This document shows positions 1-64,000 of a DNA stretch of 64,000 bases, one piece after another. The stretch is from Macrostomum lignano. Its lineage: Eukaryota. Both the position numbers and the translations under genes were made by a program. The stretch lies in assembly GCA_002269645.1 (NCBI GenBank), contig NIVC01003318.1, positions 40,233-104,232 of the forward strand, in the 5' to 3' direction. The notes under the pieces are model-generated. The model was not told the origin of the DNA. It worked only from the letters and a program-made list of their open reading frames with translations, and did not search any database. Positions within the stretch are counted from its first letter, which is position 1. Every line of letters begins with the position of its first letter.

Positions 1-732
1 TGAACTTATTCCAAAGTAATGTACATTTGCTATGTACATTGAGCCCTATCGCCTGACCCTTAGTCTGGGGGGAATGAGTTTGGTGAGCCGCACGAACAAC
101 AGAAAAAGCAAACTTCACATGCTTACAGTTTCTGTTCTGATTGAGTTACAGAGTTGACACTTTTAACAGACAGTATTTAGACAGAGATCGAGTAAGTCAA
201 TGAAATATTGTCAAGTTTGAAGTCAACCGCATCAAAGTTAGTCATTTTTTAAACTCATTTAAACTCATTTTTTCTTACTTTAAACTCATTTTAAACTCAT
301 ACCCCCTCTGGGCCAGATCAGGAGAGGCAGGCGGAGGCTGGGTGGCTGTTTCGCTGACAAAAACAGCCTTAATTTAAAAGTGCACAGCGCATGTTGAAAC
401 TCGAAATCTTACACGATCACGATTGTGTCAAAATAGTTGAAGATTGTATGTGTTGAATTTGAAGAGGATTGGTGAAACTAGAGCGGCGGGCGCTATCGTC
501 GTGTATCATTAGTGAAAAAATCGCGCGTTTTGAGCAGTTTTTTGCACTTTTAGGTAGGAGGAAGACTTGGATTTAGAAAATTTTAAGGGAGCCTGATGAC
601 ACTTTCCGTAGTAAGTCTAGGGCGGATGCAAAATTTGGTGTACATGTAGTTTGGTTGAGCGGTTTGGGAATCCATAGCGAAGTAATTTGTACAGACACAC
701 AGATACACAGTTTTGATTTTTATCGTTTAAGA
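1..732 (-). mobile_element. Probable non-autonomous Helitron-like element (5' end at 732; the other end is not defined)
   Basis: The minus strand reads A|TCTTAAACGATAAAAATCAAAACTGTGTATCTGTGTGTCTGT..., the TC start + AT-rich + (TGTC)-type microsatellite layout also seen in the Helitrons at 19138 and 41503. No 3' end identified. Confidence 0.4.
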
Positions 733-1183
733 TCGAGTTTTTGATTTACAGTATAGTAGAAAGCATTATGAACAAAAACTTGAGCAACTTGACCTGAAAA
801 TTTTGTTCGTTCGGTTATAAAGAATTCAGACTATATAGCAGCTGACAGTGAATGGAGAGCTAAAAAACTGACAATTACTGACTTGTCCAACCGGAATCCA
901 TTAATGAACCGAAAAATCACTGATTGTTGCTGCAAGCTACATTATAAATTGCTGCATCTCTATCGATTACCGTTGGGATTATAGCTCGGGAAACCATTCC
1001 GCTCCCATTTTTACAAAGACTAGCCAAGAGCTAGAATCGGTCCTGTGGACAAAAAATCGTTTCTATTTCTACATCTAAAACGATGTAGTAAAATGGGATA
1101 GGTAAAATTCAATGCAAGTTCTAGTTAATTGTAAGACTTTTGACGCTTTGTGAATCAGATTTGAGCAACAAATCGTTTACCCA

Positions 1184-1239
1184 GTGTTCCCCACAGATAC
1201 TAAATACCCTAAATAGTATTTAGTATCTGTGGTGTTCCC
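1184..1239. repeat. 40-bp hairpin (16-bp stem, 8-nt loop) flanked by an 8-bp direct repeat; miniature TIR element or footprint
   Basis: CACAGATACTAAATAC (1192-1207) is the exact reverse complement of GTATTTAGTATCTGTG (1216-1231). GTGTTCCC occurs at 1184-1191 and 1232-1239. Confidence 0.7.
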
Positions 1240-1464
1240 GTAAAATAATTCTGAGAACGTCGCTGCAGAAAAACGAATGAATATCCGCTACTACAAACTG
1301 CAGTCAATAAAATAGTTCGTATGTGGAGAGTGCATTTCCATTTAGCATTTGGCTGTCTAGTCTATAAAAGCCTCATCTGCTTAATTGACTGAAGGCCTAC
1401 GCATCAATAAAGTACTTTCTGTAGACTGCGAGCAAAGCAAATAGATAAGCTCGTATTTTAGTTC

Positions 1465-1490
1465 TTTTTATTTTCTACTATGGCTTTATT
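1465..1490 (-). promoter_or_regulatory. Candidate polyadenylation signals (AATAAA) for the minus-strand GIY-YIG/hairpin transcript
   Basis: TTTATT at 1485-1490 and within ~1465-1471 on the plus strand, about 160-180 nt downstream of the paralog stop at 1646. The region is AT-rich, so chance matches are possible. Confidence 0.35.
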
Positions 1491-1645
1491 GGTGACAAAA
1501 GACTTTAATAGAATTTCTTGAAGTAGACAGAACCCTGCAACTAAACTAATAAATTAGTTACAATTATAATTACTAGTAGAAAGTTCCCATGCAAACATAT
1601 GATAAGTTTTATAGTAGGAGAATAATCTAACTTAGCATAGCAGTC

Positions 1646-2158
1646 TCAATCGCAGGTGACATTGGCGTTACGCGCCTGAGGCTGTGACTGCGGACGCTGA
1701 GCCATCGCCTCATGCAGCGCTGGCAGCGTCTGCCAGTCAATGAGCAGAGACAGATTGGCACCACCTGGCCACAGAGCGTCGAGCTGCAGCACCAACCTAT
1801 TGTACAGCTCGGCCGCGAGCAGCTGGTCAGGCTCGGGATGCAATTCAAACAGCCATTCGTCTGCTGTGCTTAGCAAAAGCATTGCGGCAGTAGCGCAGTC
1901 CAGGCACCCTGAACTAGCATTGTCACAATTCTCGTCAGATGGAAATCCGTCCAGCGATCGGTGAAGAAGGCAGCGAAATTCTGCGAGTACATCGTCGCAC
2001 GGACGACTGACGCAGCGCCAACAACGTCTGGACCTGTCGTGACGAGTTGGTAGTACAATCGATAAACTATTTATAAGCCAGGGACCACTCAACACTCGGG
2101 ACGGGAAACGACAATATTTGGAGGCCGATCTATCAATAACTTAGTCCTCGAAAAGCAT
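1646..2158 (-). pseudogene. Paralog fragment of the GIY-YIG-like domain of the 432-aa ORF; no in-frame ATG
   Basis: FRCLLHRSLDGF...ATAAMLLLSTADEWLFEL...LYNRLVLQLDALWPGGANLSL aligns with LRRLLWLAFDGL...VSAAILLTRQTDWQLTL...LQNELTLRLGCLWPRGLNSSL. The only in-frame ATG (2158) is followed by TAA after 5 codons; the ORF-track start is GTG. Confidence 0.6.
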
Positions 2159-2406
2159 CGCTTGGATTAGGTTTTTACCACAGCCACTAACCCGCTGACT
2201 ACAAGGTAGAACATATCGAAGTAATGCTTTTCGAGGACTAAGTTATTAATAGATCGGCCTCCAAATACTGTCGCTTCCCGTCCCGAGCATTGAGTAGTCC
2301 CTGGCTTATAAATAGTTTATCGATTGTACTACCAACTCGTCACGACAGGTCCAGACGCTGCCGGCGCCACGCCAGTCGTCCGTGCGACGATGTACTCGCA
2401 GAATTT
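1976..2406 (-). ncRNA. Long inverted repeat / candidate hairpin RNA (183-bp arms, 65-nt loop)
   Basis: Arms 1976-2158 and 2224-2406 aligned by hand: 171/183 identical, no indels. All 12 mismatches form G:U pairs in the minus-strand RNA. Confidence 0.72.
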
Positions 2407-3638
2407 GTACTCGCGGCAGTCTGCAGCTGGGAATAGTTGCTCATGTCATTACAACCGCTTTCCGGCTTGCTCATTTCCGACTGTAGAATTCTCGCCAGGG
2501 TATTGGCCAGGCAATCCAAGTTTGCTACAGAGTCGTCAAAAAATTCCAGCCCACCGGTCTCCGAGCGCCACCAGCCACTATGTTGTCGCACGTCTCGTCG
2601 GTACTTCAGTCTTTCTTTGGTTTGCGGCTTTGCGGCCAACTCAGCGGCCATGGCATGGAGGCGATGGCAAGCGTCGTAGTCAGCCTGATGTAACTCGCTG
2701 CTACGCTGTCGCAGCTGCTGGCAAAGCCGGCTAAACTCGCGAACAGCCTCATCGCACCGGTACAGGCCTGACTCGTCCGCCTCAAAGGCAATCCGACGCA
2801 CGTCGTCAAACTGCAGATCGGCAAGACCCAATCGTCTAGCTTCCATCGCCGTTGCAGCCTCCTCGACAACAGCTAAGTGACTTCGACTCGCGCCGTTCTC
2901 TGTGGATCGGCACCAGTCAAGCTCCCGTAGCTCCTTCAAACAGACAAGGCTCTGATTCAGACTCGAGTTCAGACCACGAGGCCATAGGCAACCTAGACGA
3001 AGCGTCAGTTCATTCTGCAAAGTCTGTCGCTCCGCCTCAGAGTCGTCAGCTGCCACGAGAGTCAGCTGCCAGTCGGTCTGACGAGTCAACAGAATCGCTG
3101 CACTGACCACTGCATCAGATTCGTCAAGTCGTCTTTGATCGCTACTCGGGCTCTCAAGTCCGTCGAAAGCCAGCCAGAGGAGACGCCGCAGCGCCTCAAT
3201 AAGTTGGTTCGCGTCGCGACCGACGTAGGCAAATGCCGGCAGCCGAGCATGACGCAAAGCGAAAACACCCGGTCCGTGAAGGCGTCGCTTTGCCTCCGTA
3301 GCCGCTTCCGATAGTCCGGCCGAATCAAGAGCCGATCGAATCAACGTGCGCTCCAGATTGGCATCGGCTATCTTGGCCTCGGACGGACGGCCCCACCAGC
3401 CCGAGCGCTGGCGAATCGCCTTGGCGAACGCACGCCTTTCGTCAGTCGGCGTCTGATTTAGCGCTGACGTATGTAGCTGCGCCACCCGGACGAGATTGCG
3501 CCAATCGTCCTGCTGGAATTGCTGCAAAGGTTTGCCACTTTGGATTCGCTTCTCCAGCTGGTTGTAGACCTCCTGAATGCCCGGTTCCAGGGCTGCCGTG
3601 CCTGGAACCAATAGGGCCTTGTTCGTTGATTCGTTCAT
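2340..3638 (-). CDS. 432-aa orphan protein with a degenerate Penelope-like GIY-YIG endonuclease domain between two repeated helical RQxSGWW domains
   Basis: Long ATG-initiated GC-rich ORF. GVF(124-126)...YVG(138-140)...R204xxxQ208...LxxLWPRGLN(215-224) matches the GIY...YIG...RxxxE..WI..L.T..P.GLN pattern of Penelope-element endonucleases. Internal repeat AIRQRSGWW / DVRQHSGWW. Confidence 0.78.
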   Translation of the reverse strand: MNESTNKALLVPGTAALEPGIQEVYNQLEKRIQSGKPLQQFQQDDWRNLVRVAQLHTSALNQTPTDERRAFAKAIRQRSGWWGRPSEAKIADANLERTLIRSALDSAGLSEAATEAKRRLHGPGVFALRHARLPAFAYVGRDANQLIEALRRLLWLAFDGLESPSSDQRRLDESDAVVSAAILLTRQTDWQLTLVAADDSEAERQTLQNELTLRLGCLWPRGLNSSLNQSLVCLKELRELDWCRSTENGASRSHLAVVEEAATAMEARRLGLADLQFDDVRRIAFEADESGLYRCDEAVREFSRLCQQLRQRSSELHQADYDACHRLHAMAAELAAKPQTKERLKYRRDVRQHSGWWRSETGGLEFFDDSVANLDCLANTLARILQSEMSKPESGCNDMSNYSQLQTAASTNSASTSSHGRLAWRRQRLDLS

Positions 3639-5409
3639 AGTCTCCGTAGCTATAAGTAAGTAACGAGTAAAATTGAAGCTCTAGAGCAAGGCTAAGTGAA
3701 ATGGAACAGGTCTGAGAAATCTTAATTAATAAACTCTGTGAGTTTGGGCTTTAAAGCCAATTCTCTCTTTTCATTTAGCGAACCTAATGCTCCTCTTATG
3801 CTGGTCTATTGTGCCTTGCTTACTAAAGACTTTTCTCTCCTTCCTTTGCCTCCACTCCTCATCTCTCTCTCCGACAGCTTTCTCTCCATTATAGTGTCTG
3901 CTTTCATCGATTTGCTCTGACGCACAGACGGTTTCTGTCAGCAGCAAGATGTGCGGAATAATATAGTACCTGTCTTTCCTATACCAGTCTCCGGCCCAGG
4001 TTCTTATAATAGCCGACTGGAAAAACAAGTTAAAGTTAGCATAGAGTATAACAGACTAGTTGGAACACTATTATGCACTGGCATGAAAACATTCTTTACT
4101 CGGAAGCGCAACGTCGCCCAGTCGCCGTTACTTTAAATATAGCAGAACGAAAACAAAAACTCCAAATAAAAGTACTCTAAAGACTCAATTTCAACTGTAA
4201 TGCAAAGTTTTTCCTAAAACTATAATTTATAAATATGCGAATAGATGTATACATAACTGACGGGTCGGCTCACAAATACGGTTTCATCATTTCATTATGA
4301 AGGGTCAACATTTTTATTGCATCAGAGATGCATCGGAGTCAGTTGTTTGTCGATTAGTTGTCAGTAAATTTTGTGGTCGATTTGCAGTTTGAGCTAATCT
4401 GATTGTGCTTGTCGAGCGCCGTTCGTCACCATTGCCTTTTATTTGTGGAATTATTAGTTATAGTTTAGTAATTATTATTACTGTGCCTCTGCCAAATTAT
4501 TGTTTGGCTTTTATTGTAACTAGTGGTAGTCGTTGTTAGTTGTGGTTAGTCGGTCTCGAAAGAGGCCGTTCGGGTTACAAATTATACTTACCATTGCAAC
4601 CTAATTTAACCGAATTTAATTTAACCTAATTTAACCTAATATGCTGCTAGATACTGACAAGCAAGTATATTCAAAGCAAAATTTAAACAGCGCTTTCTAT
4701 TTGAACTTCAGCGTATTTTGGAAGCGACAAGTCAAAGAACAGAACCATCGCAAAAAGATGCTGTGAAAATTTAAAAAGGAAAAGAAAAGACTTTATTTGA
4801 GGGAATAACCTGGGAAATGACGATTTCATAACTCGTACAAACTTAATGCTCTCATATGGAAGCGCGGTAGCCGATTAAACGATTTGAAGACACGTTATTG
4901 AAAACATACAGTCAAGTTATTATGCCCTGTTGCTGGTCTTTCAATGTTCAAGCGATTAGCACGTAGTGGCTCTTTTTAGTACTAATAGTAATCTTTCAAG
5001 AGTAATCGCTTGGCCACTGTTGGGTCAGGCAATCATGGAATTTTTTTTTAGTTCGGCAGCTCTTTTTGCTTCAAAGTCGGCGCCCTCTGCTGCAGAAACT
5101 GCTTCTGTCAATATTGGCAATTGCCTATCAGCTGTTGAATCATTAATGCACAGATTTCTTTATAAGCTGTTGGCTGCCTACTGAAAGCTGCAATCTTGAG
5201 GCTGCATGCAGAATACCGGAGCAAACTGTTGTTGCGTTTCTCTATTAATAGGAGTTATAAGTAGATGCACTTTGATCCAACGCGGCGCAGGGAGGTGCGA
5301 TAAAAGTCAGCCCTGATAGTCGATATGGTTAGTCGAACGGCCCAGTATTTGAGTTGGGGTTTTACTGTTTCCTAATGCTCAAAACTTTTTGGTCTATTCA
5401 GTAGGTTTA

Positions 5410-5600
5410 ATCAATCAATTTTCGCAGGAGGGCTGTTCAGTCCAAGGACTGGGGGGAGGGGGAGTCGCCACACGCACCCTCAATTACACCAGCTAATGCT
5501 GGCACCCATTTTACAATGCTGACACCAGTGGAATCAGGAATCGAACCCTCAACCTTCAAGTCATGAATCCGATGCTCTAACCACTAGGTTACAACACTAG
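5410..5600 (-). mobile_element. tRNA-derived SINE family A, internally deleted copy
   Basis: The minus strand has a tRNA-like head with B box GGTTCGATTCC. Shares GGCTGTTCAGTCCAAGGACTGGG...CAGCTAATGCTGGCACCCATTTTACA with the copies at 27690 and 56402. Confidence 0.75.
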
Positions 5601-6474
5601 GAAAAATGCGAAAAGGTGTTAAAAAGCTTTCCAGAGCATTTACCCTGCCCACTGTAAATCATCTTGATAGCACTTTCTACGCTGATACCGGGGTAAATGT
5701 CATTAATGAAAATAATTAAGTCACCTACGCTTTGGAGCTCTTAGAGCGTTTTTACACGTTCAGGCAGAAAATACGGCTCGTAGTATTGCGCAGATTGAGC
5801 AACCGTTTATCGGAGCTTTCTGCATTCACTGTAGGTTAATACGCAAAGCTCATAAATTCACCTGATTATTTGAGGCATAGAAAAGTGTAGTAACTTATAT
5901 TAAGAAATGACAGAATTTGGTTAAAATTGTCAATAGTTATTATCGAAACATGCGCCGCTCCGATCAACATTTTAAGAACAAATTTAGCTATGGAAAATCA
6001 GTATACAGGCATCCGTGCAGCATGGTACACAGAGTCTCCATTGGTTTGTGCTGACTAACGCAGCTCCTGTCGTCCCATTTAACGGACAGATGCTTCAATT
6101 TACGGGGCGAATGGTTGGGATTGCAGGGCTTTCCGAGAAGCTCGATAGCCCAAATAAGTTTGGCCGTCTCCGCTGAAATTTGATCCTGACAGAAAGAAAA
6201 TTTATGGCGAAACCAACACGGCGCACTGGAGAAGCTCAGAAGCAGCCATTTGCACTAAAAATACTGAAACCTTTGAGTAGAAATCGAGCAGGCTGGAATC
6301 AGCACCAACTTGGTAAATTATTTATTTGAATTTCGGCTACTGGCTGCAAGACTTTCAGAAAATTCCGCGACCATAAATTCATAGTTTAAAAAGCACTCAC
6401 TTCTATTTCAAGCTTTTTTTGTCAAAAATTTATTGCACTTTGATAATTCTATTCTGACTTAAGACAGGGTCCTT

Positions 6475-6695
<221 letters not shown>

Positions 6696-7403
6696 AACTT
6701 TAAAGTTCAGTATGTGACACTGTTTATTTATCTTTAAGTACAGAAAAATCGAGCAACGTTGTTCTTCTAGTAGAGCCATTGGTCACTGAACAAGAACTAA
6801 CCATTAGCAAGCAGCTCAATGCCTATTTGACTGCTTACTGTCCTTAATCCCTTTGCTGAAGCAGTATTTTAAATTGTACTTTTTTATATTGGTTTAATAA
6901 ATTCTGTTAGAATAAAAAATTAGGCAATTCTTCCCTCACATTTTGTTCTAAAAGTATAAATTTGCTTCCATATTTTACAGATAACTTACGGGCACTTTCC
7001 AAAAACTAAAAAATGACATTACCTTCTTTAAAAAAATCGTAACCTATTTTTTAACCCGTAAAAATCGTTGTGCCTATCCATGAAATAGTTGATTTTGCAT
7101 CGATTTAAAACCTACATCTATTATCGATTTTATTCAACCTACGACGCAATTTCCTATTCAGTTTAATGCCATTCCTTTAAATAAAACAATTCGAGGGTCG
7201 AATATTTTGGCAAAAATAGTTTTACAGTGAGTTCAAACGCTTTAATTTCCAACGTCCAATCAAAAGCGACGAGACAGACATGGCGCAATAGGCTTCGTAC
7301 CGAGGCTATTATGTGGGTATCTGTATTTATAAGAGTTGCCAGCAGCATCTCAAGAGCGCACTCCAAGTTAGGCGGAAAATTGAAGGAAAGGAATTTCTTA
7401 GAA

Positions 7404-8615
7404 ATGTCACTGAAAGTCGCGAACGACTCTGAGTCGGAATCGTCCGTTTGCGAGGCCTATTGTCAGGCGAATACAATTTTGTGGAGCGTTCTGCTTCCGC
7501 CACTCTTAGCCGTTGGCCTGATAGGCAACTTGCTCATTGTGCTTGTGTTCAGTACTAGTACCAAACGACGGCGAAGGAAGCCGGTCCTCTGCATCACCAT
7601 GGTGACGCTGGCCTGCGCCGATCTGCTCGTGTTCCTGTTCCCCATCACGCGGCACTGGCTGAGACACGCCAAGCTCTACATCAGCTTTGACGTGCAAACT
7701 TTGGGCACAGGTGTCTGCAAGACGCACGAGTTTCTCGTCTACTTCTCGTTGATGTTCAGCATCTGGATGGTGGTGCTGGTGTCCGGAGAGAGATTCACCA
7801 TCATCTGTTTCCCCTTGCGTCGATCGCGACTCCTGACGCCGCGTCGAATCGTCGCTGTGATTGTTGCTATCATAACTGTCTCTGCACTGCTCAATGTGCA
7901 TTTCTTTTGGACTCGCGAATTCGTCTGGAACCACCAACTGAACCGAATGAGCTGTCAGAATGCGCGTTCGGGTCTGGACGCGTTCATTTCTAAATCGGTT
8001 CACCCCTTCGTAGACATGACCTTCACCGCTGGGCTGCCCCTCCTGCTATTGGTCATCTTCACTGGGGCGATCGCGCACAGACTTTACCAAAGAAGTCGCC
8101 AGCTTAAAACTCTGACAGCCGGGCTCAGCAACTGCTCGCCAGCTGGACGGCAGCATCGCCTGCTCACGCCAACCACGCGAATGGTGCTGCCTGTGCCGCT
8201 GTTGTTCATCCCGCTGGCGATGCCCGTGAAGTTCTGGCTAGTTGTGCACCACGGCAAGGGCATTCCGGGCTCCGTCCAGCCGGGCACGCCCGAGTACCAC
8301 AGTGTCCGGCTGGGCTGGTCCGGCCTTCTGTTCCTGCAGTTCTGCAACTTCGCCTGCAACTTCTTTATTTACAGTCTGATGTCCGCCGACTTTCGCGCCG
8401 ACTTGGCCAGACTTTTGTGCGGCCGGTGCCGTCGCCGGGTCTGGTGTCGCCGGGGTGAGCAGTCGGCCTCGACCAGATCGGCGCCGCCAACCGCAGCCGC
8501 AGCAGTAGACGCCGCCGATGTCGTTGTGAACGACAGGAAGATGGTGCTAGCAAGCAACTTTGATGACGCGAGCTCGGTCTACCAGATGCAGCTCCGGTCT
8601 TGCAGACGATGTTAA
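7404..8615 (+). CDS. Intronless rhodopsin-class (class A) GPCR, peptide/orphan receptor-like, ~403 aa
   Basis: Seven hydrophobic segments: TM1 GLIGN, TM2 LACADL, Cys at the top of TM3, ERF at the DRY position followed by ICFPL, Cys in ECL2, TM7 NFFIY, helix 8 FRADL. Likely start is ATG 7404, in frame with the ORF opened at 7227. Confidence 0.9.
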   Translation: MSLKVANDSESESSVCEAYCQANTILWSVLLPPLLAVGLIGNLLIVLVFSTSTKRRRRKPVLCITMVTLACADLLVFLFPITRHWLRHAKLYISFDVQTLGTGVCKTHEFLVYFSLMFSIWMVVLVSGERFTIICFPLRRSRLLTPRRIVAVIVAIITVSALLNVHFFWTREFVWNHQLNRMSCQNARSGLDAFISKSVHPFVDMTFTAGLPLLLLVIFTGAIAHRLYQRSRQLKTLTAGLSNCSPAGRQHRLLTPTTRMVLPVPLLFIPLAMPVKFWLVVHHGKGIPGSVQPGTPEYHSVRLGWSGLLFLQFCNFACNFFIYSLMSADFRADLARLLCGRCRRRVWCRRGEQSASTRSAPPTAAAAVDAADVVVNDRKMVLASNFDDASSVYQMQLRSCRRC

Positions 8616-9679
8616 ACTTCAGTAAAAAGAATTGAGAGACATTACGAAAGTCAAATATTTTTTATAAATAATATTTACCTGTACAATAAGATTTGTTTTC
8701 GTCTAGTCGGATTATGAACTCAAGTATGATTGGATCTTATTTACTGTTACATGTAATGTCTTATACATTTGTTGAATTATATTATCCGGAGTTAATCTAA
8801 ACACCATCAGATCCACAAGCTAATTTTAACATAAATTTTGCCCCATCCTGCACACCTTTCTACGCAGTAGAGATTAATTACCAGAAAATTCACTAGATAT
8901 TTGTGTTGCCATATACCAGTGCAAATACGAGCAGCAAATAAATTACAAAAAAAAAATTAATTCCATTCTGAGTGTGATATTAAAATTTCGTTCCGTAGAC
9001 ACACAAAATTGTTAAAGCATGCAGTTTGGGTGCATGCAGTTCACTGTACTGACTGAATTTATATGCGTTTCCATGTGCACAACACTGTCGCATGTTTGAA
9101 TATTAAAGCTCTCCCTCTGATTCATAGAACTCACTCCGTTGTCTTGTTCAGGTGGAAATGTCCCTGCCGGAGTCTCACGGAGAGCTGCTAAGCTCAACAA
9201 TTATACAATTATTAATGCTGAATTAGCGTACTTTGTGTTGTCTAATTCACTAATAAAGTGGTATTTCTCCCGCTATCTAACCTATGCCCCGTTTAACTGA
9301 GTCCGGTGAGATGAAGAGAAACTGCTGGATGCCAGTTTTATTCACACTGAATTTGTCTATGGCAAAACCAAGGTGTACTCAAGTAGAAGGACGGAAAAGT
9401 ACGGTTCTTGGAAAATTTTAAAAGGCAGGTTTTACCAAAGAAATACATTACGGAGATTGGACTTGGAGCTGGTTTTCATTTTTCCAGCAAAAAAATGTTA
9501 TTGCTTTTGATAGAAGGGAGGCACAATTTTCATCTTTTGATATGCCTTGCCTTTCTTATAGACTTATTGATATTCATAAAGTTTTTCGTTACGTTTTTTT
9601 AAATTTTTCAAGAATTCAGTTTCTCCTTCTACTCGAGTAGCCCTTGAGTGAAACTCCATCCAGCGCCAGGTATCAAAGG

Positions 9680-9940
9680 ATCGAGATTAGGAGTTAGGGT
9701 TAAGTCGTGGCTTAAAGAGAGGATTTAATACCAAAGCTCCAAGCTGGAATACTGATATCCTAGGCTAGATAGCTGGCTTTCGAGGTGAATGCTTTTTGCT
9801 TTAAACACATCAGGTTCTTTCAGAAACTAACAATATCTAACAATATTCAGTGATTGTACAAGGTCAAAATATGGATTTAGTTTATTCTAGCAAGTTGCTT
9901 CTCTCTTTGTTGCCTCCCATCGGGGGGCGCAGATCGCTAG
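9680..9940 (+). mobile_element. 3' part of a Helitron related to the 41503-43821 element
   Basis: GCCTCCCATCGGGGGGC hairpin followed by CTAG|T (9937-9941), nearly the same as the terminus at 43790-43822. Degenerate TTAGGG at ~9686-9700. 5' end not found. Confidence 0.55.
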
Positions 9941-10559
9941 TTCAATGACAACAAACTGAAAACTTTCTAGCTCGCCAAGAACAGTCTCAAGCAAATATTT
10001 TAGCACGGATTGCACGCCTAGCGTACTTCTACTTTAGTTGACCACGAAAACAGAAATGTTGTGAGGTTTACTAAAACTACAACTGCACTCAGGGGTATTG
10101 TGAACTTATTCGCATTGAGCTCTCCAACTAATAGTAATCGTAGGTTACGCAATCGGCAGCTTGAGTGTGGAGCAAAATGCCAGTTGCGAGCGTGCAAACT
10201 GATACAAACAATTTTGGCGTCAGTGGTATACTATTTGTTCGATAAAACTTCTGCAAAAGTAATAAAAAAAGTGTTGCAACCGTACACTATCTATAATCGC
10301 TATTATCAGTAGTCATGTTTTGCTGACCAGATATTTCTGTAAAGTTTGATGGCGGTGTATAGAGGCTTGTTCCCGAGAAATGCTGCGACTGTACGAAAAA
10401 GAATATGTACAATGATGGCAGTGTGAAGGAGTGCAAAAGTTGTGCCGCGCGAAAGGGAATGGTTAATCAGTAATTTCTAAAAGCACTACTTACAGTAATG
10501 TTCAGAATGCGTCGTCGTACGCAAATGAAAAATTTGTATAAGCAGTAGCTTTTTATTAT

Positions 10560-10906
10560 TACTCGTAGAATCAGGGGTTTGTGTGCACTCTGGTACACTT
10601 TAAACGACATTGTTATTACCAATTCCGCCGACTCCCCTGAGCAGGCGCACAAGCGCGCGGATACGTACGCAGTCATACGCACAGGCACACACTCACACAG
10701 GAGTGTACAGCGGCCCTAACTTTATTTATCGTTAGGCATGTACACTTCACTGTGCCTTGGGGCTCGGCCCTCAATCGCATTAATCCCACGAGCAGAGCCA
10801 AGCCGAGATTCCAATTCAGCCCCAAATTAATGTGGACTGCACTTGGAATCGAGCCTGGGCCGCTGGTACATCAGAGCGTCGCGCCAGACCACTGAGTCCC
10901 TGCCCC
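10560..10906 (-). mobile_element. tRNA-derived SINE family B copy
   Basis: A/B-box head (CAGTGGTCTGG...GGCTCGATTCC). The body aligns with the copies at 17223, 28843 and 60330. Confidence 0.85.
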
Positions 10907-11733
10907 TGATAAACATTAGTTTTATCAGTCTAAGAAATATTCAACAACAACTCTTCTTTCATTTACAAGAGTTCTGCAGAGTATTTAGATTAGCTGAGCT
11001 ACCTGTAGTCCTCTAGAGCCTATTATTAGCTGCAAAACGGGTGGAGCCAAGAGTGTATGCATTTTCCACCTTGCCTCTCTGCCTTCCAGGTCGCTCCTCC
11101 TTTCTAACGCTTACCTCTGATCCTCCCAATACACTCCCTAAGCTCAGCGTTTCTCTCTCCCCTCTGTCCGTTGTTGCCATGACAACAAAACTGTACCACA
11201 AACCCCGCCCTGTGAGCCAGGCAGGATGCTTGACAAGCGCGGATGGGTACTTTTTCCTTTCTATCTTTGCCCGGCAGTTCAGCTCTTCCCGATCCAGAGA
11301 GTGCTTATAGGTCGCAGTTTCACTCTCTCCCCCTCTCTCACCCTCTCCGTCTCTCCGTCTCCCAAATTCTCGTCCCGCTCATTCCTATTTTTTTCATTCT
11401 TTAAGGCTGAGCAAACGCTGATCCGCACAGATACGGGAAAGGTGTGTACACTGTAGTTGGGGCCTCACAGTGCCTCTACCCTAGCCCATTGTCACCGCAC
11501 TTTGAATTCAAAATCCAATATTAAAAAGATAGAAATTAAGGCTCTGAGCGGCATCATCAGCTTAAGTACAGGAGAAGCACAGACAGTGGCTAGCTAAAGG
11601 TACAGCCACAGTTGGACATTGCTAGGGAGCAGGAATCAAATTACTTAATACGGCCCCGGTCCCGCCCAGTTTTATTGCTAAGGGGAAGATAATAAAAACA
11701 GAGTGAGCACAGCGGAGCATCTGCACAGCGTGC

Positions 11734-14700
11734 ATGAGCTCTGGTAACAACAGGGTGTCACCGGCGATGGCAGCTGTGAACCAGGCGTTGGTGCCAGACA
11801 ATGACAACGAGCTGGTGGCGTCGGCGCGGCCCCAGCCGGGACGTGCGATACCCAACGCGCCGGAGTACGGATCGCCCGAGCACTTGAGACGTGTCCCCGA
11901 GCCGTTGAAACAGCAGCAGCAGCAGCAGCAGGTCACCCTGTCGGAGAACCTGCCAGTTCAGATGGTGCGATTCCTGCGCTCAACCGAAGACGGCGGCGCG
12001 GACGATCAAGGCGTCGGCGTCAACATTGGGAAGTCGCGAGTTAACCAGGTGGTCACCTTCCAGGAGATGATTGAGGTAAAAACACTTTTTTCAAATTAAT
12101 GTCTTCATGCACAGACAGTTTAATTTTGACGAACGAAAACTATAAAAAGTTGCAATAAAGGCACAATCCCGCGAACTTTCTGTTAGAGAGCGTCAAAGAT
12201 GACCGAGTTAAAAGCATAGGTAAAAAATTAAACTCCTCTAAAAACTAAATGAAGAGGCAACCAAACTCGATGAATGAGAACAGAGGTCAAATTCTGCTAC
12301 GTCTTGGACGTCACATCGATCGGCCTAGAAGATGATTTGGGGAATCCACCAAAACGCATCTTGCCCTCCAAGTTGTTTTATATCTGAGGGTCCTGACGTT
12401 TTCTTCTGATACAAAACTCTTGTCTTTATTAGAGAAAAAAGATGTGACAGCTGCCTTTATTAAGCTACGTTTACATCCATATATTCTCATGGGTCGGTGT
12501 TCTGGCTTAGAATGTTTGCTAAGTAAGGCGCAGCAAAACAATACCAGCTCATGACGAACCACACAGGCAGCGAAAGAAGGCCGAACCAAAGACCTGGACG
12601 AACTGATGGGTCCGTCAGTTCCAACGGGCCCAACCGGCGTGATCAAGGTGCGCAAGAACATCCCAATCGACAAGCGCGACTCCGAAGGCTACAGCATGCT
12701 GCACTATGCGGCCAGGAACAACCACAGCGATGTTTGCGAGCTTCTTATCAAACGAGGCGCTGACGTGAACGTAGAAGGGCCGGATCAGATGACGCCGCTG
12801 CACCTGGCTGCCAAATATCGAAGGTCGCGGTCCAAAGCGGCGATTACTGTGAGTTTGGTGAAGGCCAACTGATAAATAGACCATTCTGGATCTTTGCTCT
12901 TGTTTTTTATTCATTTTAGAGGTCTATGAATTGCATTGACGCTTTTATCTACCAGGCGATTAAAACAATCTACCCAGGAGCTACCACTATCGACCCTCAT
13001 ATATTTATCAACGTTTACTCTCATGTAATTACCAATTTCCTACCCTAGAGTTAACACTGTCTACCCTAGAGTTAACACTGTCTACCCTAGAGTTACCACT
13101 GCACTGTCTACCCTAGAGTTACCACTGCACTGTCTACCCTAGAGTTACCACTGTCTACCCTAGAGTTACCACTGCACTGTCTACCCCAGAGTTACCACTG
13201 TCTACCCCAGAGTTACCACTGCACTGTCTACCCTAGAGTTACCACTGCACTGTCTACCCTAGAGTTACCACTGCACTGTCTACCCTAGAGTTACCACTGC
13301 ACTGTCTACCCTAGAGTTACCACTGCACTGTCTACCCTAGAGTTACCACTGCACTGTCTACCCTAGAGTTACCACTGTCTACCCTAGAGTTACCACTGCA
13401 CTGTCTACCCCAGAGTTACCACTGTCTACCCCAGAGTTACCACTGTCTACCCTAGAGTTACGACTGTCTATCCTAGAGTTATCACTGACTGTCCACAATA
13501 GAGTTACGTTCACCACTGTCTACTCAAGGTTGCTACTTTCCTTGAGTCTCGCCTGCTCCCTGGAACTTTTATTGACTTCGCAGACTACTTCTGGTGACCT
13601 GCTGGTTTTATATAGCTGTCATTGTTATTGTAAATGGTGATTTACAACTACAAGTACAACAAGGACCCGCCAAAAGCATTAAAGTTTGCAAGATTTGAGC
13701 AGCATTTAGATGCACACTAAAGCACTGGCTGTCTAAACAATGAAATGCCAAACCTCCGGAAACCTGGCCCCAGCAGCAAGCATGTCCACCGTTTGGCATT
13801 TTCTATTCCCAATTCCAGCTGTGTGTACCTTGCTGTTTCCATAGCAACCCTCGTGAGGTTTTAGAGCCTGCAGCAGCAGAAGCTTAATAATATTGCAAAC
13901 TGTCTCCCCCCTCTCGCTCTCGCTCTCGCCCTCACCCTCGCTCAACTGCCCCTGTCTCTTCTCCATTTGCTTACTGAGAAAACATTGACATTAGCAGAGA
14001 ATATTGGCAATAAAAAAATCAGTCTGTTCACGCTAGGAGCGCTGCTACTGAGTAGGACTAGCTATGCCAACCAGTAGTGAACTTTTTGACAGTAAAGAAT
14101 ATGCACTAATAGGCGCATAAGTGTCTCGTTGAATCCAAACGCAATCGGCCTTTCATTCACCTAGAAACTAACAAAGAAGGCGCGGTGTATTTTGTTGCCT
14201 TTGATGTCAACTAACTAGCTTGGGATGCTGACTGTGTGGGTAGGGCGTATGATGGAGAGTTAGAGCGAACAGATATCTCAAGTCCCAGCCAATCACTACA
14301 CGGCACACTTGACAAGGTGGAGGGTACAGTGGACATGTGTCAGCCAATCAGCGGTCACTTCAATATTGTACTACAGAATTGTACGTTCTGTAGGTGGGTG
14401 GGTGTCCGAAGTGGAACTTTCTCATTGGCTGGCAGATCTCACTACTTCTCAGTCTCTCCATGGATGCCCGACAGATCTTGTGTCACTTTTCTCGATTCTA
14501 GCTATAACGCGTCACGGGAGATCAATATAACTAGGGAAAGACTACCAAATGACATTAAATTTACTTAAATTATTTCGCCTAATAAAATAAATAGAAACTG
14601 AAGCAATCTGGAAGTGCAGACGCTGTGACAGCCGCCGCTGACATTGGCACCGCCGGCAAAGGCGGAGCTTTTACAAATTTGCCGCCCATTCATAACGTGT

Positions 14701-17700
14701 CACTGCGAGGCAGAGCTCGCACAGCTGTGAGAAATGCTTGGATGAAATTGAAGCTTTTTTCCTCTCCTACTGACCTGTTTTTGAGTCGGATTTCATCTTG
14801 GATTTCTTTTCTCTATCTAGATTTGAATTTTCAACAATTAAAAAATGATATCGAGAATTTCAACTAGAGGCCTTGATATTCGTTGAAAGACCCGATGAGA
14901 GACCCGATGATGGATCCCATGATGGACCCGATGATGGAACCAATGAGAGACCCGATGAGAGATCCCATGATGGACCCGATGATGGAACCAATGAGAGACC
15001 CGATGAGAGATCCCATGATGGACCCGATGATAGAACCAATGAGAGACCCGATGAGAGATCCCATGATGGACCCGATGATGGAACCAATGAGAGACCCGAT
15101 GAGAGATCCCATGATGGACCCGATGATGGAACCAATGAGAGACCCGATGAGAGACCCGATGATGGATCCCATGATGGACCCGATGATGGAACCAATGAGA
15201 GACCCGATGAGAGATCCCATGATGGACCCGATGATGGAACCAATGAGAGACCCGATGAGAGATCCCATGATGGACCCGATGATGGAACCAATGAGAGACC
15301 CGATGAGAGACCGATGAGAGACCCGATGAGAGACCGATGAGAGACCCGATGAGAGACCCGGTGAGAGACCCGATGAGAGACCCGATGAGAGACCGATGAG
15401 AGACCGATGAGAGAACCGATGAGAGACCGATGAGAGACCCGATGAGAGACCCGATGAGAGACCGATGAGAGACCGATGAGAGAACCGATGAGAGACCCGA
15501 TGAGAGACCGATGAGAGACCCGATGAGGGACCCGATGAGAGAACCGATGAGAGACCCGATGAGAGACCCGATGAGAGACCCGATGAGAGACCGATGAGAG
15601 ACCCGATGAGAGACCCGATGAGAGACCCGATGAGAGAACCGATGATGCACCCGATGATGGACCCTTGGGAAATGGACCCGATTACGAGTATGGACCCGAT
15701 GAGAGACCCGATGACAGACCCGATGAGGGAAATGATGACAGACCCCAGAAAAATACTAAAAGCCAGCAATTGGCCTATATACATGAATGGGTTTGGGTCA
15801 TCGTTATATAAAATTTGTCGGATAAATTTCCACAGTCAATAGAAGGATATTTAGCTCGTAATAAATTTGTTGCCTTTTCTTGGGTGCTTTTCACTATCTA
15901 TTCATTCATTCTTCGACTTTTTTACGTATCTATAACAATTTGAAAGTTTTTTTGGACACGAGAAAACTGTACAAAACTTTAACAGACGTCAATTGACAGG
16001 GATGATGAGGTATCTGAATCAAATTTGAATTATCTTGCAGTATAAAAATTAATAACTCTGTTAACTCTACATACTAAGGTGTAACTATATTCGATGTGCT
16101 TCTCTTAATGTACTGTTGTGAAAACTGTCAATCAACCTTCAAATTTTAATTACTGTGCTTCAACTCTAAGAAAACGTACAACCTACAGGCAAATGCACAG
16201 AAAGAACTTTACTTTAACTATTTTACTTGTTAATTGAAGGTTAAATATTTGGTTCATCATTAAAACAAAAACTTCACACTCAACAGCGTACGAGACAGGC
16301 TGAGGCATCGACCAATGCAAAACTGGTATAAAGTCAATTTACAATTTTATGCTATGTCTACCTGTAAGCTTTTGTTGTAGTTGTTTGGACGTTTTTTGTT
16401 ATACCGCGATGACCTTTTGTGACGATCAACTAAAATGTAACCGGCTTTTGACTGGCTCTGCTGCAATGTATTGATACTAAAATAACTAAATTGATTCTTT
16501 ATTTAGCCCATCCTAACTATTTGAATCCGTGAGCAGAACAAGGTCCAATGTTCAGCAGTTGAAAAAAATACAAGCAATACAAAATACAGTCCAGTTTAGA
16601 CCTAAAATACCGTTTTATAAAGTTTTTGTTGTTGTTTGTATGATTAACAATTATTGTTGCTTACGAATCCCTTGAGTTGTAAACTTTAATGCGTTCGACT
16701 TGTGCCCCCGCTTTGCTGATAGGCAAAGTACTTGCAGTTTATCACATATTTTTAATTCTATAGTTTTTTGTTCACGCAGTCGCTTTGTACAATGTTGAAC
16801 TGCTGCTTTTTAAAGCTTACAAAGCCTACTCTCCTTACCTTGTCGTTTTAGAAGAATGAAGACGAGTCGGAGAGTCTTGCGTTGAAGCCGCAGGTAAGCT
16901 GAGTCGATGTCTTCTGTTTTGGTTGAACCCGATTTCACTGCTTGATGTCTTTTGTTTCCTCAAAAGTCGATACGATGCACTTATAATCCATCGTTAATTG
17001 ACTTGATCTGAACGTGAATTATATTCTTTACCGATTTTCCTTTAAAGTTTTTCCTAGATGTTACTTTATGTAATAGCTGTCGTTAATTTACTGATATACA
17101 GGCATATGGCAGAGAGACACTAAGATAATAAAGCAGAGCGACCGACAGACTTAAAGACACACAGACAGACAGACACTTTAAGATAATAAGACAGAGAGAC
17201 CGACAGATCCAAACCTAAGACGAGGGCCGTAGTACAGTGGTCCAGCGCGGCGCTCTGGTGTGCCAGCAGCCCAGGTTCGATTCCAAGTGCAGTCACATTA
17301 ATTTGAGGCTAAATTGGAATCTTGGCTTGGCTCTTCTCGTGCAATTAACAGCCTTGAGAGCCAACCCCCCAAGGCACAGTGAGGTGTACATGCCTAACGA
17401 TTAATCAAGTTAGGGCCGCTGTACACTCCTGTGTGAGTGTGTGCCTGTGCGTATGACTGCGTACGTATCCGCGCGCTTGTGTGCCTGCTCAGGGGAGTCG
17501 GCAGAATGGGCAGCAATGCCTCTCGCCGGTTATGTGACAATGTCGCTTAAAGTGCACCTGAGTGCACACAGCCCCTGTCTCTAATCGAAAAGATTCAAAG
17601 ACAGACAGACAGACATAAGACACGTAGACAGAAAGACAAGACCGATAGATACAATATATGTGAATGGATGTATAACGCATAACGCATAACGCATATATAC

Positions 17701-20700
17701 ATCAACATGTTGCCTGATTACAATGCCCGATGACCTGCTACTACATGTAAAAAGCTTCTTTGCTAGCTTCTCTTCCACACTATCCATAATATTCAATTAC
17801 CTTTGCAAACATCTACTGTTCCATTTGCCAGTATTTAGCAGTTTTGGAATCGAACGCCGAATACGATTCCGATAGCGATGTAAGTGCTCCGATCCCAGTG
17901 TAGCGAATTTTTAATAACTCTTTGAGGTCATTCATGCGCTATTTCGAGCCGTAGTGATGCTCATCCTCCGGCTTCTATGTTTCGTGTGTATTCAAAACAC
18001 GGAAGTAAAGTAAACAAAAATTCGCCTGACACATGGTAACTGTTACATATAATCACACTGCCTCGAGCAATTTCGTTTAAATATGCTTATCTTAAATTTG
18101 CGGTATTGAAATGAATAAACTATCTATTGTCTTGATATTGCATGGTATCTCTCAACATGATAACACTAACGGCTATGGCTACTTTTAGGATATTGCACTC
18201 TTAGTTGCAAAGGAACGCGTTAAAAATTAGTGGAAAAGTTTAACAGCATTATGATTAGGTGCACGATAAAATCCAAAAAATGGTGCTTTTCATGATCAAA
18301 AACTGATTTTGCTGTTTAAGCTTCGGTGTCAGCCTTTGATAAAGTCGGTAATAAAGTTAATGCACGGATCATTTTTAAGTTAATGTGAAACTTTGCCAAA
18401 CTGTTGCTGTATCTAGCTGGGCCCTACTTTTCATCGTAGGACGAACGGGACGCGGTCTACATCCTGCTGAGACATGGAGCCGATTTTACTCAAAAAGATT
18501 TCTACGGTTGCACACCTTTGCACTACGCCGCTATGAAGGGCAACCTCGTGGCCAGCAGGTGCCTATTGCACTTTGAGTCGATGCGACAGAAAGGACGAGT
18601 GATCAGCGCCGACAGGGTGGAATGCGTCTACAGCACTCGAGTGCCCATCTGGAGGGTGAGCGCGTTTCATATGCGACCAAATCTTCCCATAGTTTTTTCC
18701 GGAGTTTCCCCCAGGAACTGTAAAAACTACCTAGCACACCGAGTACAATGACAAAATCTTAGTTGACTATAAGGTCTCATCGACCTTTTCCACGGCGTCA
18801 AATAAAGCGACGATGAAATGGAACCCGGGGGTAAAGCTTCGGACTACATTCGGGTCCCTCTCTCGGGCTCCCTCCCTGGCTTCTGGTCGACAGCTCTAAG
18901 TAGCGGTTTGGTCGGGTCGGTTGTTAACATCTCAAAATGCCCAAAAGTGAATTGTACTTTCGTTTTTACTGCTTGTCGAATAGGTTTTTTCTACTTAGCT
19001 TGGACCACACCTGTGACCTTGGACGTCACACGTTTAATGCTTTAGAACGTAGATATCATTGTACGAACCACATCCTAATCTTGATAATATTTTGCAGGCG
19101 ATCTCCTATAGACTTTTTCTAATATGTGACTTGAACATCCTAATACTAAAACTGACGCGATGTTTGTCTGTGTGTGTGTGTGTTGCAATCTTAATACTAA
19201 AGTTGGTGCGTTGTTTGTTTGTTTGTTTGTCTGTTTGTTTGTAGGATATCTCCTCCTAGACTACGTGCAACTCAGCGTTGAAACTTATATGGGAATACTG
19301 CAAATTTTCCGGAATCGGCTTTAGGCTGTTTTAATCTTTCATTTTTTAATTTTAAGATCCCTAAAAAAGCAGAAATCTGATTTCCTAACCTTCTCTGGAC
19401 ACTTTTTCTGCTCGGAGCTGAAAATTGGCATAAATTTTGAGTGATTACGCCACAACTTTTTCCTATGTCGCCAGTGCATTTTCTCTCCTGTGGGGGAATG
19501 GGCGCGTTCTCATTGGCGGCGTGTGTACAATCGGACCCTGGCTCACTGGCTGACTTTATAGACAATTGCGCAACTATTTGTGTTCTGTTTTTTAACAGGA
19601 AGCCCTGTGTATTTTTTGCACAGTGAAATTCAGTGCATTTTAATGCATAAACTCGCGAGCATCTTTAGCAGGCAGTGAAGGTACACTCGATATTTCAATG
19701 CTTAAAATCAGAAAGTTTCAAACGCTAACTGTTGCTCGATTTTTTAACTTTGAGAGACGAGACTTTTATTGCTGGAAAGAGCTTGCAGCGCTGAGTTCGG
19801 GGATATAAGTTTTTTGCTTTAAATATGAAAATTAAATTCACAGCATTCAAGAAAAGATTTTCATACTTTTAGCTTTCTGCAAAGATTGTTCTCATTTTGG
19901 AGTTCAATGGGGGTTCGACCGACCCCCCAATAGTTGGTGGGGGGGTTCAATTTCTAGCTGCACTGCGTATTGGAAGGGGGGTCGGTTGCTGTGTATTGGA
20001 GGGTTGATTTAGATTGCGCAATCTTTGTGTTAACTTTAACTGAGGCTGATACTGACTGCCTGAGAAATAAGTTGCGCAATTTAATTGGTTCAATGTTTTT
20101 ACGGCGCCGTTCAACACGCAGCTGTGTGTAGCTCTAACCCTAACCCTAACCCTAACCAATGAATTCTGAGAGCTGGGCTGTTTGACGTAGAAATTTCGAT
20201 TTAGTCCAGTTTCACGGAGAGGATTTCTATTTCGCGGAGAATATTTCGATGGTGTTCAGTTTCACGGAGAGGATTTCGATAGTGTTCAGTTTCACGGAGA
20301 CGATTTCTGTTGCGCGGAGAGGTGTTGGAAAATGGGATTCCGCTGATGGAGTTCAGGGAATGGAATTCCGCTGATTGGAGTTCTTCCCCTTTCTTCTCCG
20401 AAGGAGGAGTTGGCCTCGTTAATACTAAAACTGGTGCGTTGTTTGTCTGTGTGTGTGTGTGTTTGTTGGATAACTCCTCCTAGAATACTTGCAAGTCAGC
20501 GTTGAAACTTATATGGGAAAACTGCAAATTTACCGAGGATGGCTTTAGGCTATTTTAATCTTTCATTTTCAATTTTTAAGATCCCTAAAAAAGCAGAAAA
20601 TAGCGGTCTTGACCTTTGATAATCTTAATTGTCCCCTCTTTCTGCTTGGAGCTGAAAATTTGCATCAATTTTAGTGATTGCGCCATAAAATTTTTCTATC

Positions 20701-23700
20701 TTGGCAGTGTATTTTCTCTCAAGTGGGGGGATGGTCGCGTTCTCAGTGGCTGCGTGTGTACACTTGAACCCTGGCTCACTGACTGACTTTATAGACAATT
20801 GCGCAACTATTTGTGTTCTGTTTTTTAACAGGAAGCCCTGTGTATTTTTTGCACGGTGAAATTCAGTGCATTTTAATGCATAAACTTGCGAGCATCTTTA
20901 GCAGGCAGTGAACGTACACTCGATATTTGAATGCTTAAAATCAGAAAGTTTCAAACACTAACTGTTGCTCGAGTTTTGAACTTAGAGAGGAGAGACTTAT
21001 ATTGCTGGAAAGATCTTGCTGCAATGAGTTCGGGGATATAAGTTTTTTGCTTTAAATATGAAAATTAAATTCACAGCATTCAAGAAAAGATTTTCATACT
21101 TTTAGCTTTCTGCAAAGATTGTGCTCATTTTGGAGTTCAATGGGGGTTCGACCGACCCCCCAATAGTTGGTGGGGGGGAGTTCAATTTCTAGCTGCACTG
21201 CGTATTGGAAGGGGGGTCGGTTGCTGTGTATTTGAGGGTTGATTTAGATTGCGCAATCTTTTTGTTAACTTTAACTGAGGCTGATACTGACTGCCTGAGA
21301 AATAAGTTGCGCAATTTAATTGGTTCAATGTTTTTACGGCGCCTTTCAACACGCAGCTGTCAACCCTAACCCTAACCCTAACCAATGAATTCTGAGAGCT
21401 GGGCTATTTGACGTAGAAATTTCAATTTAGTCCAGTTTCACGGAGAGGATTTCTATTTCGCGGAGAATATTTCGATGGTGTTCAGTTTCACGGAGAGGAT
21501 TTCGATAGTGTTCAGTTTCACGGAGACGATTTCTGTTGCGCGGAGAGGTGTTGGAAAATGGGATTCCGCTGATGGAGTTCAGGGAATGGAATTCCGCAGA
21601 TTGGAGTTCTTCCCCTTTCTTCTCCGAAGGAGGAGTTGGCCTCGTCCTAATACTAAAACTCTAGCGATGTTTGTCTGTGTGTGTGTGTGTTGCAAGTGAA
21701 CTCCTACAATACTTGCAAGTCAGCGTCGAAACTTATATGGGAAAACTGCAAATTTTCCGGAGCAGGCTTTAGACTATTTTAATTTTTAATTTTCACATTT
21801 TAACATCCCTAAAAAAGCAGAAAACTGCTTTTTTAACCCCCAATAACCTTCTTTGGCCACTCTGCCTGGGGCTGCAGCCAGTTTGTAAAAATAGCCACCC
21901 CAACCTCCGCCCGCGGGCCGCTGTGTATTGAGGGGTGGTGGGTGCGAGTGGAAATAAAACCCCCCGCGTGTTGGGGGGGTTCAGTTAAATTTAATGCTTC
22001 CCCCAGAACGGGGGGTTGGGCTTGGGCTGAGTGTACATAGCAGTTGTACAGTGTAAACAGATAGATAGGAATCAGGACTGTGTCGAGATTCAATTGGTTT
22101 TATTATTGGCGCCTTTTTTCTCCATAGGCATCCCTGTGTATTAGCTTAGCAGTGAAATTCAATGAATTGCGAGCTTCTCTAGCAAGCAGTCGGGAGATCG
22201 GTAAATTTCAAACGCTAACTGTTCCTCGAGTTTTAAACTTTGAGAGGAGAAACTTATATTGCTGGAAAGATCTTGCAACGCTGAGTTCTGGGATATAAGT
22301 TGTTTGCTTTATATATGAAAATAAAAGCTTTTCATTGGGAAAACTATTCCCATACTTTTAACTTTTTGCAAAAATTGTAATCAGTTTTGCGAGACGTAAT
22401 AGATAAAGTTGGGGGGAGGGTTCAACTTCTCACTGCTGCTGTGTATTGGAGGGTTGATTTAGATTGACTGACTGACTGTGAAATCAGTTGCGCAATGAAT
22501 TGATTCAATTAGTTCAATATTTTTATCAGTGCCTTTTAACACGAAGCTGTGCGCAGTTCTAACCCTAACCCTAACCCTAACCCTAACCAATGAATCCGGA
22601 GAGTTGAGTTGTTTGACGGAAAAAAATCGATTGAGTCCAGTTTAGCGGAGACGATTTCAATGTTTTAATTTTGACGGAGAGGATTTCTGTTTCGTGGAGA
22701 GGATTTCGATGGTGTTCAGTTTCACGGAGAGGATTTCGATGATGTCCAGTTTCACGGAGAGGATTTCGAAGGAGTCCAGTTTCACGAAGAGGATTTCGAT
22801 GGTTTTGAGTTGCACGGACAGGATTTCTGCTTCGCGGAGAAGATCTTGATAGATTTGGCATCTTCAATCAGTCAGAGAAGAGAGTAAAGAGAAGAATGAA
22901 AAGAGAAGAGAGATGAGATGATAGAAAACAGAGTAGAAATGAGTAGAGAAATTAGACATGACAGATGGGAGAGAAGAGGGGAGTAAGGCGGGAACGAAGG
23001 AGAGAGAAGAGAAGAGGAGAGAGGAGATGAAGAGAGAGGATATGAGAGAGGAGATATGAGATAGCAGAGAGGAGACAGGAGAGAGAAGAAAGGAGGGATA
23101 AGAGCGTACAGAGGCAATAGAAGAGAGGAAAGAGAGAAGAGAGGTGAGAGGTGAGAGGAGAGAGATGAAAGATCAGAGATCAGAGATTTAAGAGAAGAAA
23201 GTAGTGAGGAGAAAGAAGAGGGTAAAGATGAGAGTGCAGAGAGGAGAGAAACGAGAGGAGACAGGTGGTAGAAAGGAGTGTAAAAACAGCAGATAAGAAA
23301 GGGGAGGGTGAGAGTGAGAGCATATAGGAAAGTGTAAAAGGGGAGCAGAGGAGAGAGAATAGATAAGTGAGTAGAGAAGAGATATGAGAGAGGAAAGACG
23401 AGGGGAGAGAGGAGACAGGAGAGAGTAAATTTGAAAGACCTGGGAGAAGAGATAAATAAGATAGTACAGATGAGAGGAGAGAGAGAGGAGAGATGAGAGA
23501 TGCAATGCGAAAAGAGATGAGTGAGAAAATAAGAGAGAGAAGAGATTAGAAATTAAAGAAGAGATGAGGGGAGATGAGAGGAGAGAAGAGAGAATGGAGA
23601 GGAGAGAAAAGAGAGGAGAGGAGACAGGCGATGCAGTAGAAAGGAGGGAAGAAAAATGGGAGATAAGAAAGGAGAGGTTGAGAGCGTATAAGAGATACGA

Positions 23701-26700
23701 GAAATGAGAGCAGAGAGAAGAGAGAAAAGGGAAGAGAGAAAGTAGAGCGGAGACGATAGATAAGTGATTAGAGATGAGATATGAGAGAGGAGAGAAAAGG
23801 GGAGAGATAAGATAGAAGATAGGAGAGTAGACAGGAGAGGGAGAAGAGAAAGACGAAAGACGAGGGAGAAGAGATAAATAAGGGAGTAGAGATAAATAAG
23901 AGAGTAGGGGTAGAGATGAGATGAGAGAGAGGAGAGAGAAGCGAGTCACGATAATAGCGAAGAGAGGAGAGAGTAGATATGAGAGACGTAAGAGTCTTTG
24001 AGCTATGGTCTTTGAAAGGTTTGTAAAGAATTTGGAGACGATTTGGAAGATGGGATTCAAGACATGGAATTTCAGTTGATGGATAATTCAGGGAATGGAA
24101 TTCCGGTGATGGGAGTTCTTCCCCTTTCTCCTCCGAAGGAGGAGTTCCACTCGTACTTTTATATTTCCCTCGCGTCACAGATAACCGACAACGAAGACAT
24201 GACAGCTCTTCATTTAGCCTGCGCACACAGCGAAGTTCTCATTGTGAAGATGCTCCTCGAGATGGAGACCAACGACAAAGACTACTTAGACATGGTGGAG
24301 AACAGCGGCTGCACCGCTCTTCACCTGGCCAGTGCCGAAGGTAACGAAGAAATCTGCAGCTACTTGCTGCACTCCGCCGAGCTGGAAGGTGAAGGCTTCC
24401 TGAAGCGGTACATCAACCGCAAGGATATGGAAAACAACACCTGTCTGCACAGTGCGGTGCAGAATGAATGCATCGACGTTGCGGAGGTCCTGCTCAAGAA
24501 GGGTAAGCATTGAAAAAGCAAAACCTCTACTGTTCAGCATAAAATCGAAAAATGAAATTTCATAACTACAAAAATGACATTCAGGTGCCTTCGTGAACGC
24601 TTGCAACACGGGTCATGAGACGCCGCTGCATCTCGCTGCTCGCACTGGCAGCACCGCTATGGTTGAGCTGCTCATCCGTCACGGCGCCAGCCTCAACGCT
24701 ATGGACTCCGATCGACAGACGGCGTTGCACAAGGCGGCGAACTTCAATCAGAATGACTTGCTGAAGTACCTGCTGGAAATTGACAGCTCCGTGATCGACG
24801 CCAAAGATAGGGAGGAGAACACACCCCTCCTTCTGGCCAGCTGCCAGCAGGACGATCCCGGATGCGTCCAGATTCTGTTGGAGAAAGGAGCCAATCCGCT
24901 GTGCACGGACGGCCAGGATCGATCCGCCCTGTACCTGGCAGCCCAGTGGCACAACACCAAAGTGCTTAAAGCTCTATTGGACAATCCGGTGGTCACTGAG
25001 AATCGCGTCATTGACGAAGCGGATGTCAACAACAATACGCCGTTGCACGTTGCCTGCGAGAATGGTAGGCCGCTGCAATTTGCCTTACTATGCTTCATTT
25101 TATTGAACGCCATCGACCTGCTAATAAGATAGCTGTTTAACACTTTATGCAATTGGAGCTACATTGATAGGAGCTTTGTACGAGTGTATATTATTGTCTT
25201 CGTATCTTTCTTCATTGGCACAATCAATTCAATTAGCGGACGGGAAACCGATCGAGATCCATTCCTTAGTTTATGGTTAATTTAAAAGCAGATTGCACTA
25301 TACGTGATAATCGAAGCGTGTACTGCTTTTAGAAATTATCCACCTGTCTGCGCTACGCGTATTTTAACCTTGTACGAGCGTACATGTACTCTTACGTTTG
25401 ATTGGTTTGTTTTTTACAGTCAACAATCGCTCTAGTATTTGAACTTTGCGATCAAATGCCTAATGAAAAGCTACGAGTGTTACTAAACAATCGCAGGCTA
25501 TCTTGACGTAGTCGAGCTGTTACTGCGCTACAAGGCCAAATACGATGACAAAAACGAGGACGAAGAGACGCCAATTCATCTGGCCGCCAAAGCCGGCCAC
25601 GTGCCCATCGTCCGTCACCTGCTACGCCTCAGCCGCAACCTGGCGCACGACGAGGACGAAGATTCGAACACGCCGCTGCACCTGGCGGCACTGGCTGGCC
25701 ACTCCAAGATCTGCCAAGTACTCATCGAAGAGGGCAAAGCCGACGTTGAGGCCAGGAACTCCCGCGGCTGGACTGCGATGGACTGCGCCGCGTCCAAGGG
25801 CTTCACCAAGGTGGCCCAGGTGCTGTTGGAGAACGACTCGCCAATCGATCCGGCGGACAAGTCGAACGTCACCCCGCTTTTCCTCGCCTGTCAGGGTGGG
25901 CACCAGGAGATGGTTGAGCTGCTGCTGAAAATCGGTGCCAGGGTAAGGCTCTCTACTCATTCGATGCCAACTTTAGGTCTAGCAAATAAGACTTCTTCCC
26001 AGGCCGTCTGCAGTCATCAGAGTGTAAAAAACAAATATACGACACATTCATTGCTAGCAGATATACGAGAGTAATAGCCATTCACCTAGCTCATTGCCAT
26101 GATTCTCTTTCATTTTATATCAATATTCCAGAACAAACACCAACTTTAGAATCTTAAATTCGTCTTTATTTTTCATTAACAAAATAAAGTCAAAACTAAA
26201 CCACCAGGTGGACAACCGCATCAAGTACTCCAACATCAACAGTCCGCTGCACAACTGCAACTGCTTGGACGCCGCGATCGATCACGGGCACAAGAAGGTC
26301 GCCCTGACGCTGATCAACTCCAACCAATGGAAGGAGGCTCTGCGCAACGAGACAATCGGCGAGAAGGGCGAGAAGGACACGCCGCTCAGGAAGCTCATCC
26401 GCAAGATGCCAGCAGTGGCCGAGAAGGTCTTTAACCGCTGCGTTGAGAACAACAAGCAGCGCCGACCGCCGGACGACCCTAACTACAAGGTTGTGTTCTA
26501 CTACGAGTTCCTGGACGACATGTACAGCAGCTGGGCTCCGCTGCGCAGCAAAGACGCCGCAGCTCTCGGATTTGACCAGATGGATGGGGGCAGCAACGGC
26601 GGAGGCAGTGTCGGTAGTGGCGGCGGTGGAGGCTCCGACAGCGCCTCAACGGTCGGCGATGCACTGAGTCAGAATATAGACATCTACGACACAGAGGGCT

Positions 26701-29700
26701 ACCTGCGCAAGGATCTGAAGTTTCGTTCGGTTAAAGGCTCGTTGAAGAAGAACCATCCACTGATGCTGATGGTCAAGTGAGAAACATAGAGAAGTCTTGC
26801 AAGCTTCTAGTGACCATATATATAGTGACCACATCGTATTTTTCTTTTGTAATCAACAGGAAGAAGCGCGAGACTCTGTTGAAGCACCCGCTAGTATCGG
26901 CTCTGCTGCGTCACAAGTGGACCTCCTACGGTCGCTGGGTGTACTACATCAACCTGTCACTGTACGCCATCTTTCTCGCCGCTTTCACCGCCTACATGCT
27001 GGTGCTGAAGCCGACTTACATGTACTACGGACCGTTCTATTCGGCCTACAACGTCAGTCCGTGGAGCGGGAACGAATGCGACCAGGTGTTGAAGGCAATG
27101 TCCAGCTGTTCGAAGCCAGCAGTGGCTTTTGTGGCTATGTGGCTTGTGATCGGGTTGGGAGGCTTGTTTCTGCTCAAAGAGGTTCGTACACCAATGGTAG
27201 ACCAAGGACCAAATCTAGGATTCGGGTTTCCGTATGAATTTTAGCATTGAATCGAAATTAACAATTAAAACATTAAACAGGTGAGCCAGATATTTATAAG
27301 CCGGCTGAAGTACATAAACATGGAGAATCTGATGGACTGGAGCATCTTCAGTTTGGCCATTGTCACGGTGATTGATCTGAGCGATTGTCAGAGGACCTGC
27401 GGCGTTCGAACTGTAAGTTACAGCATGCATACACTGAACATAGTTTTTGAGTGGTGTTATTGAAATTGGACAATATAGAGCTACCAAGTTCACCAGAAAG
27501 GAGTTTTCCTCTTTCCAAATAGAGTCAAAGAACGTGAAACTCGGTCTAAGTCTTCCCGTTAAGTATTAGAACAAAATTCCAAATTAGATTGTTGAACGTT
27601 ACGAAGGCTAGTCACACACATGATTAAAAAAGTCGCTAATCAGGCTCAGCCGATGCAAATATTTAAACGCTTGGTATTTTTGCCACCTCTTTATTACACC
27701 TGCCCTAATACCGTAATGGGCAGATGTGCAACCGTGCAACCAACAGCTCAGCCATATCTGAAGGCTGCGTACGGCTGTTCAGTCCAAGGACTGGGAGGGG
27801 GGTCGCCACATCCACCCTCAATTACCCCAGCTAATGCTGGCACCCATTTTACAGCTGGGTGAACTGAAGCAATGCAGAGTTAAGCAGCTCAGGGACAGAT
27901 TTTCCGAGTGGGTCGAGAATCGAACCCCCAACTTTGAGTCGTGAGTCCGACGCTCTAACAGCGAGTACTAGGCTACAACCTGATATGCCACCTTGAAAAG
28001 GTTGAAACGGGTGGAAAAAGAAGACGTGCGCTCTTAACTTGATTTTTTTTTTGTTACAAAAAACTTTAAATGTAACTCTACTAAACATATTAGTATTTAG
28101 TGGGAAAAATGTGCAATTTTCTCAACAAACATTAAAATCTTTTCTACTTCTGCAGGACTGGCAATGGAACACGGGAGCCCTGGGCATCCTGATTGCTTGG
28201 CTCAACCTGGTCCTGTACATCCGCAAGATGCCTCGCTTCGGCATCTACGTTGTCATGTTCACGGACATCTTCTTTACCTTTTCTCGATTCTTTTTGGTCT
28301 TTTTCCTGTTCATATTATCGTTCAGCATTGCATTCTACCTGCTGATGCAGAACCAGATTGGGTTCGACAATTTGGGGAAGACAATTCTCAAGACCACCGT
28401 CATGATGATCGGCGAATTCGAGTACGCGGACACGTTCGACAACCAGTACGAGCCTGACAACAAGCTGAACGCGAGCCAGCAAATATTTTACAATGCCGCT
28501 ACTTACGCCGTGTTTGTTTTTTTCCTGGCCATCATGAGCATCATCATCATGAACCTGCTGGTCGGTCTCGCAGTCGACGACATCAAAGCGGTGCAGGAGC
28601 AGGCTTCGCTTAACCGGATGGCAATGCAGGTGAGTGATCGTTAGTATTCGGTGAAGATTTAAAATGTGCATCAATTACAGTAGCTGGTAGCGACGTCAAA
28701 CTGTACAACATGCTCGCACACAAAGATTTGCACAGGCCTGTAAAGTGCAAACCAAGAAATTGCACGTGAGCATTTTCTCGAGAGAATTTTCTTGCGAGGA
28801 TTTTATCCCTCTAGAGCAAATGCGAGCTACTCCGAGGCAGGGGGGGGGCGAAGCCCAGTGATCTAGCGCGGCGCTCTGATGCGCCAGCAGCCCAGGCTCG
28901 ATTCCAAGTGCAGTCGCAATAATCTGGAGCTAAATTGGAGTCTCGGCTTCGCTCTGCTCGTGCAATTAAACGCTCTTGAAGGTCAACCCCCAAGGCACAG
29001 TGAAGTGTACATGCCTAACGATCAATCAAGTTAGGGCCGCTGTACACTCTTGTGTGAGTGTGTGCCTGTGTGTATGACTGCGTACGTATCCGCGCGCTTG
29101 TGTGCCTGCTCAGGGGAGTCGGCGGAATGCGCAGTAATGTCTCTCGCCGGTTGTGTGACAATGTCGCTTAAAGTGCACCAGGGTGCCCACAACCCTTTGC
29201 CTCTACTAATAATAGCTCTCCAAGGCTGAGCAGATACTCCGATCAGTAAGAACCACTGCCTCTACCATAGAAATGACAGCTGCTCGGAAAATTCTGACTG
29301 TATGAAATATGAAATATGAAAAAACTGATTTCGTGGAAAGAACCTACTTGTAAGTGAGCAGTATGATTTGTACCGTACGTAAATTGCAAAGCATAACGGC
29401 AGAGAAAATTTATATAGAAAATAATTTTCAAGTGACTAAAAGAGCATCCATGCCAATAACAGGTCGAGTTGGCCCTTGATGTGGAAGCTATCCTACCGAT
29501 GGTGCTGACCAGGAAGTTCGTCATCAAATCCGAAATATATTATCCAAATCCGGATCGAAGCAAGAAAACCTACTTCATATCCAAGATGTTCGACAATATT
29601 TGGATCACGCGAGACCAGCTTAACAGAGCTCTCGATCCCGAACTGGATCAATGGGATAAAATCTACAAGAAACAGGAAGACACCGACGTCTCCATGGTGA

Positions 29701-30941
29701 CGGTGAAAACCAAGCTGAAAGAGTTGAAGTCAAAAACTGCAAAGATCGAAGCAATGCTAGGGGTAAGTTTGGAATTTTTATTTTACAAGACTAAGGGTAG
29801 TCTAAAGCTTCCGGTTTAAAACACACGCAAGTCACCCACCCCACAGCACCCACTGTCCATAGAAGTTACCCACCCCACAGCACCCACTGTCCATAGAAGT
29901 CACCCACCCCACAGCACCCACTGGTCACCCACCCCACAGCACCTACTGCCCATGTAGAAGTCACCCACCCCTCAGTACCCACTGCCCATAGAAGTCACCC
30001 ACCCCACAGCACCCACTGCCCATAGAAGTCACCCACCCCACAGCACCCACTGCCCATGTAGAAGTCACCCACCCCACAGCACCCACTGCCCATAGAAGTC
30101 ACCCACCCCACAGCACCCACTGCCCATCTAGAAGTCACCCACCCCACAGCACCCACTGCCCATGTAGAAGTCACCCACCCCACAGCACCCACTGCCCATA
30201 TAGAAGTCACCCACCCCACAGCACCCACTGCCCATGTAGAAGTCACCCACCCCACAGCACCCACTGAATTCACCCACCCCACAGCACCCACTGCCCATAG
30301 AAGTCACCCACCCCACAGCACTCACTGAAGTCACCCACCCCACAGCACCCACTGAAGTCACCCACCCCTCAGCACTCACTGCCCATAGAAGTCACCCACC
30401 CCACAGCACCCACTGCCCATGTAGAGTCACCCACCCCACAGCACCCACTGCCCATGTAGAAGTCACCCACCCCACAGCACCCACTGCCCATAGAATTCAC
30501 CCACCCCACAGCACCCACTGAAGTCACCCACCCCTCAGCACTCACTGCCCATAGAAGTCACCCACCCCACAGCACTCACTGCCCATAGAAGTCACCCACC
30601 CCTCAGCACTCACTGCCCATAGAAGTCACCCACCCCTCAGCACTCACTGCCCATAGAAGTCACCCACCCCACAGCACCCACTACCCATAGTCACTTACTT
30701 CACAGTACTCACTGTCCATAAAAATTACCCAACCCATAGAAAGCTCTAACCATGGAAAGAATTTAAACATTTAATCTCAACTGAGCAAGAAACTCCAACC
30801 CTAACAAACTTCGACCTTATGCAGGCGATAATGCGCAAGCTCCAGATAGACCAGGACGAGTCCTCGCTAAACTACGTGGACGCTGAGGACAATTGCACGG
30901 ATGAACACGTCCCCGCTGTCGGGAATGAGATCGTGACTTAA
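11734..30941 (+). CDS. TRPA1: TRPA1-like ankyrin-repeat transient receptor potential channel, 13 exons, ~1347 aa
   Basis: Phase-consistent GT-AG exons: 11734-12075, 12567-12848, 16852-16893, 18440-18655, 24181-24502, 24585-25064, 25497-25942, 26208-26776, 26860-27181, 27281-27412, 28156-28629, 29463-29762, 30825-30941. Many TPLHxAA ankyrin repeats, LLKHPLV..LL..KW pre-S1, pore MMIGEFEY, S6/TRP-like NLLVGLAVDDIKAVQEQASLNRMAMQVEL, C-terminal coiled coil. Confidence 0.93.
13040..13478. repeat. Minisatellite, 26/21-bp units (CTACCCTAGAGTTACCACT[GCACT]GT), TRPA1 intron 2
   Basis: Direct tandem repeats with two length variants differing by GCACT. Confidence 0.95.
14884..15745. repeat. Hierarchical minisatellite: 48-bp units built of 12-bp GAGAGACCCGAT-like subunits, decaying to 11-13-bp units
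   Basis: Visible tandem structure. It explains the MRDP, HRVS and GSLI ORFs in several frames. Confidence 0.95.
17223..17585 (+). mobile_element. tRNA-derived SINE family B copy
   Basis: GGGCCGTAGTACAGTGGTCCAGCGCGG...GGTTCGATTCC head. Homologous to the other three copies. Confidence 0.85.
19138..24153 (+). mobile_element. Head-to-tail array of three non-autonomous Helitron units in TRPA1 intron 4
   Basis: Starts A|TCCTAATACTAAAA. Units end in a CTCC(T/C)CC-GAA-GGAGGAG hairpin + CTCG|T at 20418, 21644 and 24153. Each has a (GT/GTTT) microsatellite, a (TAACCC)n tract and ~30-bp internal repeats. Overall A|...|T target. Confidence 0.78.
22870..23995. repeat. Purine-rich (GA)-type low-complexity tract inside Helitron unit 3
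   Basis: About 1.1 kb of mostly G/A on the plus strand. Confidence 0.92.
27690..27980 (-). mobile_element. tRNA-derived SINE family A copy, TRPA1 intron 10
   Basis: Reverse complement of the copy at 56402-56690, with B box GGTTCGATTCTC. Confidence 0.82.
28843..29210 (+). mobile_element. tRNA-derived SINE family B copy, TRPA1 intron 11
   Basis: Aligns throughout with the copy at 17223. Confidence 0.85.
29830..30715. repeat. Minisatellite, 34/36-bp units (GAAGTCACCCACCCCACAGCACCCACTGCCCAT[GT]A), TRPA1 intron 12
   Basis: Direct tandem repeats with shorter deletion variants. Confidence 0.95.
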
Positions 30942-31649
30942 AGACTAAGCTTTGTTATGGTTCTTTGGGGAAACATATTTTAACTAACTGTATAACTTTG
31001 GATGCTTTTCTGAAAAGTAGAAATTTACAGATAAGCATCCAAATTTATGTCAAATTTATGTGAATATAATGAGACAGTTTCCGAGGGAGGTTTTCTTAAC
31101 GAAACCACTTCTGGAAAATTAATTGATCGAATTGCTCGATCGAATGAGAGTATCTGAAAACCCTGGAGACAACAAAATTTGTAGACTTTTAGAATATTTT
31201 ACTGACTAGCATATTGACTTGACTACACATAAACAGATATATACATATTTTTTACTACTACTACAACAGAACACGTGAAAGTTCAACAAACAGCCAATGT
31301 CAATGACTAAACAATATTTATTCGGAATTCTATTTTCTCTTTTTCCTATCCTATTTAGATTTAATGCTTCTTTGCTTGGTGTAGTTTTGATTTCGTTACG
31401 AATTATCGCTGTTGTCCAGTTATTCGTGCCGAATTATGTGATTTGTCTGGTAAGTACGAGTAACTGCCCCTACATGTAATTGTTTCCCCCCTTTTGCCTG
31501 ATTACTTCACCCAATTATTCAATTTAACACCATTCTGGAAATAAAATAACTAAAACGCTTTTGCCGTTCTACTTAAAGTAATCAGTAAGCGTTTGTTGCA
31601 TTTAATTTTATCCAGTTGAAAATCAAATCAAACTGCAACAAACTGCCAC

Positions 31650-31990
31650 AATTTCCCCCCGGAGAGCCACAAATCTGTGCCCCAGAGAGCCACAATTTCC
31701 CCCGGAGAGCCACAAATCAGTGCACCAGAGAGCCACAAATCAGTGCCCCAGAGAGCCACAAATCAGTGCCCCAGAGAGCCAACAAAACAGTGCCCCAGAG
31801 AGCCAACAAAACAGTGCCCCAGAGAACCATAAAACAGTGCCCCAGAGAGCTATAAAACAGTGCCCCAGAGAGCCACAAAACAGTGCATCACCCTAGAGAG
31901 CCACAAAACAGTGCCCCAGAGAGCCACAAAACAGTGCCCCAGAGAGCCACAAAACAGTGCCCCAGAGAGCCACACAACAGTGCCCTAGAA
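31650..31990. repeat. Minisatellite, ~23-bp units (AGTGCCCCAGAGAGCCACAAAAC)
   Basis: Direct tandem repeats. Confidence 0.92.
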
Positions 31991-34012
31991 GGCCGCAAAA
32001 CAGTGTCTCTACATAAATACAGAACCCGTTACTCCAAACATGTCAACAGCAAGCAGCGTTTATAGCAGATTTTAGTAACAGACAGAACAACATTTTGTAA
32101 TTAACTCGTATTATATTGAATCTTTAACGACAGTATTATTCAGTCTGCAGATGTAACCCCATCGTGATATAAGCAAGGCATATACAATATATAATAAAAC
32201 TGTCCAAGTGCATTAGAGGTCATAAAAAACTTCACGACACATACCATACGGTCGTATCTCTTAGCTAGAAACTGCATATGATACTAGCGGGTCCCTTGGA
32301 GCAAAAACCATGAACCAGAAAAAAATGAACTGATAAAGACACTGCCGCACGCTCAGCATAAAACGGCATTTGGCTGCATATAATGGCCAGGTGTTTCCCA
32401 GAGTTCTGTAGGACTTGAACCCGCAGCAATACGCGCATACAGTTCAGAGTGCGCGGTCGCAGTTCAAACACACGCACACACAATGCAACAGGGTAAAGTG
32501 CTTTGCCCTCTTCGCTGCTTGCTTCTAAAAGAGTGGCGCCACGCACATACTAGCTACACACTGGGTGCGGTAGCGTACAAAGTGCGAAGCCCGCTGCTGC
32601 TAGTGCGGCCATTGGCCAAATGGCATTCGGAATCAAGTTTATACAAATTTACCCTCTCTCAGATACCCGAACTTCGTATACTCTCAGTTGCCAAGGCATC
32701 TAAAAATAAATGCACAGTGAATAACGCCTGCCCCCTGGCCCTATTGAGAAGAAAAAGTCTTAAGCGTCTCTTCATAAAAAAAACGGTCGAGCAATTTCTG
32801 TGGTTGCATTCAAGCTCTTTATCAGCAGGAGAGGGGCTGCTGGACGCGAACTTAGGTCTTTTGTACAACTAAGATAAGACTGATCATGCGATTTCTTGCA
32901 GTTCGGCACAAGTGCGACGACAACTCTCCTGACACGATTCCGCAGCCGACGCAATCTTTATAGAGAATTGAATAAAGTCCGACTGAAAAAGGCAGTTATA
33001 TATTTATGATTAGAATAAAATTATAACTGATATTTAGCGTGGTTATTTCAACTTCTAAGTTTATATTTCAAAAAAAATTCAGGCATTTGAAGGGAGATTT
33101 TAATAACAGACAAATATTATATGATTACTATTATTATCTTCACGCGACCAAACTGGCAGTGCACACGTGATGACTTCGGTAAAAAATCAAATTCAGTGTC
33201 ATTTTTATACTCGAGTTTTGGCGCCACAGAACCTGCATACGCGTGTGTTGGAAAAATTAACTTGGTAAAAAAAGAATGATTTTTTATAGAGAAAAAAATT
33301 AAATTTAAGAAGCAATACACTATAACTGGTTTGGTTGAGCACAGCACAGAATGAGTAATCTCTACTGAAACTTCATCAAGTTCTTTATTATTTTTAGTTC
33401 GTAAAAAACTAAAACAAACAACATTTAAAGAGAAATAGCTTCAAATAAAAAATGCGGCCTCGTAACATTGGGTGGCGTTTAAACAAAACGTCCGCAAAAA
33501 AAAGCGCTGGAGCAGGTATTTGAATTTAAGAAACTTAATATAGATAAACAAAAGAAATTAAAGAAGACTGAAGCGGTGCAAACTAATTAATAAAATATTG
33601 TTACTATCGATAGAGACCTTTCAAACATCGTTAGAAAATATAACAAAATAGTCTATTTCACTAGGAAATAATATTGTAATTTGTTAATTTGCGCAAGCAT
33701 TTTCAATTGCCAAGTTGTCTGTCCTCTTTAATTAGCTGGTAATAATCTTGTTACCAGCCTGACGGACAGACAACATGCAATTCAGAACAGAAAAGATCGG
33801 TGTTAGGAACAGAGAGGAAAGTAAGATTACTGAGTTGTTAAAATTCAAACAGAAAATAACAGCAATAGCAATAATATAAATAATAAAAGACCGCTTTACA
33901 AAAATCAAATGAACAATTCTCAGTTCTTAGAAAATTTATTAATTGCCAAAAACATTTTATCCCAGTTTTTTTCGCTAAACCCAGCATAATTCCTGCACTC
34001 GAGTATTTGACT

Positions 34013-36037
34013 TTATTTCTCCTTCTTAGCAACAAAACCGTGGCGTTCCATGCTGGCTACCGACTTCAGCACAGCGGCTACATCCGGCTGTTTTGTGTGC
34101 TGCTCGCTTGAATTGGAACCGCTTCCACCACTACCAGCAGCAGCAGCGGTGGTGGCGGTCGACCTGCGAGCCGACGGCTTCATATAAGAGTGATAGAAGA
34201 AGTTGGCGAACAGCAGGAAGTAAGACAGGTACATGATGCTGCCAGATAGGGCGTTCGCGTCCGACACTTGGCAGGGCAGGCCGGCCTGGGTGAGTTCGAT
34301 GGGACACATGCGAACTTGTGGCTTTCTCCACAAATCACCAAATCAATCAAATCACAACACCCCCCCCCCCAAACACCTCTCCAAATGCTTACCCGCTTAG
34401 TCCACTGCACGTAGGCAAAAACCAGACAGCCGATGATCATCTGCACAATCTGCATGCTGGTGATGCACATGCTGGTCCAACGGGGCGGACGGAATTGCAT
34501 CGCGCGCAGGGCATAGTAGGAGTACATAAACGCGTGCACAGTGTAGTTCATAGCGAAGAACCATCTGAGAAATTGCATAACAAAACTTATGCTAATCATC
34601 CCGATTTAAATCGTACTAGTTAGATTAAAGAGTCTCACCTGCCAGGAGCCGTGTGCTCAGAGTAGCTCTGGAACACGTACATGAGAACGGTGATGTGATG
34701 GTACCAGTGCAAGAACATTAAATTCTGCTTGCGCAGCACAATAAAGGCTGTGTCGCCAAGTTCGTAGGCTTTGCTAAGCACAAAGCAGATTGACCAGAAA
34801 CCTGTGACGCCATAGAAATAGTTTGGATGGCAGATCGTGTGATGGAACGAATAGTTTTGCCAGGTGTGAATTAGTTCAGGCAGTGTCCTGGAAATTATCA
34901 TGGTTTTTTGCGAATTGATTGAGCCTAATTTTGGCATAAATTACTGCATTAGCTGTTGAGACAATGCCATACCGATAAGCTCCCATGATGCTAAAGATAG
35001 CCAAGATGCCGCTCCATGCAGCCAGCATTGGTCGCAAGTTGAATGGTGGACGATTCTTCATGTAGCGCTGGCCATAGAAGACCAGGGCAACATAGATGGC
35101 CGAGATATACACTGTGTAATGCCAGTTTCTCTATAACAAATAAATGAGTATGATAATTAAAATTTATACACAGTAGTAAGAAAATAAATGCCAACAGAAA
35201 CATTAAAGTCCAAAGACAGGTCAAAAAAGTCCAATAAAATTTTAAAATAAGCCTAAGTACAAAATGGAACAGGAGCAAAAAGACATAGCACTCCTCATAG
35301 TCTGGGCTTACATTCCACCCCATTGCTAGCTAGCTATACATTTAAGTTGGGCTTGTGTATTGTGATATACCAAGCTTCAATAATCTTAAGCTTATTTGCA
35401 CTTATCTAACACTTTGAAAAACTAAATTGGTTCATTGTTTTTATGGTAACACTTTTTGCAAAGAAGTAAAAACTTAATATAAAGGGCAAACACTTTTAAA
35501 AACTCAATTAACAAAAAGAATCAACCTCTACAGAGAATTATTAGAAGCAAAAATTTCAATGTGTTGTGGATGGCCAGCTATTCATTGTTTGACTGGTGCA
35601 CTACTATAGTTTGCATCATGTATTAATATAATTATAATTCAAATATAAATACATTTGAAAAAAATGGCGAAACTAGACAAAATCACATAAAAATATTTTA
35701 AACTATAAAACCCAAAACATAAAATCATTTACTATTAAGTTTGCTAATTACTTTGACATTTGGCACAAAGATAAATTAAGGTTTAAAATTTAGTTACATA
35801 GAGATTGAAATATTGCGAATTGTGATTTAATTATGCAAAAGCATTAAAATTTAAAAGCTGCCAAAAATAAGTAAAAAAGTTAAGTAAACGTCTTACCTCA
35901 GTCCACGCACGAAAGTCCTCCTCTAGACCAGTTGACAATTTCTCAAAGTCGTACACAAAAGTAAAATTAGGAGAATCCATCTGCCCTAGTGCCCCACTAT
36001 TGACAACATCGTCCACTGGAGAATACCGAATGGCCAT
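34013..36037 (-). CDS. ELOVL6: ELOVL6/ELOVL3-type very-long-chain fatty acid elongase, 5 exons, ~330 aa
   Basis: Phase-consistent exons 36037-35897, 35130-34973, 34887-34639, 34564-34393, 34285-34013. Motifs [58 protein letters not shown] and a C-terminal lysine-rich KKEK (ER-retention-like). Confidence 0.94.
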
Positions 36038-36340
36038 ATCAACTAGTGAATTCGGACTACAGAAGATTCGATTATTGATTGATTAAAACCCTAAACATAG
36101 ACCAGACCAGAGAGAAGCACATTTACATTCGTCAAGTGCCAGTGTCGAATATATAAATTGCTGCAAGTTAAAAGCAACAGCGTAATTATTTTATAACTTG
36201 TGTTAACAAATTTTTATTAAGCTACTTGTTTTTAAAAAAATATATAAACCAATTTCTATAGTTCAATCGTTTGTATCTTAAAAATAAAACTATTTTGTTT
36301 TAGCAAACAAAATAAACCGTAAAGATCATTTATAATTTAA

Positions 36341-39100
36341 GGGGTCTGTATAAAAGCAGGGCACCATTGGCACATTGGACACCCCTTATGTTAACAAAAA
36401 TCGAGTTTTGATCGTTGTTTTGCTTGAATAAATATACTTTGGCTTTCGAATAAAAATGTAAATATTTATTTATAATTGCACTTTTTCATATACTTCTAAC
36501 AACCATGAGATTGGTAGTATCAACAAGTTTTATTCTACATTTAAATTCATTTCTTATCTTGCTTTATTGTCGAACTACTTTCGGTACGTCATTTTCATTT
36601 ACCTAGTTGGTGCACTTACAGAAAACATAGAAACATTAAATGCCGTTTCTTGTCCTCAATAAACGTTGGAAAAAGTGAGCAGCAGACTAGTTGCAGAATT
36701 TTATTGCCGGACATGGCATATTTGACTATTTGCAGCTGCTCTGGCTTGTTTACTGCCTTTCCATAAATCAACAGCAATGGTGAAAGTGAATCTAATCCTT
36801 CTCTCTCTCTCTCCCATAATGTTAATGTTTGATTTGCTGTTAATATGGATTTTTAAAATCCCCCGTGTCTTAAATAAAAAAACGAATAATTTTTTAAGTT
36901 GTGATTTCCATCAAAATGCAATTAATTAATGTTTTAAAAACATTTAAACTCAATAAATTATTTATTCTCTTATCAAATAGAATCCAACTCTAGAATCTTT
37001 TTCAAGGAAGGAATACTAACTATCCTTAATATTCAATATGCATGATAATAAAGCAGTGCATTACTTTTTCAATTTAGAGAATCTAACAAGGAAATAAATA
37101 TAATTTAGTACAGTACCATTGTAAGCAAAAAACCATAAGTTTACAGGTACAATTTTTTGTAAAGATAGATACAGCGGAAAATTAAAATTTGACAAAAGAA
37201 TACCACAAACACTAAAAATGGGGAGAAAAAGTATTACAAACATTGGCATTAATAAAAAAGTAATAAATATTGCAGCTGAGCAAATGAAATTAGCAATTAA
37301 ACAATGCAATGAGTTAAATGATAAATAACAAAGAAATGCTAAATAACATCTAGCAATGTATATTAAAGCAATTGAAGTGCACTCTGAGTTGAAAGGCTTA
37401 CAACTCATAAAGTACAGTTTAAATGCAATGTAACTTTTTATTTATTTGTAACTTTATAACAATAGAAATCATTACCATAAGCAATTGTATGAAAAGTTGC
37501 TATTAATAGTCTTATGTACTTTATCTCTACTCTAAGAGCTAACTTTCTATAAATATATATGATTCCTTGTATAAAATTAGGGATTCTTTAAAAAATTCAT
37601 GCTGCAATATGCATATATCACACTCTTGACCCAAGAAAATTATTGAATGTGGTCAACCAATTAGCACAAAAAAATTATAGACGGCTGTAATGGTGCAAGT
37701 GGTGTTTCAGCAAAACCACTTAAATTAAAGTTGAAATTTTTGGAGCAGTTACACTAAAGAAAATTATTATTTTATAAAATTAAGAGAGGCTAATAAAATT
37801 AGTAGGGCTTGAATTGAATAATATGCTGTGAAGACTCAAACTTGTAAGCCAAGAAGGCTAGAATTAGGGTTAGCAATTAGGCAATTAGGCGAACTATAGA
37901 CATTAAGGAATGTGTAGGTATTAAATAAATAAATCATGCAGGTGCTAATAGTAGCTTAAAACCTATCACTTGGTCCCTTAGAATGCCATAATTTTGGACA
38001 TTAGAATTAAAATATAGTGTTTTACTGATTGGGAACTTGTTCTTATTGGAAAACTTCTCATAAATATAGAAATATTAATATAAACAATACTAATAAATTT
38101 GCCTATTAAAACTTTGTGGCATTTGTAGGATTTTAGAAGAAGGAAGTATACCCTGCAACATACGTGCAGAATATTTATGTGCTAAAGGATTTAGGTCTGA
38201 AATAAATGAAAATAAATGTTATGTGAAGATGGTTTATATGTTGTTTTTTCAAAGCGTCACATATAAACTTTCAGTAAAAAGACTTCTTGGTCTGTGAGGT
38301 AGATTTTTTACTTATATGCTTGCATTTTTTAACTCATAATTTAAATGATTAGCACAGTTTCTTAAATATCATGACTTGGCAAATTATTCATAATAATGTT
38401 TTCTTAAAAGGATTGTATATAAAGAAGAGACTGTAATTTGAACTTTCACTGAGTAGCTATTCCTTTTTTGTTGGTTTAAATCATACAAAAAGCAATTGAA
38501 CTAATAAAAGAAGAAGCTTGGAAATTATTAATTTAATCATCATCTTACAAAGTAAAAAAAACTTTTTGGGTGCAATTTTTTCATCAAATAATCTGCCAAT
38601 GTATTAACTTTTTTAATATAGAAATACTTGCAATTTGGAATATCCAAAGTTCGTTCTTCATGAAGTAATCCTAACAAAATAAGTTGTGGTTTTTTGATAA
38701 GAGCAGAATGCTTCATCATTTTATGGAAAATTGAGTTCTGACTATTAGTTTGATCATTTCATATATCAGGCATATTTAGCATTAAATCGGTACGCCTGTA
38801 GTACAGAACCTTCGGGGTAGTAAAATCACAGTGTAATAGCATTGCAAGCTGCAGTTTTTGCATGTGCGATTATTTTAAAAAATCGAATGCCAAATTAAAC
38901 ATGTACAAAAAACGATAATACAAAGAATATTTAACAAATCATCTATCACGAAAGCAAGGATGTCATTTTTATTATTATCAATTTTTTAAATTATTTAAAA
39001 GTATCTCCGCAAGTTTATTCTGCATTTTCATATCTAATTTTGTTATAAAAAGGGGTGTCCAATGTGTCCAATGTGCCAGTGCCAGCTTTTATACACACCC
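36341..39100. mobile_element. PIF/Harbinger-like DNA transposon (~2.76 kb), internally decayed
   Basis: Imperfect ~50-bp TIRs: GGGGTCTGTATAAAAGC...CACATTGGACACCCCT versus the reverse complement of 39050-39100. TAA on both flanks (36338-36340, 39101-39103). No intact transposase seen. Confidence 0.62.
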
Positions 39101-41502
39101 TAATTTAAGCTCACTTCGCGGTCAACTCCAGCACCCGAATTTTTAATCAAGCCAGCTGTGTCAGTTGCAAAAATCTGAAAAAATAGAATAGATATAAATT
39201 GCTTTTGGAATTGGTTCAGAGTTTTCAGAAGTGTGACGATTAAATGGCAGACTCAGGATCAAATGACGAAGGCGAATACACGGAGGCAAACTGTGTAGCG
39301 CGGTAGCACTCGATGATATTGACGAATGATGCGGCAATGGCCGCAATTCTTATTTATGTATTATTTATTACTTATTTATGTACCCGTATGTTTGGATAGT
39401 TAAGGCTCGTTTGTTATCAATTCCGTCTGGGTAGTTAATGGAGATGGACCTGCGCGTATTTGCTGAATCCGTATTAATTTAATTAGGAATGCACTAGGCG
39501 GCTGCGCAACAATAAGATAGATGATAGAGCGAGTTGATGAGTCTGAGGCAATGTATAGTTGAGTATGTGGTTTGAGAGATTGACAATGATTAAGTGTCTT
39601 GGTCTAGCAATTCCTAATCAATCATTTGCAATTAATTTGACGATCATTTATTCACATTTTTATGCAGAACAATACATTAAATACAAACAATGCGTTGTTT
39701 TTAGGATCGTCAAGCAGCATAACAATGCAAAGAATCAGCAGTCGCAGCCCGTGACAACGATTTGTCTATTTCTTTCTATTTTTATTTTTATCTATTTACT
39801 GTCTATTTTTATTTCTTTGTTCGCCGATGGCTCAGATAAGTAGCTAAGCTAGTAGGCGCCGGTCACAGTGGACCAATTGCAAGGCAGTTCTCAGTCGACC
39901 AATCTATCAAATCAGTGAGCAAAACTGCCAGAAGTGCAGAATCGGCGCCAGAGATGTACTTTGTGCACTCTAGGGTAGCCAAGCGGCTCGGGTAAATGAA
40001 TCATGCGGTCTCTGAAGTTCGAGTTAGTCTATCATCAGCGCTATGAGAGGCTAGTTGGCGCGTTGAAGGCCAAAAGTACATATCTTCGTATTTAGCAATG
40101 TAATAGTACATGTAGCTACCCCATAGACTCGCCACCGCAAGAATCCCCTGCACAAGTCCCCTCTGTACCTGCATGGCCAACGCGATCTAGTCCCAGCAGT
40201 GTCCCTTATCATCGGCTATGACTTCGAGATTGACAGCAAAAAGACACTAGTTGGCAGGTAAGTGCAAAGCCCCTTCTAGTCGGAAGCCCGATTTCGAGAG
40301 TCCCGGTGTGGTGAGCCAGGGCGCAAGTTAGTTGATCTGCGGATTAGCTAATTTCTACTTTCAAAATTCTCCCTGCTCGTCTCTCGCTGCCCCTCTCTTA
40401 GCTATAGGACCTAGACTGCTCGCCACACGATCAAGCTACCATGGGGCTGACCATCTGACAGGAGTGGGGGGGGGCCAGGTCTCTAATTGATTTATTTCTG
40501 AGCCTGAGGCCCGAAGGCTTCCCTAACAAGGAGCCCGAAGGTCGAAACCCATCAGAGGCGTGGCTTAAGAACTGTGGCGGAGCGAGAGAGAGAGAGGCTT
40601 TTCATATTACCAATTCCAGAATCAGAATCGGTTCGGATCTTCCAAGAAAAACAGCAGTATAACTATTTAATTCTGTTGAATGTTTGACTGCCTTAACAAC
40701 CTCACTTAGCACAATTTTTCACTTTCTTCTTGGCGATTGTCATTCAATAATAAAAACTTTATAGCACGTATCTCCCTCTAGTTATGGAGACAAAAAGTTA
40801 TACTTCACAAATTGGTTCTGGTTCTGGAACCAGAACAAGCAATATGAAAAGGCCAAGAGAGAGAGAGAGAGACGAAGAAGCAGCCGGAGTAGAAAAGAAA
40901 AAGCCTAACCCCGGGCGCCCCAGCCAGACAGGACTGATAACGAGCGGGCTGGGGTGGGTGCACGACAAAAGCTTAATTTCAGGCTAGCATAATATATATA
41001 TGCGCGGCTTTCCTATTGGCCGGCGCGAAAACCAACAAATTAAAAACAGAAAATTGTCGATCGCATTGTCATACATGTAGGCTTACGAACGTCACGCAAA
41101 TGTTGTTAAAATTTCTTGGGAATTACTATAAGCAGACGTTAGAGTACGAGACCATCAAATTAACAACATTATAGAATGGCACTGCTTTCGCTAAAGCGGC
41201 CCTTGTCGGCGCCACCTCAACTGACAAACGTCACAGAAGTAAAATTTTTGAAAAACTGCTGCATGTCACATTGTAGCTGCTCTTTCACATTTAATTGTTA
41301 CATATAGTAACTAACATAGAAATGGATAAATAGATAGAAAAAATATATTCATAAAGCCAATGATTCAAGCTGTAAGTGATATTTGTATGATTTTAAGGCA
41401 ATTGCAGTACATACATGTCATACATACTATCGTAACGAATTATGTTGATAGGATATAAAATTAAGATATAACTGTAAAATCATAATTTTATAAACGAAAA
41501 GA

Positions 41503-43821
41503 TCTCCTATATACTAAAAATGGTCTGTCTGTGTCTATGTGATCGATTAGAGAAAAAATGGCTGGACCGATTTTGTTCGAACTTGCACTGTTCGATCAGA
41601 AATTTTCCCGTGACTGTACATGCATCGTGGCTAAGAAATTTCTCGATGCTAAAGGCATTAAATATTCGAAAAACATGCTTTTTTGCAAAGGTCAAGCAAA
41701 CTTTTCGACTTGAAATGCATTGTAAGAATGCTAGAGAAAAAACTGACTGGTTGAATTCTGATTCTGAAATAGATTGCATCATAACTGAATTGTAACTCCG
41801 ACTTGAATTGAAAATGCAGTGTGGAAGCGTAGCACCAGACTTGATTTAAATTGCGTAACCATATTGTTAACTGATACTGACTGACTGAGAAACTGATTAT
41901 GTCATAACTGCTTCGTGTGATTTACTCTATGCTTGGATTTTAAAGTGTTGAATTATATAAGTGCAAAATTTGATGTTATCAAAACGATGAGAGCTAGCCT
42001 AGAGGTGAACAAACTGAACTGCTAAATGCAGCGACGATGGTTCGAATTTTCATAGAGTACAATTTTTTTAATTAAAACTTTTCAACGTCAGGAAAACTAA
42101 AAGACTTTTTAAAAAGAAGCATCATGTAAAATATCAGAAAAAAGCGTCATATAAAAATCATAGATGCGTCATTTACAAAATCATAGAAGCGTCATGTAAA
42201 CAATCATAGAAGCGTCATGTAAACAATCATAGAAGCGTCATGTAAACAATAATAGAAGCGTCATGTAAAAAATCATAGAAGCGTCATGTAAAAAATCATA
42301 GAAGCGTCATGTAAAAAATCATAGAAGCGCCATGTAAACAATCATAGAAGCGTCATGTAAACAATCATAGAAGCGTCATGTAAACAATCATAGAAGCGTC
42401 ATGTAAAAAATCATAGAAGCGTCATGTAAACAATCATAGAAGCGTCATGTAAAAAATCATAGAAGCGTCATGTAAACAATCATAGAAGCGTCATGTAAAA
42501 AATCATAGAAGCGCCATGTAAACAATCATAGAAGCGTCATGTAAAAATCATAGAAGCGTCATGTAAAAATCATAGAAGCGTCATGTAAACAATCATAGAA
42601 GCGTCATATAAAAATCATAGAAGCCTCATTTAAAAACTAATGAAAGTGTCATTTAAAAATTAAGAAGCATCATGGTACAATAAAAGAAGCATCATGTCAG
42701 ACATGAAGGGTGTCATGTAAAAATTAAATGCAGCTATAATGCTGTGCTGGGGAGAAAAACTGAGACGTAAAGGCTCTCAGAGAATAACTGAGATTACGGG
42801 GGGGGTTGTTTCTGAGATGTCAAAGCAAAAGTCAGAAGCTACTTCAAAGTTCATGTACTTTACTCAATTTTTTATTGCATTCTTTGTTGGCTCGCCACGG
42901 GGGGCGCTGATAGAAGAAGAGTCATGTAAAAAATAAAAGTAGCACTACGTATACATAAAAGAAAAGTCATGTCGAAGTTAAAAGATTCATTTGGGAATTG
43001 CTACGATGTCAAAGCTTGGTGGAAATCGTTATAGTGCTGTGATTCTTAAAGAAGGAATCACTAAAATGTCAAGGCTTAGGGGAGAAGAATTGCTGAGATT
43101 TCAAGGCTTTAGGTTGGGTTAAAGTTAGGTTTAGGTCAGGTGTGGGTTGAGGGTTATATTTTAGCGGGTTTCAAGGTTAACAGAATAACAGGGGATTTTT
43201 TAGATTAGAAGGTTTATGGGGGCCATCGCTGACATGTTAAGGCTTACGGGGGAATAGCTGAGATGGCAAGGTTCACGGGGGTATAAATGAGATTTCAAGG
43301 CTAAAGTCAGAAGCTACATGTAGTTTATTGAAAACTTTTTATTACATTATTTGATGCCTCCTCAGGGGAGGGATCGCTGATAGAAAAAGCGTAATGTAAA
43401 AAATAAAAGAAGCTTCATGTCGAAGTTAAAAGACTCATTTGGGAATCCCTACGATGTCGAGGCTTGCAGGGAATCGCTATAATGCTGTAGTAGTGCTATA
43501 ATGACTCTTAGAGAGAATTACTGAAATTTCAATGCTTTAGGGTTAGGTTAGGGTTAGGGTTAGGGTTAGGGTTAGGCTTAGGCTAGGGTTAGGGTTAGAA
43601 GGTTGACAGATATTTTTAGATTTCCAAGGCTTATTGGGGGCATTGCTGAGATGTCAAGGGGGAAGTTGATATGTTAAAGCTTGTGGGGGGGGAATTACTG
43701 ACATGTCGAGGCTTACAAGGTTTGACAGGAGATTTTTTAAGATTTCAAGGATACATGTAGCTTATTAAAAAAACGTGTATTGCATTTCTTTGGCTCCCCA
43801 ACGGGGGGCGTAGATTGCTAG
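41503..43821 (+). mobile_element. Non-autonomous Helitron (2319 bp)
   Basis: A|TCTCCTATATACTAAAAAATGGTCTGTCTGTG...GGACCGATTTT at the 5' end. GCTCCCCAACGGGGGGC hairpin + CTAG|T at the 3' end. AT target, no TSD. Carries a 23-bp array, an internal ~480-bp duplication and (TTAGGG)n at 43537-43598. Confidence 0.88.
42160..42625. repeat. 23-bp minisatellite (TCATAGAAGCGTCATGTAAA[C/A]AA) inside the Helitron
   Basis: About 20 tandem units. Confidence 0.95.
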
Positions 43822-44173
43822 TATACTACTATCAATTGAGCTATAAGAAAGGCAAGTCATATCAAAGTATGAAAGACTAGGTCTCAAATATTCCGGAACC
43901 GCTAAGATATACGCTACAGGGTCTAAAGCAAGTTTATAAATTTTTGTATTTTTTAGTTTTATTTTATTGTCAAAAATAAAAATAAAACTATAGAAATAAC
44001 CTTTTTAGATTTTTTTAAACTTTAAATATAGCAAATTTTGTTAAAAGTACTTAAGGTTATATTTTGAGCTGGCTATTTTATAGGAAATGCTTTACGCTCA
44101 AATAAACTAACGTCAGTCGTCAAGTCAAGTCAAAAAATATATCAATCGATTGTGTAGTTACTTGGTGAAGCAA

Positions 44174-47100
44174 ATGATTCAAGCAAGAAAGAAAAGTATG
44201 TTGCTTTTATTTCCGTTTTAATTATAAATTGTATTTTTTACTATTTTTATTTTTTACCGATCGAAACATGTATACTATATAGTATATATCTAGGAGTATC
44301 CAAGTCTAGATCTAGGCCTAGCACATTTAATTTAATAAAAAAATGTTTTTAAATTTACAAAATCATTGCAGAAGGCAGACTTAATAGTAGAAATTTCAGT
44401 AGGATTGCTGAATAGCTATAATTTGAGCTTTATTAGTTACTTAAAACTCGCAGGTGGGAAGACAATAAACAATATTTTTACCTTTAAGTTAGGTCTATAC
44501 TATAAAAATAAGACAAGTAATATCAACCATTAATCTCTAATTTATGTTGTGATTGTTTTTGAAACAAAACGAATTTTTTTTGTCCCTTAAAAGAAAGAAA
44601 ATCATTTTACTAAAAGCATTTATTGGACTTCTCCAAGTTTAGATAAAGGACTATAAAAACTGCTACTAATTTATTAACCTTAACTTGCCATAGTCCAGAT
44701 CACGGCAGGTGTATGCCAGAATAAAGATTCTAGTTTTTAAAATTCAATGCCAAAGTTCTATATAAATAAAAAAATTATGACAAGCATGAAGTTGCTTATA
44801 TGCCAACTTTATTTAGAAAGTATCTTTTTTATAAATAAGAGTTTTTCTAAACTAAAAAACATTTGTTCTTTGCTAGAACCTGGTATTCTTTGTTTTACTA
44901 TTGTTTTCCTTCTAAGTTTTGTTATTATTTTCCATTATTTTCTGTTTATTTAAAAAACCTCTTTGATTGATTTTAATTATATTATAGATACTTAGCCTAA
45001 CAATGAACAAATTGCCTATTTTTGTATGCAAAATATATAAACTAATGTTGAATCTGAAAATTATATATGCAAGTGTACACCAAGATTGTCAGCAAGGATA
45101 AAACATGCTGGAAAATTCCAGCATAAAGGCTACCTTCTGGACTATGGTCTCTAACTAGATCTTTAATTGGGAAAATAGCCTTCTTCATAGAAAATTCTGG
45201 CACAAAAAGGGTTAACCATATGTTGCACCAGTGCATTCTAATGCAACAGCAAGCAGGGAGAAAAAATCTGGCACAATATAGCACAAAAATGGTACAATTT
45301 GGTACAAAACAAAGAAAAATGATTTGACAATATTTTTACTAACAAAGTTAGTGCCTTTTTGTTTGCTAGTATATTGATAGCTTTTTTAATTAAACTAAGT
45401 CAACATTGTAGTTTCTATGAAACATATTTAAATAAAATCTATCAATATTTTTTATTTGAAAAATATTGATGACTTTAGGCTTCTATATAATAAAAATGAT
45501 TTGTTAGTAGGTATGGCCTATCTAGATATATGATCAATTTAAAAAAAATGGCTCAAACCAATTTTCTTCAAACTTGCACCATTCAATTAGACATTTTTCT
45601 ATGACAGTATATGCCTCGTGGCTAAGAAATTGCTTGATGCTAAAGGAATTATATATTTGAAAAACATGCTTTTTTGCTAAGGTCAAGCAAAGTTTTCAAC
45701 TTGAAATGCATTGTAAGAATGCTAGAGAAAAACCTAACTGGTTGAATTCTGATTCTAAAATAGATTGTAGCACACTAGGCTTTTTATTTATCTAGTCTTT
45801 GTGTACTAGCTATGTTGAAAATGCAGCATGAAAGCATAGCACAAGACTTGATTTATAGTGTGTAACCCTATTTTGCTAACTTTAATAGCAACTAGTTTTG
45901 ACTTGCCTGAATAATTGATTATGTCATTATTGCTCTGTGTGACATTAACTGATTTGGTGTGAGTATTACATTATATAAGGCTACAAATTCATTTTATAAA
46001 TTTGATGAGAGTTAGCCTAGAGGTGAACAGACTAAACTTCTAATGCAGAAACCTAGGTTCAAGTCTTAGTGGTATAAAATAATTTTTTATTGAAAGATAA
46101 ATCAAGGATTTTTGCACTTATTAAGCCAAGGATTATTGTACTTGATAAACCAAGGATTATTGCATTTGATAAGCCAGGGATTATTGCACTTGATAAACCA
46201 AGGATTACTGCATTTGATAAACCCATGATTATTGAACTTGATAAACCAAGGATTATTGCATTTGATAAACCAAAGATCATTGCACTTGATAAACCAAGGA
46301 TCATTGCACTTAATAAACCAAGGATTATGTTATGCTCCTTCCCGAGTTCTATTAGTTGTACCTAAAATAAACTTGCTGCTCCAGAAGTTGTTAGATTGTA
46401 CCTCTGTACTACCTATCAATTTGCCTAAAAGAAACCTTAAACATTAGCCTTAGACTTGGTAGGGTTGCTGCCACCTTGGTTTGTACACTAAACTTGTCAG
46501 ATGAGTTATCTATCTATAACCTAAAATAAAATATTAAAGTTTCTCAAAGCAAAGCAAATCTGAAAATGTCTCAACAGTTAATTGGCAAAGTTCCTAAAAT
46601 TGTTGCTCAAACCTGAAAACTTGTAAGCCTGAAATGAGAGAAGGGGAGCTCCTTGCAAGTGGAGGCAGAGAGGAGATTCTGGTCTTCTAAGGAACACCTC
46701 TGAGGAAAAAAGCTCCCAGGTGCTCCATATTTATAGCCAAGCAGACCCCCAAAAGTCACATGAGTTTCATGCAGTGAGCACATGAACTTCCTTATTTGGG
46801 CCTCAGAGTCATGTTAAAAAGGTATGCTTCAAGGCCAACTTCCAAATAAGGTAATCATGCCAGGCAACATTGGCGTGACTCAAGGTCAGATGCCACACAC
46901 CATACTGTATGTGTATGCAGTCACATGCTTTAGTGTGCTAAAAATATATTTGGGGGGATGAGTCTTCTGTTTACTCCAAGCAACTATTACACTCCATGCA
47001 TCGGTGGGAAAAACATTGTGTGTAGCTACCTGCATACCAGCTTAGGCGATGAGTCATTAGGCAATAAACACTTAGGCCTAGCACAAGGTATCTCTCCTTA

Positions 47101-50100
47101 GATCAGGCAGACTAAACTGCTGTGCAGCAGAACACAGAGCACCTAGGAAAAGCTAGTGAATGCTGCTAAAAAGCCTGTTTGTAGCCAGTCAGTACAATTA
47201 TTGCACTTGATAAAACAATGATCATTGAACTTTGTAAAACAAAGATTATTGCACTTGACAAGCCAAAGATTATTGCACTTGATAAGCCAAGGATTATTGC
47301 ACTTGATAAGCCAAGGATTATTGCACTTGATAAACCAAGAATTATTGTACTTGATAAGCCAAGGAATATTGCACTTGATAAACCAGGGATCATTCCACAT
47401 TATAAACCAAAGAATTATTGCAATGGCTTTGAAAGGGACTTTTGAACTAGCTGAGATATCAATTTTTGCAATCTTTGCAATCTAGTGAAAGTTTAAAAAA
47501 TAATTTAAGTATTTTATTTTATCCTGTCTAAACTTGAAGAAGTCATTTGAAAAGTTTTTGGTAAAAAAGACTTAGGGCCTAAAAAGTTTTATATATAATA
47601 AATAGAAGAATATTTTATTTAATAGGTCCAACTTAGGTCCAACAAGTATTCAAAAAATGAAATATTAATTTTATAATTATACTTTTATATTAACAGCTAT
47701 TTCCTATTGTAGACTCAATACTTTTTTAATATAATAAGTAAGTCCATGATCTATAGCCATTAGCCCATTTTTCCCACTTTTTATATCATATTTAGGTTTA
47801 ATAATTTATTAAGCTATTGCAATTTTCTATACATATCCTATTTAGATATGCCTAAAACTTTATTAGACCTATCTTAGCCTTAAGCCTATTTTTTTAGCCT
47901 AGCTAAACCATATTTATAACCAGTAAGTATGTGCTTAAATAATTTTTATTATATTTTATGTGATGATTTTAAATGCATTACATCAAAAAACATAGCATGT
48001 GCCAAATTGTTGCTAGTCAATGTCATATATTAGGCTTATATTGAATTTAGACTTACTGCTAAACTATGGCTTATCATAAATTACATATATCTAGTATTTT
48101 AAAATATTGTTTTATTTTATTATTGATAACTAATAAAACTATAAGAGACTATTTATATTGAGATAAGATAGGATATGCTATAAAATTATCAATATAAATT
48201 TAGTTTGGCAATTTAAGTTGGCAAAGTTGTTATAATATTTTTATTGACAGTATAATTTTTATAAGAAATCATTAAAATACTTTGTGTAAATTGATATTAA
48301 TTTTTTGAATCATCCATTTTTTGTTTTGGTATATCTGGGCTTTGGCTGCTAATTCCTAGGTCTTGTTTGTCAATAATCAGATTAATTTAGCATTTGCTAT
48401 TTTTATAGTACTTGAATATTTTTAATTGAAATTTGTGCCTTCGAATAATGCATAAACTATTTTCTATTTCGCACAGAGCTCACTGAAAATGGCCCAATTC
48501 ACGAGCAGCACTTGCAGTCAGGTATTCAATTCTTAGTGAAGTACAGTGGCTCCCAGCTTATTGAAGATATTCGCCCTGGTCAGCAGTTCTCCGCCACTGC
48601 TGTGTCAGCTGCCATTCAAACTCTGCTGGACTTTGTAAGCTGTGTTCATAACAGTAGTTTGTACTTTATACTTTATAACTCTTATTACCATTTATCTCCC
48701 ATATCTTCTCCCATCCCATCTCCCATACCATTTCCCATCCCATCTCCCATACCATTTCCCATCCGATCTCGCATCCCATCTCGCATCCCATCTCCTATCC
48801 CATCTCCTATCCCATCTCCCATCCCATCTCCCATCCCATCTCCTATCCCATCTCGCATACCATCTCCTATCCCATCTTCCATCCCTCCTCCCATTCATTC
48901 TCCCACCCTCTTTATCCCTTCCCATCCCTTCTCCTACTCCTTCATCAATATAAAATTGCACCGCTAGCAGCCCTCAACCCCACCTGGACCAATCAGAATC
49001 GCAAAGCTCGTCACCGGTCTACGCCGGCCGTCCTGACCCTGTCCATCCGGGGCATCGAGCTACGGAGCGTCGCTCCCCAGCCGGACCCCGCGGCCACAGA
49101 CTCTCACTCTGTGTTAGTGAAGTCCGGCATCGAGCGGATTGCCTACTGCACAGCCGATAAGCGAAATAATCGAGTGTTTGGCTTTGTTGCAAGAAATCAG
49201 ATCAACGAAACTGTGGAACTGCATGTCTGCAAATGCGCCAACCAGAAAGAGGTTCGACGATTTTACATGGCTTGTTATAGGCGGGTAGATGGATCCCGGC
49301 CCCGGTAGATTGTAGATAAAGGCGGTAGATTGTAAATAGAGACTGTAGATTGTAGATAGATATGGTAGATTGTAGATAGAGACGGTAGATTGTAGATAGG
49401 GACGGTAGATTATAGATAGAGGTGGTAGATTGTAGATAGAGGTGGTAGATTGTAGATAGATAGAGACGGTAGATTGTAGATAGAGATGGTAGATTGTAGA
49501 TAGAGATGGAAGATTGTAGATAGAGGTGCTAGATTGTAGATAGGGACAATAGATTATAGATAGAGATGGTAGATTATAGATAGAGATGGTAGATTGTAGA
49601 TAGAGATGCTAGATTATAGATAGAGATGGTAGATTATAGATAGAGATGGTAGATTGTAGATAGAGATGCTAGATTATAGATAGAGATGGAAGATTGTAGA
49701 TAGAGGTGCTAGATTGTAGATAGGGACAATAGATTATAGATAGAGATGGTAGATTATAGATAGAGATGCTAGATTGTAGATAGAGATGCTAGATTGTAGA
49801 TAGAGATGCTAGATTGTAGATAGAGATGCTAGATTGTAGATAGAGATGCTAGATTGTAGATAGAGATGCTAGATTGTAGATAGAGATGATAGATTCTAGA
49901 TAGAGACGGTAGATTGTAGATAGAGATTGTAGATTGTAGATAGAGATGGTAGATTGTAGATAGAGATGGTAGATTGTAGATAGAGATGGTAGATTGTAGA
50001 TAGAGATGGTAGATTGTAGATAGAGATGCTAGATTGTAGATAGAGATGCTAGATTGTAGATAGAGATGCTAGATTGTAGATAGAGATGCTAGATTGTAGA

Positions 50101-50958
50101 TAGAGATGCTAGATTGTAGATAGAGATGCTAGATTGTAGATAGAGATGATAGATTCTAGATAGAGACGGTAGATTGTAGATAGAGATTGTAGATTGTAGA
50201 TAGAGATGGTAGATTGTAGATAGAGATGGTAGATTGTAGATAGAGATGGTAGATTGTAGATAGAGATGGTAGATTGTAGATAGAGATGGTAGATTGTAGA
50301 TAGGGACGGTAGATTGTATTGTAGATAGGGACGGTAGATTGTAGATAGGGACGGTAGATTGTAGATAGGGACGGTAGATTGTAGATAGAGATTGTAGATT
50401 GTAGATAGAGATGGTAGATTGTAGATAGAGATGGTAGATTGTAGATAGAGATGGTAGATTGTAGATAGAGATGGTAGATTGTAGATAGGGACGGTAGATT
50501 GTATTGTAGATAGGGACGGTAGATTGTAGATAGGGACGGTAGATTGTAGATAGGGACGGTAGATTGTAGATAGGGACGGTAGATTGTAGATAGGGACGGC
50601 AGATTGTAGATAGGGACGGCAGATTGTAGATAGGGACGGCAGATTGTAGATAGGGACGGCAGATTGTAGGCAGAGATGCAGAGTAGATCATACAGATGGC
50701 ATAGTGGAGTCACCAGCTGCAGAATCTCCGACGCCCCCGCAGCCAGTTCAGCTGGCCTATTCACTGAACGAAGCGTTCAAAGTTGCCGCAAGAAATCTAG
50801 CGGAGCAGCAACGGCAGCAACCGCACGGCCTCGCGGCTGCGAGCATAGATGAGCAGCCGTTGGTTTGGTGCGAGGCCCAGGCTCGAACCCTGTCCGCTTC
50901 ACGGGCCGACTCTTCAGCCTCGGAGCTTCAGAGCGGTTGGGTTCAGTTTTCAGCTTGA
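44174..50958 (+). CDS. PTB-domain adaptor protein (LDLRAP1/ARH-like family)
   Basis: Exons 48477-48634 (GIQFLVKYSGSQ), 48997-49251 (LTLSIRGIEL...IAYCTADKRNNRVFGFVAR...HVCKC) and 50743-50958 (LAYSLNEAFKVA, stop) form a PTB fold in compatible phases. The first exon 44174-44195 (ATG...A|GTATGT, phase 1) is tentative. Confidence 0.78.
45482..47485 (+). mobile_element. CpG-decayed Helitron sharing its 5' ~550 bp with the 41503 element; contains a 24-bp array split by a solo LTR
   Basis: TCTATATAATAAAA start. 45529-46050 aligns with 41537-42030. Ends CTAG|T at 47482-47486. ATTGCACTTGATAAACCAAGGATT repeats at 46100-46327 and 47197-47400. Confidence 0.72.
46328..47196. mobile_element. Solo LTR (869 bp), probably Gypsy-type
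   Basis: Begins TG(TTATG) and ends (GTA)CA. ATTA 4-bp duplication at 46324-46327 and 47197-47200. It interrupts the 24-bp array, which resumes in register. Confidence 0.68.
48690..48880. repeat. (CCCATCT..)-type pyrimidine-rich short tandem repeat in a PTB-gene intron
   Basis: Repeated CCCATCTC/CCTATCCC motifs (12-bp period). Confidence 0.85.
49305..50670. repeat. 20-bp minisatellite (AGATTGTAGATAGAGATGGT) filling a PTB-gene intron
   Basis: About 1.35 kb of tandem units with GAT/GAC/GCT variants. Confidence 0.96.
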
Positions 50959-51014
50959 CTTTTTATTAAAATGTAAATGGGATTTTGTTTTGTTTGTTGG
51001 CATGTAATTGGAAT

Positions 51015-52320
51015 TACACAGTGGTCATAGATGGTCAAACGAATTCCACAGTGGTCATAGATGGTCAGACGAATTCCACATTGGTCATAGATGGTCAAAC
51101 GAATTCCACATTGGTCATAGATGGTCAAACGAATTCCACATTGGTCATAGATGGTCAAACGAATTCCACATTGGTCATAGATGATTAAACGAAATCGAAA
51201 TTGGTCATAGATGGTCAAATGAATTCGAAATTGGTCATTGATGATCAAACGAATTCCATATTAGTCATAGTTGGTCAAAAAAGTTCCACATTGGTCATAG
51301 ATAGTTGGTCAAACGAATTCCACATTGGTCATAGATAGTTGGTCAAACGAATTCCACATTGGTCATAGATAGTTGGTCAAACGAATTCCACATTGGTCAT
51401 AGATAGTTGGTCAAACGAATTCCACATTGGTCATAGATAGTTGGTCAAACGAATTCCACATTGGCAATAGATAGTTGGTCAAACGAATTCCACATTGGTC
51501 ATAGATAGTTGGTCAAACGAATTCCACATTGGCAATAGATAGTTGGTCAAACGAATTCCACATTGGCAATAGATAGTTGGTCAAACGAATTCCACATTGG
51601 TCATAGATAGTTGGTCAAACGAATTCCACATTGGTCATAGATAGTTGGTCAAACGAATTCCACATTGGCAATAGATAGTTGGTCAAACGAATTCCACATT
51701 GGTCATAGATAGTTGGTCAAACGAATTCCACATTGGCAATAGATAGTTGGTCAAACGAATTCCACATTGGCAATAGATAGTTGGTCAAACGAATTCCACA
51801 TTGGTCATAGATAGTTGGTCAAACGAATTCCACATTGGCAATAGATAGTTGGTCAAACGAATTCCACATTGGTCATAGATAGTTGGTCAAACGAATTCCA
51901 CATTGGTCATAGATAGTTGGTCAAACGAATTCCACATTGGCAATAGATAGTTGGTCAAACGAATTCCACATTGGCAATAGATAGTTGGTCAAACGAATTC
52001 CACATTGGCAATAGATAGTTGGTCAAACGAATTCCACATTGGTCATAGATAGTTGGTCAAACGAATTCCACATTGGCAATAGATAGTTGGTCAAACGAAT
52101 TCCACATTGGTCATAGATAGTTGGTCAAACGAATTCCACATTGGCAATAGATAGTTGGTCAAACGAATTCCACATTGGCAATAGATAGTTGGTCAAACGA
52201 ATTCCACATTGGCAATAGATAGTTGGTCAAACGAATTCCACATTGGCAATAGATAGTTGGTCAAACGAATTCCACATTGGCAATAGATAGTTGGTCAAAC
52301 GAATTCAAAATTGGTCATAG
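51015..52320. repeat. 30/34-bp minisatellite (GGTCATAGAT[AGTT]GGTCAAACGAATTCCACATT) 3' of the PTB gene
   Basis: Contiguous tandem units with no unique spacers. Confidence 0.96.
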
Positions 52321-53759
52321 ATGATCAAACGAATTCGAAATTTGGTTATAAATTGTCAAACTGGCGAATATTTACTCGGCCTTAATTGATTAATTCATTG
52401 AAATGTTTAATCGGTCATATGAGAATTTAATTTTTATTGAAATTTGCAACATTTGATTTGCCTTCTTATTCTTTGTCGACAAAACTTGGCCTTTTTTGTT
52501 TTAAACGCAGCTGCTCGTTTGCTTTTGAGGGCATTGTTGAGAATGCGAAATATTTGTTAAACAGAGCAGATCAATATAAAGTTCCCTCCCTGCTAATTAG
52601 TTTACTCTTTTGTATAAGCTTTTTATTATTATTTAGTTTTATTTTTTATCCGCTCTGCCTTTGCAGATAGTTCTCACATTTAATTTACGAGCCATTTGTT
52701 ACTTGCACCTGTAAGGCCATTTTTACTGCGCATCCTGTCAGATGCTCGTCTCGAGCTCTCTTAATCTCTGTGCTATTTGGTTAGTTGCTTTCGAGTGCTA
52801 ATTAATAAAACACGCACTATGTAAATTTCAAGGTAAATTCCGTAAATTGCGATGGAAACCTTTTTATCGTTGTTTTCGCAATTCTTCTTTTTAGTTTTAT
52901 TCGTAGAATTGTCTTAAAAAACATTTTAAGAACTACTTTTGGTATGTAGTAGTATAGTGAAAATTGTGTTGTAGTTGACGGGTGAAATTTTGCGCTTTGA
53001 TTTGCATCTGTATCAAAAGATCCCTGCGAACTTTTATTTCTAGTGTAGCTGGTTGGACTAAGGCTTCAGATAGCTGAATTAAATTCCTTTTAAAAAGTTT
53101 CTTAGGCTTCTTTCTGCCCGATTTCGAGTAGTTAGGAAAAATATGATTAAAGCTGCTAGTTGATCTGTGCTTCAGTGATGATAGCGTCTAAGAACTTTCT
53201 GCCAAGCTCTACGCTCGTAATGACGCACTACAATGATCATCTGGCACATCTGGGTAATCTGAAACTGTACAGTAATTATCTGACGCATCTATCAGTGACC
53301 TTCAGTTATTATTGGCTGCAGGAGGGCTATGGGCACCCTGACACAGCGCCTTCATGGGTCAGGGTGGAAGAGTTGTAAAATTCCATTTCGGCTCTTGAGC
53401 AATCTCATATAATGTATACTGTAGGTGATGCGTTTACCTTTAATTACATGTAACCCTTATCCGCCGTGTCGTCGGATCCTTTTTACAAAGAATTTCGATT
53501 TGCTTCCACATGTATTTGATGCAATTTATTAATTCCAGCATCACCGATGAATGACCTGTTTGATAAGCCGAGTCCTCAATTATCAAAGTTTATAATTTAT
53601 GCTTGCTCACGGCTTCTTTTTGGCAGTTTAATTAATGCATACTGGAACATCCATGCCGCATACAAACTTTGTCAGAGTAGTCAAGGGTAGGGATTCATGT
53701 CACGGGATTAATTACTCCCTTTACTCGATTAGCTAATTAATTTCCCACAAGGGCCGGTT

Positions 53760-54560
53760 CCGATAAAAGAATGTCCTTTTGTGTCGTGTTCAGCATGATT
53801 ATGGTCGATCAGCTGGTGTGGAACCCGACTGGCCCGCGGGACGAATGACAACAAAGCGCGAAGCACAGGGCCACTGTACCGTACGTTGCGGCTAGAACCT
53901 GTAATGGGAAGGAAGGTTCGGGTCCAACTGCACCGACTGCAGACGGTCGAGAAGCAGCCAATTAAAAAGGTTCGTGGTACAGGACATCAGCGAGATCCCC
54001 CGGTTGTCTTCTTTCCTCGTCGTCCTGGTCTTCTTTAGAATTGGCAAGATTCGCTGTGTGCAGCTCGTGAGCGCGCCGTTCGTCATCACGCTTGCAATTT
54101 GGGAAGCCAAATAGCCAAGCTGCAAAACTTCGACCGGGACTTCGTTCGGCCATAGCGCCTTGCCGCCAGGTGTTTTACGAGCGAAAACCCCGCGTCTTTT
54201 TGGGTAATTTTGCTGGTGCAGAAGTTCTCAGCAGGCGCGTTTAAGATGCCCCTTTAGAAGTCGTGCAATTTCATTCCTGCGCTCCTCCGCGGGATTGTCG
54301 CCGACCAAGTATCAGGGCCACGCGCTTTTTGCGCCCAGTCAAGGTCGGCTGCAGTGATGGATCGGATGGCGTCCTCGACAGCAGCCTTCTGCAGCTCATC
54401 CAGTAGACGCGTAAAAAGCCTCAGTTTCTCTTAAGGCGTTCGATTTGAGCTGCGTCTATCTGATGGTTGGGTCGCTCCTCTGTCAGTTGCTCACGACGAT
54501 GCTGGTGTCTGCATACAAGCGCGCCAGCGAAGGCATCCGCAAACTGTGCTTTTTGTGCAG
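53760..54560 (-). mobile_element. Decayed non-LTR retrotransposon (RTE-like) ORF2 fragment
   Basis: ILPILKK...NRGISLMSCTTNLFNWLLLDRL...LDPNLP matches the pre-RT IxPIxKK...NYRGISLxS..K.F...L..RL motif of LINEs. Frameshifted. Confidence 0.68.
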
Positions 54561-56401
54561 GAGTCCAGCAGAGTGCGGTACTAGAGCTGGTCTTTGAGTC
54601 GACATTCTAAGAATTCGCAAAACATTCCATCTACATTCCTTTTTAGCGCTATCGACTTTTCACTTCAATGGACAAGCCTTCCAGGTTTCTGTATTTCGAC
54701 TCTGGATTTTCTTATTAATATTTCTTTTTTTGTCACCCATGTGTTTCTTCTGAGCCCAAAAGCGCCATGCCAGAATAAAGCCGACCAAAAAATGATCACG
54801 AACTATTTAATGGTTCTTGCTTTCATCTTAGCATGCTTGACAGGATATACAGGATAAGCATTGCTTTCACAGCTAAGATGCTCCAATATTTCAATGCTCG
54901 TCACGAAACTGCCAGGAGCAGCCCACAGTCTACTATACTCAGCGCCTCTACAGCCGCTTGGATCCGACAGAAAGAAACGCATTGGTTAAATCGAAAAATT
55001 AAGACTGAGGGAATCGGCACGAATTTGTAAATTCTCAAGTCGCGATTGTTATTCGACATGCTAACAAATTAAACAAATAACACAATACCACATTTTATCA
55101 AGTGTGTTTCCTGTGCTTACCAACCATATACCAGAGTGCTTTCTGCAAGTTGTTGCGTTAGCACTGAATTGGCCAACGAAATCGAAACGAAAACTTCGTC
55201 CGTCCAGGTCTGCGTGCTCGACTACATCAAGGATGCGGGGCGTTGAAGGACAGCCGATGAAAACTCCAGTTCATTTAACTTGGGGGTCTAGTTCCCGACG
55301 GTTCAAACGAAGGTATACGGCTCGTATGGCATTTGCCTGGCCTGGACTGTCTTTTGTTCCGTGAAAGCAGCGACGGCGACTCCAGCTGGCAGGCCGCACC
55401 ATCCATGCCGGTGCGCAGGCAAAAATAGGCACGTGCGGTTTTCACATAGCAGCTTCCTGATTCTCAGGTGTGTTCATGGACCCCTCTTTAGATGCCCTAA
55501 TTAATTGCCTTTATCAGTTCTTATAGAGTAAACTGATTAGACATTCTGTATCAAGATTACGCTTGCCAATTGGGCATAGTTATTAGATTAGCTAAATTTT
55601 TATTAGTTCCTAGAAAGGCATGGGTCAATCGAATTCCACAGTTAATTGGTTTAGCATTGGTCTCCTCAGCAGTAGCATGGTCTAAATCAAAATTTAATAA
55701 GTGGGCCTGCAAAGATCGCATATGGCAGACCTAAAAACCGAGAAATCCTGGAAAATTTGCTTGCAGATGGTATTAAGATGCTAATGAATATTGAGGCTCG
55801 GTTGAAAAAAAGGAAGCTTCTAGCAAGAATTGGATTCAAAAGCCCTGCACAGACACCTTGAGGAATTATTCAACTTGTAGCCAGAGTGATTTTAATACTT
55901 TGCCTGTTTGCTATATATTTAGCTATATGGTTTTTACTGCGCAAAAACTGAAATCAACGGATCAATTTGGTTTATCTAGCGAACATAAATCTCCAAACCT
56001 ATGCTTTCGCTATCCTCTATCTGTCCACCAGACTGATTTTAGCTTATGGTCCTCTGTGTCATTATTTTACTTTAGCCATGCCTTCAGCTACCTCAGGACC
56101 AAACCTCTGCTACATGTACCACGCTGACACGTCAGAACAAAAACACAAGGAAGATTGCTATAATGAATTGTTCAATCCAATCTCCTTCTTCCATCACCAC
56201 TTCCATAGACTTTGATATAAAGTATAATATAATACCCCCATCAGAATTGTTTCTTTGTTCTAAAGGATTGGTTTCGGATTGCTTCTCCATAGGCCATAGC
56301 CATAATCAGCTCATGGATTACTTCACCTTTTTCAATTCAATTTTCATCAAAGTCATATTTAACTTAGTATAGCGGACATTAATCTCACAGTACTATAGAT
56401 A

Positions 56402-56690
56402 CAGTGTATCTTAGTGGCCAGAGTGTCAGCCTCACAACTGAAATGTCGGGGTTCGATTCTCGACCCACTCGGAACAATTCGTGTCATTGAGTAAGACACT
56501 TAACTCTGCATTGCTTCAGTTCACCCAGCTGTAAAATGGGTGCCAGCATTAGCTGGGGTAATCGAGGGTGTGTGTGGCGACCCCCCAGTCCTTGGACTGA
56601 ACAGCCGTACGCAGCCTTCAGATGCGCCGCGCCAACACCCATTAAAGCAGGTGTAATAAAATATTAATTATTACTTATTAATTATTACTA
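56402..56690 (+). mobile_element. tRNA-derived SINE family A, near full-length, with CORE/V-like central block and (ATT)-rich tail
   Basis: B box GGTTCGATTCTC. GTGTCATTGAGTAAGACACTTAACTC...CACCCAGCTGTAAAATGGG resembles the conserved central domains of CORE/V-type SINEs. Confidence 0.82.
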
Positions 56691-58319
56691 TTATTTTGAA
56701 AGGAGAGCGCTTGATATAGACGAAGTTACATGCCAAAGTATCCAAATTGAGTATCACTGTCGAATTTGAACGCAGGTTTTTTAATGTGAATTCTGGTTTA
56801 ATAAGATAAATATAGAACTTTGAAAGTGAATGGCTGTTTTTTTATAAATTGAAAACAACTTTGATTGAAACTGAACTGAAAAAGGTGTAGAAAGTCGCAT
56901 TTATTGCTTTCTGGCGAGTCCAGTTCAGCATAGAAGAAGAGGGTTTGCTTTCCAATCTTGGCAACTTGGAGCCTTCAAATATGGAGATTTCTCCGGATCT
57001 ACATGTACTTGACTTGTTGATGCAAACTGCTTCAGCAAAAACAGCAGCCGATTCCAGACACTGACAGAAGAAGACGTTTAGCGAGAGATCGATAGGGAGC
57101 TGATCCTTTGCATGCCAACAAGAAGAAAGTCAAAATATAAGGCTATAAATCTTTCCAGTAGCCAGAGACTCGTCAACTGGAGAGAAGGCTGTAGAATCGC
57201 ACAGCGAGCTTCCAGAGCAGAATGCGAGTCTCTAGTTTTCAATAAAAAATAAGACGCGAATTACAGTCAACACTGCAGTTGCTTATTTCTAATTTGACTG
57301 ACCTAGTTTCTCGACTAGAAATGTTTTTTTTGCTGGTTACATTGCTGATTCGGATTAACTGAAATGTTTAACTCCATTTAAGCAAGTTTTCTCATGTTTG
57401 AACTACGAGTGGTTACTTGATGAATTGCATGTCCTGCTGGCCCGGGTTATATAGTTTAGCCTGCATAAGTTTGGACCATCAACTAATTGAAATGTGAAGC
57501 CATAAAAAATGCTAGCTAGTAGCTCTGACAGTTGGCTATAGTATACACGATCGAAACAGCGGACAGGCAAGTAGCTGCAGAATTTGCTATTAGCTAGCCG
57601 ATACTATGTGAATTTAGAAATTATGAATCTACTCGTATGTATGCGTGTATTTGGCTTTCTAAGTCACTGTATTGCGTGTATATCTAGTGCGGCTATAGCT
57701 TATTATAATACTGTCTAGAATGTGGTAAATTATGTAACACGATAGGACATGCAGTGCTGCGACCAGACTCGGAGAGGGAGAGAGAGAGAAGGTTGAGGAA
57801 AATGGTTAAGACGAATCCACTCTATGCAGCCTTCTGTCTTCCCAAGTTCTTGCTTTGAAGAAGAGTTTCCTGCAGCTGTCAACAAGTTGCGGTTCTGTTT
57901 GGCTCCGGGTGGTTTAGTGCAGGGTTGGCCCACTCGATCTGTTTTGCTGATTGCACATGCTGCAACCATGCAGCATTGACTATCAGCAATGGGTTAGCTA
58001 GTGCTGAAGTCTGATGCATTTGAGGGAGAAAAGCTTTCCAACCAGTCAAGCTAAATTGCCATTTTAAAAGTCACTGATCTTGGTTGATAGGTAACTAAAC
58101 GTTTTCCCCATGCACTGGTGCACGGCTTTGTTGAAATTTTTCCACCTGTGTGATAAGTACATGCTTACTAGCAATTGACAATTCGACCATCATTGTGGAA
58201 TTAGCAGAACGTCGATATGGGGTAATTCTGCCTTTTTAAGGCAGATTAAATAGTTGGAGACCAACTTTAGAATGAAAAACTGTCTGCAAGCAACATGAGT
58301 TGATGGCTATGCTATTTAG

Positions 58320-58545
58320 GACTTCTGGTTGTACAATGTGCTTCAGGACTTCTGGTTTCACAGTGTGGTTCAAGATTTCTGGTTGCACAGGGGGGGGGGG
58401 GGTTCAGGACCTTTGGATGCACAATGGGGTTCAGGACTTCTGGTTGCACAATGGGTTTCAGGACTTCTGCTTGCACAATGGGGTTCAGGACTTCTGGTTG
58501 CACAAGGGGTTTCAGGACTTCTGGGTGCACAATGGGGTGCAGGGC
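58320..58545. repeat. 27-bp minisatellite (CAGGACTTCTGGTTGCACAATGGGGTT)
   Basis: About 8 tandem units. Confidence 0.9.
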
Positions 58546-59529
58546 TCCATGACTTTTACGCTTTTATCCTGATCCTAATCCTTGGGATGACATGCTCGTA
58601 AAATTTTTACGAGCATATTGCAAATTGTCACGATATGTCCAGGTAATCAGCAGGCATCCCTCTTAAAGGGATGAGAGGCTGCTCAAAAGACCTCATCAAG
58701 AGCACGATTTGGCCAGTCCCTCTCTCCGGACTCCTAATCATCTTATACTTAACGCCAGTTCTCTCAGTCAGTCAAAGTACGAGTAACTCAAGCACTCAGC
58801 ACGAAAAGCTTCCGTTGTTAAATCCAAAAGACCAAATTCTTCCAGAACTAATCTCCATTCCAATCAGTAATTTCGTAACTTAATTATCTTTATTTTCCCA
58901 ATAGGCTGGAACGGGTCTGAAAGTCCCATAATTTGCCCGAGAGGGACAAGTCCTCCAATATCAGTGTTGGCCAAGAGGGAAAAATTGCCACGCAGCTGAG
59001 GGGATTCATAATCCATTATTGGGCGCAATCAGGAAGGTTGGCTGGTTCTAATTTTGTCTCCCAGGAGTCATCCTCGCCAGTCTTGTGTGCGCGCGGGAGG
59101 GCGAGCCGCTATTGAAGCTTTTAAAACCTGTTGCTGAGAGAGAGGGGGCCTTTACGTGAAAAAAAATACATTGACACTTCAAACTCGTCTTGCCTTTCGC
59201 GCTACAGTCCCACTGCTTGTCTGCTGACTGACGCTGAGAAAGATCACGGATGATCTGTGGGGGGAGAGGCGCTTTCACGAGATCCAACTTTCGCATCGCC
59301 TTAAATTTCAGAAGCGAATTTTTTGTTTAATTAATTAAGTAGCTAAGATTTTCATAAACTATGCCTAAACTGGCGAAGTTTAGGCGTATGCGAGAGGTTG
59401 CTTAACTTTAGTGAATGTTATTAAATTTAGGTCTTGTGAAACTTAAGTCTTAAGACTCGTTTACACTGCTATTATATGAGGCAAGAGAAATTTTAGTCGC
59501 CAATCTTTCTGAGTCATCAATGCTTTCTC

Positions 59530-60000
59530 ATTGCGTAGAGCGAACTTATTGTCGCCTAAATTTATCGCTGTAGTGTGCTTGAGCCCCCTCCAGGGAAAAA
59601 TCCGTAGTGAGGAATTCCCTTTTTGCCTCTCCGGTGTCGAAAATGCAGAGCACTTCATCTGTGAATGCTCCACCTTTACTCAGGACAGGCTCACGTACCT
59701 CGGCACAAATTCAGACTTTTCCTGTGTTTTTATGATCGATGAATCTCTGCTAGCTCGTCCGCCACCTAAGGGCTAATCGGGCGAGCGATCATCCACCTGC
59801 ATGGACTCTCCGGAGGGACACGTACTGGCACCACGGCGGATCTCCCTGCCAGGGGTTAGCGGAATGGGCGTCAACGCCTTCCCGCCCGCTGTATCCGGAT
59901 GCCCGGAACCCCCTGCAGCTGAGTCAAGTCAGACCAAGTGCTTGAGCTCCTAAGGGAATCGAAGCCGCAATATGCGGGTTCACCGTGATTCTGGATTTAT
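59530..60000 (+). mobile_element. 3' remnant of a non-LTR retrotransposon (C-terminal zinc-knuckle region and 3' UTR)
   Basis: FPFCLSGVENAEHFICECSTFTQDRLTYLG resembles the C..C....E...H....C...R...LG motif at the end of I/R1-group ORF2 (first Cys lost). Confidence 0.5.
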
Positions 60001-60169
60001 CCAAGAACCCATGAAATGGTCTGGCAGATACTGCGAACTTCAAGAACGAATATCCATTATCAAAATAGGCCAGAGCTAGCTTGCTTTCCTATTGAATTAT
60101 TTATTAAAACCAACTTTGGCAACTGAATTTCATATTTCAAATTGCTAACTGTAGTTCTGTATATATTTC

Positions 60170-60293
60170 GGCCGGTTCACACTAATTTTATATTGCTCAA
60201 ATCAATTTAAGATGGGTCTGAAACAACTGTACATTTATTTGAGCAATCTTTGACCCACGGAACTACATTTACTAGCGTTAATGTGAACCGGCC
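60170..60293. mobile_element. 124-bp Harbinger-type MITE
   Basis: TIRs GGCCGGTTCACACTAA / TTAATGTGAACCGGCC (15/16 match), inner TTGCTCAAAT / ATTTGAGCAA inverted repeat. Flanks TTC and TTA. Confidence 0.6.
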
Positions 60294-60329
60294 TTATGCT
60301 GCCAAGCGCTCTCGAATCTCATCTTTGAA

Positions 60330-60693
60330 TTTTTTAGAGACAGGGGCCGCGAGCACCCTGGCGCACTTTAAGCGAACTTGTCACACAACTGGTGAGAGGC
60401 ATAAAACTGCCCATTCCTCCGAATCCCCTGAGCCGACACACAAGCGCGCGGATACGTACATGTACGCAGTCATACACACAGGCACACACTCACACAGAAT
60501 ATACACACTTTATTTTTATCGTTAGGCATGTACACTTCACAGCGCCTTGGGGGTTGGCCCTCAAGCCCGTAAATTGCACGAGCAGAGCCAAGCCTTGATT
60601 CCAATTTAGCCGAAAATAATGCGACTGCACTTGGAATCGAGCCTGGGCCGCTGGCACATCAGATCGCCGCGCCAGACCACTGGACTACGGCCG
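60330..60693 (-). mobile_element. tRNA-derived SINE family B copy
   Basis: Reverse complement of the copies at 17223 and 28843. Confidence 0.85.
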
Positions 60694-62213
60694 CCGCATC
60701 TCTTTAATCAGCGAGTGCTTCTATTTTCAAAGAATTGTTATGCACCTGACGTACTCTAAAAGTCTCTGGTATAAGCTGCATGCTAGCTCTTATAGTTCAC
60801 TTGTTGAATCTAGCATTCTCCGTAGCTCCCTTGTCACTTACTTATTTCCCTTCTCCCTCCGCAGCACACCGGACGAGGACCTGTCCTGGATGTCGTGTTT
60901 GGTCTGAAAACAACCGGAGAGAAAGCAGGCTGAGAACCCACTAGAGAGCAGGGGAGGAGGACAACTGGATGAGAAATGGACGCCCGCACTCCAAATTCAG
61001 GGTTTGGTTTGGTACGGCGGGAGGAGCTCGCTGGCCACTTAATGATTGGGGTTGCTGACTTTGGAAGATGAAGGACGAGAGAGTCGGATTTTTACGTATA
61101 GCTGAGTGTATATTTGAGCTGCAATAGTTGTAGGCCCCACTAAAATCCCTTCTAAAGCGCAGCCTTTAGTTGCTAAGCAAACTGGTTGGTTAGCTTGTCC
61201 CAAACTTCTGCAAACGGCTGTCAATGGGTGAGGCATTCCGTTAGTGTTAGTACCTGAACAGCGGCTCTCATGGGTCATAATGAAATCTGATGCTGCACTG
61301 ACTGATTCGTTTAATAAAAGTGCTTCAGCTTTCTGCTTTTCTTTGCGCAGTTTTTTGTCGAAAATCACTTCATTACCCAGACTCTACAGACGTACATGAA
61401 ATAGCGTCAATCGACATAAAAAGAGATGCGACGTCTTTTTGAGCGATGCAATTGCAAATAATTTTCTATGCAAACAGAATATTGTGTCCCTGATTCGGAA
61501 CTAAGTTAATATAAACGAGCGCTGCTAAATGACTTTCTCTAAAATTGGTGGTAGAAAAAAGCCAACGCTACGTCACAAAGCTGATCTCGTCATACATGTA
61601 GTTTCTGTCCGCCAGTTGCCATGCGGAAGAGTTTTTTTCCTGGCAGATCATTCCCATCAGCCATTGAACATTTCCAGACCTTTCGCCGCAGTCATTATTA
61701 GAAATTTCAGCATCCGGCAGAACAGATCAGAACAGTTCGTGGCCGGCACCACCTATAAAACCAACCGATTAAGGCCGAAAATCGCACTGTTTTATGCTTA
61801 CGATCGTATAATAATTTTCTATTCCGTTAAACACAGCGACTATAGATTTCGTTTGTTGTTAAAAAAACCGTCGCGGGAAGTAGGCTAAAAAACTATCGTC
61901 TGTAGATCGAACCATAAGAGAACATAAGAGCGATACAAATGTGGTACTCATGATACCTTTACATATCCAACTATAGCTTGAATTGAACAACATCAAAACT
62001 ATAGATTTACTGCTTATAGAATGTTTGTTGCTATTCAAATATTGTGCAGTTTGAATACAGAACACGACATTACGGAGTTTGCTGGGATTTACGGGTCTGT
62101 GGAGTGCATAGTTCTGATAGTGGATAGATATTGCGGTGCATTATCGATTGGTATTATATAGATATACTGTTGCTCCGTTTCAGTGTTCGACGTCATCGTC
62201 ATGCCAGCTCGAA

Positions 62214-63509
62214 TCAAGCAGTTGTAGTGACGATGTCCGCGGCTGCAGCCGGCGTGTTGACGCTGCGCAGAGCCACCGTCTCGTCCTGTTGCCGTGTTGG
62301 CTGGCGACCGCACTGGCGACCGCACAGTTCCGTGACTCGATCCAGCTTGACTAGGCGCGATAGATCCTGGCGAAACTTGCGATTCGAGATGCTGTAGATG
62401 AATATATTGATGAAGCTGTCAAATAGTGTGGCAAACTTCGACATGTGGACGATGATGGCGTCGATATTTCTGTCGGTATGCGGTCCTCGAGGATTTTGCT
62501 GACAAACAAAGGAAATTCCAGACGAGAAAGGTGACGCACAGTCGATCACAAGCAGATTGCCTCTTGAGGCCTGCTGCTCCGCTGCAGACTGCTGCTGCTG
62601 GCCCCCGTGACTCGCCGATATTGTTGCCGGGTTTGCTTTCTGCTTCTTCAAAGCTTGCTTTAGCCGCCTGTGCCTGCGCAGGCCAAGCATGATGCAGCAG
62701 CTGAAGATGCAGACGTCAGGATGGGCCCGCCAGTCTGGAACACCAGCAGAGTGGCGATCTGGTAGGCAACTTTAAACCCGCTGTAGTGCTGCCTGCGAAG
62801 TCGGATCCAGCGAGTCGAGCGAATAGATCGCAGCGTTGCGATCGCAGGCGACGCAGCTGAAGTGGATGACCGCGCAGGGAGATCAGGAAAGAAGCGGCCA
62901 CAACTGCACAATGATGGCGTGGACCCTAGCCACACTAGTGAAGACTTCACTGGGTTCATAGCTCGGCACACCGCCTCGTAGCGAAACGTCGAGATGACCA
63001 CGATAATCCAGTTGCGAGCAATATGGAAGCAAGTCTGCAACACAATCAACAGGTTGATGGCCAGACAAAAGAAGATGCTTGGTCCAAGCCGGGGAATGAG
63101 ATGGCCGAGCTAAACAGGCAATACTCAGTGATGTGGTACATCAGGAAGAAAAATGAAATAATATCTCAATTAGTGACAGCGACTTCAGCAACAGAACCAA
63201 ATGCGCTGCGTAGAGCCGCTCCACGCTCCTGCTTCCTGAAATAATAACGAAAGCGTGTTGTTGACTATGTTCAGTGCGTTAACGATGCAGAACAATGTCG
63301 AATAGGGACGGATGCTGTTGGCGAAATAACAGTTTCCGCTGCTGAACTCGGAGCAGAAATCCTTGGTGCCAAGGCAGAGCAGCGGGTTGAGCCAGCCGGG
63401 CCAGAAAAGCCAGCTGTGCCGGCTCTGCAGTGAGGACTGGTTGCCCGAGCAATAGCGGCGCTTGAGTTGCAGGTGGTCCCTGGCTGATATTCAGAACTGG
63501 GCACGCCAT
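62214..63509 (-). pseudogene. Intronless class A GPCR interrupted by multiple 1-nt frameshifts (pseudogene or unpolished assembly)
   Basis: Pieces in different frames: TM1 FCIVNALNIVNNTL, TM2 LVLLLKSLSLIE, TM3 CFHIARNWIIVVISTFRYEAVC, TM4 VVAASFLISL, TM5 YQIATLLVFQTGGPIL, TM7/H8 SFINIFIYSISNRKFRQDL. Confidence 0.75.
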
Positions 63510-64000
63510 GCAGCTGTTTTTTTGTCTTGGTCATTGATGAAGATTCGAACCGGTCACTTGTCAAGCACTGGCTGTAGCAGATATCCAACTTTTTATAGAC
63601 ATCCGCTCCGTTTCCCTCTGGCCAATTTATCACACGCAATCGATGCTTTGGCTCAACGTCCGCGCCCGTCAATAGGATTGAGCGGAATGAGCCGTTCAGC
63701 CAATGGCGATTGACGGCCTAGCCCTAAGCTCCAATTGCCTGCGCTTTGCTAGTTTCGAAGCCATATGTAGCTCGAAGATAGGTTAATTTTACTATACTAC
63801 TAATAGTAGTGTTTGGCGCGATATAACTATTATTAACCCTGATCAAAATATTTATTGCAACTACGACAATATCTACGTTATCTACGACAAATACAATTTT
63901 TTATGAGTACATTCTACATTGAATACATCAATGCATTGATATCAGAGTGCGCAGGCGGAGACCTGAAAGTAGAGCATGAATAACTCGCTCAGACTCAATT

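What the first reader, a model, noticed from the sequence alone, without database searches (positions are those of the whole stretch)
1976..2406. 183-bp hairpin in which all 12 arm mismatches are G:U wobbles on one strand
Hand alignment of arm 1976-2158 (minus) with arm 2224-2406 (plus) gives 12 substitutions and no indels. In every case the left arm has G or T where the right arm has A or C. On the minus-strand RNA (the strand of the adjacent 432-aa gene) all 12 are G:U pairs, so the stem stays fully paired; on the plus strand all would be A:C mismatches. Random transitions would share one polarity with probability 2x0.5^12 (~1/2000). G:U-rich, strand-polarised long stems are the known signature of hairpin-RNA/endo-siRNA loci such as the Drosophila hpRNAs. 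Inference: this is a transcribed dsRNA module at the 3' end of a protein-coding transcript.
Basis: partly seen in the sequence, partly recalled or inferred. Interest (0 to 1): 0.88.

Follow-up and report, generated by a model that had tools for sequence, protein, structure and literature searches.

The report
RNA-editing footprint on a flatworm hairpin
A real 183-bp inverted repeat inside one copy of a flatworm (Macrostomum lignano) orphan gene differs between its arms only by twelve A-to-G changes on the transcribed strand. This is the mark of ADAR editing of double-stranded RNA, and it most likely entered the "genome" because this assembly was polished with RNA-seq reads.

Summary
Arms 1976-2158 and 2224-2406 pair without indels. 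All 12 mismatches are A:C on the plus strand and G:U on the minus strand.

The window is Macrostomum lignano contig NIVC01003318.1 (assembly Mlig_3_7). The hairpin lies inside orphan gene BOX15_Mlig022171g1, where two other genomic copies carry a normal GT-AG intron with only a decayed arm of about 90-100 nt. In this copy an inverted copy of the intron's 3' end plus the first 58 nt of exon 2 replaced the 5' splice site.

Using the other copies and the partner arm as outgroups, 7 mismatches are directly polarised and 5 are inferred. All are A-to-G on the sense strand, in both arms. Reverting them gives a perfect 183-bp palindrome. The changes are about ten times denser than background, with no C-to-T and no transversions. 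Selection for wobble pairs cannot produce that. ADAR hyper-editing can.

The assembly paper states that Pilon polishing used RNA-seq reads. Best reading: a perfect DNA palindrome is transcribed on the minus strand and edited, and the edits were written into the consensus. The hpRNA/siRNA reading is untested. The explanation "G:U maintained by selection" is not supported.

The parts
2224..2406 (-). 5' arm of the hairpin (transcript sense). The distal ~98 nt (2309-2406) exist only in this gene copy. Positions 2349-2406 are antisense to the first 58 nt of exon 2.
2159..2223 (-). Apical part: a 47-nt loop (2168-2214) flanked by 9 imperfect pairs. Its mismatches (U:G, A:C, C:C) are shared with the other gene copies and are therefore ancestral.
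1976..2158 (-). 3' arm of the hairpin. Positions 2034-2158 are the 3' end of the ancestral intron. Positions 1976-2033 are the start of exon 2 (SRRCWRCVSRPCDDVLAEF).
2358..2372 (-). Cluster of five sense-strand G (2372, 2368, 2362, 2361, 2358) inferred to be A-to-G, because the partner base is U in all three gene copies. The sixth site of the cluster is on the opposite arm (2013). The G at 2368 turns TAG into TGG in the exon-1 frame, so the ORF is 432 aa instead of 423.
2268..2288 (-). Three sense-strand G (2288, 2274, 2268) in the 5' arm. They are A in both arms of L002 and L003 and in the window's partner arm.
2013..2134 (-). Four sense-strand G (2013, 2086, 2093, 2134) in the 3' arm. They are A in L002 and L003, and the partner base in the window is U.
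2392..2414 (-). Rearrangement junction. Identity to the other copies ends after ...ACTGCCG (2414). A 7-nt filler CGAGTAC (2413-2407) follows, then the arm. GCGAGTAC occurs twice, 15 nt apart (2414-2407 and 2399-2392). This looks like a template-switch or microhomology joint.
   Evidence: read from the sequence
2412..3638 (-). Coding block 1 (exon 1) of BOX15_Mlig022171g1. The open frame continues into the 5' arm and stops at 2340-2342.
1646..2033 (-). Coding block 2 (exon 2). The 3' splice site conserved in the other copies (CGACAG|GTCC, AG at 2035-2034) is buried in the stem.
1981..2410 (-). Only a candidate: a cryptic GT...AG intron of 430 nt that would remove the whole hairpin and restore the frame. 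A 415-nt variant from the duplicated donor at 2395 does the same. There is no evidence that either is used.

Best explanation
The proposed mechanism has three steps.

1. DNA (inferred). In one of at least three genomic copies of a Macrostomum-specific orphan gene, a pre-existing intronic inverted repeat with arms of about 90-100 nt was extended. The likely cause is a replication template switch or fold-back event. The 5' arm was re-synthesised as an exact inverted copy of the 3' arm and its flank. That flank comprises the intron's 3' end and the first 58 nt of exon 2. The event replaced the last 22 nt of exon 1, the 5' splice site and about 285 nt of intron. The result was a perfect 183-bp palindrome.

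2. RNA (strongly inferred). The gene is transcribed from the minus strand. Without its normal splice donor the hairpin is probably retained in the transcript. The 183-bp duplex is deaminated by an ADAR enzyme, and the inosines are read as G. This gives A-to-G changes on the sense strand in both arms, including a cluster of six within 15 bp.

3. Assembly (method documented; its effect at this locus inferred). Mlig_3_7 was polished with Pilon using Illumina DNA reads together with RNA-seq reads. At the 12 most heavily edited adenosines the RNA reads outvoted the DNA reads, and G was written into the consensus.

On this reading the strand-polarised G:U wobbles are an RNA-editing footprint in an RNA-polished assembly. 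They are not genomic substitutions kept by selection.
For: - Identity of the locus: the encoded protein matches only M. lignano proteins, and L001 is 100% identical to the window.
- Copies L002 and L003 share a canonical intron (CACAG|GTAGAA ... CGACAG|GTCC) with a 307-310-nt AT-rich segment in place of the distal 5' arm.
- Polarisation: at 2013, 2086, 2093, 2134, 2268, 2274 and 2288 both other copies and the partner arm support A. Only the window arm has G. At the five remaining sites the partner is U in all three copies.
- Reverting the 12 G to A gives 183 of 183 Watson-Crick pairs.
- 12 of 99 sense-strand A are changed, against 0 of 99 antisense A (Fisher p = 3e-4).
- Background differences between the window and L002=L003 outside the hairpin number 41 in about 9.7 kb. 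Seventeen are transversions and only 4 are of this type. The expected count in the arms is 0.15 against 12 observed (Poisson about 2e-19). Even with only the 7 directly polarised sites the probability is 3e-10.
- The 5' neighbours of the changed A are U6, A4, C1 and G1. Among all arm A they are U30, A25, G27 and C17. G is depleted, as for ADAR (p = 0.06).
- No window-specific change of this type occurs elsewhere in the gene.
- Wudarski et al. 2017 state that the assembly 'was polished with Pilon v. [quoted passage not shown]
- ADAR1 and ADAR2 with intact active sites exist in planarian flatworms (PMC8797187).
Against: - No raw DNA or RNA reads and no second assembly of this copy could be reached. 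The 432-aa ORF is absent from the protein collection, and the clusters hold only Mlig_3_7 and UniProt models. Step 3 is therefore not shown.
- Five of the 12 sites lack an outgroup for their own arm. If the long palindrome were old, they could be C-to-T changes in the 3' arm instead.
- An ADAR gene was not demonstrated in M. lignano here.
- The neighbour preference is only marginally significant.
- Pilon would need RNA coverage well above DNA coverage at these sites. That is plausible for a retained hairpin but unknown.
- The palindrome itself has not been verified independently of the assembly.
Confidence: 0.6

Rival explanations
1. The 12 differences are real genomic transitions in an hpRNA/endo-siRNA locus. 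Only changes that keep the minus-strand RNA stem paired (G:U) were tolerated by selection.
For: - All mismatches are G:U on the gene strand, and the stem is uninterrupted in the minus-strand RNA.
- The distal 58 nt of the 5' arm are antisense to exon 2 of this gene and of its other copies. siRNAs from it would therefore have targets.
- M. lignano has Dicer, Argonaute and amplification genes.
Against: - Selection can only filter mutations. It cannot raise the density about 10-fold over the flanks.
- It would admit C-to-T as readily as A-to-G, yet all 7 directly polarised changes, and probably all 12, are A-to-G.
- The palindrome is otherwise perfect, so it is too young to have collected 12 substitutions.
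- The homologous shorter stem in L002 and L003 decays by 4 transversions and 2 indels, which shows no constraint on pairing.
Confidence: 0.1
2. The G are really in the DNA and derive from ADAR editing. An edited hairpin transcript was reverse-transcribed and copied back into the locus by cDNA-templated repair or gene conversion, or the edits were otherwise hard-wired.
For: - The same ADAR-type signature applies.
- M. lignano carries transcriptionally active LTR retrotransposons as a possible source of reverse transcriptase (titles and abstracts listed).
- The rearranged structure shows that the locus has undergone unusual repair.
Against: - It requires a rare RNA-to-DNA event exactly here.
- A documented and much simpler route exists for RNA bases to enter this particular assembly.
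- No poly(A) tract, target-site duplication or intron loss typical of retro-copies is present. The flanks are collinear with the other copies.
Confidence: 0.08
3. A DNA-level, strand-asymmetric mutation process acted on the palindrome. Candidates are transcription-coupled adenine damage on the non-template strand, hairpin extrusion, a RIP- or APOBEC-like deaminase, or GC-biased conversion between the arms.
For: The changes are strand-coordinated and clustered, six of them within 15 bp next to a rearrangement junction. This superficially resembles the mutation clusters seen at breakpoints.
Against: - The polarised direction is A-to-G, not C-to-T. This rules out cytosine deaminases, RIP and spontaneous deamination of single-stranded DNA.
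- GC-biased conversion would give both A-to-G and T-to-C on one strand. The observed counts are 12 and 0.
- Transcription-coupled damage should affect the whole transcribed gene. No such change lies outside the arms.
- From general knowledge, ADAR acting on R-loop DNA would hit the template strand, which is the opposite polarity.
Confidence: 0.05
4. The long palindrome itself is an assembly artefact, for example from a PacBio missed-adapter read or Pilon local reassembly with fold-back cDNA reads. On this view neither the stem nor its mismatches exist in the genome.
For: - The long form is present in only one of three copies.
- Fold-back cDNA synthesis at the pre-existing shorter hairpin would generate exactly this geometry.
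- The assembly was polished with RNA-seq reads.
Against: - The structure is in the middle of a 104-kb contig and is joined cleanly to exon 1 through a 7-nt filler. A simple fold-back artefact would not produce that joint.
- An artefactual copy would not by itself carry independent A-to-G changes on both arms.
Confidence: 0.1

Closest known systems
ADAR hyper-edited long inverted-repeat dsRNA (such as inverted Alu pairs in human transcripts, or edited hairpins in C. elegans and Drosophila UTRs and introns)
   Same: - The substrate is a long, near-perfect intramolecular duplex in a pol II transcript.
- Many A-to-G changes occur only on the transcribed strand.
- The changes are on both arms and clustered, and G is depleted 5' of the edited A.
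   Different: - Here the changes are seen in a genome assembly rather than in RNA-versus-DNA comparisons.
- The organism is a macrostomid flatworm in which editing has not been described.
- The duplex is built from the gene's own intron/exon-2 junction, not from repeat elements.
Drosophila hpRNA / endo-siRNA loci (hp-CG4068, hp-CG18854, Nmy/Tmy)
   Same: - The locus is an inverted duplication of part of a protein-coding gene.
- One arm is antisense to an exon of the parent gene family.
- It arose recently in one lineage or copy.
   Different: - There is no small-RNA evidence.
- The stem shows no sign of conservation or of selection on pairing.
- The hairpin lies inside the parent gene and disrupts its splicing, rather than forming a separate locus.
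Template-switch (quasi-palindrome to palindrome) mutations / fold-back inverted duplications
   Same: - A short imperfect inverted repeat was converted into a longer perfect one.
- One flank was replaced by the inverted copy of the other.
- There is a filler and microhomology at the return junction.
   Different: - The event is larger than typical short template switches, at about 183 nt re-copied.
- The mechanism is inferred from end-state sequences only.
Consensus errors introduced by polishing a genome assembly with transcript reads
   Same: The assembly method is documented as Pilon with DNA plus RNA-seq reads. The changed bases are exactly those expected from an RNA modification.
   Different: I found no published report of ADAR edits imprinted in an assembly in this way (one search returned only organelle-editing papers). 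The effect at this locus is inferred, not shown.

Membership tests
ADAR hyper-editing substrate | Long (more than about 50 bp) near-perfect intramolecular RNA duplex | tested here: met
   The minus-strand RNA forms a 183-bp uninterrupted stem of -392.6 kcal/mol.
ADAR hyper-editing substrate | Differences from the unedited sequence are exclusively A-to-G on the transcribed strand, on both arms, and clustered | tested here: met
   Seven sites are polarised by two other copies plus the partner arm, and five are inferred. Twelve of 99 sense A are changed against 0 of 99 antisense A. Six lie within 15 bp. Reverting them gives a perfect palindrome.
ADAR hyper-editing substrate | 5'-neighbour preference (U and A over C, with G least favoured) | tested here: inconclusive
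   Edited sites have U6, A4, C1 and G1 as 5' neighbours. All arm A have U30, A25, G27 and C17. Fisher p = 0.06.
ADAR hyper-editing substrate | G in RNA but A in genomic DNA; dependence on ADAR | not testable with these tools
   No reads or independent assembly were reachable. ADARs are known in planarians. None was shown here for M. lignano.
hpRNA / endo-siRNA locus | Transcribed long inverted repeat with an arm antisense to a target gene | tested here: met
   Positions 2349-2406 are antisense to the first 58 nt of exon 2 of this gene and of L002 and L003. Transcription is inferred only.
hpRNA / endo-siRNA locus | Dicer/Argonaute-dependent siRNAs of about 21-22 nt from both arms | not testable with these tools
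   No small-RNA data were available. The pathway genes exist in M. lignano.
hpRNA / endo-siRNA locus | Stem maintained by selection (pairing-preserving or compensatory changes across copies) | tested here: not met
   In L002 and L003 the 5' arm carries 4 transversions and 2 indels that break pairs. The window changes are too dense and of one type only.
MITE / foldback transposon / introner element | Multiple dispersed copies with terminal inverted repeats and target-site duplication | tested here: not met
   The arms occur only at this locus and its homologous positions, within the 64 kb plus two 21-kb loci examined. There is no target-site duplication. The distal arm is exon sequence. The sample of the genome is small.
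microRNA / mirtron precursor | Match to a curated family, or a short (~60-100 nt) hairpin bounded by splice sites | tested here: not met
   Rfam gives only sub-threshold MIR408 hits on both strands (28 and 23 bits against a cut-off of 64). The stem is 183 bp.
RIP / cytosine-deaminase hypermutation of repeats | C-to-T (G-to-A) direction of change | tested here: not met
   The polarised direction is A-to-G.

The most novel reading that the evidence does not exclude
The twelve G are truly in the DNA. An ADAR-edited hairpin transcript was copied back into its own locus by cDNA-templated repair or conversion, giving germline hard-wiring of A-to-I edits. The newborn hairpin would then act as an hpRNA whose exon-2-antisense arm silences the other copies of the gene left by the recent whole-genome duplication.
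Probability: 0.07. Interest if true: 0.85.

Novelty: new member of a known kind. Interest (0 to 1): 0.42.

Why it matters
- If the best explanation holds, this is indirect evidence for ADAR hyper-editing of a long endogenous dsRNA in Macrostomum lignano. No paper in the searched library mentions RNA editing or ADAR in connection with this species in a relevant way.
- It is also a concrete warning. The widely used Mlig_3_7 reference was polished with RNA-seq reads and may carry RNA-level changes in its consensus wherever transcripts are heavily edited. That would hide editing sites in RNA-versus-genome comparisons and create false genomic variants.
- Independently of the editing question, the locus shows a fresh palindrome-extension event. 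It removed a splice donor in one copy of a duplicated gene and created a 183-bp hairpin with an exon-antisense arm. This is the kind of raw material from which hpRNA loci are thought to arise.
- If the G are genomic instead, the case would be much more unusual (see the novel reading).

Tried and rejected
- Pfam on the two coding blocks gave nothing above cut-off. The gene is an orphan, with homologues only in M. lignano.
- Rfam on 1400-3800 gave only sub-threshold, two-stranded MIR408 hits, which reflect a generic hairpin.
- Transposon or MITE reading: there are no further copies of the arm in the window or the related loci, and no target-site duplication.
- I first took the hairpin for a bona fide intron. 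A canonical GT-AG pair at 2410/1981 (430 nt) restores the frame, but many other GT/AG pairs also do.
- The NCBI model P0001 joins QLQTA|DRSRRCW at non-canonical boundaries. It lacks exactly the 18 nt (GVFVLR) present in the other copies. It is evidently a transcript of another copy projected onto this one, so it says nothing about how this copy is spliced.
- I sought independent sequence of this copy. The exact 432-aa ORF is not in the 15-billion-protein collection. The two clusters hold only Mlig_3_7 and UniProt models of the other copies. No reads or alternative assembly were reachable.
- Literature searches for ADAR or RNA editing in Macrostomum found nothing relevant, and none reported RNA edits imprinted by RNA-seq polishing.
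- I ran no further search on finding an M. lignano ADAR. Vertebrate hits would swamp the list.
- C-to-T deamination, RIP, GC-biased conversion and transcription-coupled damage were rejected on direction, symmetry and localisation.

Full report
**1. The observation**

The inverted repeat is real in the sequence. The repeat finder gives arms 1976-2167 / 2215-2406, 192 nt, 92% complementary, with a 47-nt spacer. It is the only long inverted repeat in the 64-kb window.

A base-by-base check finds exactly 12 non-Watson-Crick pairs and no indels within 1976-2158 / 2224-2406. All 12 are A:C on the plus strand and therefore G:U on the minus strand. None is a transversion.

As RNA, the minus strand forms an unbroken stem of -392.6 kcal/mol. 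The plus strand gives -352.3 kcal/mol with 12 internal mismatches.

**2. Where the hairpin sits**

The 432-aa ORF (2340-3638, minus) and a second open frame (1646-2095, minus) form one GC-rich block in AT-rich surroundings. A protein search with the joined product hits only two clusters, both Macrostomum lignano hypothetical proteins. P0001 (BOX15_Mlig022171g1) lies on NIVC01003318.1 of assembly GCA_002269645.1 (Mlig_3_7). Its locus L001 is 100% identical to the window.

Two further genomic copies were retrieved:
- L002: NIVC01003802.1, protein P0002.
- L003: NIVC01002546.1, protein P0003.

Their flanks are collinear with the window over about 10-13 kb at 95-99% identity. They are homeologous or allelic copies, as expected for this recently duplicated genome (PMC5730564).

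The gene has no Pfam domain. Differences between copies run at roughly 1 synonymous to 1 non-synonymous. That is compatible with a moderately constrained coding gene.

**3. Anatomy compared with the other copies**

In L002 and L003, exon 1 ends ...ACTGCCGGTGTATTTGTGCTCAGACACAG. A canonical intron follows, GTAGAA...CGACAG (L002 10618-11180). Exon 2 starts GTCCAGACG... and encodes (R)SRRCWRYVSRPCDDVLAEF.

The 3' half of that intron already contains an inverted repeat with the same 47-nt loop. Its 5' arm is only about 90-100 nt long (L002 10903-10999). Relative to its partner it carries four transversions and two 2-nt indels, all shared by L002 and L003.

In the window copy, identity to the others stops after ...ACTGCCG (2414). 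A 7-nt filler CGAGTAC follows. This creates GCGAGTAC twice, 15 nt apart. Then comes a 5' arm that is the exact inverted copy of the whole 3' arm out to position 1976. That is 58 nt into exon 2.

The 307-310-nt AT-rich intron segment of the other copies, the splice donor and the last 22 nt of exon 1 are all missing. They occur nowhere else in the window.

I infer a template-switch or fold-back event that re-synthesised the 5' arm from the 3' arm. The reasons:
- The window's 5' arm lacks all the decay seen in the other copies' 5' arm.
- After correction for the 12 sites (section 4), it is perfectly complementary to its partner.

The opposite order of events is less parsimonious, for the same reason. 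In that scenario the long palindrome would be ancestral and the distal arm later lost in L002 and L003.

The NCBI model P0001 bridges the hairpin with a non-canonical junction. It lacks exactly the 18 nt that only the other copies have. It is a projection of a transcript from another copy and gives no evidence on splicing of this one. Cryptic GT...AG pairs that restore the frame exist, for example 2410/1981 (430 nt), but so do many others.

Without the native donor, the likely product is an unspliced RNA. Its exon-1 frame stops inside the 5' arm, and the hairpin lies 3' of that stop.

**4. What the 12 mismatches are**

The partner arm and the two other copies serve as outgroups.

| Sites | Location | Evidence |
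|---|---|---|
| 2013, 2086, 2093, 2134 | 3' arm | Window arm has G; every other sequence supports an A:U pair |
| 2268, 2274, 2288 | 5' arm | Window arm has G; every other sequence supports an A:U pair |
| 2358, 2361, 2362, 2368, 2372 | copy-specific part of the 5' arm | Pair with U that is identical in all three copies |

The first seven sites are directly polarised. The last five would also be A-to-G if the arm arose as a copy.

All 12 changes are therefore A-to-G on the sense (minus) strand, spread over both arms. Putting A back gives 183 of 183 Watson-Crick pairs. Of 99 sense-strand A in the arms, 12 are changed. Of 99 antisense A, none is changed (p = 3e-4).

Outside the hairpin, the window differs from L002=L003 at 41 sites in about 9.7 kb. 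Seventeen are transversions and only four are of this type. None of those four lies in the gene.

The arms should then hold about 1.5 changes of any kind and 0.15 of this kind. They hold 12 (Poisson about 2e-19). With only the seven directly polarised sites the probability is 3e-10.

The 5' neighbours of the changed A are U6, A4, C1 and G1. G precedes 27 of the 99 arm adenosines, so it is depleted (p = 0.06).

**5. Interpretation**

Selection for a paired stem can only remove mutations. It cannot produce a ten-fold excess. It also has no reason to admit A-to-G while excluding C-to-T, which gives the same wobble pair.

Other DNA-level processes fail as follows:
- Cytosine deamination, RIP and APOBEC-type processes have the wrong direction.
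- GC-biased conversion between the arms would be symmetric on the two strands.
- Transcription-coupled damage would not be confined to the duplex.

A single-type, strand-specific, clustered and duplex-restricted A-to-G pattern on an otherwise perfect hairpin is what ADAR does to long dsRNA. This rests on general knowledge of ADAR. ADAR1 and ADAR2 with intact catalytic motifs are documented in planarian flatworms (PMC8797187).

The remaining question is how an RNA modification appears in a genome sequence. The Methods of the assembly paper answer it plausibly. The Canu assembly 'was polished with Pilon v. [quoted passage not shown] Where RNA coverage exceeds DNA coverage and editing is high, Pilon would call G.

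This also fits the contrast between copies. Only the window copy has a long perfect duplex, and it probably retains that duplex in poly(A)+ RNA. The other copies splice out a short, imperfect one.

I rate the whole three-step account at about 0.6. The ADAR-type origin of the pattern alone I would put nearer 0.8.

**6. Rivals**

| Rival | Confidence |
|---|---|
| Palindrome itself is an assembly artefact | about 0.10 |
| Genuine genomic G from copy-back of an edited transcript | about 0.08 |
| Another DNA-level strand-asymmetric process | about 0.05 |

The evidence for and against each is given in the Rival explanations section. None could be excluded outright, because no raw reads or independent assembly of this copy were reachable. 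The exact ORF is absent from the protein collection, and the clusters contain only the annotated models.

**7. Comparison with known systems**

The locus works like a hyper-edited inverted-repeat dsRNA. It meets the structural and mutational criteria. The RNA-versus-DNA criterion is untestable here.

It resembles a newborn Drosophila-type hpRNA in origin. It is an inverted duplication of part of a gene, with an arm antisense to exon 2 of the gene family. M. lignano has the RNAi machinery (PMC5594548). However, siRNA production is untested and the 'stem kept by selection' criterion is not met.

It is not a MITE or foldback element as far as the available sequence shows. It is not a known RNA family.

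**8. Verdict**

| Question | Verdict |
|---|---|
| Observation | Confirmed |
| Most likely nature | An RNA-editing footprint imprinted in an RNA-polished assembly, on a real and recently extended palindrome that disrupts one copy of an orphan gene |

Interest is moderate. The locus is a useful pointer to ADAR activity in Macrostomum and to a systematic hazard in this reference genome. It is also a clean example of palindrome birth. It is not a new kind of system unless the G prove to be genomic.

Noticed in passing
window 2366-2368 (minus strand codon): The sense-strand G at 2368 converts an in-frame TAG into TGG. This lengthens the exon-1 ORF from 423 to 432 aa (…HGRLT* versus …HGRLAWRRQRLDLS*). 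If the G is an RNA edit, it is a stop-to-Trp recoding of the amber/W type, probably incidental.
   Followed up: partly
L002 10903-10999 and L003 11533-11620: In the two other gene copies the 5' arm of the intronic hairpin carries four transversions and two 2-nt indels relative to its partner. L003 adds further mixed changes in the loop and arms. The shorter hairpin therefore looks unconstrained.
   Followed up: yes
L002 ~9225-10595 (exon 1 of the other copy): The L002 copy has indels in exon 1. The NCBI model P0002 starts late (334 aa), and the UniProt model P0004 has a frameshifted middle section. It is either a decaying copy or a product of assembly indel errors.
   Followed up: partly
window 7227-8615 (+): An intronless rhodopsin-family GPCR ORF (Pfam 7tm_1, E = 3e-20) lies about 3.6 kb from the hairpin gene, divergently oriented. 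A 417-aa model is called next to L002's copy of the gene. At L003 the region aligns at the DNA level, but no gene was called there.
   Followed up: partly
window 43537-43598: An interstitial telomere-like (TTAGGG)n tract of about 10 units.
   Followed up: no
window 6476-6694, 13055-13507, 14884-15745, 29829-30690, 31657-32005, 42115-42674, 46096-46328, 47197-47422, 48694-48934, 49304-50678, 51027-52322, 58318-58543: Unusually many micro- and minisatellite arrays, with periods of 4-102 nt and up to about 70 copies. They coincide with several of the spikes in the GC-skew profile. The 24-mer arrays at 46096 and 47197 are two copies of the same array about 1.1 kb apart.
   Followed up: no
window 17235-17507, 28856-29128, 60413-60682 (reverse): A dispersed repeat of about 275 bp is present three times in the window and once in L002 (1915-2187), at 84-90% identity. 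It is probably a short transposable element or SINE-like sequence.
   Followed up: no
window 20230-20307, 21456-21533, 22640-22827: The same 30-nt tandem unit (TTTCACGGAGAAGATTTCGATAGTGTTCAG) recurs at three places about 1.2 kb apart. This suggests a larger tandem or segmental repeat, next to a purine-rich (AGAGAAG)n tract at 22874-23261.
   Followed up: no

What the first reader, a model, noticed from the sequence alone, without database searches (positions are those of the whole stretch)
1646..3638. Possible self-silencing gene cassette: GIY-YIG-like gene, hairpin and paralog on one strand
The minus strand reads: 432-aa CDS, whose last ~22 codons and stop (2340) lie inside the right hairpin arm; 65-nt loop; left arm, which is the 5' half of a diverged paralog of the same domain; the rest of the paralog; AATAAA signals at ~1490/1470. 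The hairpin is therefore an inverted duplicate of a family member, and siRNAs from it would target that sub-family. This is how known hpRNAs relate to their progenitor targets (e.g. Drosophila Nmy/Tmy versus Dox). Inverted partial duplications are also typical of Penelope-like element ends. Inference: a domesticated or selfish gene family coupled to its own RNAi suppressor or an mRNA 3'-UTR dsRNA control element.
Basis: inference. Interest (0 to 1): 0.74.

Follow-up and report, generated by a model that had tools for sequence, protein, structure and literature searches.

The report
Intron hairpin expanded into its gene
In one copy of a flatworm (Macrostomum lignano) gene, an old inverted repeat in an intron was re-copied and lengthened, which removed a splice site and made a 192-bp hairpin whose only mismatches look like RNA editing; this is a recent mutation, not an evolved self-silencing device.

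Summary
The hairpin is real: arms 1976-2167 and 2215-2406, 192 nt, 47-nt spacer. The last 22 codons and stop of the 432-aa ORF lie in the right arm.

The window is Macrostomum lignano assembly Mlig_3_7. The downstream "paralog" is exon 2, the second module of the same gene. This two-module, weakly GIY-YIG-like protein also occurs in annelids and a nemertean.

A ~97% identical second locus (L002) joins the exons through a canonical GT-AG intron of 563 nt. That intron already holds a shorter, imperfect inverted repeat. In the window copy, 307 nt (the last 23 nt of exon 1, the 5' splice site and the 5' intron) are replaced by 102 nt. These are the reverse complement of the intron end plus the first 58 nt of exon 2. 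This is what template switching at an inverted repeat produces.

All 12 mismatches between the new arms are A-to-G on the sense strand, specific to this copy, and all form G:U pairs. That is an ADAR-type pattern. Mlig_3_7 was polished with RNA-seq reads, so these are probably RNA edits written into the assembly.

An evolved hpRNA cassette and a Penelope-like element are not supported. An accidental, newborn hpRNA is not excluded.

The parts
2414..3638 (-). Exon 1 as retained in this copy. It encodes module 1 plus the linker and SGWW motif of module 2, and ends ...NYSQLQTA. Homology to the sister locus L002 stops at 2414.
2340..3638 (-). 432-aa ORF. It is exon 1 read through into the antisense copy of exon 2 and intron, giving a novel 24-residue tail ASTNSASTSSHGRLAWRRQRLDLS and a stop at 2342-2340.
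2312..2413 (-). 102-nt segment that replaces 307 nt of L002 (10596-10902). The lost L002 sequence holds the codons for GVFVLRH, the GT donor and the 5' part of the intron. The new segment is the reverse complement of the intron end plus the start of exon 2. The junction carries an 8-nt direct repeat, GCGAGTAC, at 2414-2407 and 2399-2392.
2215..2406 (-). Right arm. 2406-2349 is antisense to the first 58 nt of exon 2; 2348-2215 is antisense to the 3' end of the intron. It looks overwritten as a whole: at 5 substitutions and 2 indels it matches the left arms rather than the right arm of L002.
2168..2214 (-). 47-nt spacer (loop), also present in L002.
2034..2167 (-). Inner part of the left arm: the 3' end of the ancestral intron, with the 3' splice-site AG at 2035-2034 now buried in the stem.
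1646..2033 (-). Exon 2, the second GIY-YIG-like module (RSRRCWRCVSRP...NANVTCD, stop 1648-1646). Its first 58 nt (2033-1976) form the outer part of the left arm. It differs from L002 at only 2 of 388 nt.
2013..2372 (-). Twelve copy-specific A-to-G changes on the sense strand, which are the only mismatches of the new duplex: 2372, 2368, 2362, 2361, 2358, 2288, 2274, 2268 in the right arm and 2134, 2093, 2086, 2013 in the left arm. A thirteenth lies at 2161 next to the loop. Site 2013 turns the Tyr of the YVG motif into Cys.
1467..1509 (-). First poly(A) signals downstream of the gene: ATTAAA 1509-1504, AATAAA 1490-1485 and 1472-1467.

Best explanation
The window is Macrostomum lignano assembly Mlig_3_7, contig NIVC01003318.1.

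Region 1646-3638(-) is one copy of a two-exon gene. It encodes a protein with two tandem, weakly GIY-YIG-like modules. The family also occurs in annelids and a nemertean.

The ancestral intron splits the GIY...YIG-like motif of module 2. It already held an imperfect inverted repeat of about 97 nt, possibly a small foldback element.

In this copy a template-switch (fold-back copying) event at that repeat re-synthesised the upstream arm from the downstream arm and ran on past it. The arms became identical and grew to 192 nt. 307 nt were replaced: the last 23 nt of exon 1, the 5' splice site and the 5' part of the intron.

Shown consequences:
- The canonical donor is lost.
- The 3' splice site is buried in the stem.
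- Exon 1 reads into antisense sequence and stops, giving the 432-aa ORF.
- Any transcript that reaches the first poly(A) signals must carry a 192-bp duplex.

Inferred: the locus is transcribed and the duplex is hyper-edited by an ADAR. The 12 A-to-G differences in the reference are those RNA edits, written into the assembly when it was polished with RNA-seq reads. The true genomic arms would then be nearly identical and the event very recent.

The hairpin is therefore a by-product of a mutation in a redundant gene copy, not an evolved silencing device.
For: Origin and annotation:
- Window 1-13638 is 100% identical to the contig that carries the NCBI model BOX15_Mlig022171g1.
- The sister locus L002 (96.8-98.5% identity across the aligned blocks) joins ...QTAGVFVLRH|RSRRCWRYV... 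Its exon 1 ends at 10617, the donor is GTAGAA, the acceptor is CGACAG, and the intron is 563 nt. This is the only GT-AG placement that reproduces P0002.
- The window's annotated 538-aa model needs an 'intron' that is not GT-AG in any of its three equivalent placements. Its ends are what mapping an L002-type spliced transcript onto this locus would give. The published pipeline used BLAT mapping of de novo transcripts at 80% minimum identity.

Two-module architecture:
- It is shared with proteins of Tubulanus and Owenia and with a JGI metagenome protein; Lamellibrachia has a one-module member. GVFVLRH.RSRRCWRYV aligns with GVYVFQHKKYPHFRYVG.

Template switch:
- L002 has a shorter inverted repeat that lies wholly in the intron: 72 nt at 89% by the repeat finder, about 97 nt by BLAST.
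- The four-way alignment shows the window's right arm agreeing with both left arms where the right arm of L002 differs. It also carries the window-specific base at 2061, so it was copied from the window's own left arm after the two loci diverged.
- Template switching that homogenises and expands inverted-repeat arms is described in PMC8794818, PMC8604942 and PMC13100816.

Editing signature:
- Of 192 pairs, 177 are Watson-Crick and 13 are G:U. The 12 in the new duplex are all A-to-G on the sense strand, derived in this copy.
- Outside the hairpin the differences from L002 are balanced: A>G 24, G>A 20, T>C 25, C>T 14, and 60 transversions out of 143.
- P(12 of 12) is about 2e-10 under that spectrum. 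It is about 5e-4 even if only wobble-preserving changes were allowed, because no C-to-T occurs.
- The 5' neighbours of the edited A are U6, A4, C1, G1.
- The sense RNA folds 40 kcal/mol better than the antisense RNA.
- The paper's Methods state that the assembly was polished with Pilon using Illumina DNA reads and RNA-seq reads (PMC5730564).
- ADAR2-dependent A-to-I editing of mRNA is shown in a planarian (PMC8797187).
Against: - No reads were available, so a DNA-versus-RNA difference at the 12 sites is not shown. The changes could be real genomic substitutions.
- The depletion of G as 5' neighbour is not significant (p = 0.17).
- Presence of an ADAR in M. lignano was not checked. No paper linking Macrostomum with RNA editing or ADAR was found.
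- Transcription of this particular copy is inferred, not shown.
- Only two loci of the family could be examined, so the direction of change rests on one sister locus plus the distant homologues.
- L002 itself carries a 19-nt frameshifting deletion in exon 1. Whether any intact copy exists in the genome is unknown.
Confidence: 0.7

Rival explanations
1. This is an evolved or newborn hairpin-RNA (hpRNA) locus. The transcript's 192-bp stem is diced into endo-siRNAs. These silence mRNAs of the same family through the 58 nt of exon-2 sequence in the stem.
For: - The anatomy matches how Drosophila hpRNAs arise, by inverted partial duplication of their targets (own knowledge: Okamura 2008, Czech 2008, Wen 2015, Lin 2018).
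- The stem is long and perfect apart from G:U pairs on the sense strand.
- Exon 2 of the paralog L002 matches the arm except at site 2013.
- M. lignano has Dicers, Argonautes and RNAi amplification genes (PMC5594548).
- The sense-strand-specific A-to-G pattern suggests that dsRNA forms in vivo.
Against: - The long stem is absent from the sister locus, so it is not conserved.
- Making it destroyed the gene's own exon end and splice donor.
- Two thirds of the stem is intron sequence with no mature-mRNA target.
- No small-RNA data are available.
- If ADAR hyper-edits the stem, that would work against dicing (own knowledge).
Confidence: 0.12
2. The structural account is the same, but the 12 A-to-G differences are real genomic substitutions. 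They would be kept because G:U pairs preserve an RNA stem while making the DNA palindrome less perfect, or they would come from a strand-specific mutational process.
For: - All mismatches are wobble-compatible on the sense strand only.
- Perfect DNA palindromes are unstable, so weakening one could be favoured (own knowledge).
Against: - A filter for wobble compatibility would also pass C-to-T, yet there are 0 C-to-T against 12 A-to-G (P about 5e-4).
- No other substitution has accumulated between the arms, so there was little time for 12 fixations.
- A documented route for RNA edits to enter this assembly exists.
Confidence: 0.2
3. The extension of the inverted repeat is an assembly or polishing artefact, for example from chimeric fold-back reads. 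The real locus would then look like L002.
For: - The genome is highly repetitive and partly duplicated, and it was assembled from early PacBio data and polished with mixed data.
- The annotated model had to bridge this locus with a non-canonical gap.
Against: - The breakpoint sits exactly at a pre-existing inverted repeat with its spacer preserved, and shows an 8-nt direct repeat at the junction (GCGAGTAC, twice). That fits a biological template switch.
- The newly made outer part of the right arm carries five of the A-to-G changes. So either reads or evolution have 'seen' this sequence.
Confidence: 0.07
4. The whole hairpin is a foldback transposon or MITE, or the end of a Penelope-like element, inserted next to the gene.
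For: - The ancestral inner repeat is bounded by TTATAA on both sides and lies in an intron, as MITEs often do. This is inference.
- Penelope-like elements carry GIY-YIG endonucleases (own knowledge).
Against: - The outer 58 nt of the arms are exon 2 of the host gene, not element sequence.
- There is no second copy of the arm in the window or in L002 outside the orthologous site.
- There is no reverse-transcriptase or other transposon domain.
- Homologues are annotated as ordinary proteins in annelid and nemertean genomes.
Confidence: 0.04

Closest known systems
Template-switch (quasipalindrome) mutations that homogenise and expand inverted-repeat arms (PMC8794818, PMC8604942, PMC13100816)
   Same: A pre-existing imperfect inverted repeat is present. 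One arm is rewritten as the exact complement of the other. The arm then extends into flanking sequence and replaces what was there. The junction shows a short direct repeat.
   Different: The scale is large for this class: about 190 nt copied and 307 nt lost. The event also hits an exon-intron junction, so it truncates a gene.
Drosophila hpRNA loci (hp-CG4068, hpRNA1; Nmy and Tmy against Dox)
   Same: There is an inverted partial duplicate of a protein-coding relative on one transcript, with a long near-perfect stem that could in principle feed the siRNA pathway.
   Different: Here the hairpin sits inside the parent gene itself and breaks it. Only 58 of 192 stem positions match a mature mRNA. 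It is not shared with the sister copy. No small RNAs or target effects are known.
ADAR hyper-edited dsRNA clusters (inverted Alu pairs in human 3' UTRs; ADAR2-dependent sites in planarians, PMC8797187)
   Same: The changes are only A-to-G, on one strand, clustered inside a long intramolecular duplex, with a U/A-rich 5' neighbour.
   Different: They are seen in a genome assembly, not as an RNA-DNA difference. This needs the extra step that RNA-seq polishing wrote them into the reference (PMC5730564).
GIY-YIG nuclease superfamily (UvrC N-terminal domain, Slx1, T4 EndoII, I-TevI)
   Same: The predicted beta-beta-alpha-alpha-beta-alpha core, a GVF...(F/Y)VG motif pair and an invariant C-terminal Asn. 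UvrC, Slx1 and EndoII are among the top seven Foldseek hits.
   Different: There is no sequence-profile match (Pfam, PDB). The Foldseek E-value is only 0.085. The catalytic Glu position is not clearly conserved. Two modules occur in tandem, each preceded by a helical SGWWG region not known from GIY-YIG nucleases.

Membership tests
Template-switch / quasipalindrome mutation | The new sequence is the reverse complement of nearby sequence on the same molecule | tested here: met
   Window 2406-2225 is the reverse complement of 1976-2157. The only exceptions are 12 A-to-G sites.
Template-switch / quasipalindrome mutation | A pre-existing imperfect inverted repeat lies at the site in the unmutated state | tested here: met
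   L002 has arms of 72-97 nt at 80-89% identity, with the same 47-nt spacer.
Template-switch / quasipalindrome mutation | The arms are homogenised towards one template arm, and flanking sequence is replaced rather than only added | tested here: met
   The window's right arm matches the left arms at 5 substitutions and 2 indels where the right arm of L002 differs. 307 nt are replaced by 102 nt.
hpRNA (endo-siRNA hairpin) locus | A long intramolecular dsRNA lies on one transcript | tested here: inconclusive
   The predicted stem is 192 bp at -382.8 kcal/mol, and there is no poly(A) signal between the arms. Transcription of this copy was not observed.
hpRNA (endo-siRNA hairpin) locus | Dicer-dependent small RNAs of about 21 nt come from both arms | not testable with these tools
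   No small-RNA reads are available.
hpRNA (endo-siRNA hairpin) locus | The arms are complementary to a target mRNA encoded elsewhere | tested here: met
   58 nt of the arm are the start of exon 2. The paralog L002 differs there only at site 2013. The remaining 134 nt are intronic.
hpRNA (endo-siRNA hairpin) locus | The hairpin is retained among gene copies or species | tested here: not met
   The long stem is absent from L002. Other species were not available.
ADAR hyper-editing cluster | Only A-to-G mismatches, on one strand, inside a long duplex | tested here: met
   12 of 12 mismatches qualify. The background spectrum is balanced. P is about 2e-10.
ADAR hyper-editing cluster | G is depleted as the 5' neighbour of edited A | tested here: inconclusive
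   1 of 12 edited A have a 5' G, against 26 of 98 for all A in the duplex. Fisher p = 0.17.
ADAR hyper-editing cluster | G in RNA but A in genomic DNA of the same animals | not testable with these tools
   This needs DNA and RNA reads. Only the polishing method is documented.
GIY-YIG nuclease superfamily | A sequence-profile match (Pfam GIY-YIG families) | tested here: not met
   No GIY-YIG hit at E up to 1 for the window protein, or at E up to 0.1 for seven homologues. PDB profile searches found nothing.
GIY-YIG nuclease superfamily | The GIY-YIG alpha/beta fold | tested here: inconclusive
   The model of module 1 has pLDDT 73.8 and order beta-beta-alpha-alpha-beta-alpha. Best PDB matches are UvrC GIY-YIG 1ycz (E 0.085, probability 0.87, target-normalised TM-score 0.54), then Slx1 and T4 EndoII at E 1.5-2.1.
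GIY-YIG nuclease superfamily | The conserved Tyr/Tyr, Arg, Glu and Asn catalytic set | tested here: inconclusive
   G of GVF, H, W, N and WPxGxN are invariant. The first Tyr is mostly Phe. The YVG Tyr is only partly conserved. No invariant Glu is seen.
Penelope-like retroelement | A reverse-transcriptase domain linked to the GIY-YIG endonuclease, in many copies | tested here: not met
   No reverse-transcriptase domain. There is no other copy in the 64 kb. Only two M. lignano proteins turned up in the protein searches.
MIR408 microRNA precursor (Rfam RF00690) | A score at or above the family's gathering threshold | tested here: not met
   28.3 and 23.1 bits on the two strands, against a threshold of 64 bits. 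This is a generic hairpin match to a plant family.

The most novel reading that the evidence does not exclude
The template switch has just created a functional hpRNA in a flatworm. The broken gene copy is still transcribed. Its 192-bp stem is both ADAR-edited and diced, and the resulting siRNAs dampen the remaining copies of this spiralian two-module GIY-YIG-like gene through the 58-nt exon-2 segment. This would be a caught-in-the-act birth of an hpRNA outside arthropods. It would also show the replication mechanism (inverted-repeat expansion by template switching) that makes such loci.
Probability: 0.1. Interest if true: 0.65.

Novelty: new member of a known kind. Interest (0 to 1): 0.36.

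Why it matters
1. It is a clear, large example of inverted-repeat expansion by template switching that truncates a gene. Because the before state (L002) and the after state (window) both sit in one genome, the mechanism can be read base by base.

2. If the A-to-G sites are RNA edits written into Mlig_3_7 by RNA-seq polishing, the reference of a model flatworm carries RNA-level changes in transcribed dsRNA regions. One here is an apparent Tyr-to-Cys change. Users of the assembly should know this. The same imprint could be searched genome-wide as a free map of ADAR substrates.

3. The annotated 538-aa protein BOX15_Mlig022171g1 rests on a non-canonical intron and probably does not exist as drawn.

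4. The gene belongs to an uncharacterised spiralian family with two GIY-YIG-like modules, which may deserve study of its own.

Tried and rejected
- Pfam scans of the 432-aa and 149-aa ORFs and of seven homologues gave no meaningful family.
- PDB sequence-profile searches with the whole-protein and the module alignments found nothing.
- Foldseek with the whole-protein model gave only noise. Only the single-module model pointed to GIY-YIG.
- A word-indexed protein search with the module alignment returned nothing.
- An exact look-up of the 432-aa ORF in public assemblies found no gene call, so no transcript contig could be obtained.
- BLAST of the hairpin, the L002 intron and the protein against the 64-kb window found no further copy. 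The MITE idea for the ancestral repeat could therefore not be tested.
- The bacterial promoter and terminator scan is irrelevant for this eukaryote.
- Rfam gave only sub-threshold MIR408 matches on both strands.
- Literature searches for ADAR or RNA editing in Macrostomum found nothing specific.
- Reverse transcriptase skipping the stem was considered as the source of the annotated non-canonical intron and rejected. The gap runs from 7 nt outside the 5' base of the stem to 62 nt inside the 3' arm. It is therefore not symmetric about the stem, but it coincides with the exon-2 boundary.
- L002 as the derived state was rejected, because only L002 encodes the conserved GVFxxxH strand and a GT donor.
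Full report
**1. Origin of the window**

The 432-aa ORF matches two Macrostomum lignano proteins and nothing else at close range. P0001 (BOX15_Mlig022171g1, 538 aa) is 100% identical. P0002 (BOX15_Mlig028671g1, 334 aa) is 98% identical. Window 1-13638 is 100% identical to contig NIVC01003318.1 of assembly GCA_002269645.1, Mlig_3_7. A second contig, NIVC01003802.1 (locus L002), carries a sister copy. It is 96.8-98.5% identical over about 13 kb and has the same neighbours.

**2. The observation**

The hairpin is real and far beyond chance.
- Arms are 1976-2167 and 2215-2406: 192 nt, 92% Watson-Crick, 47 nt apart.
- It is the only long inverted repeat in the 64 kb.
- The sense (window minus-strand) RNA folds into one unbroken stem of -382.8 kcal/mol, z = -37.
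- The 432-aa ORF (2340..3638, minus strand) ends inside the right arm.
- Poly(A) signals lie at 1509-1504, 1490-1485 and 1472-1467, and there is none between the arms.

**3. What the downstream "paralog" is**

In L002 the sequence after ...NYSQLQTA continues GVFVLRH and then meets a GT donor (GTAGAA). An intron of 563 nt ends in CGACAG, and exon 2 begins ...RSRRCWRYVSRPCDD. This is the only GT-AG placement that reproduces P0002. So the domain downstream of the hairpin is exon 2 of the same gene.

An exhaustive HMMER search found seven more distant relatives. Those with a named source come from the nemertean Tubulanus and the annelids Owenia and Lamellibrachia. Three of them (Tubulanus, Owenia and a JGI metagenome protein) have two complete tandem modules. 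Each module reads SGWWG ... PGVFxFQHKxxPxFRYVG ... DW ... ND.IL.HDSLWPxGLN ... WPP. The intron of M. lignano splits the GVF...YVG motif pair of module 2.

No Pfam family matches. A model of module 1 (pLDDT 73.8) has the order beta-beta-alpha-alpha-beta-alpha. Its best PDB match is the GIY-YIG domain of UvrC (E 0.085, probability 0.87), and Slx1 and T4 EndoII are also in the top seven. "GIY-YIG-like" is therefore a reasonable but weakly supported label.

**4. How the hairpin arose**

L002 already has an inverted repeat with the same 47-nt spacer. It is shorter (72 nt by the repeat finder, about 97 nt by BLAST), imperfect (80-89%) and wholly inside the intron.

Homology between the window and L002 stops at window 2414 and resumes at 2311. 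The 307 nt of L002 in between are replaced in the window by 102 nt. The lost L002 sequence holds 23 nt of exon 1, the donor and the 5' part of the intron. The 102 nt are the reverse complement of the last 36 nt or so of the intron plus the first 58 nt of exon 2.

A four-way alignment of the arms adds two points.
- The inner part of the window's right arm agrees with the two left arms at 5 substitutions and 2 indels where the right arm of L002 differs.
- It carries the window-specific base at 2061.

The whole right arm was therefore re-synthesised from the window's own left arm after the two loci diverged, and synthesis ran on into exon 2. The junction shows an 8-nt direct repeat, GCGAGTAC, at 2414-2407 and 2399-2392.

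This is the pattern described for template switching at imperfect inverted repeats, which homogenises and expands the arms (PMC8794818, PMC8604942, PMC13100816).

The direction of change is fixed by two facts. Only L002 encodes the conserved GVFxxxH strand, and only L002 has a canonical donor.

**5. Consequences for the gene**

This copy has lost the donor and seven conserved codons. Its acceptor AG (2035-2034) is buried in the stem. Exon 1 reads into antisense sequence and stops after a 24-residue novel tail.

The NCBI model P0001 bridges the gap with an "intron" that is not GT-AG in any of its three equivalent placements. Its ends are what one expects if a correctly spliced L002-type transcript was mapped onto this locus. 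Block 1 would end at ...actgccg and block 2 would start at acaggtcc. The annotation pipeline did map de novo transcripts with BLAT at 80% minimum identity. The 538-aa protein is probably an annotation artefact.

L002 is not intact either. It has a 19-nt deletion, corresponding to window 3343-3325, that shifts the frame in exon 1. Of 23 exon-1 substitutions between the copies, 15 fall on third codon positions. Exon 2 differs at 2 of 388 nt. The gene was therefore under constraint until recently.

**6. The unexpected feature: the arm mismatches**

Of the 192 pairs, 177 are Watson-Crick and 13 are G:U. The other two, together with one of the G:U pairs, are old loop-proximal differences.

Polarised with L002 and with the partner arm, all 12 mismatches of the new duplex are A-to-G on the sense strand and derived in this copy. 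Eight are in the right arm and four in the left. A thirteenth lies at 2161 beside the loop.

There are no transversions, no C-to-T and no G-to-A. Outside the hairpin the differences between the two loci are balanced: A>G 24, G>A 20, T>C 25, C>T 14, and 60 transversions out of 143.
- The chance of 12 of 12 under that spectrum is about 2e-10.
- Even a filter that passes only wobble-preserving changes gives about 5e-4, because it would also pass C-to-T.
- The 5' neighbours are U6, A4, C1, G1, which fits ADAR preferences but is not significant (p = 0.17).
- The antisense RNA would carry 12 A:C mismatches and folds 40 kcal/mol worse.

An A-specific, strand-specific change confined to a duplex is the signature of A-to-I hyper-editing.

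[quoted passage not shown] The most economical reading is that the true genomic arms are nearly identical, the locus is transcribed on the sense strand, an ADAR edits the stem, and the polishing step wrote the edits into the reference. ADAR2-dependent mRNA editing is documented in a planarian (PMC8797187). It was not checked for M. lignano. One of the sites (2013) changes the Tyr of the YVG motif to Cys in the reference.

The alternative is 12 real substitutions. It is less likely for two reasons: no other substitution separates the arms, and C-to-T is absent. It cannot be excluded without reads.

**7.

The anatomy was read correctly. The inference of an evolved self-silencing cassette is not supported.
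- The long stem is private to one of two copies.
- It was made by an event that broke the gene.
- Two thirds of it is intron.

The Penelope-like idea fails as well. There is no reverse transcriptase, no repeated copies, and the homologues are ordinary host proteins.

What remains open is the accidental version: a newborn hpRNA. M. lignano has Dicers, Argonautes and RNAi amplification genes (PMC5594548). The stem holds 58 bp that match exon 2 of the sister copy except at site 2013. I put this at about 0.1.

**8. Confidence**

| Claim | Confidence |
|---|---|
| Structural account: exon 2 of the same gene, and inverted-repeat expansion replacing the exon end and donor | about 0.9 |
| ADAR-type origin of the A-to-G pattern | about 0.75 |
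| Entry of the edits into the assembly through RNA-seq polishing, rather than real substitution | about 0.55-0.6 |
| Overall | 0.7 |

Noticed in passing
L002:9681 (corresponds to window 3343-3325): The sister copy of the gene has a 19-nt deletion in exon 1 that shifts the reading frame. This is why its NCBI model (P0002) starts at an internal Met. Both annotated copies of this gene therefore look damaged, each in a different way.
   Followed up: partly
window 2038-2414: The NCBI gene model BOX15_Mlig022171g1 (538 aa) uses a non-GT-AG 'intron' that cuts out most of the hairpin. It is best explained by mapping a paralog's spliced transcript onto this locus.
   Followed up: yes
window 2013: One of the A-to-G sites lies in exon 2. 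It turns the conserved Tyr of the YVG (YIG-like) motif into Cys in the reference. The sister copy has Tyr.
   Followed up: partly
window 2343-2388: Several GT dinucleotides inside the right arm (2343, 2346, 2370, 2388) are in the right phase to splice in frame to the retained exon-2 acceptor at 2034. The one at 2343 (GTGACG) overlaps the stop codon. Whether any of them is used is unknown.
   Followed up: no
window 7227-8615 (+): A rhodopsin-family GPCR gene (Pfam 7tm_1, E 3e-20). It is the upstream neighbour in both paralogous loci.
   Followed up: partly
window 24043-28644 (+): A run of ORFs with ankyrin repeats followed by an ion-transport domain. This is probably the exons of a TRP-type channel gene. 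An ankyrin-rich gene also lies at the end of L002.
   Followed up: partly
window 6476-6694, 13055-13507, 14884-15745, 29829-30690, 31657-32005, 42115-42674, 49304-50678, 51027-52322: There are many micro- and minisatellite arrays with units of 4, 26, 12, 34, 23, 23, 20 and 34 nt. They explain the extreme GC-skew blocks, and several long 'ORFs' (for example 14838-15784 and 50089-50764) are just translated repeats.
   Followed up: partly
window 10622-10894, 17235-17507, 28856-29128, 60413-60682: A dispersed repeat of about 273 bp occurs four times in the window in both orientations at 84-90% identity. It is also present in L002. It is probably a short interspersed element.
   Followed up: no
window 2058-2324, both strands: Sub-threshold Rfam matches to the plant MIR408 precursor (28 and 23 bits against a gathering score of 64). 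This is a generic long-hairpin match, not a microRNA call.
   Followed up: yes
L002:10903-11143: The ancestral intronic inverted repeat is bounded on both sides by TTATAA. It could be a small foldback element or MITE. No other copy was available to test this.
   Followed up: no
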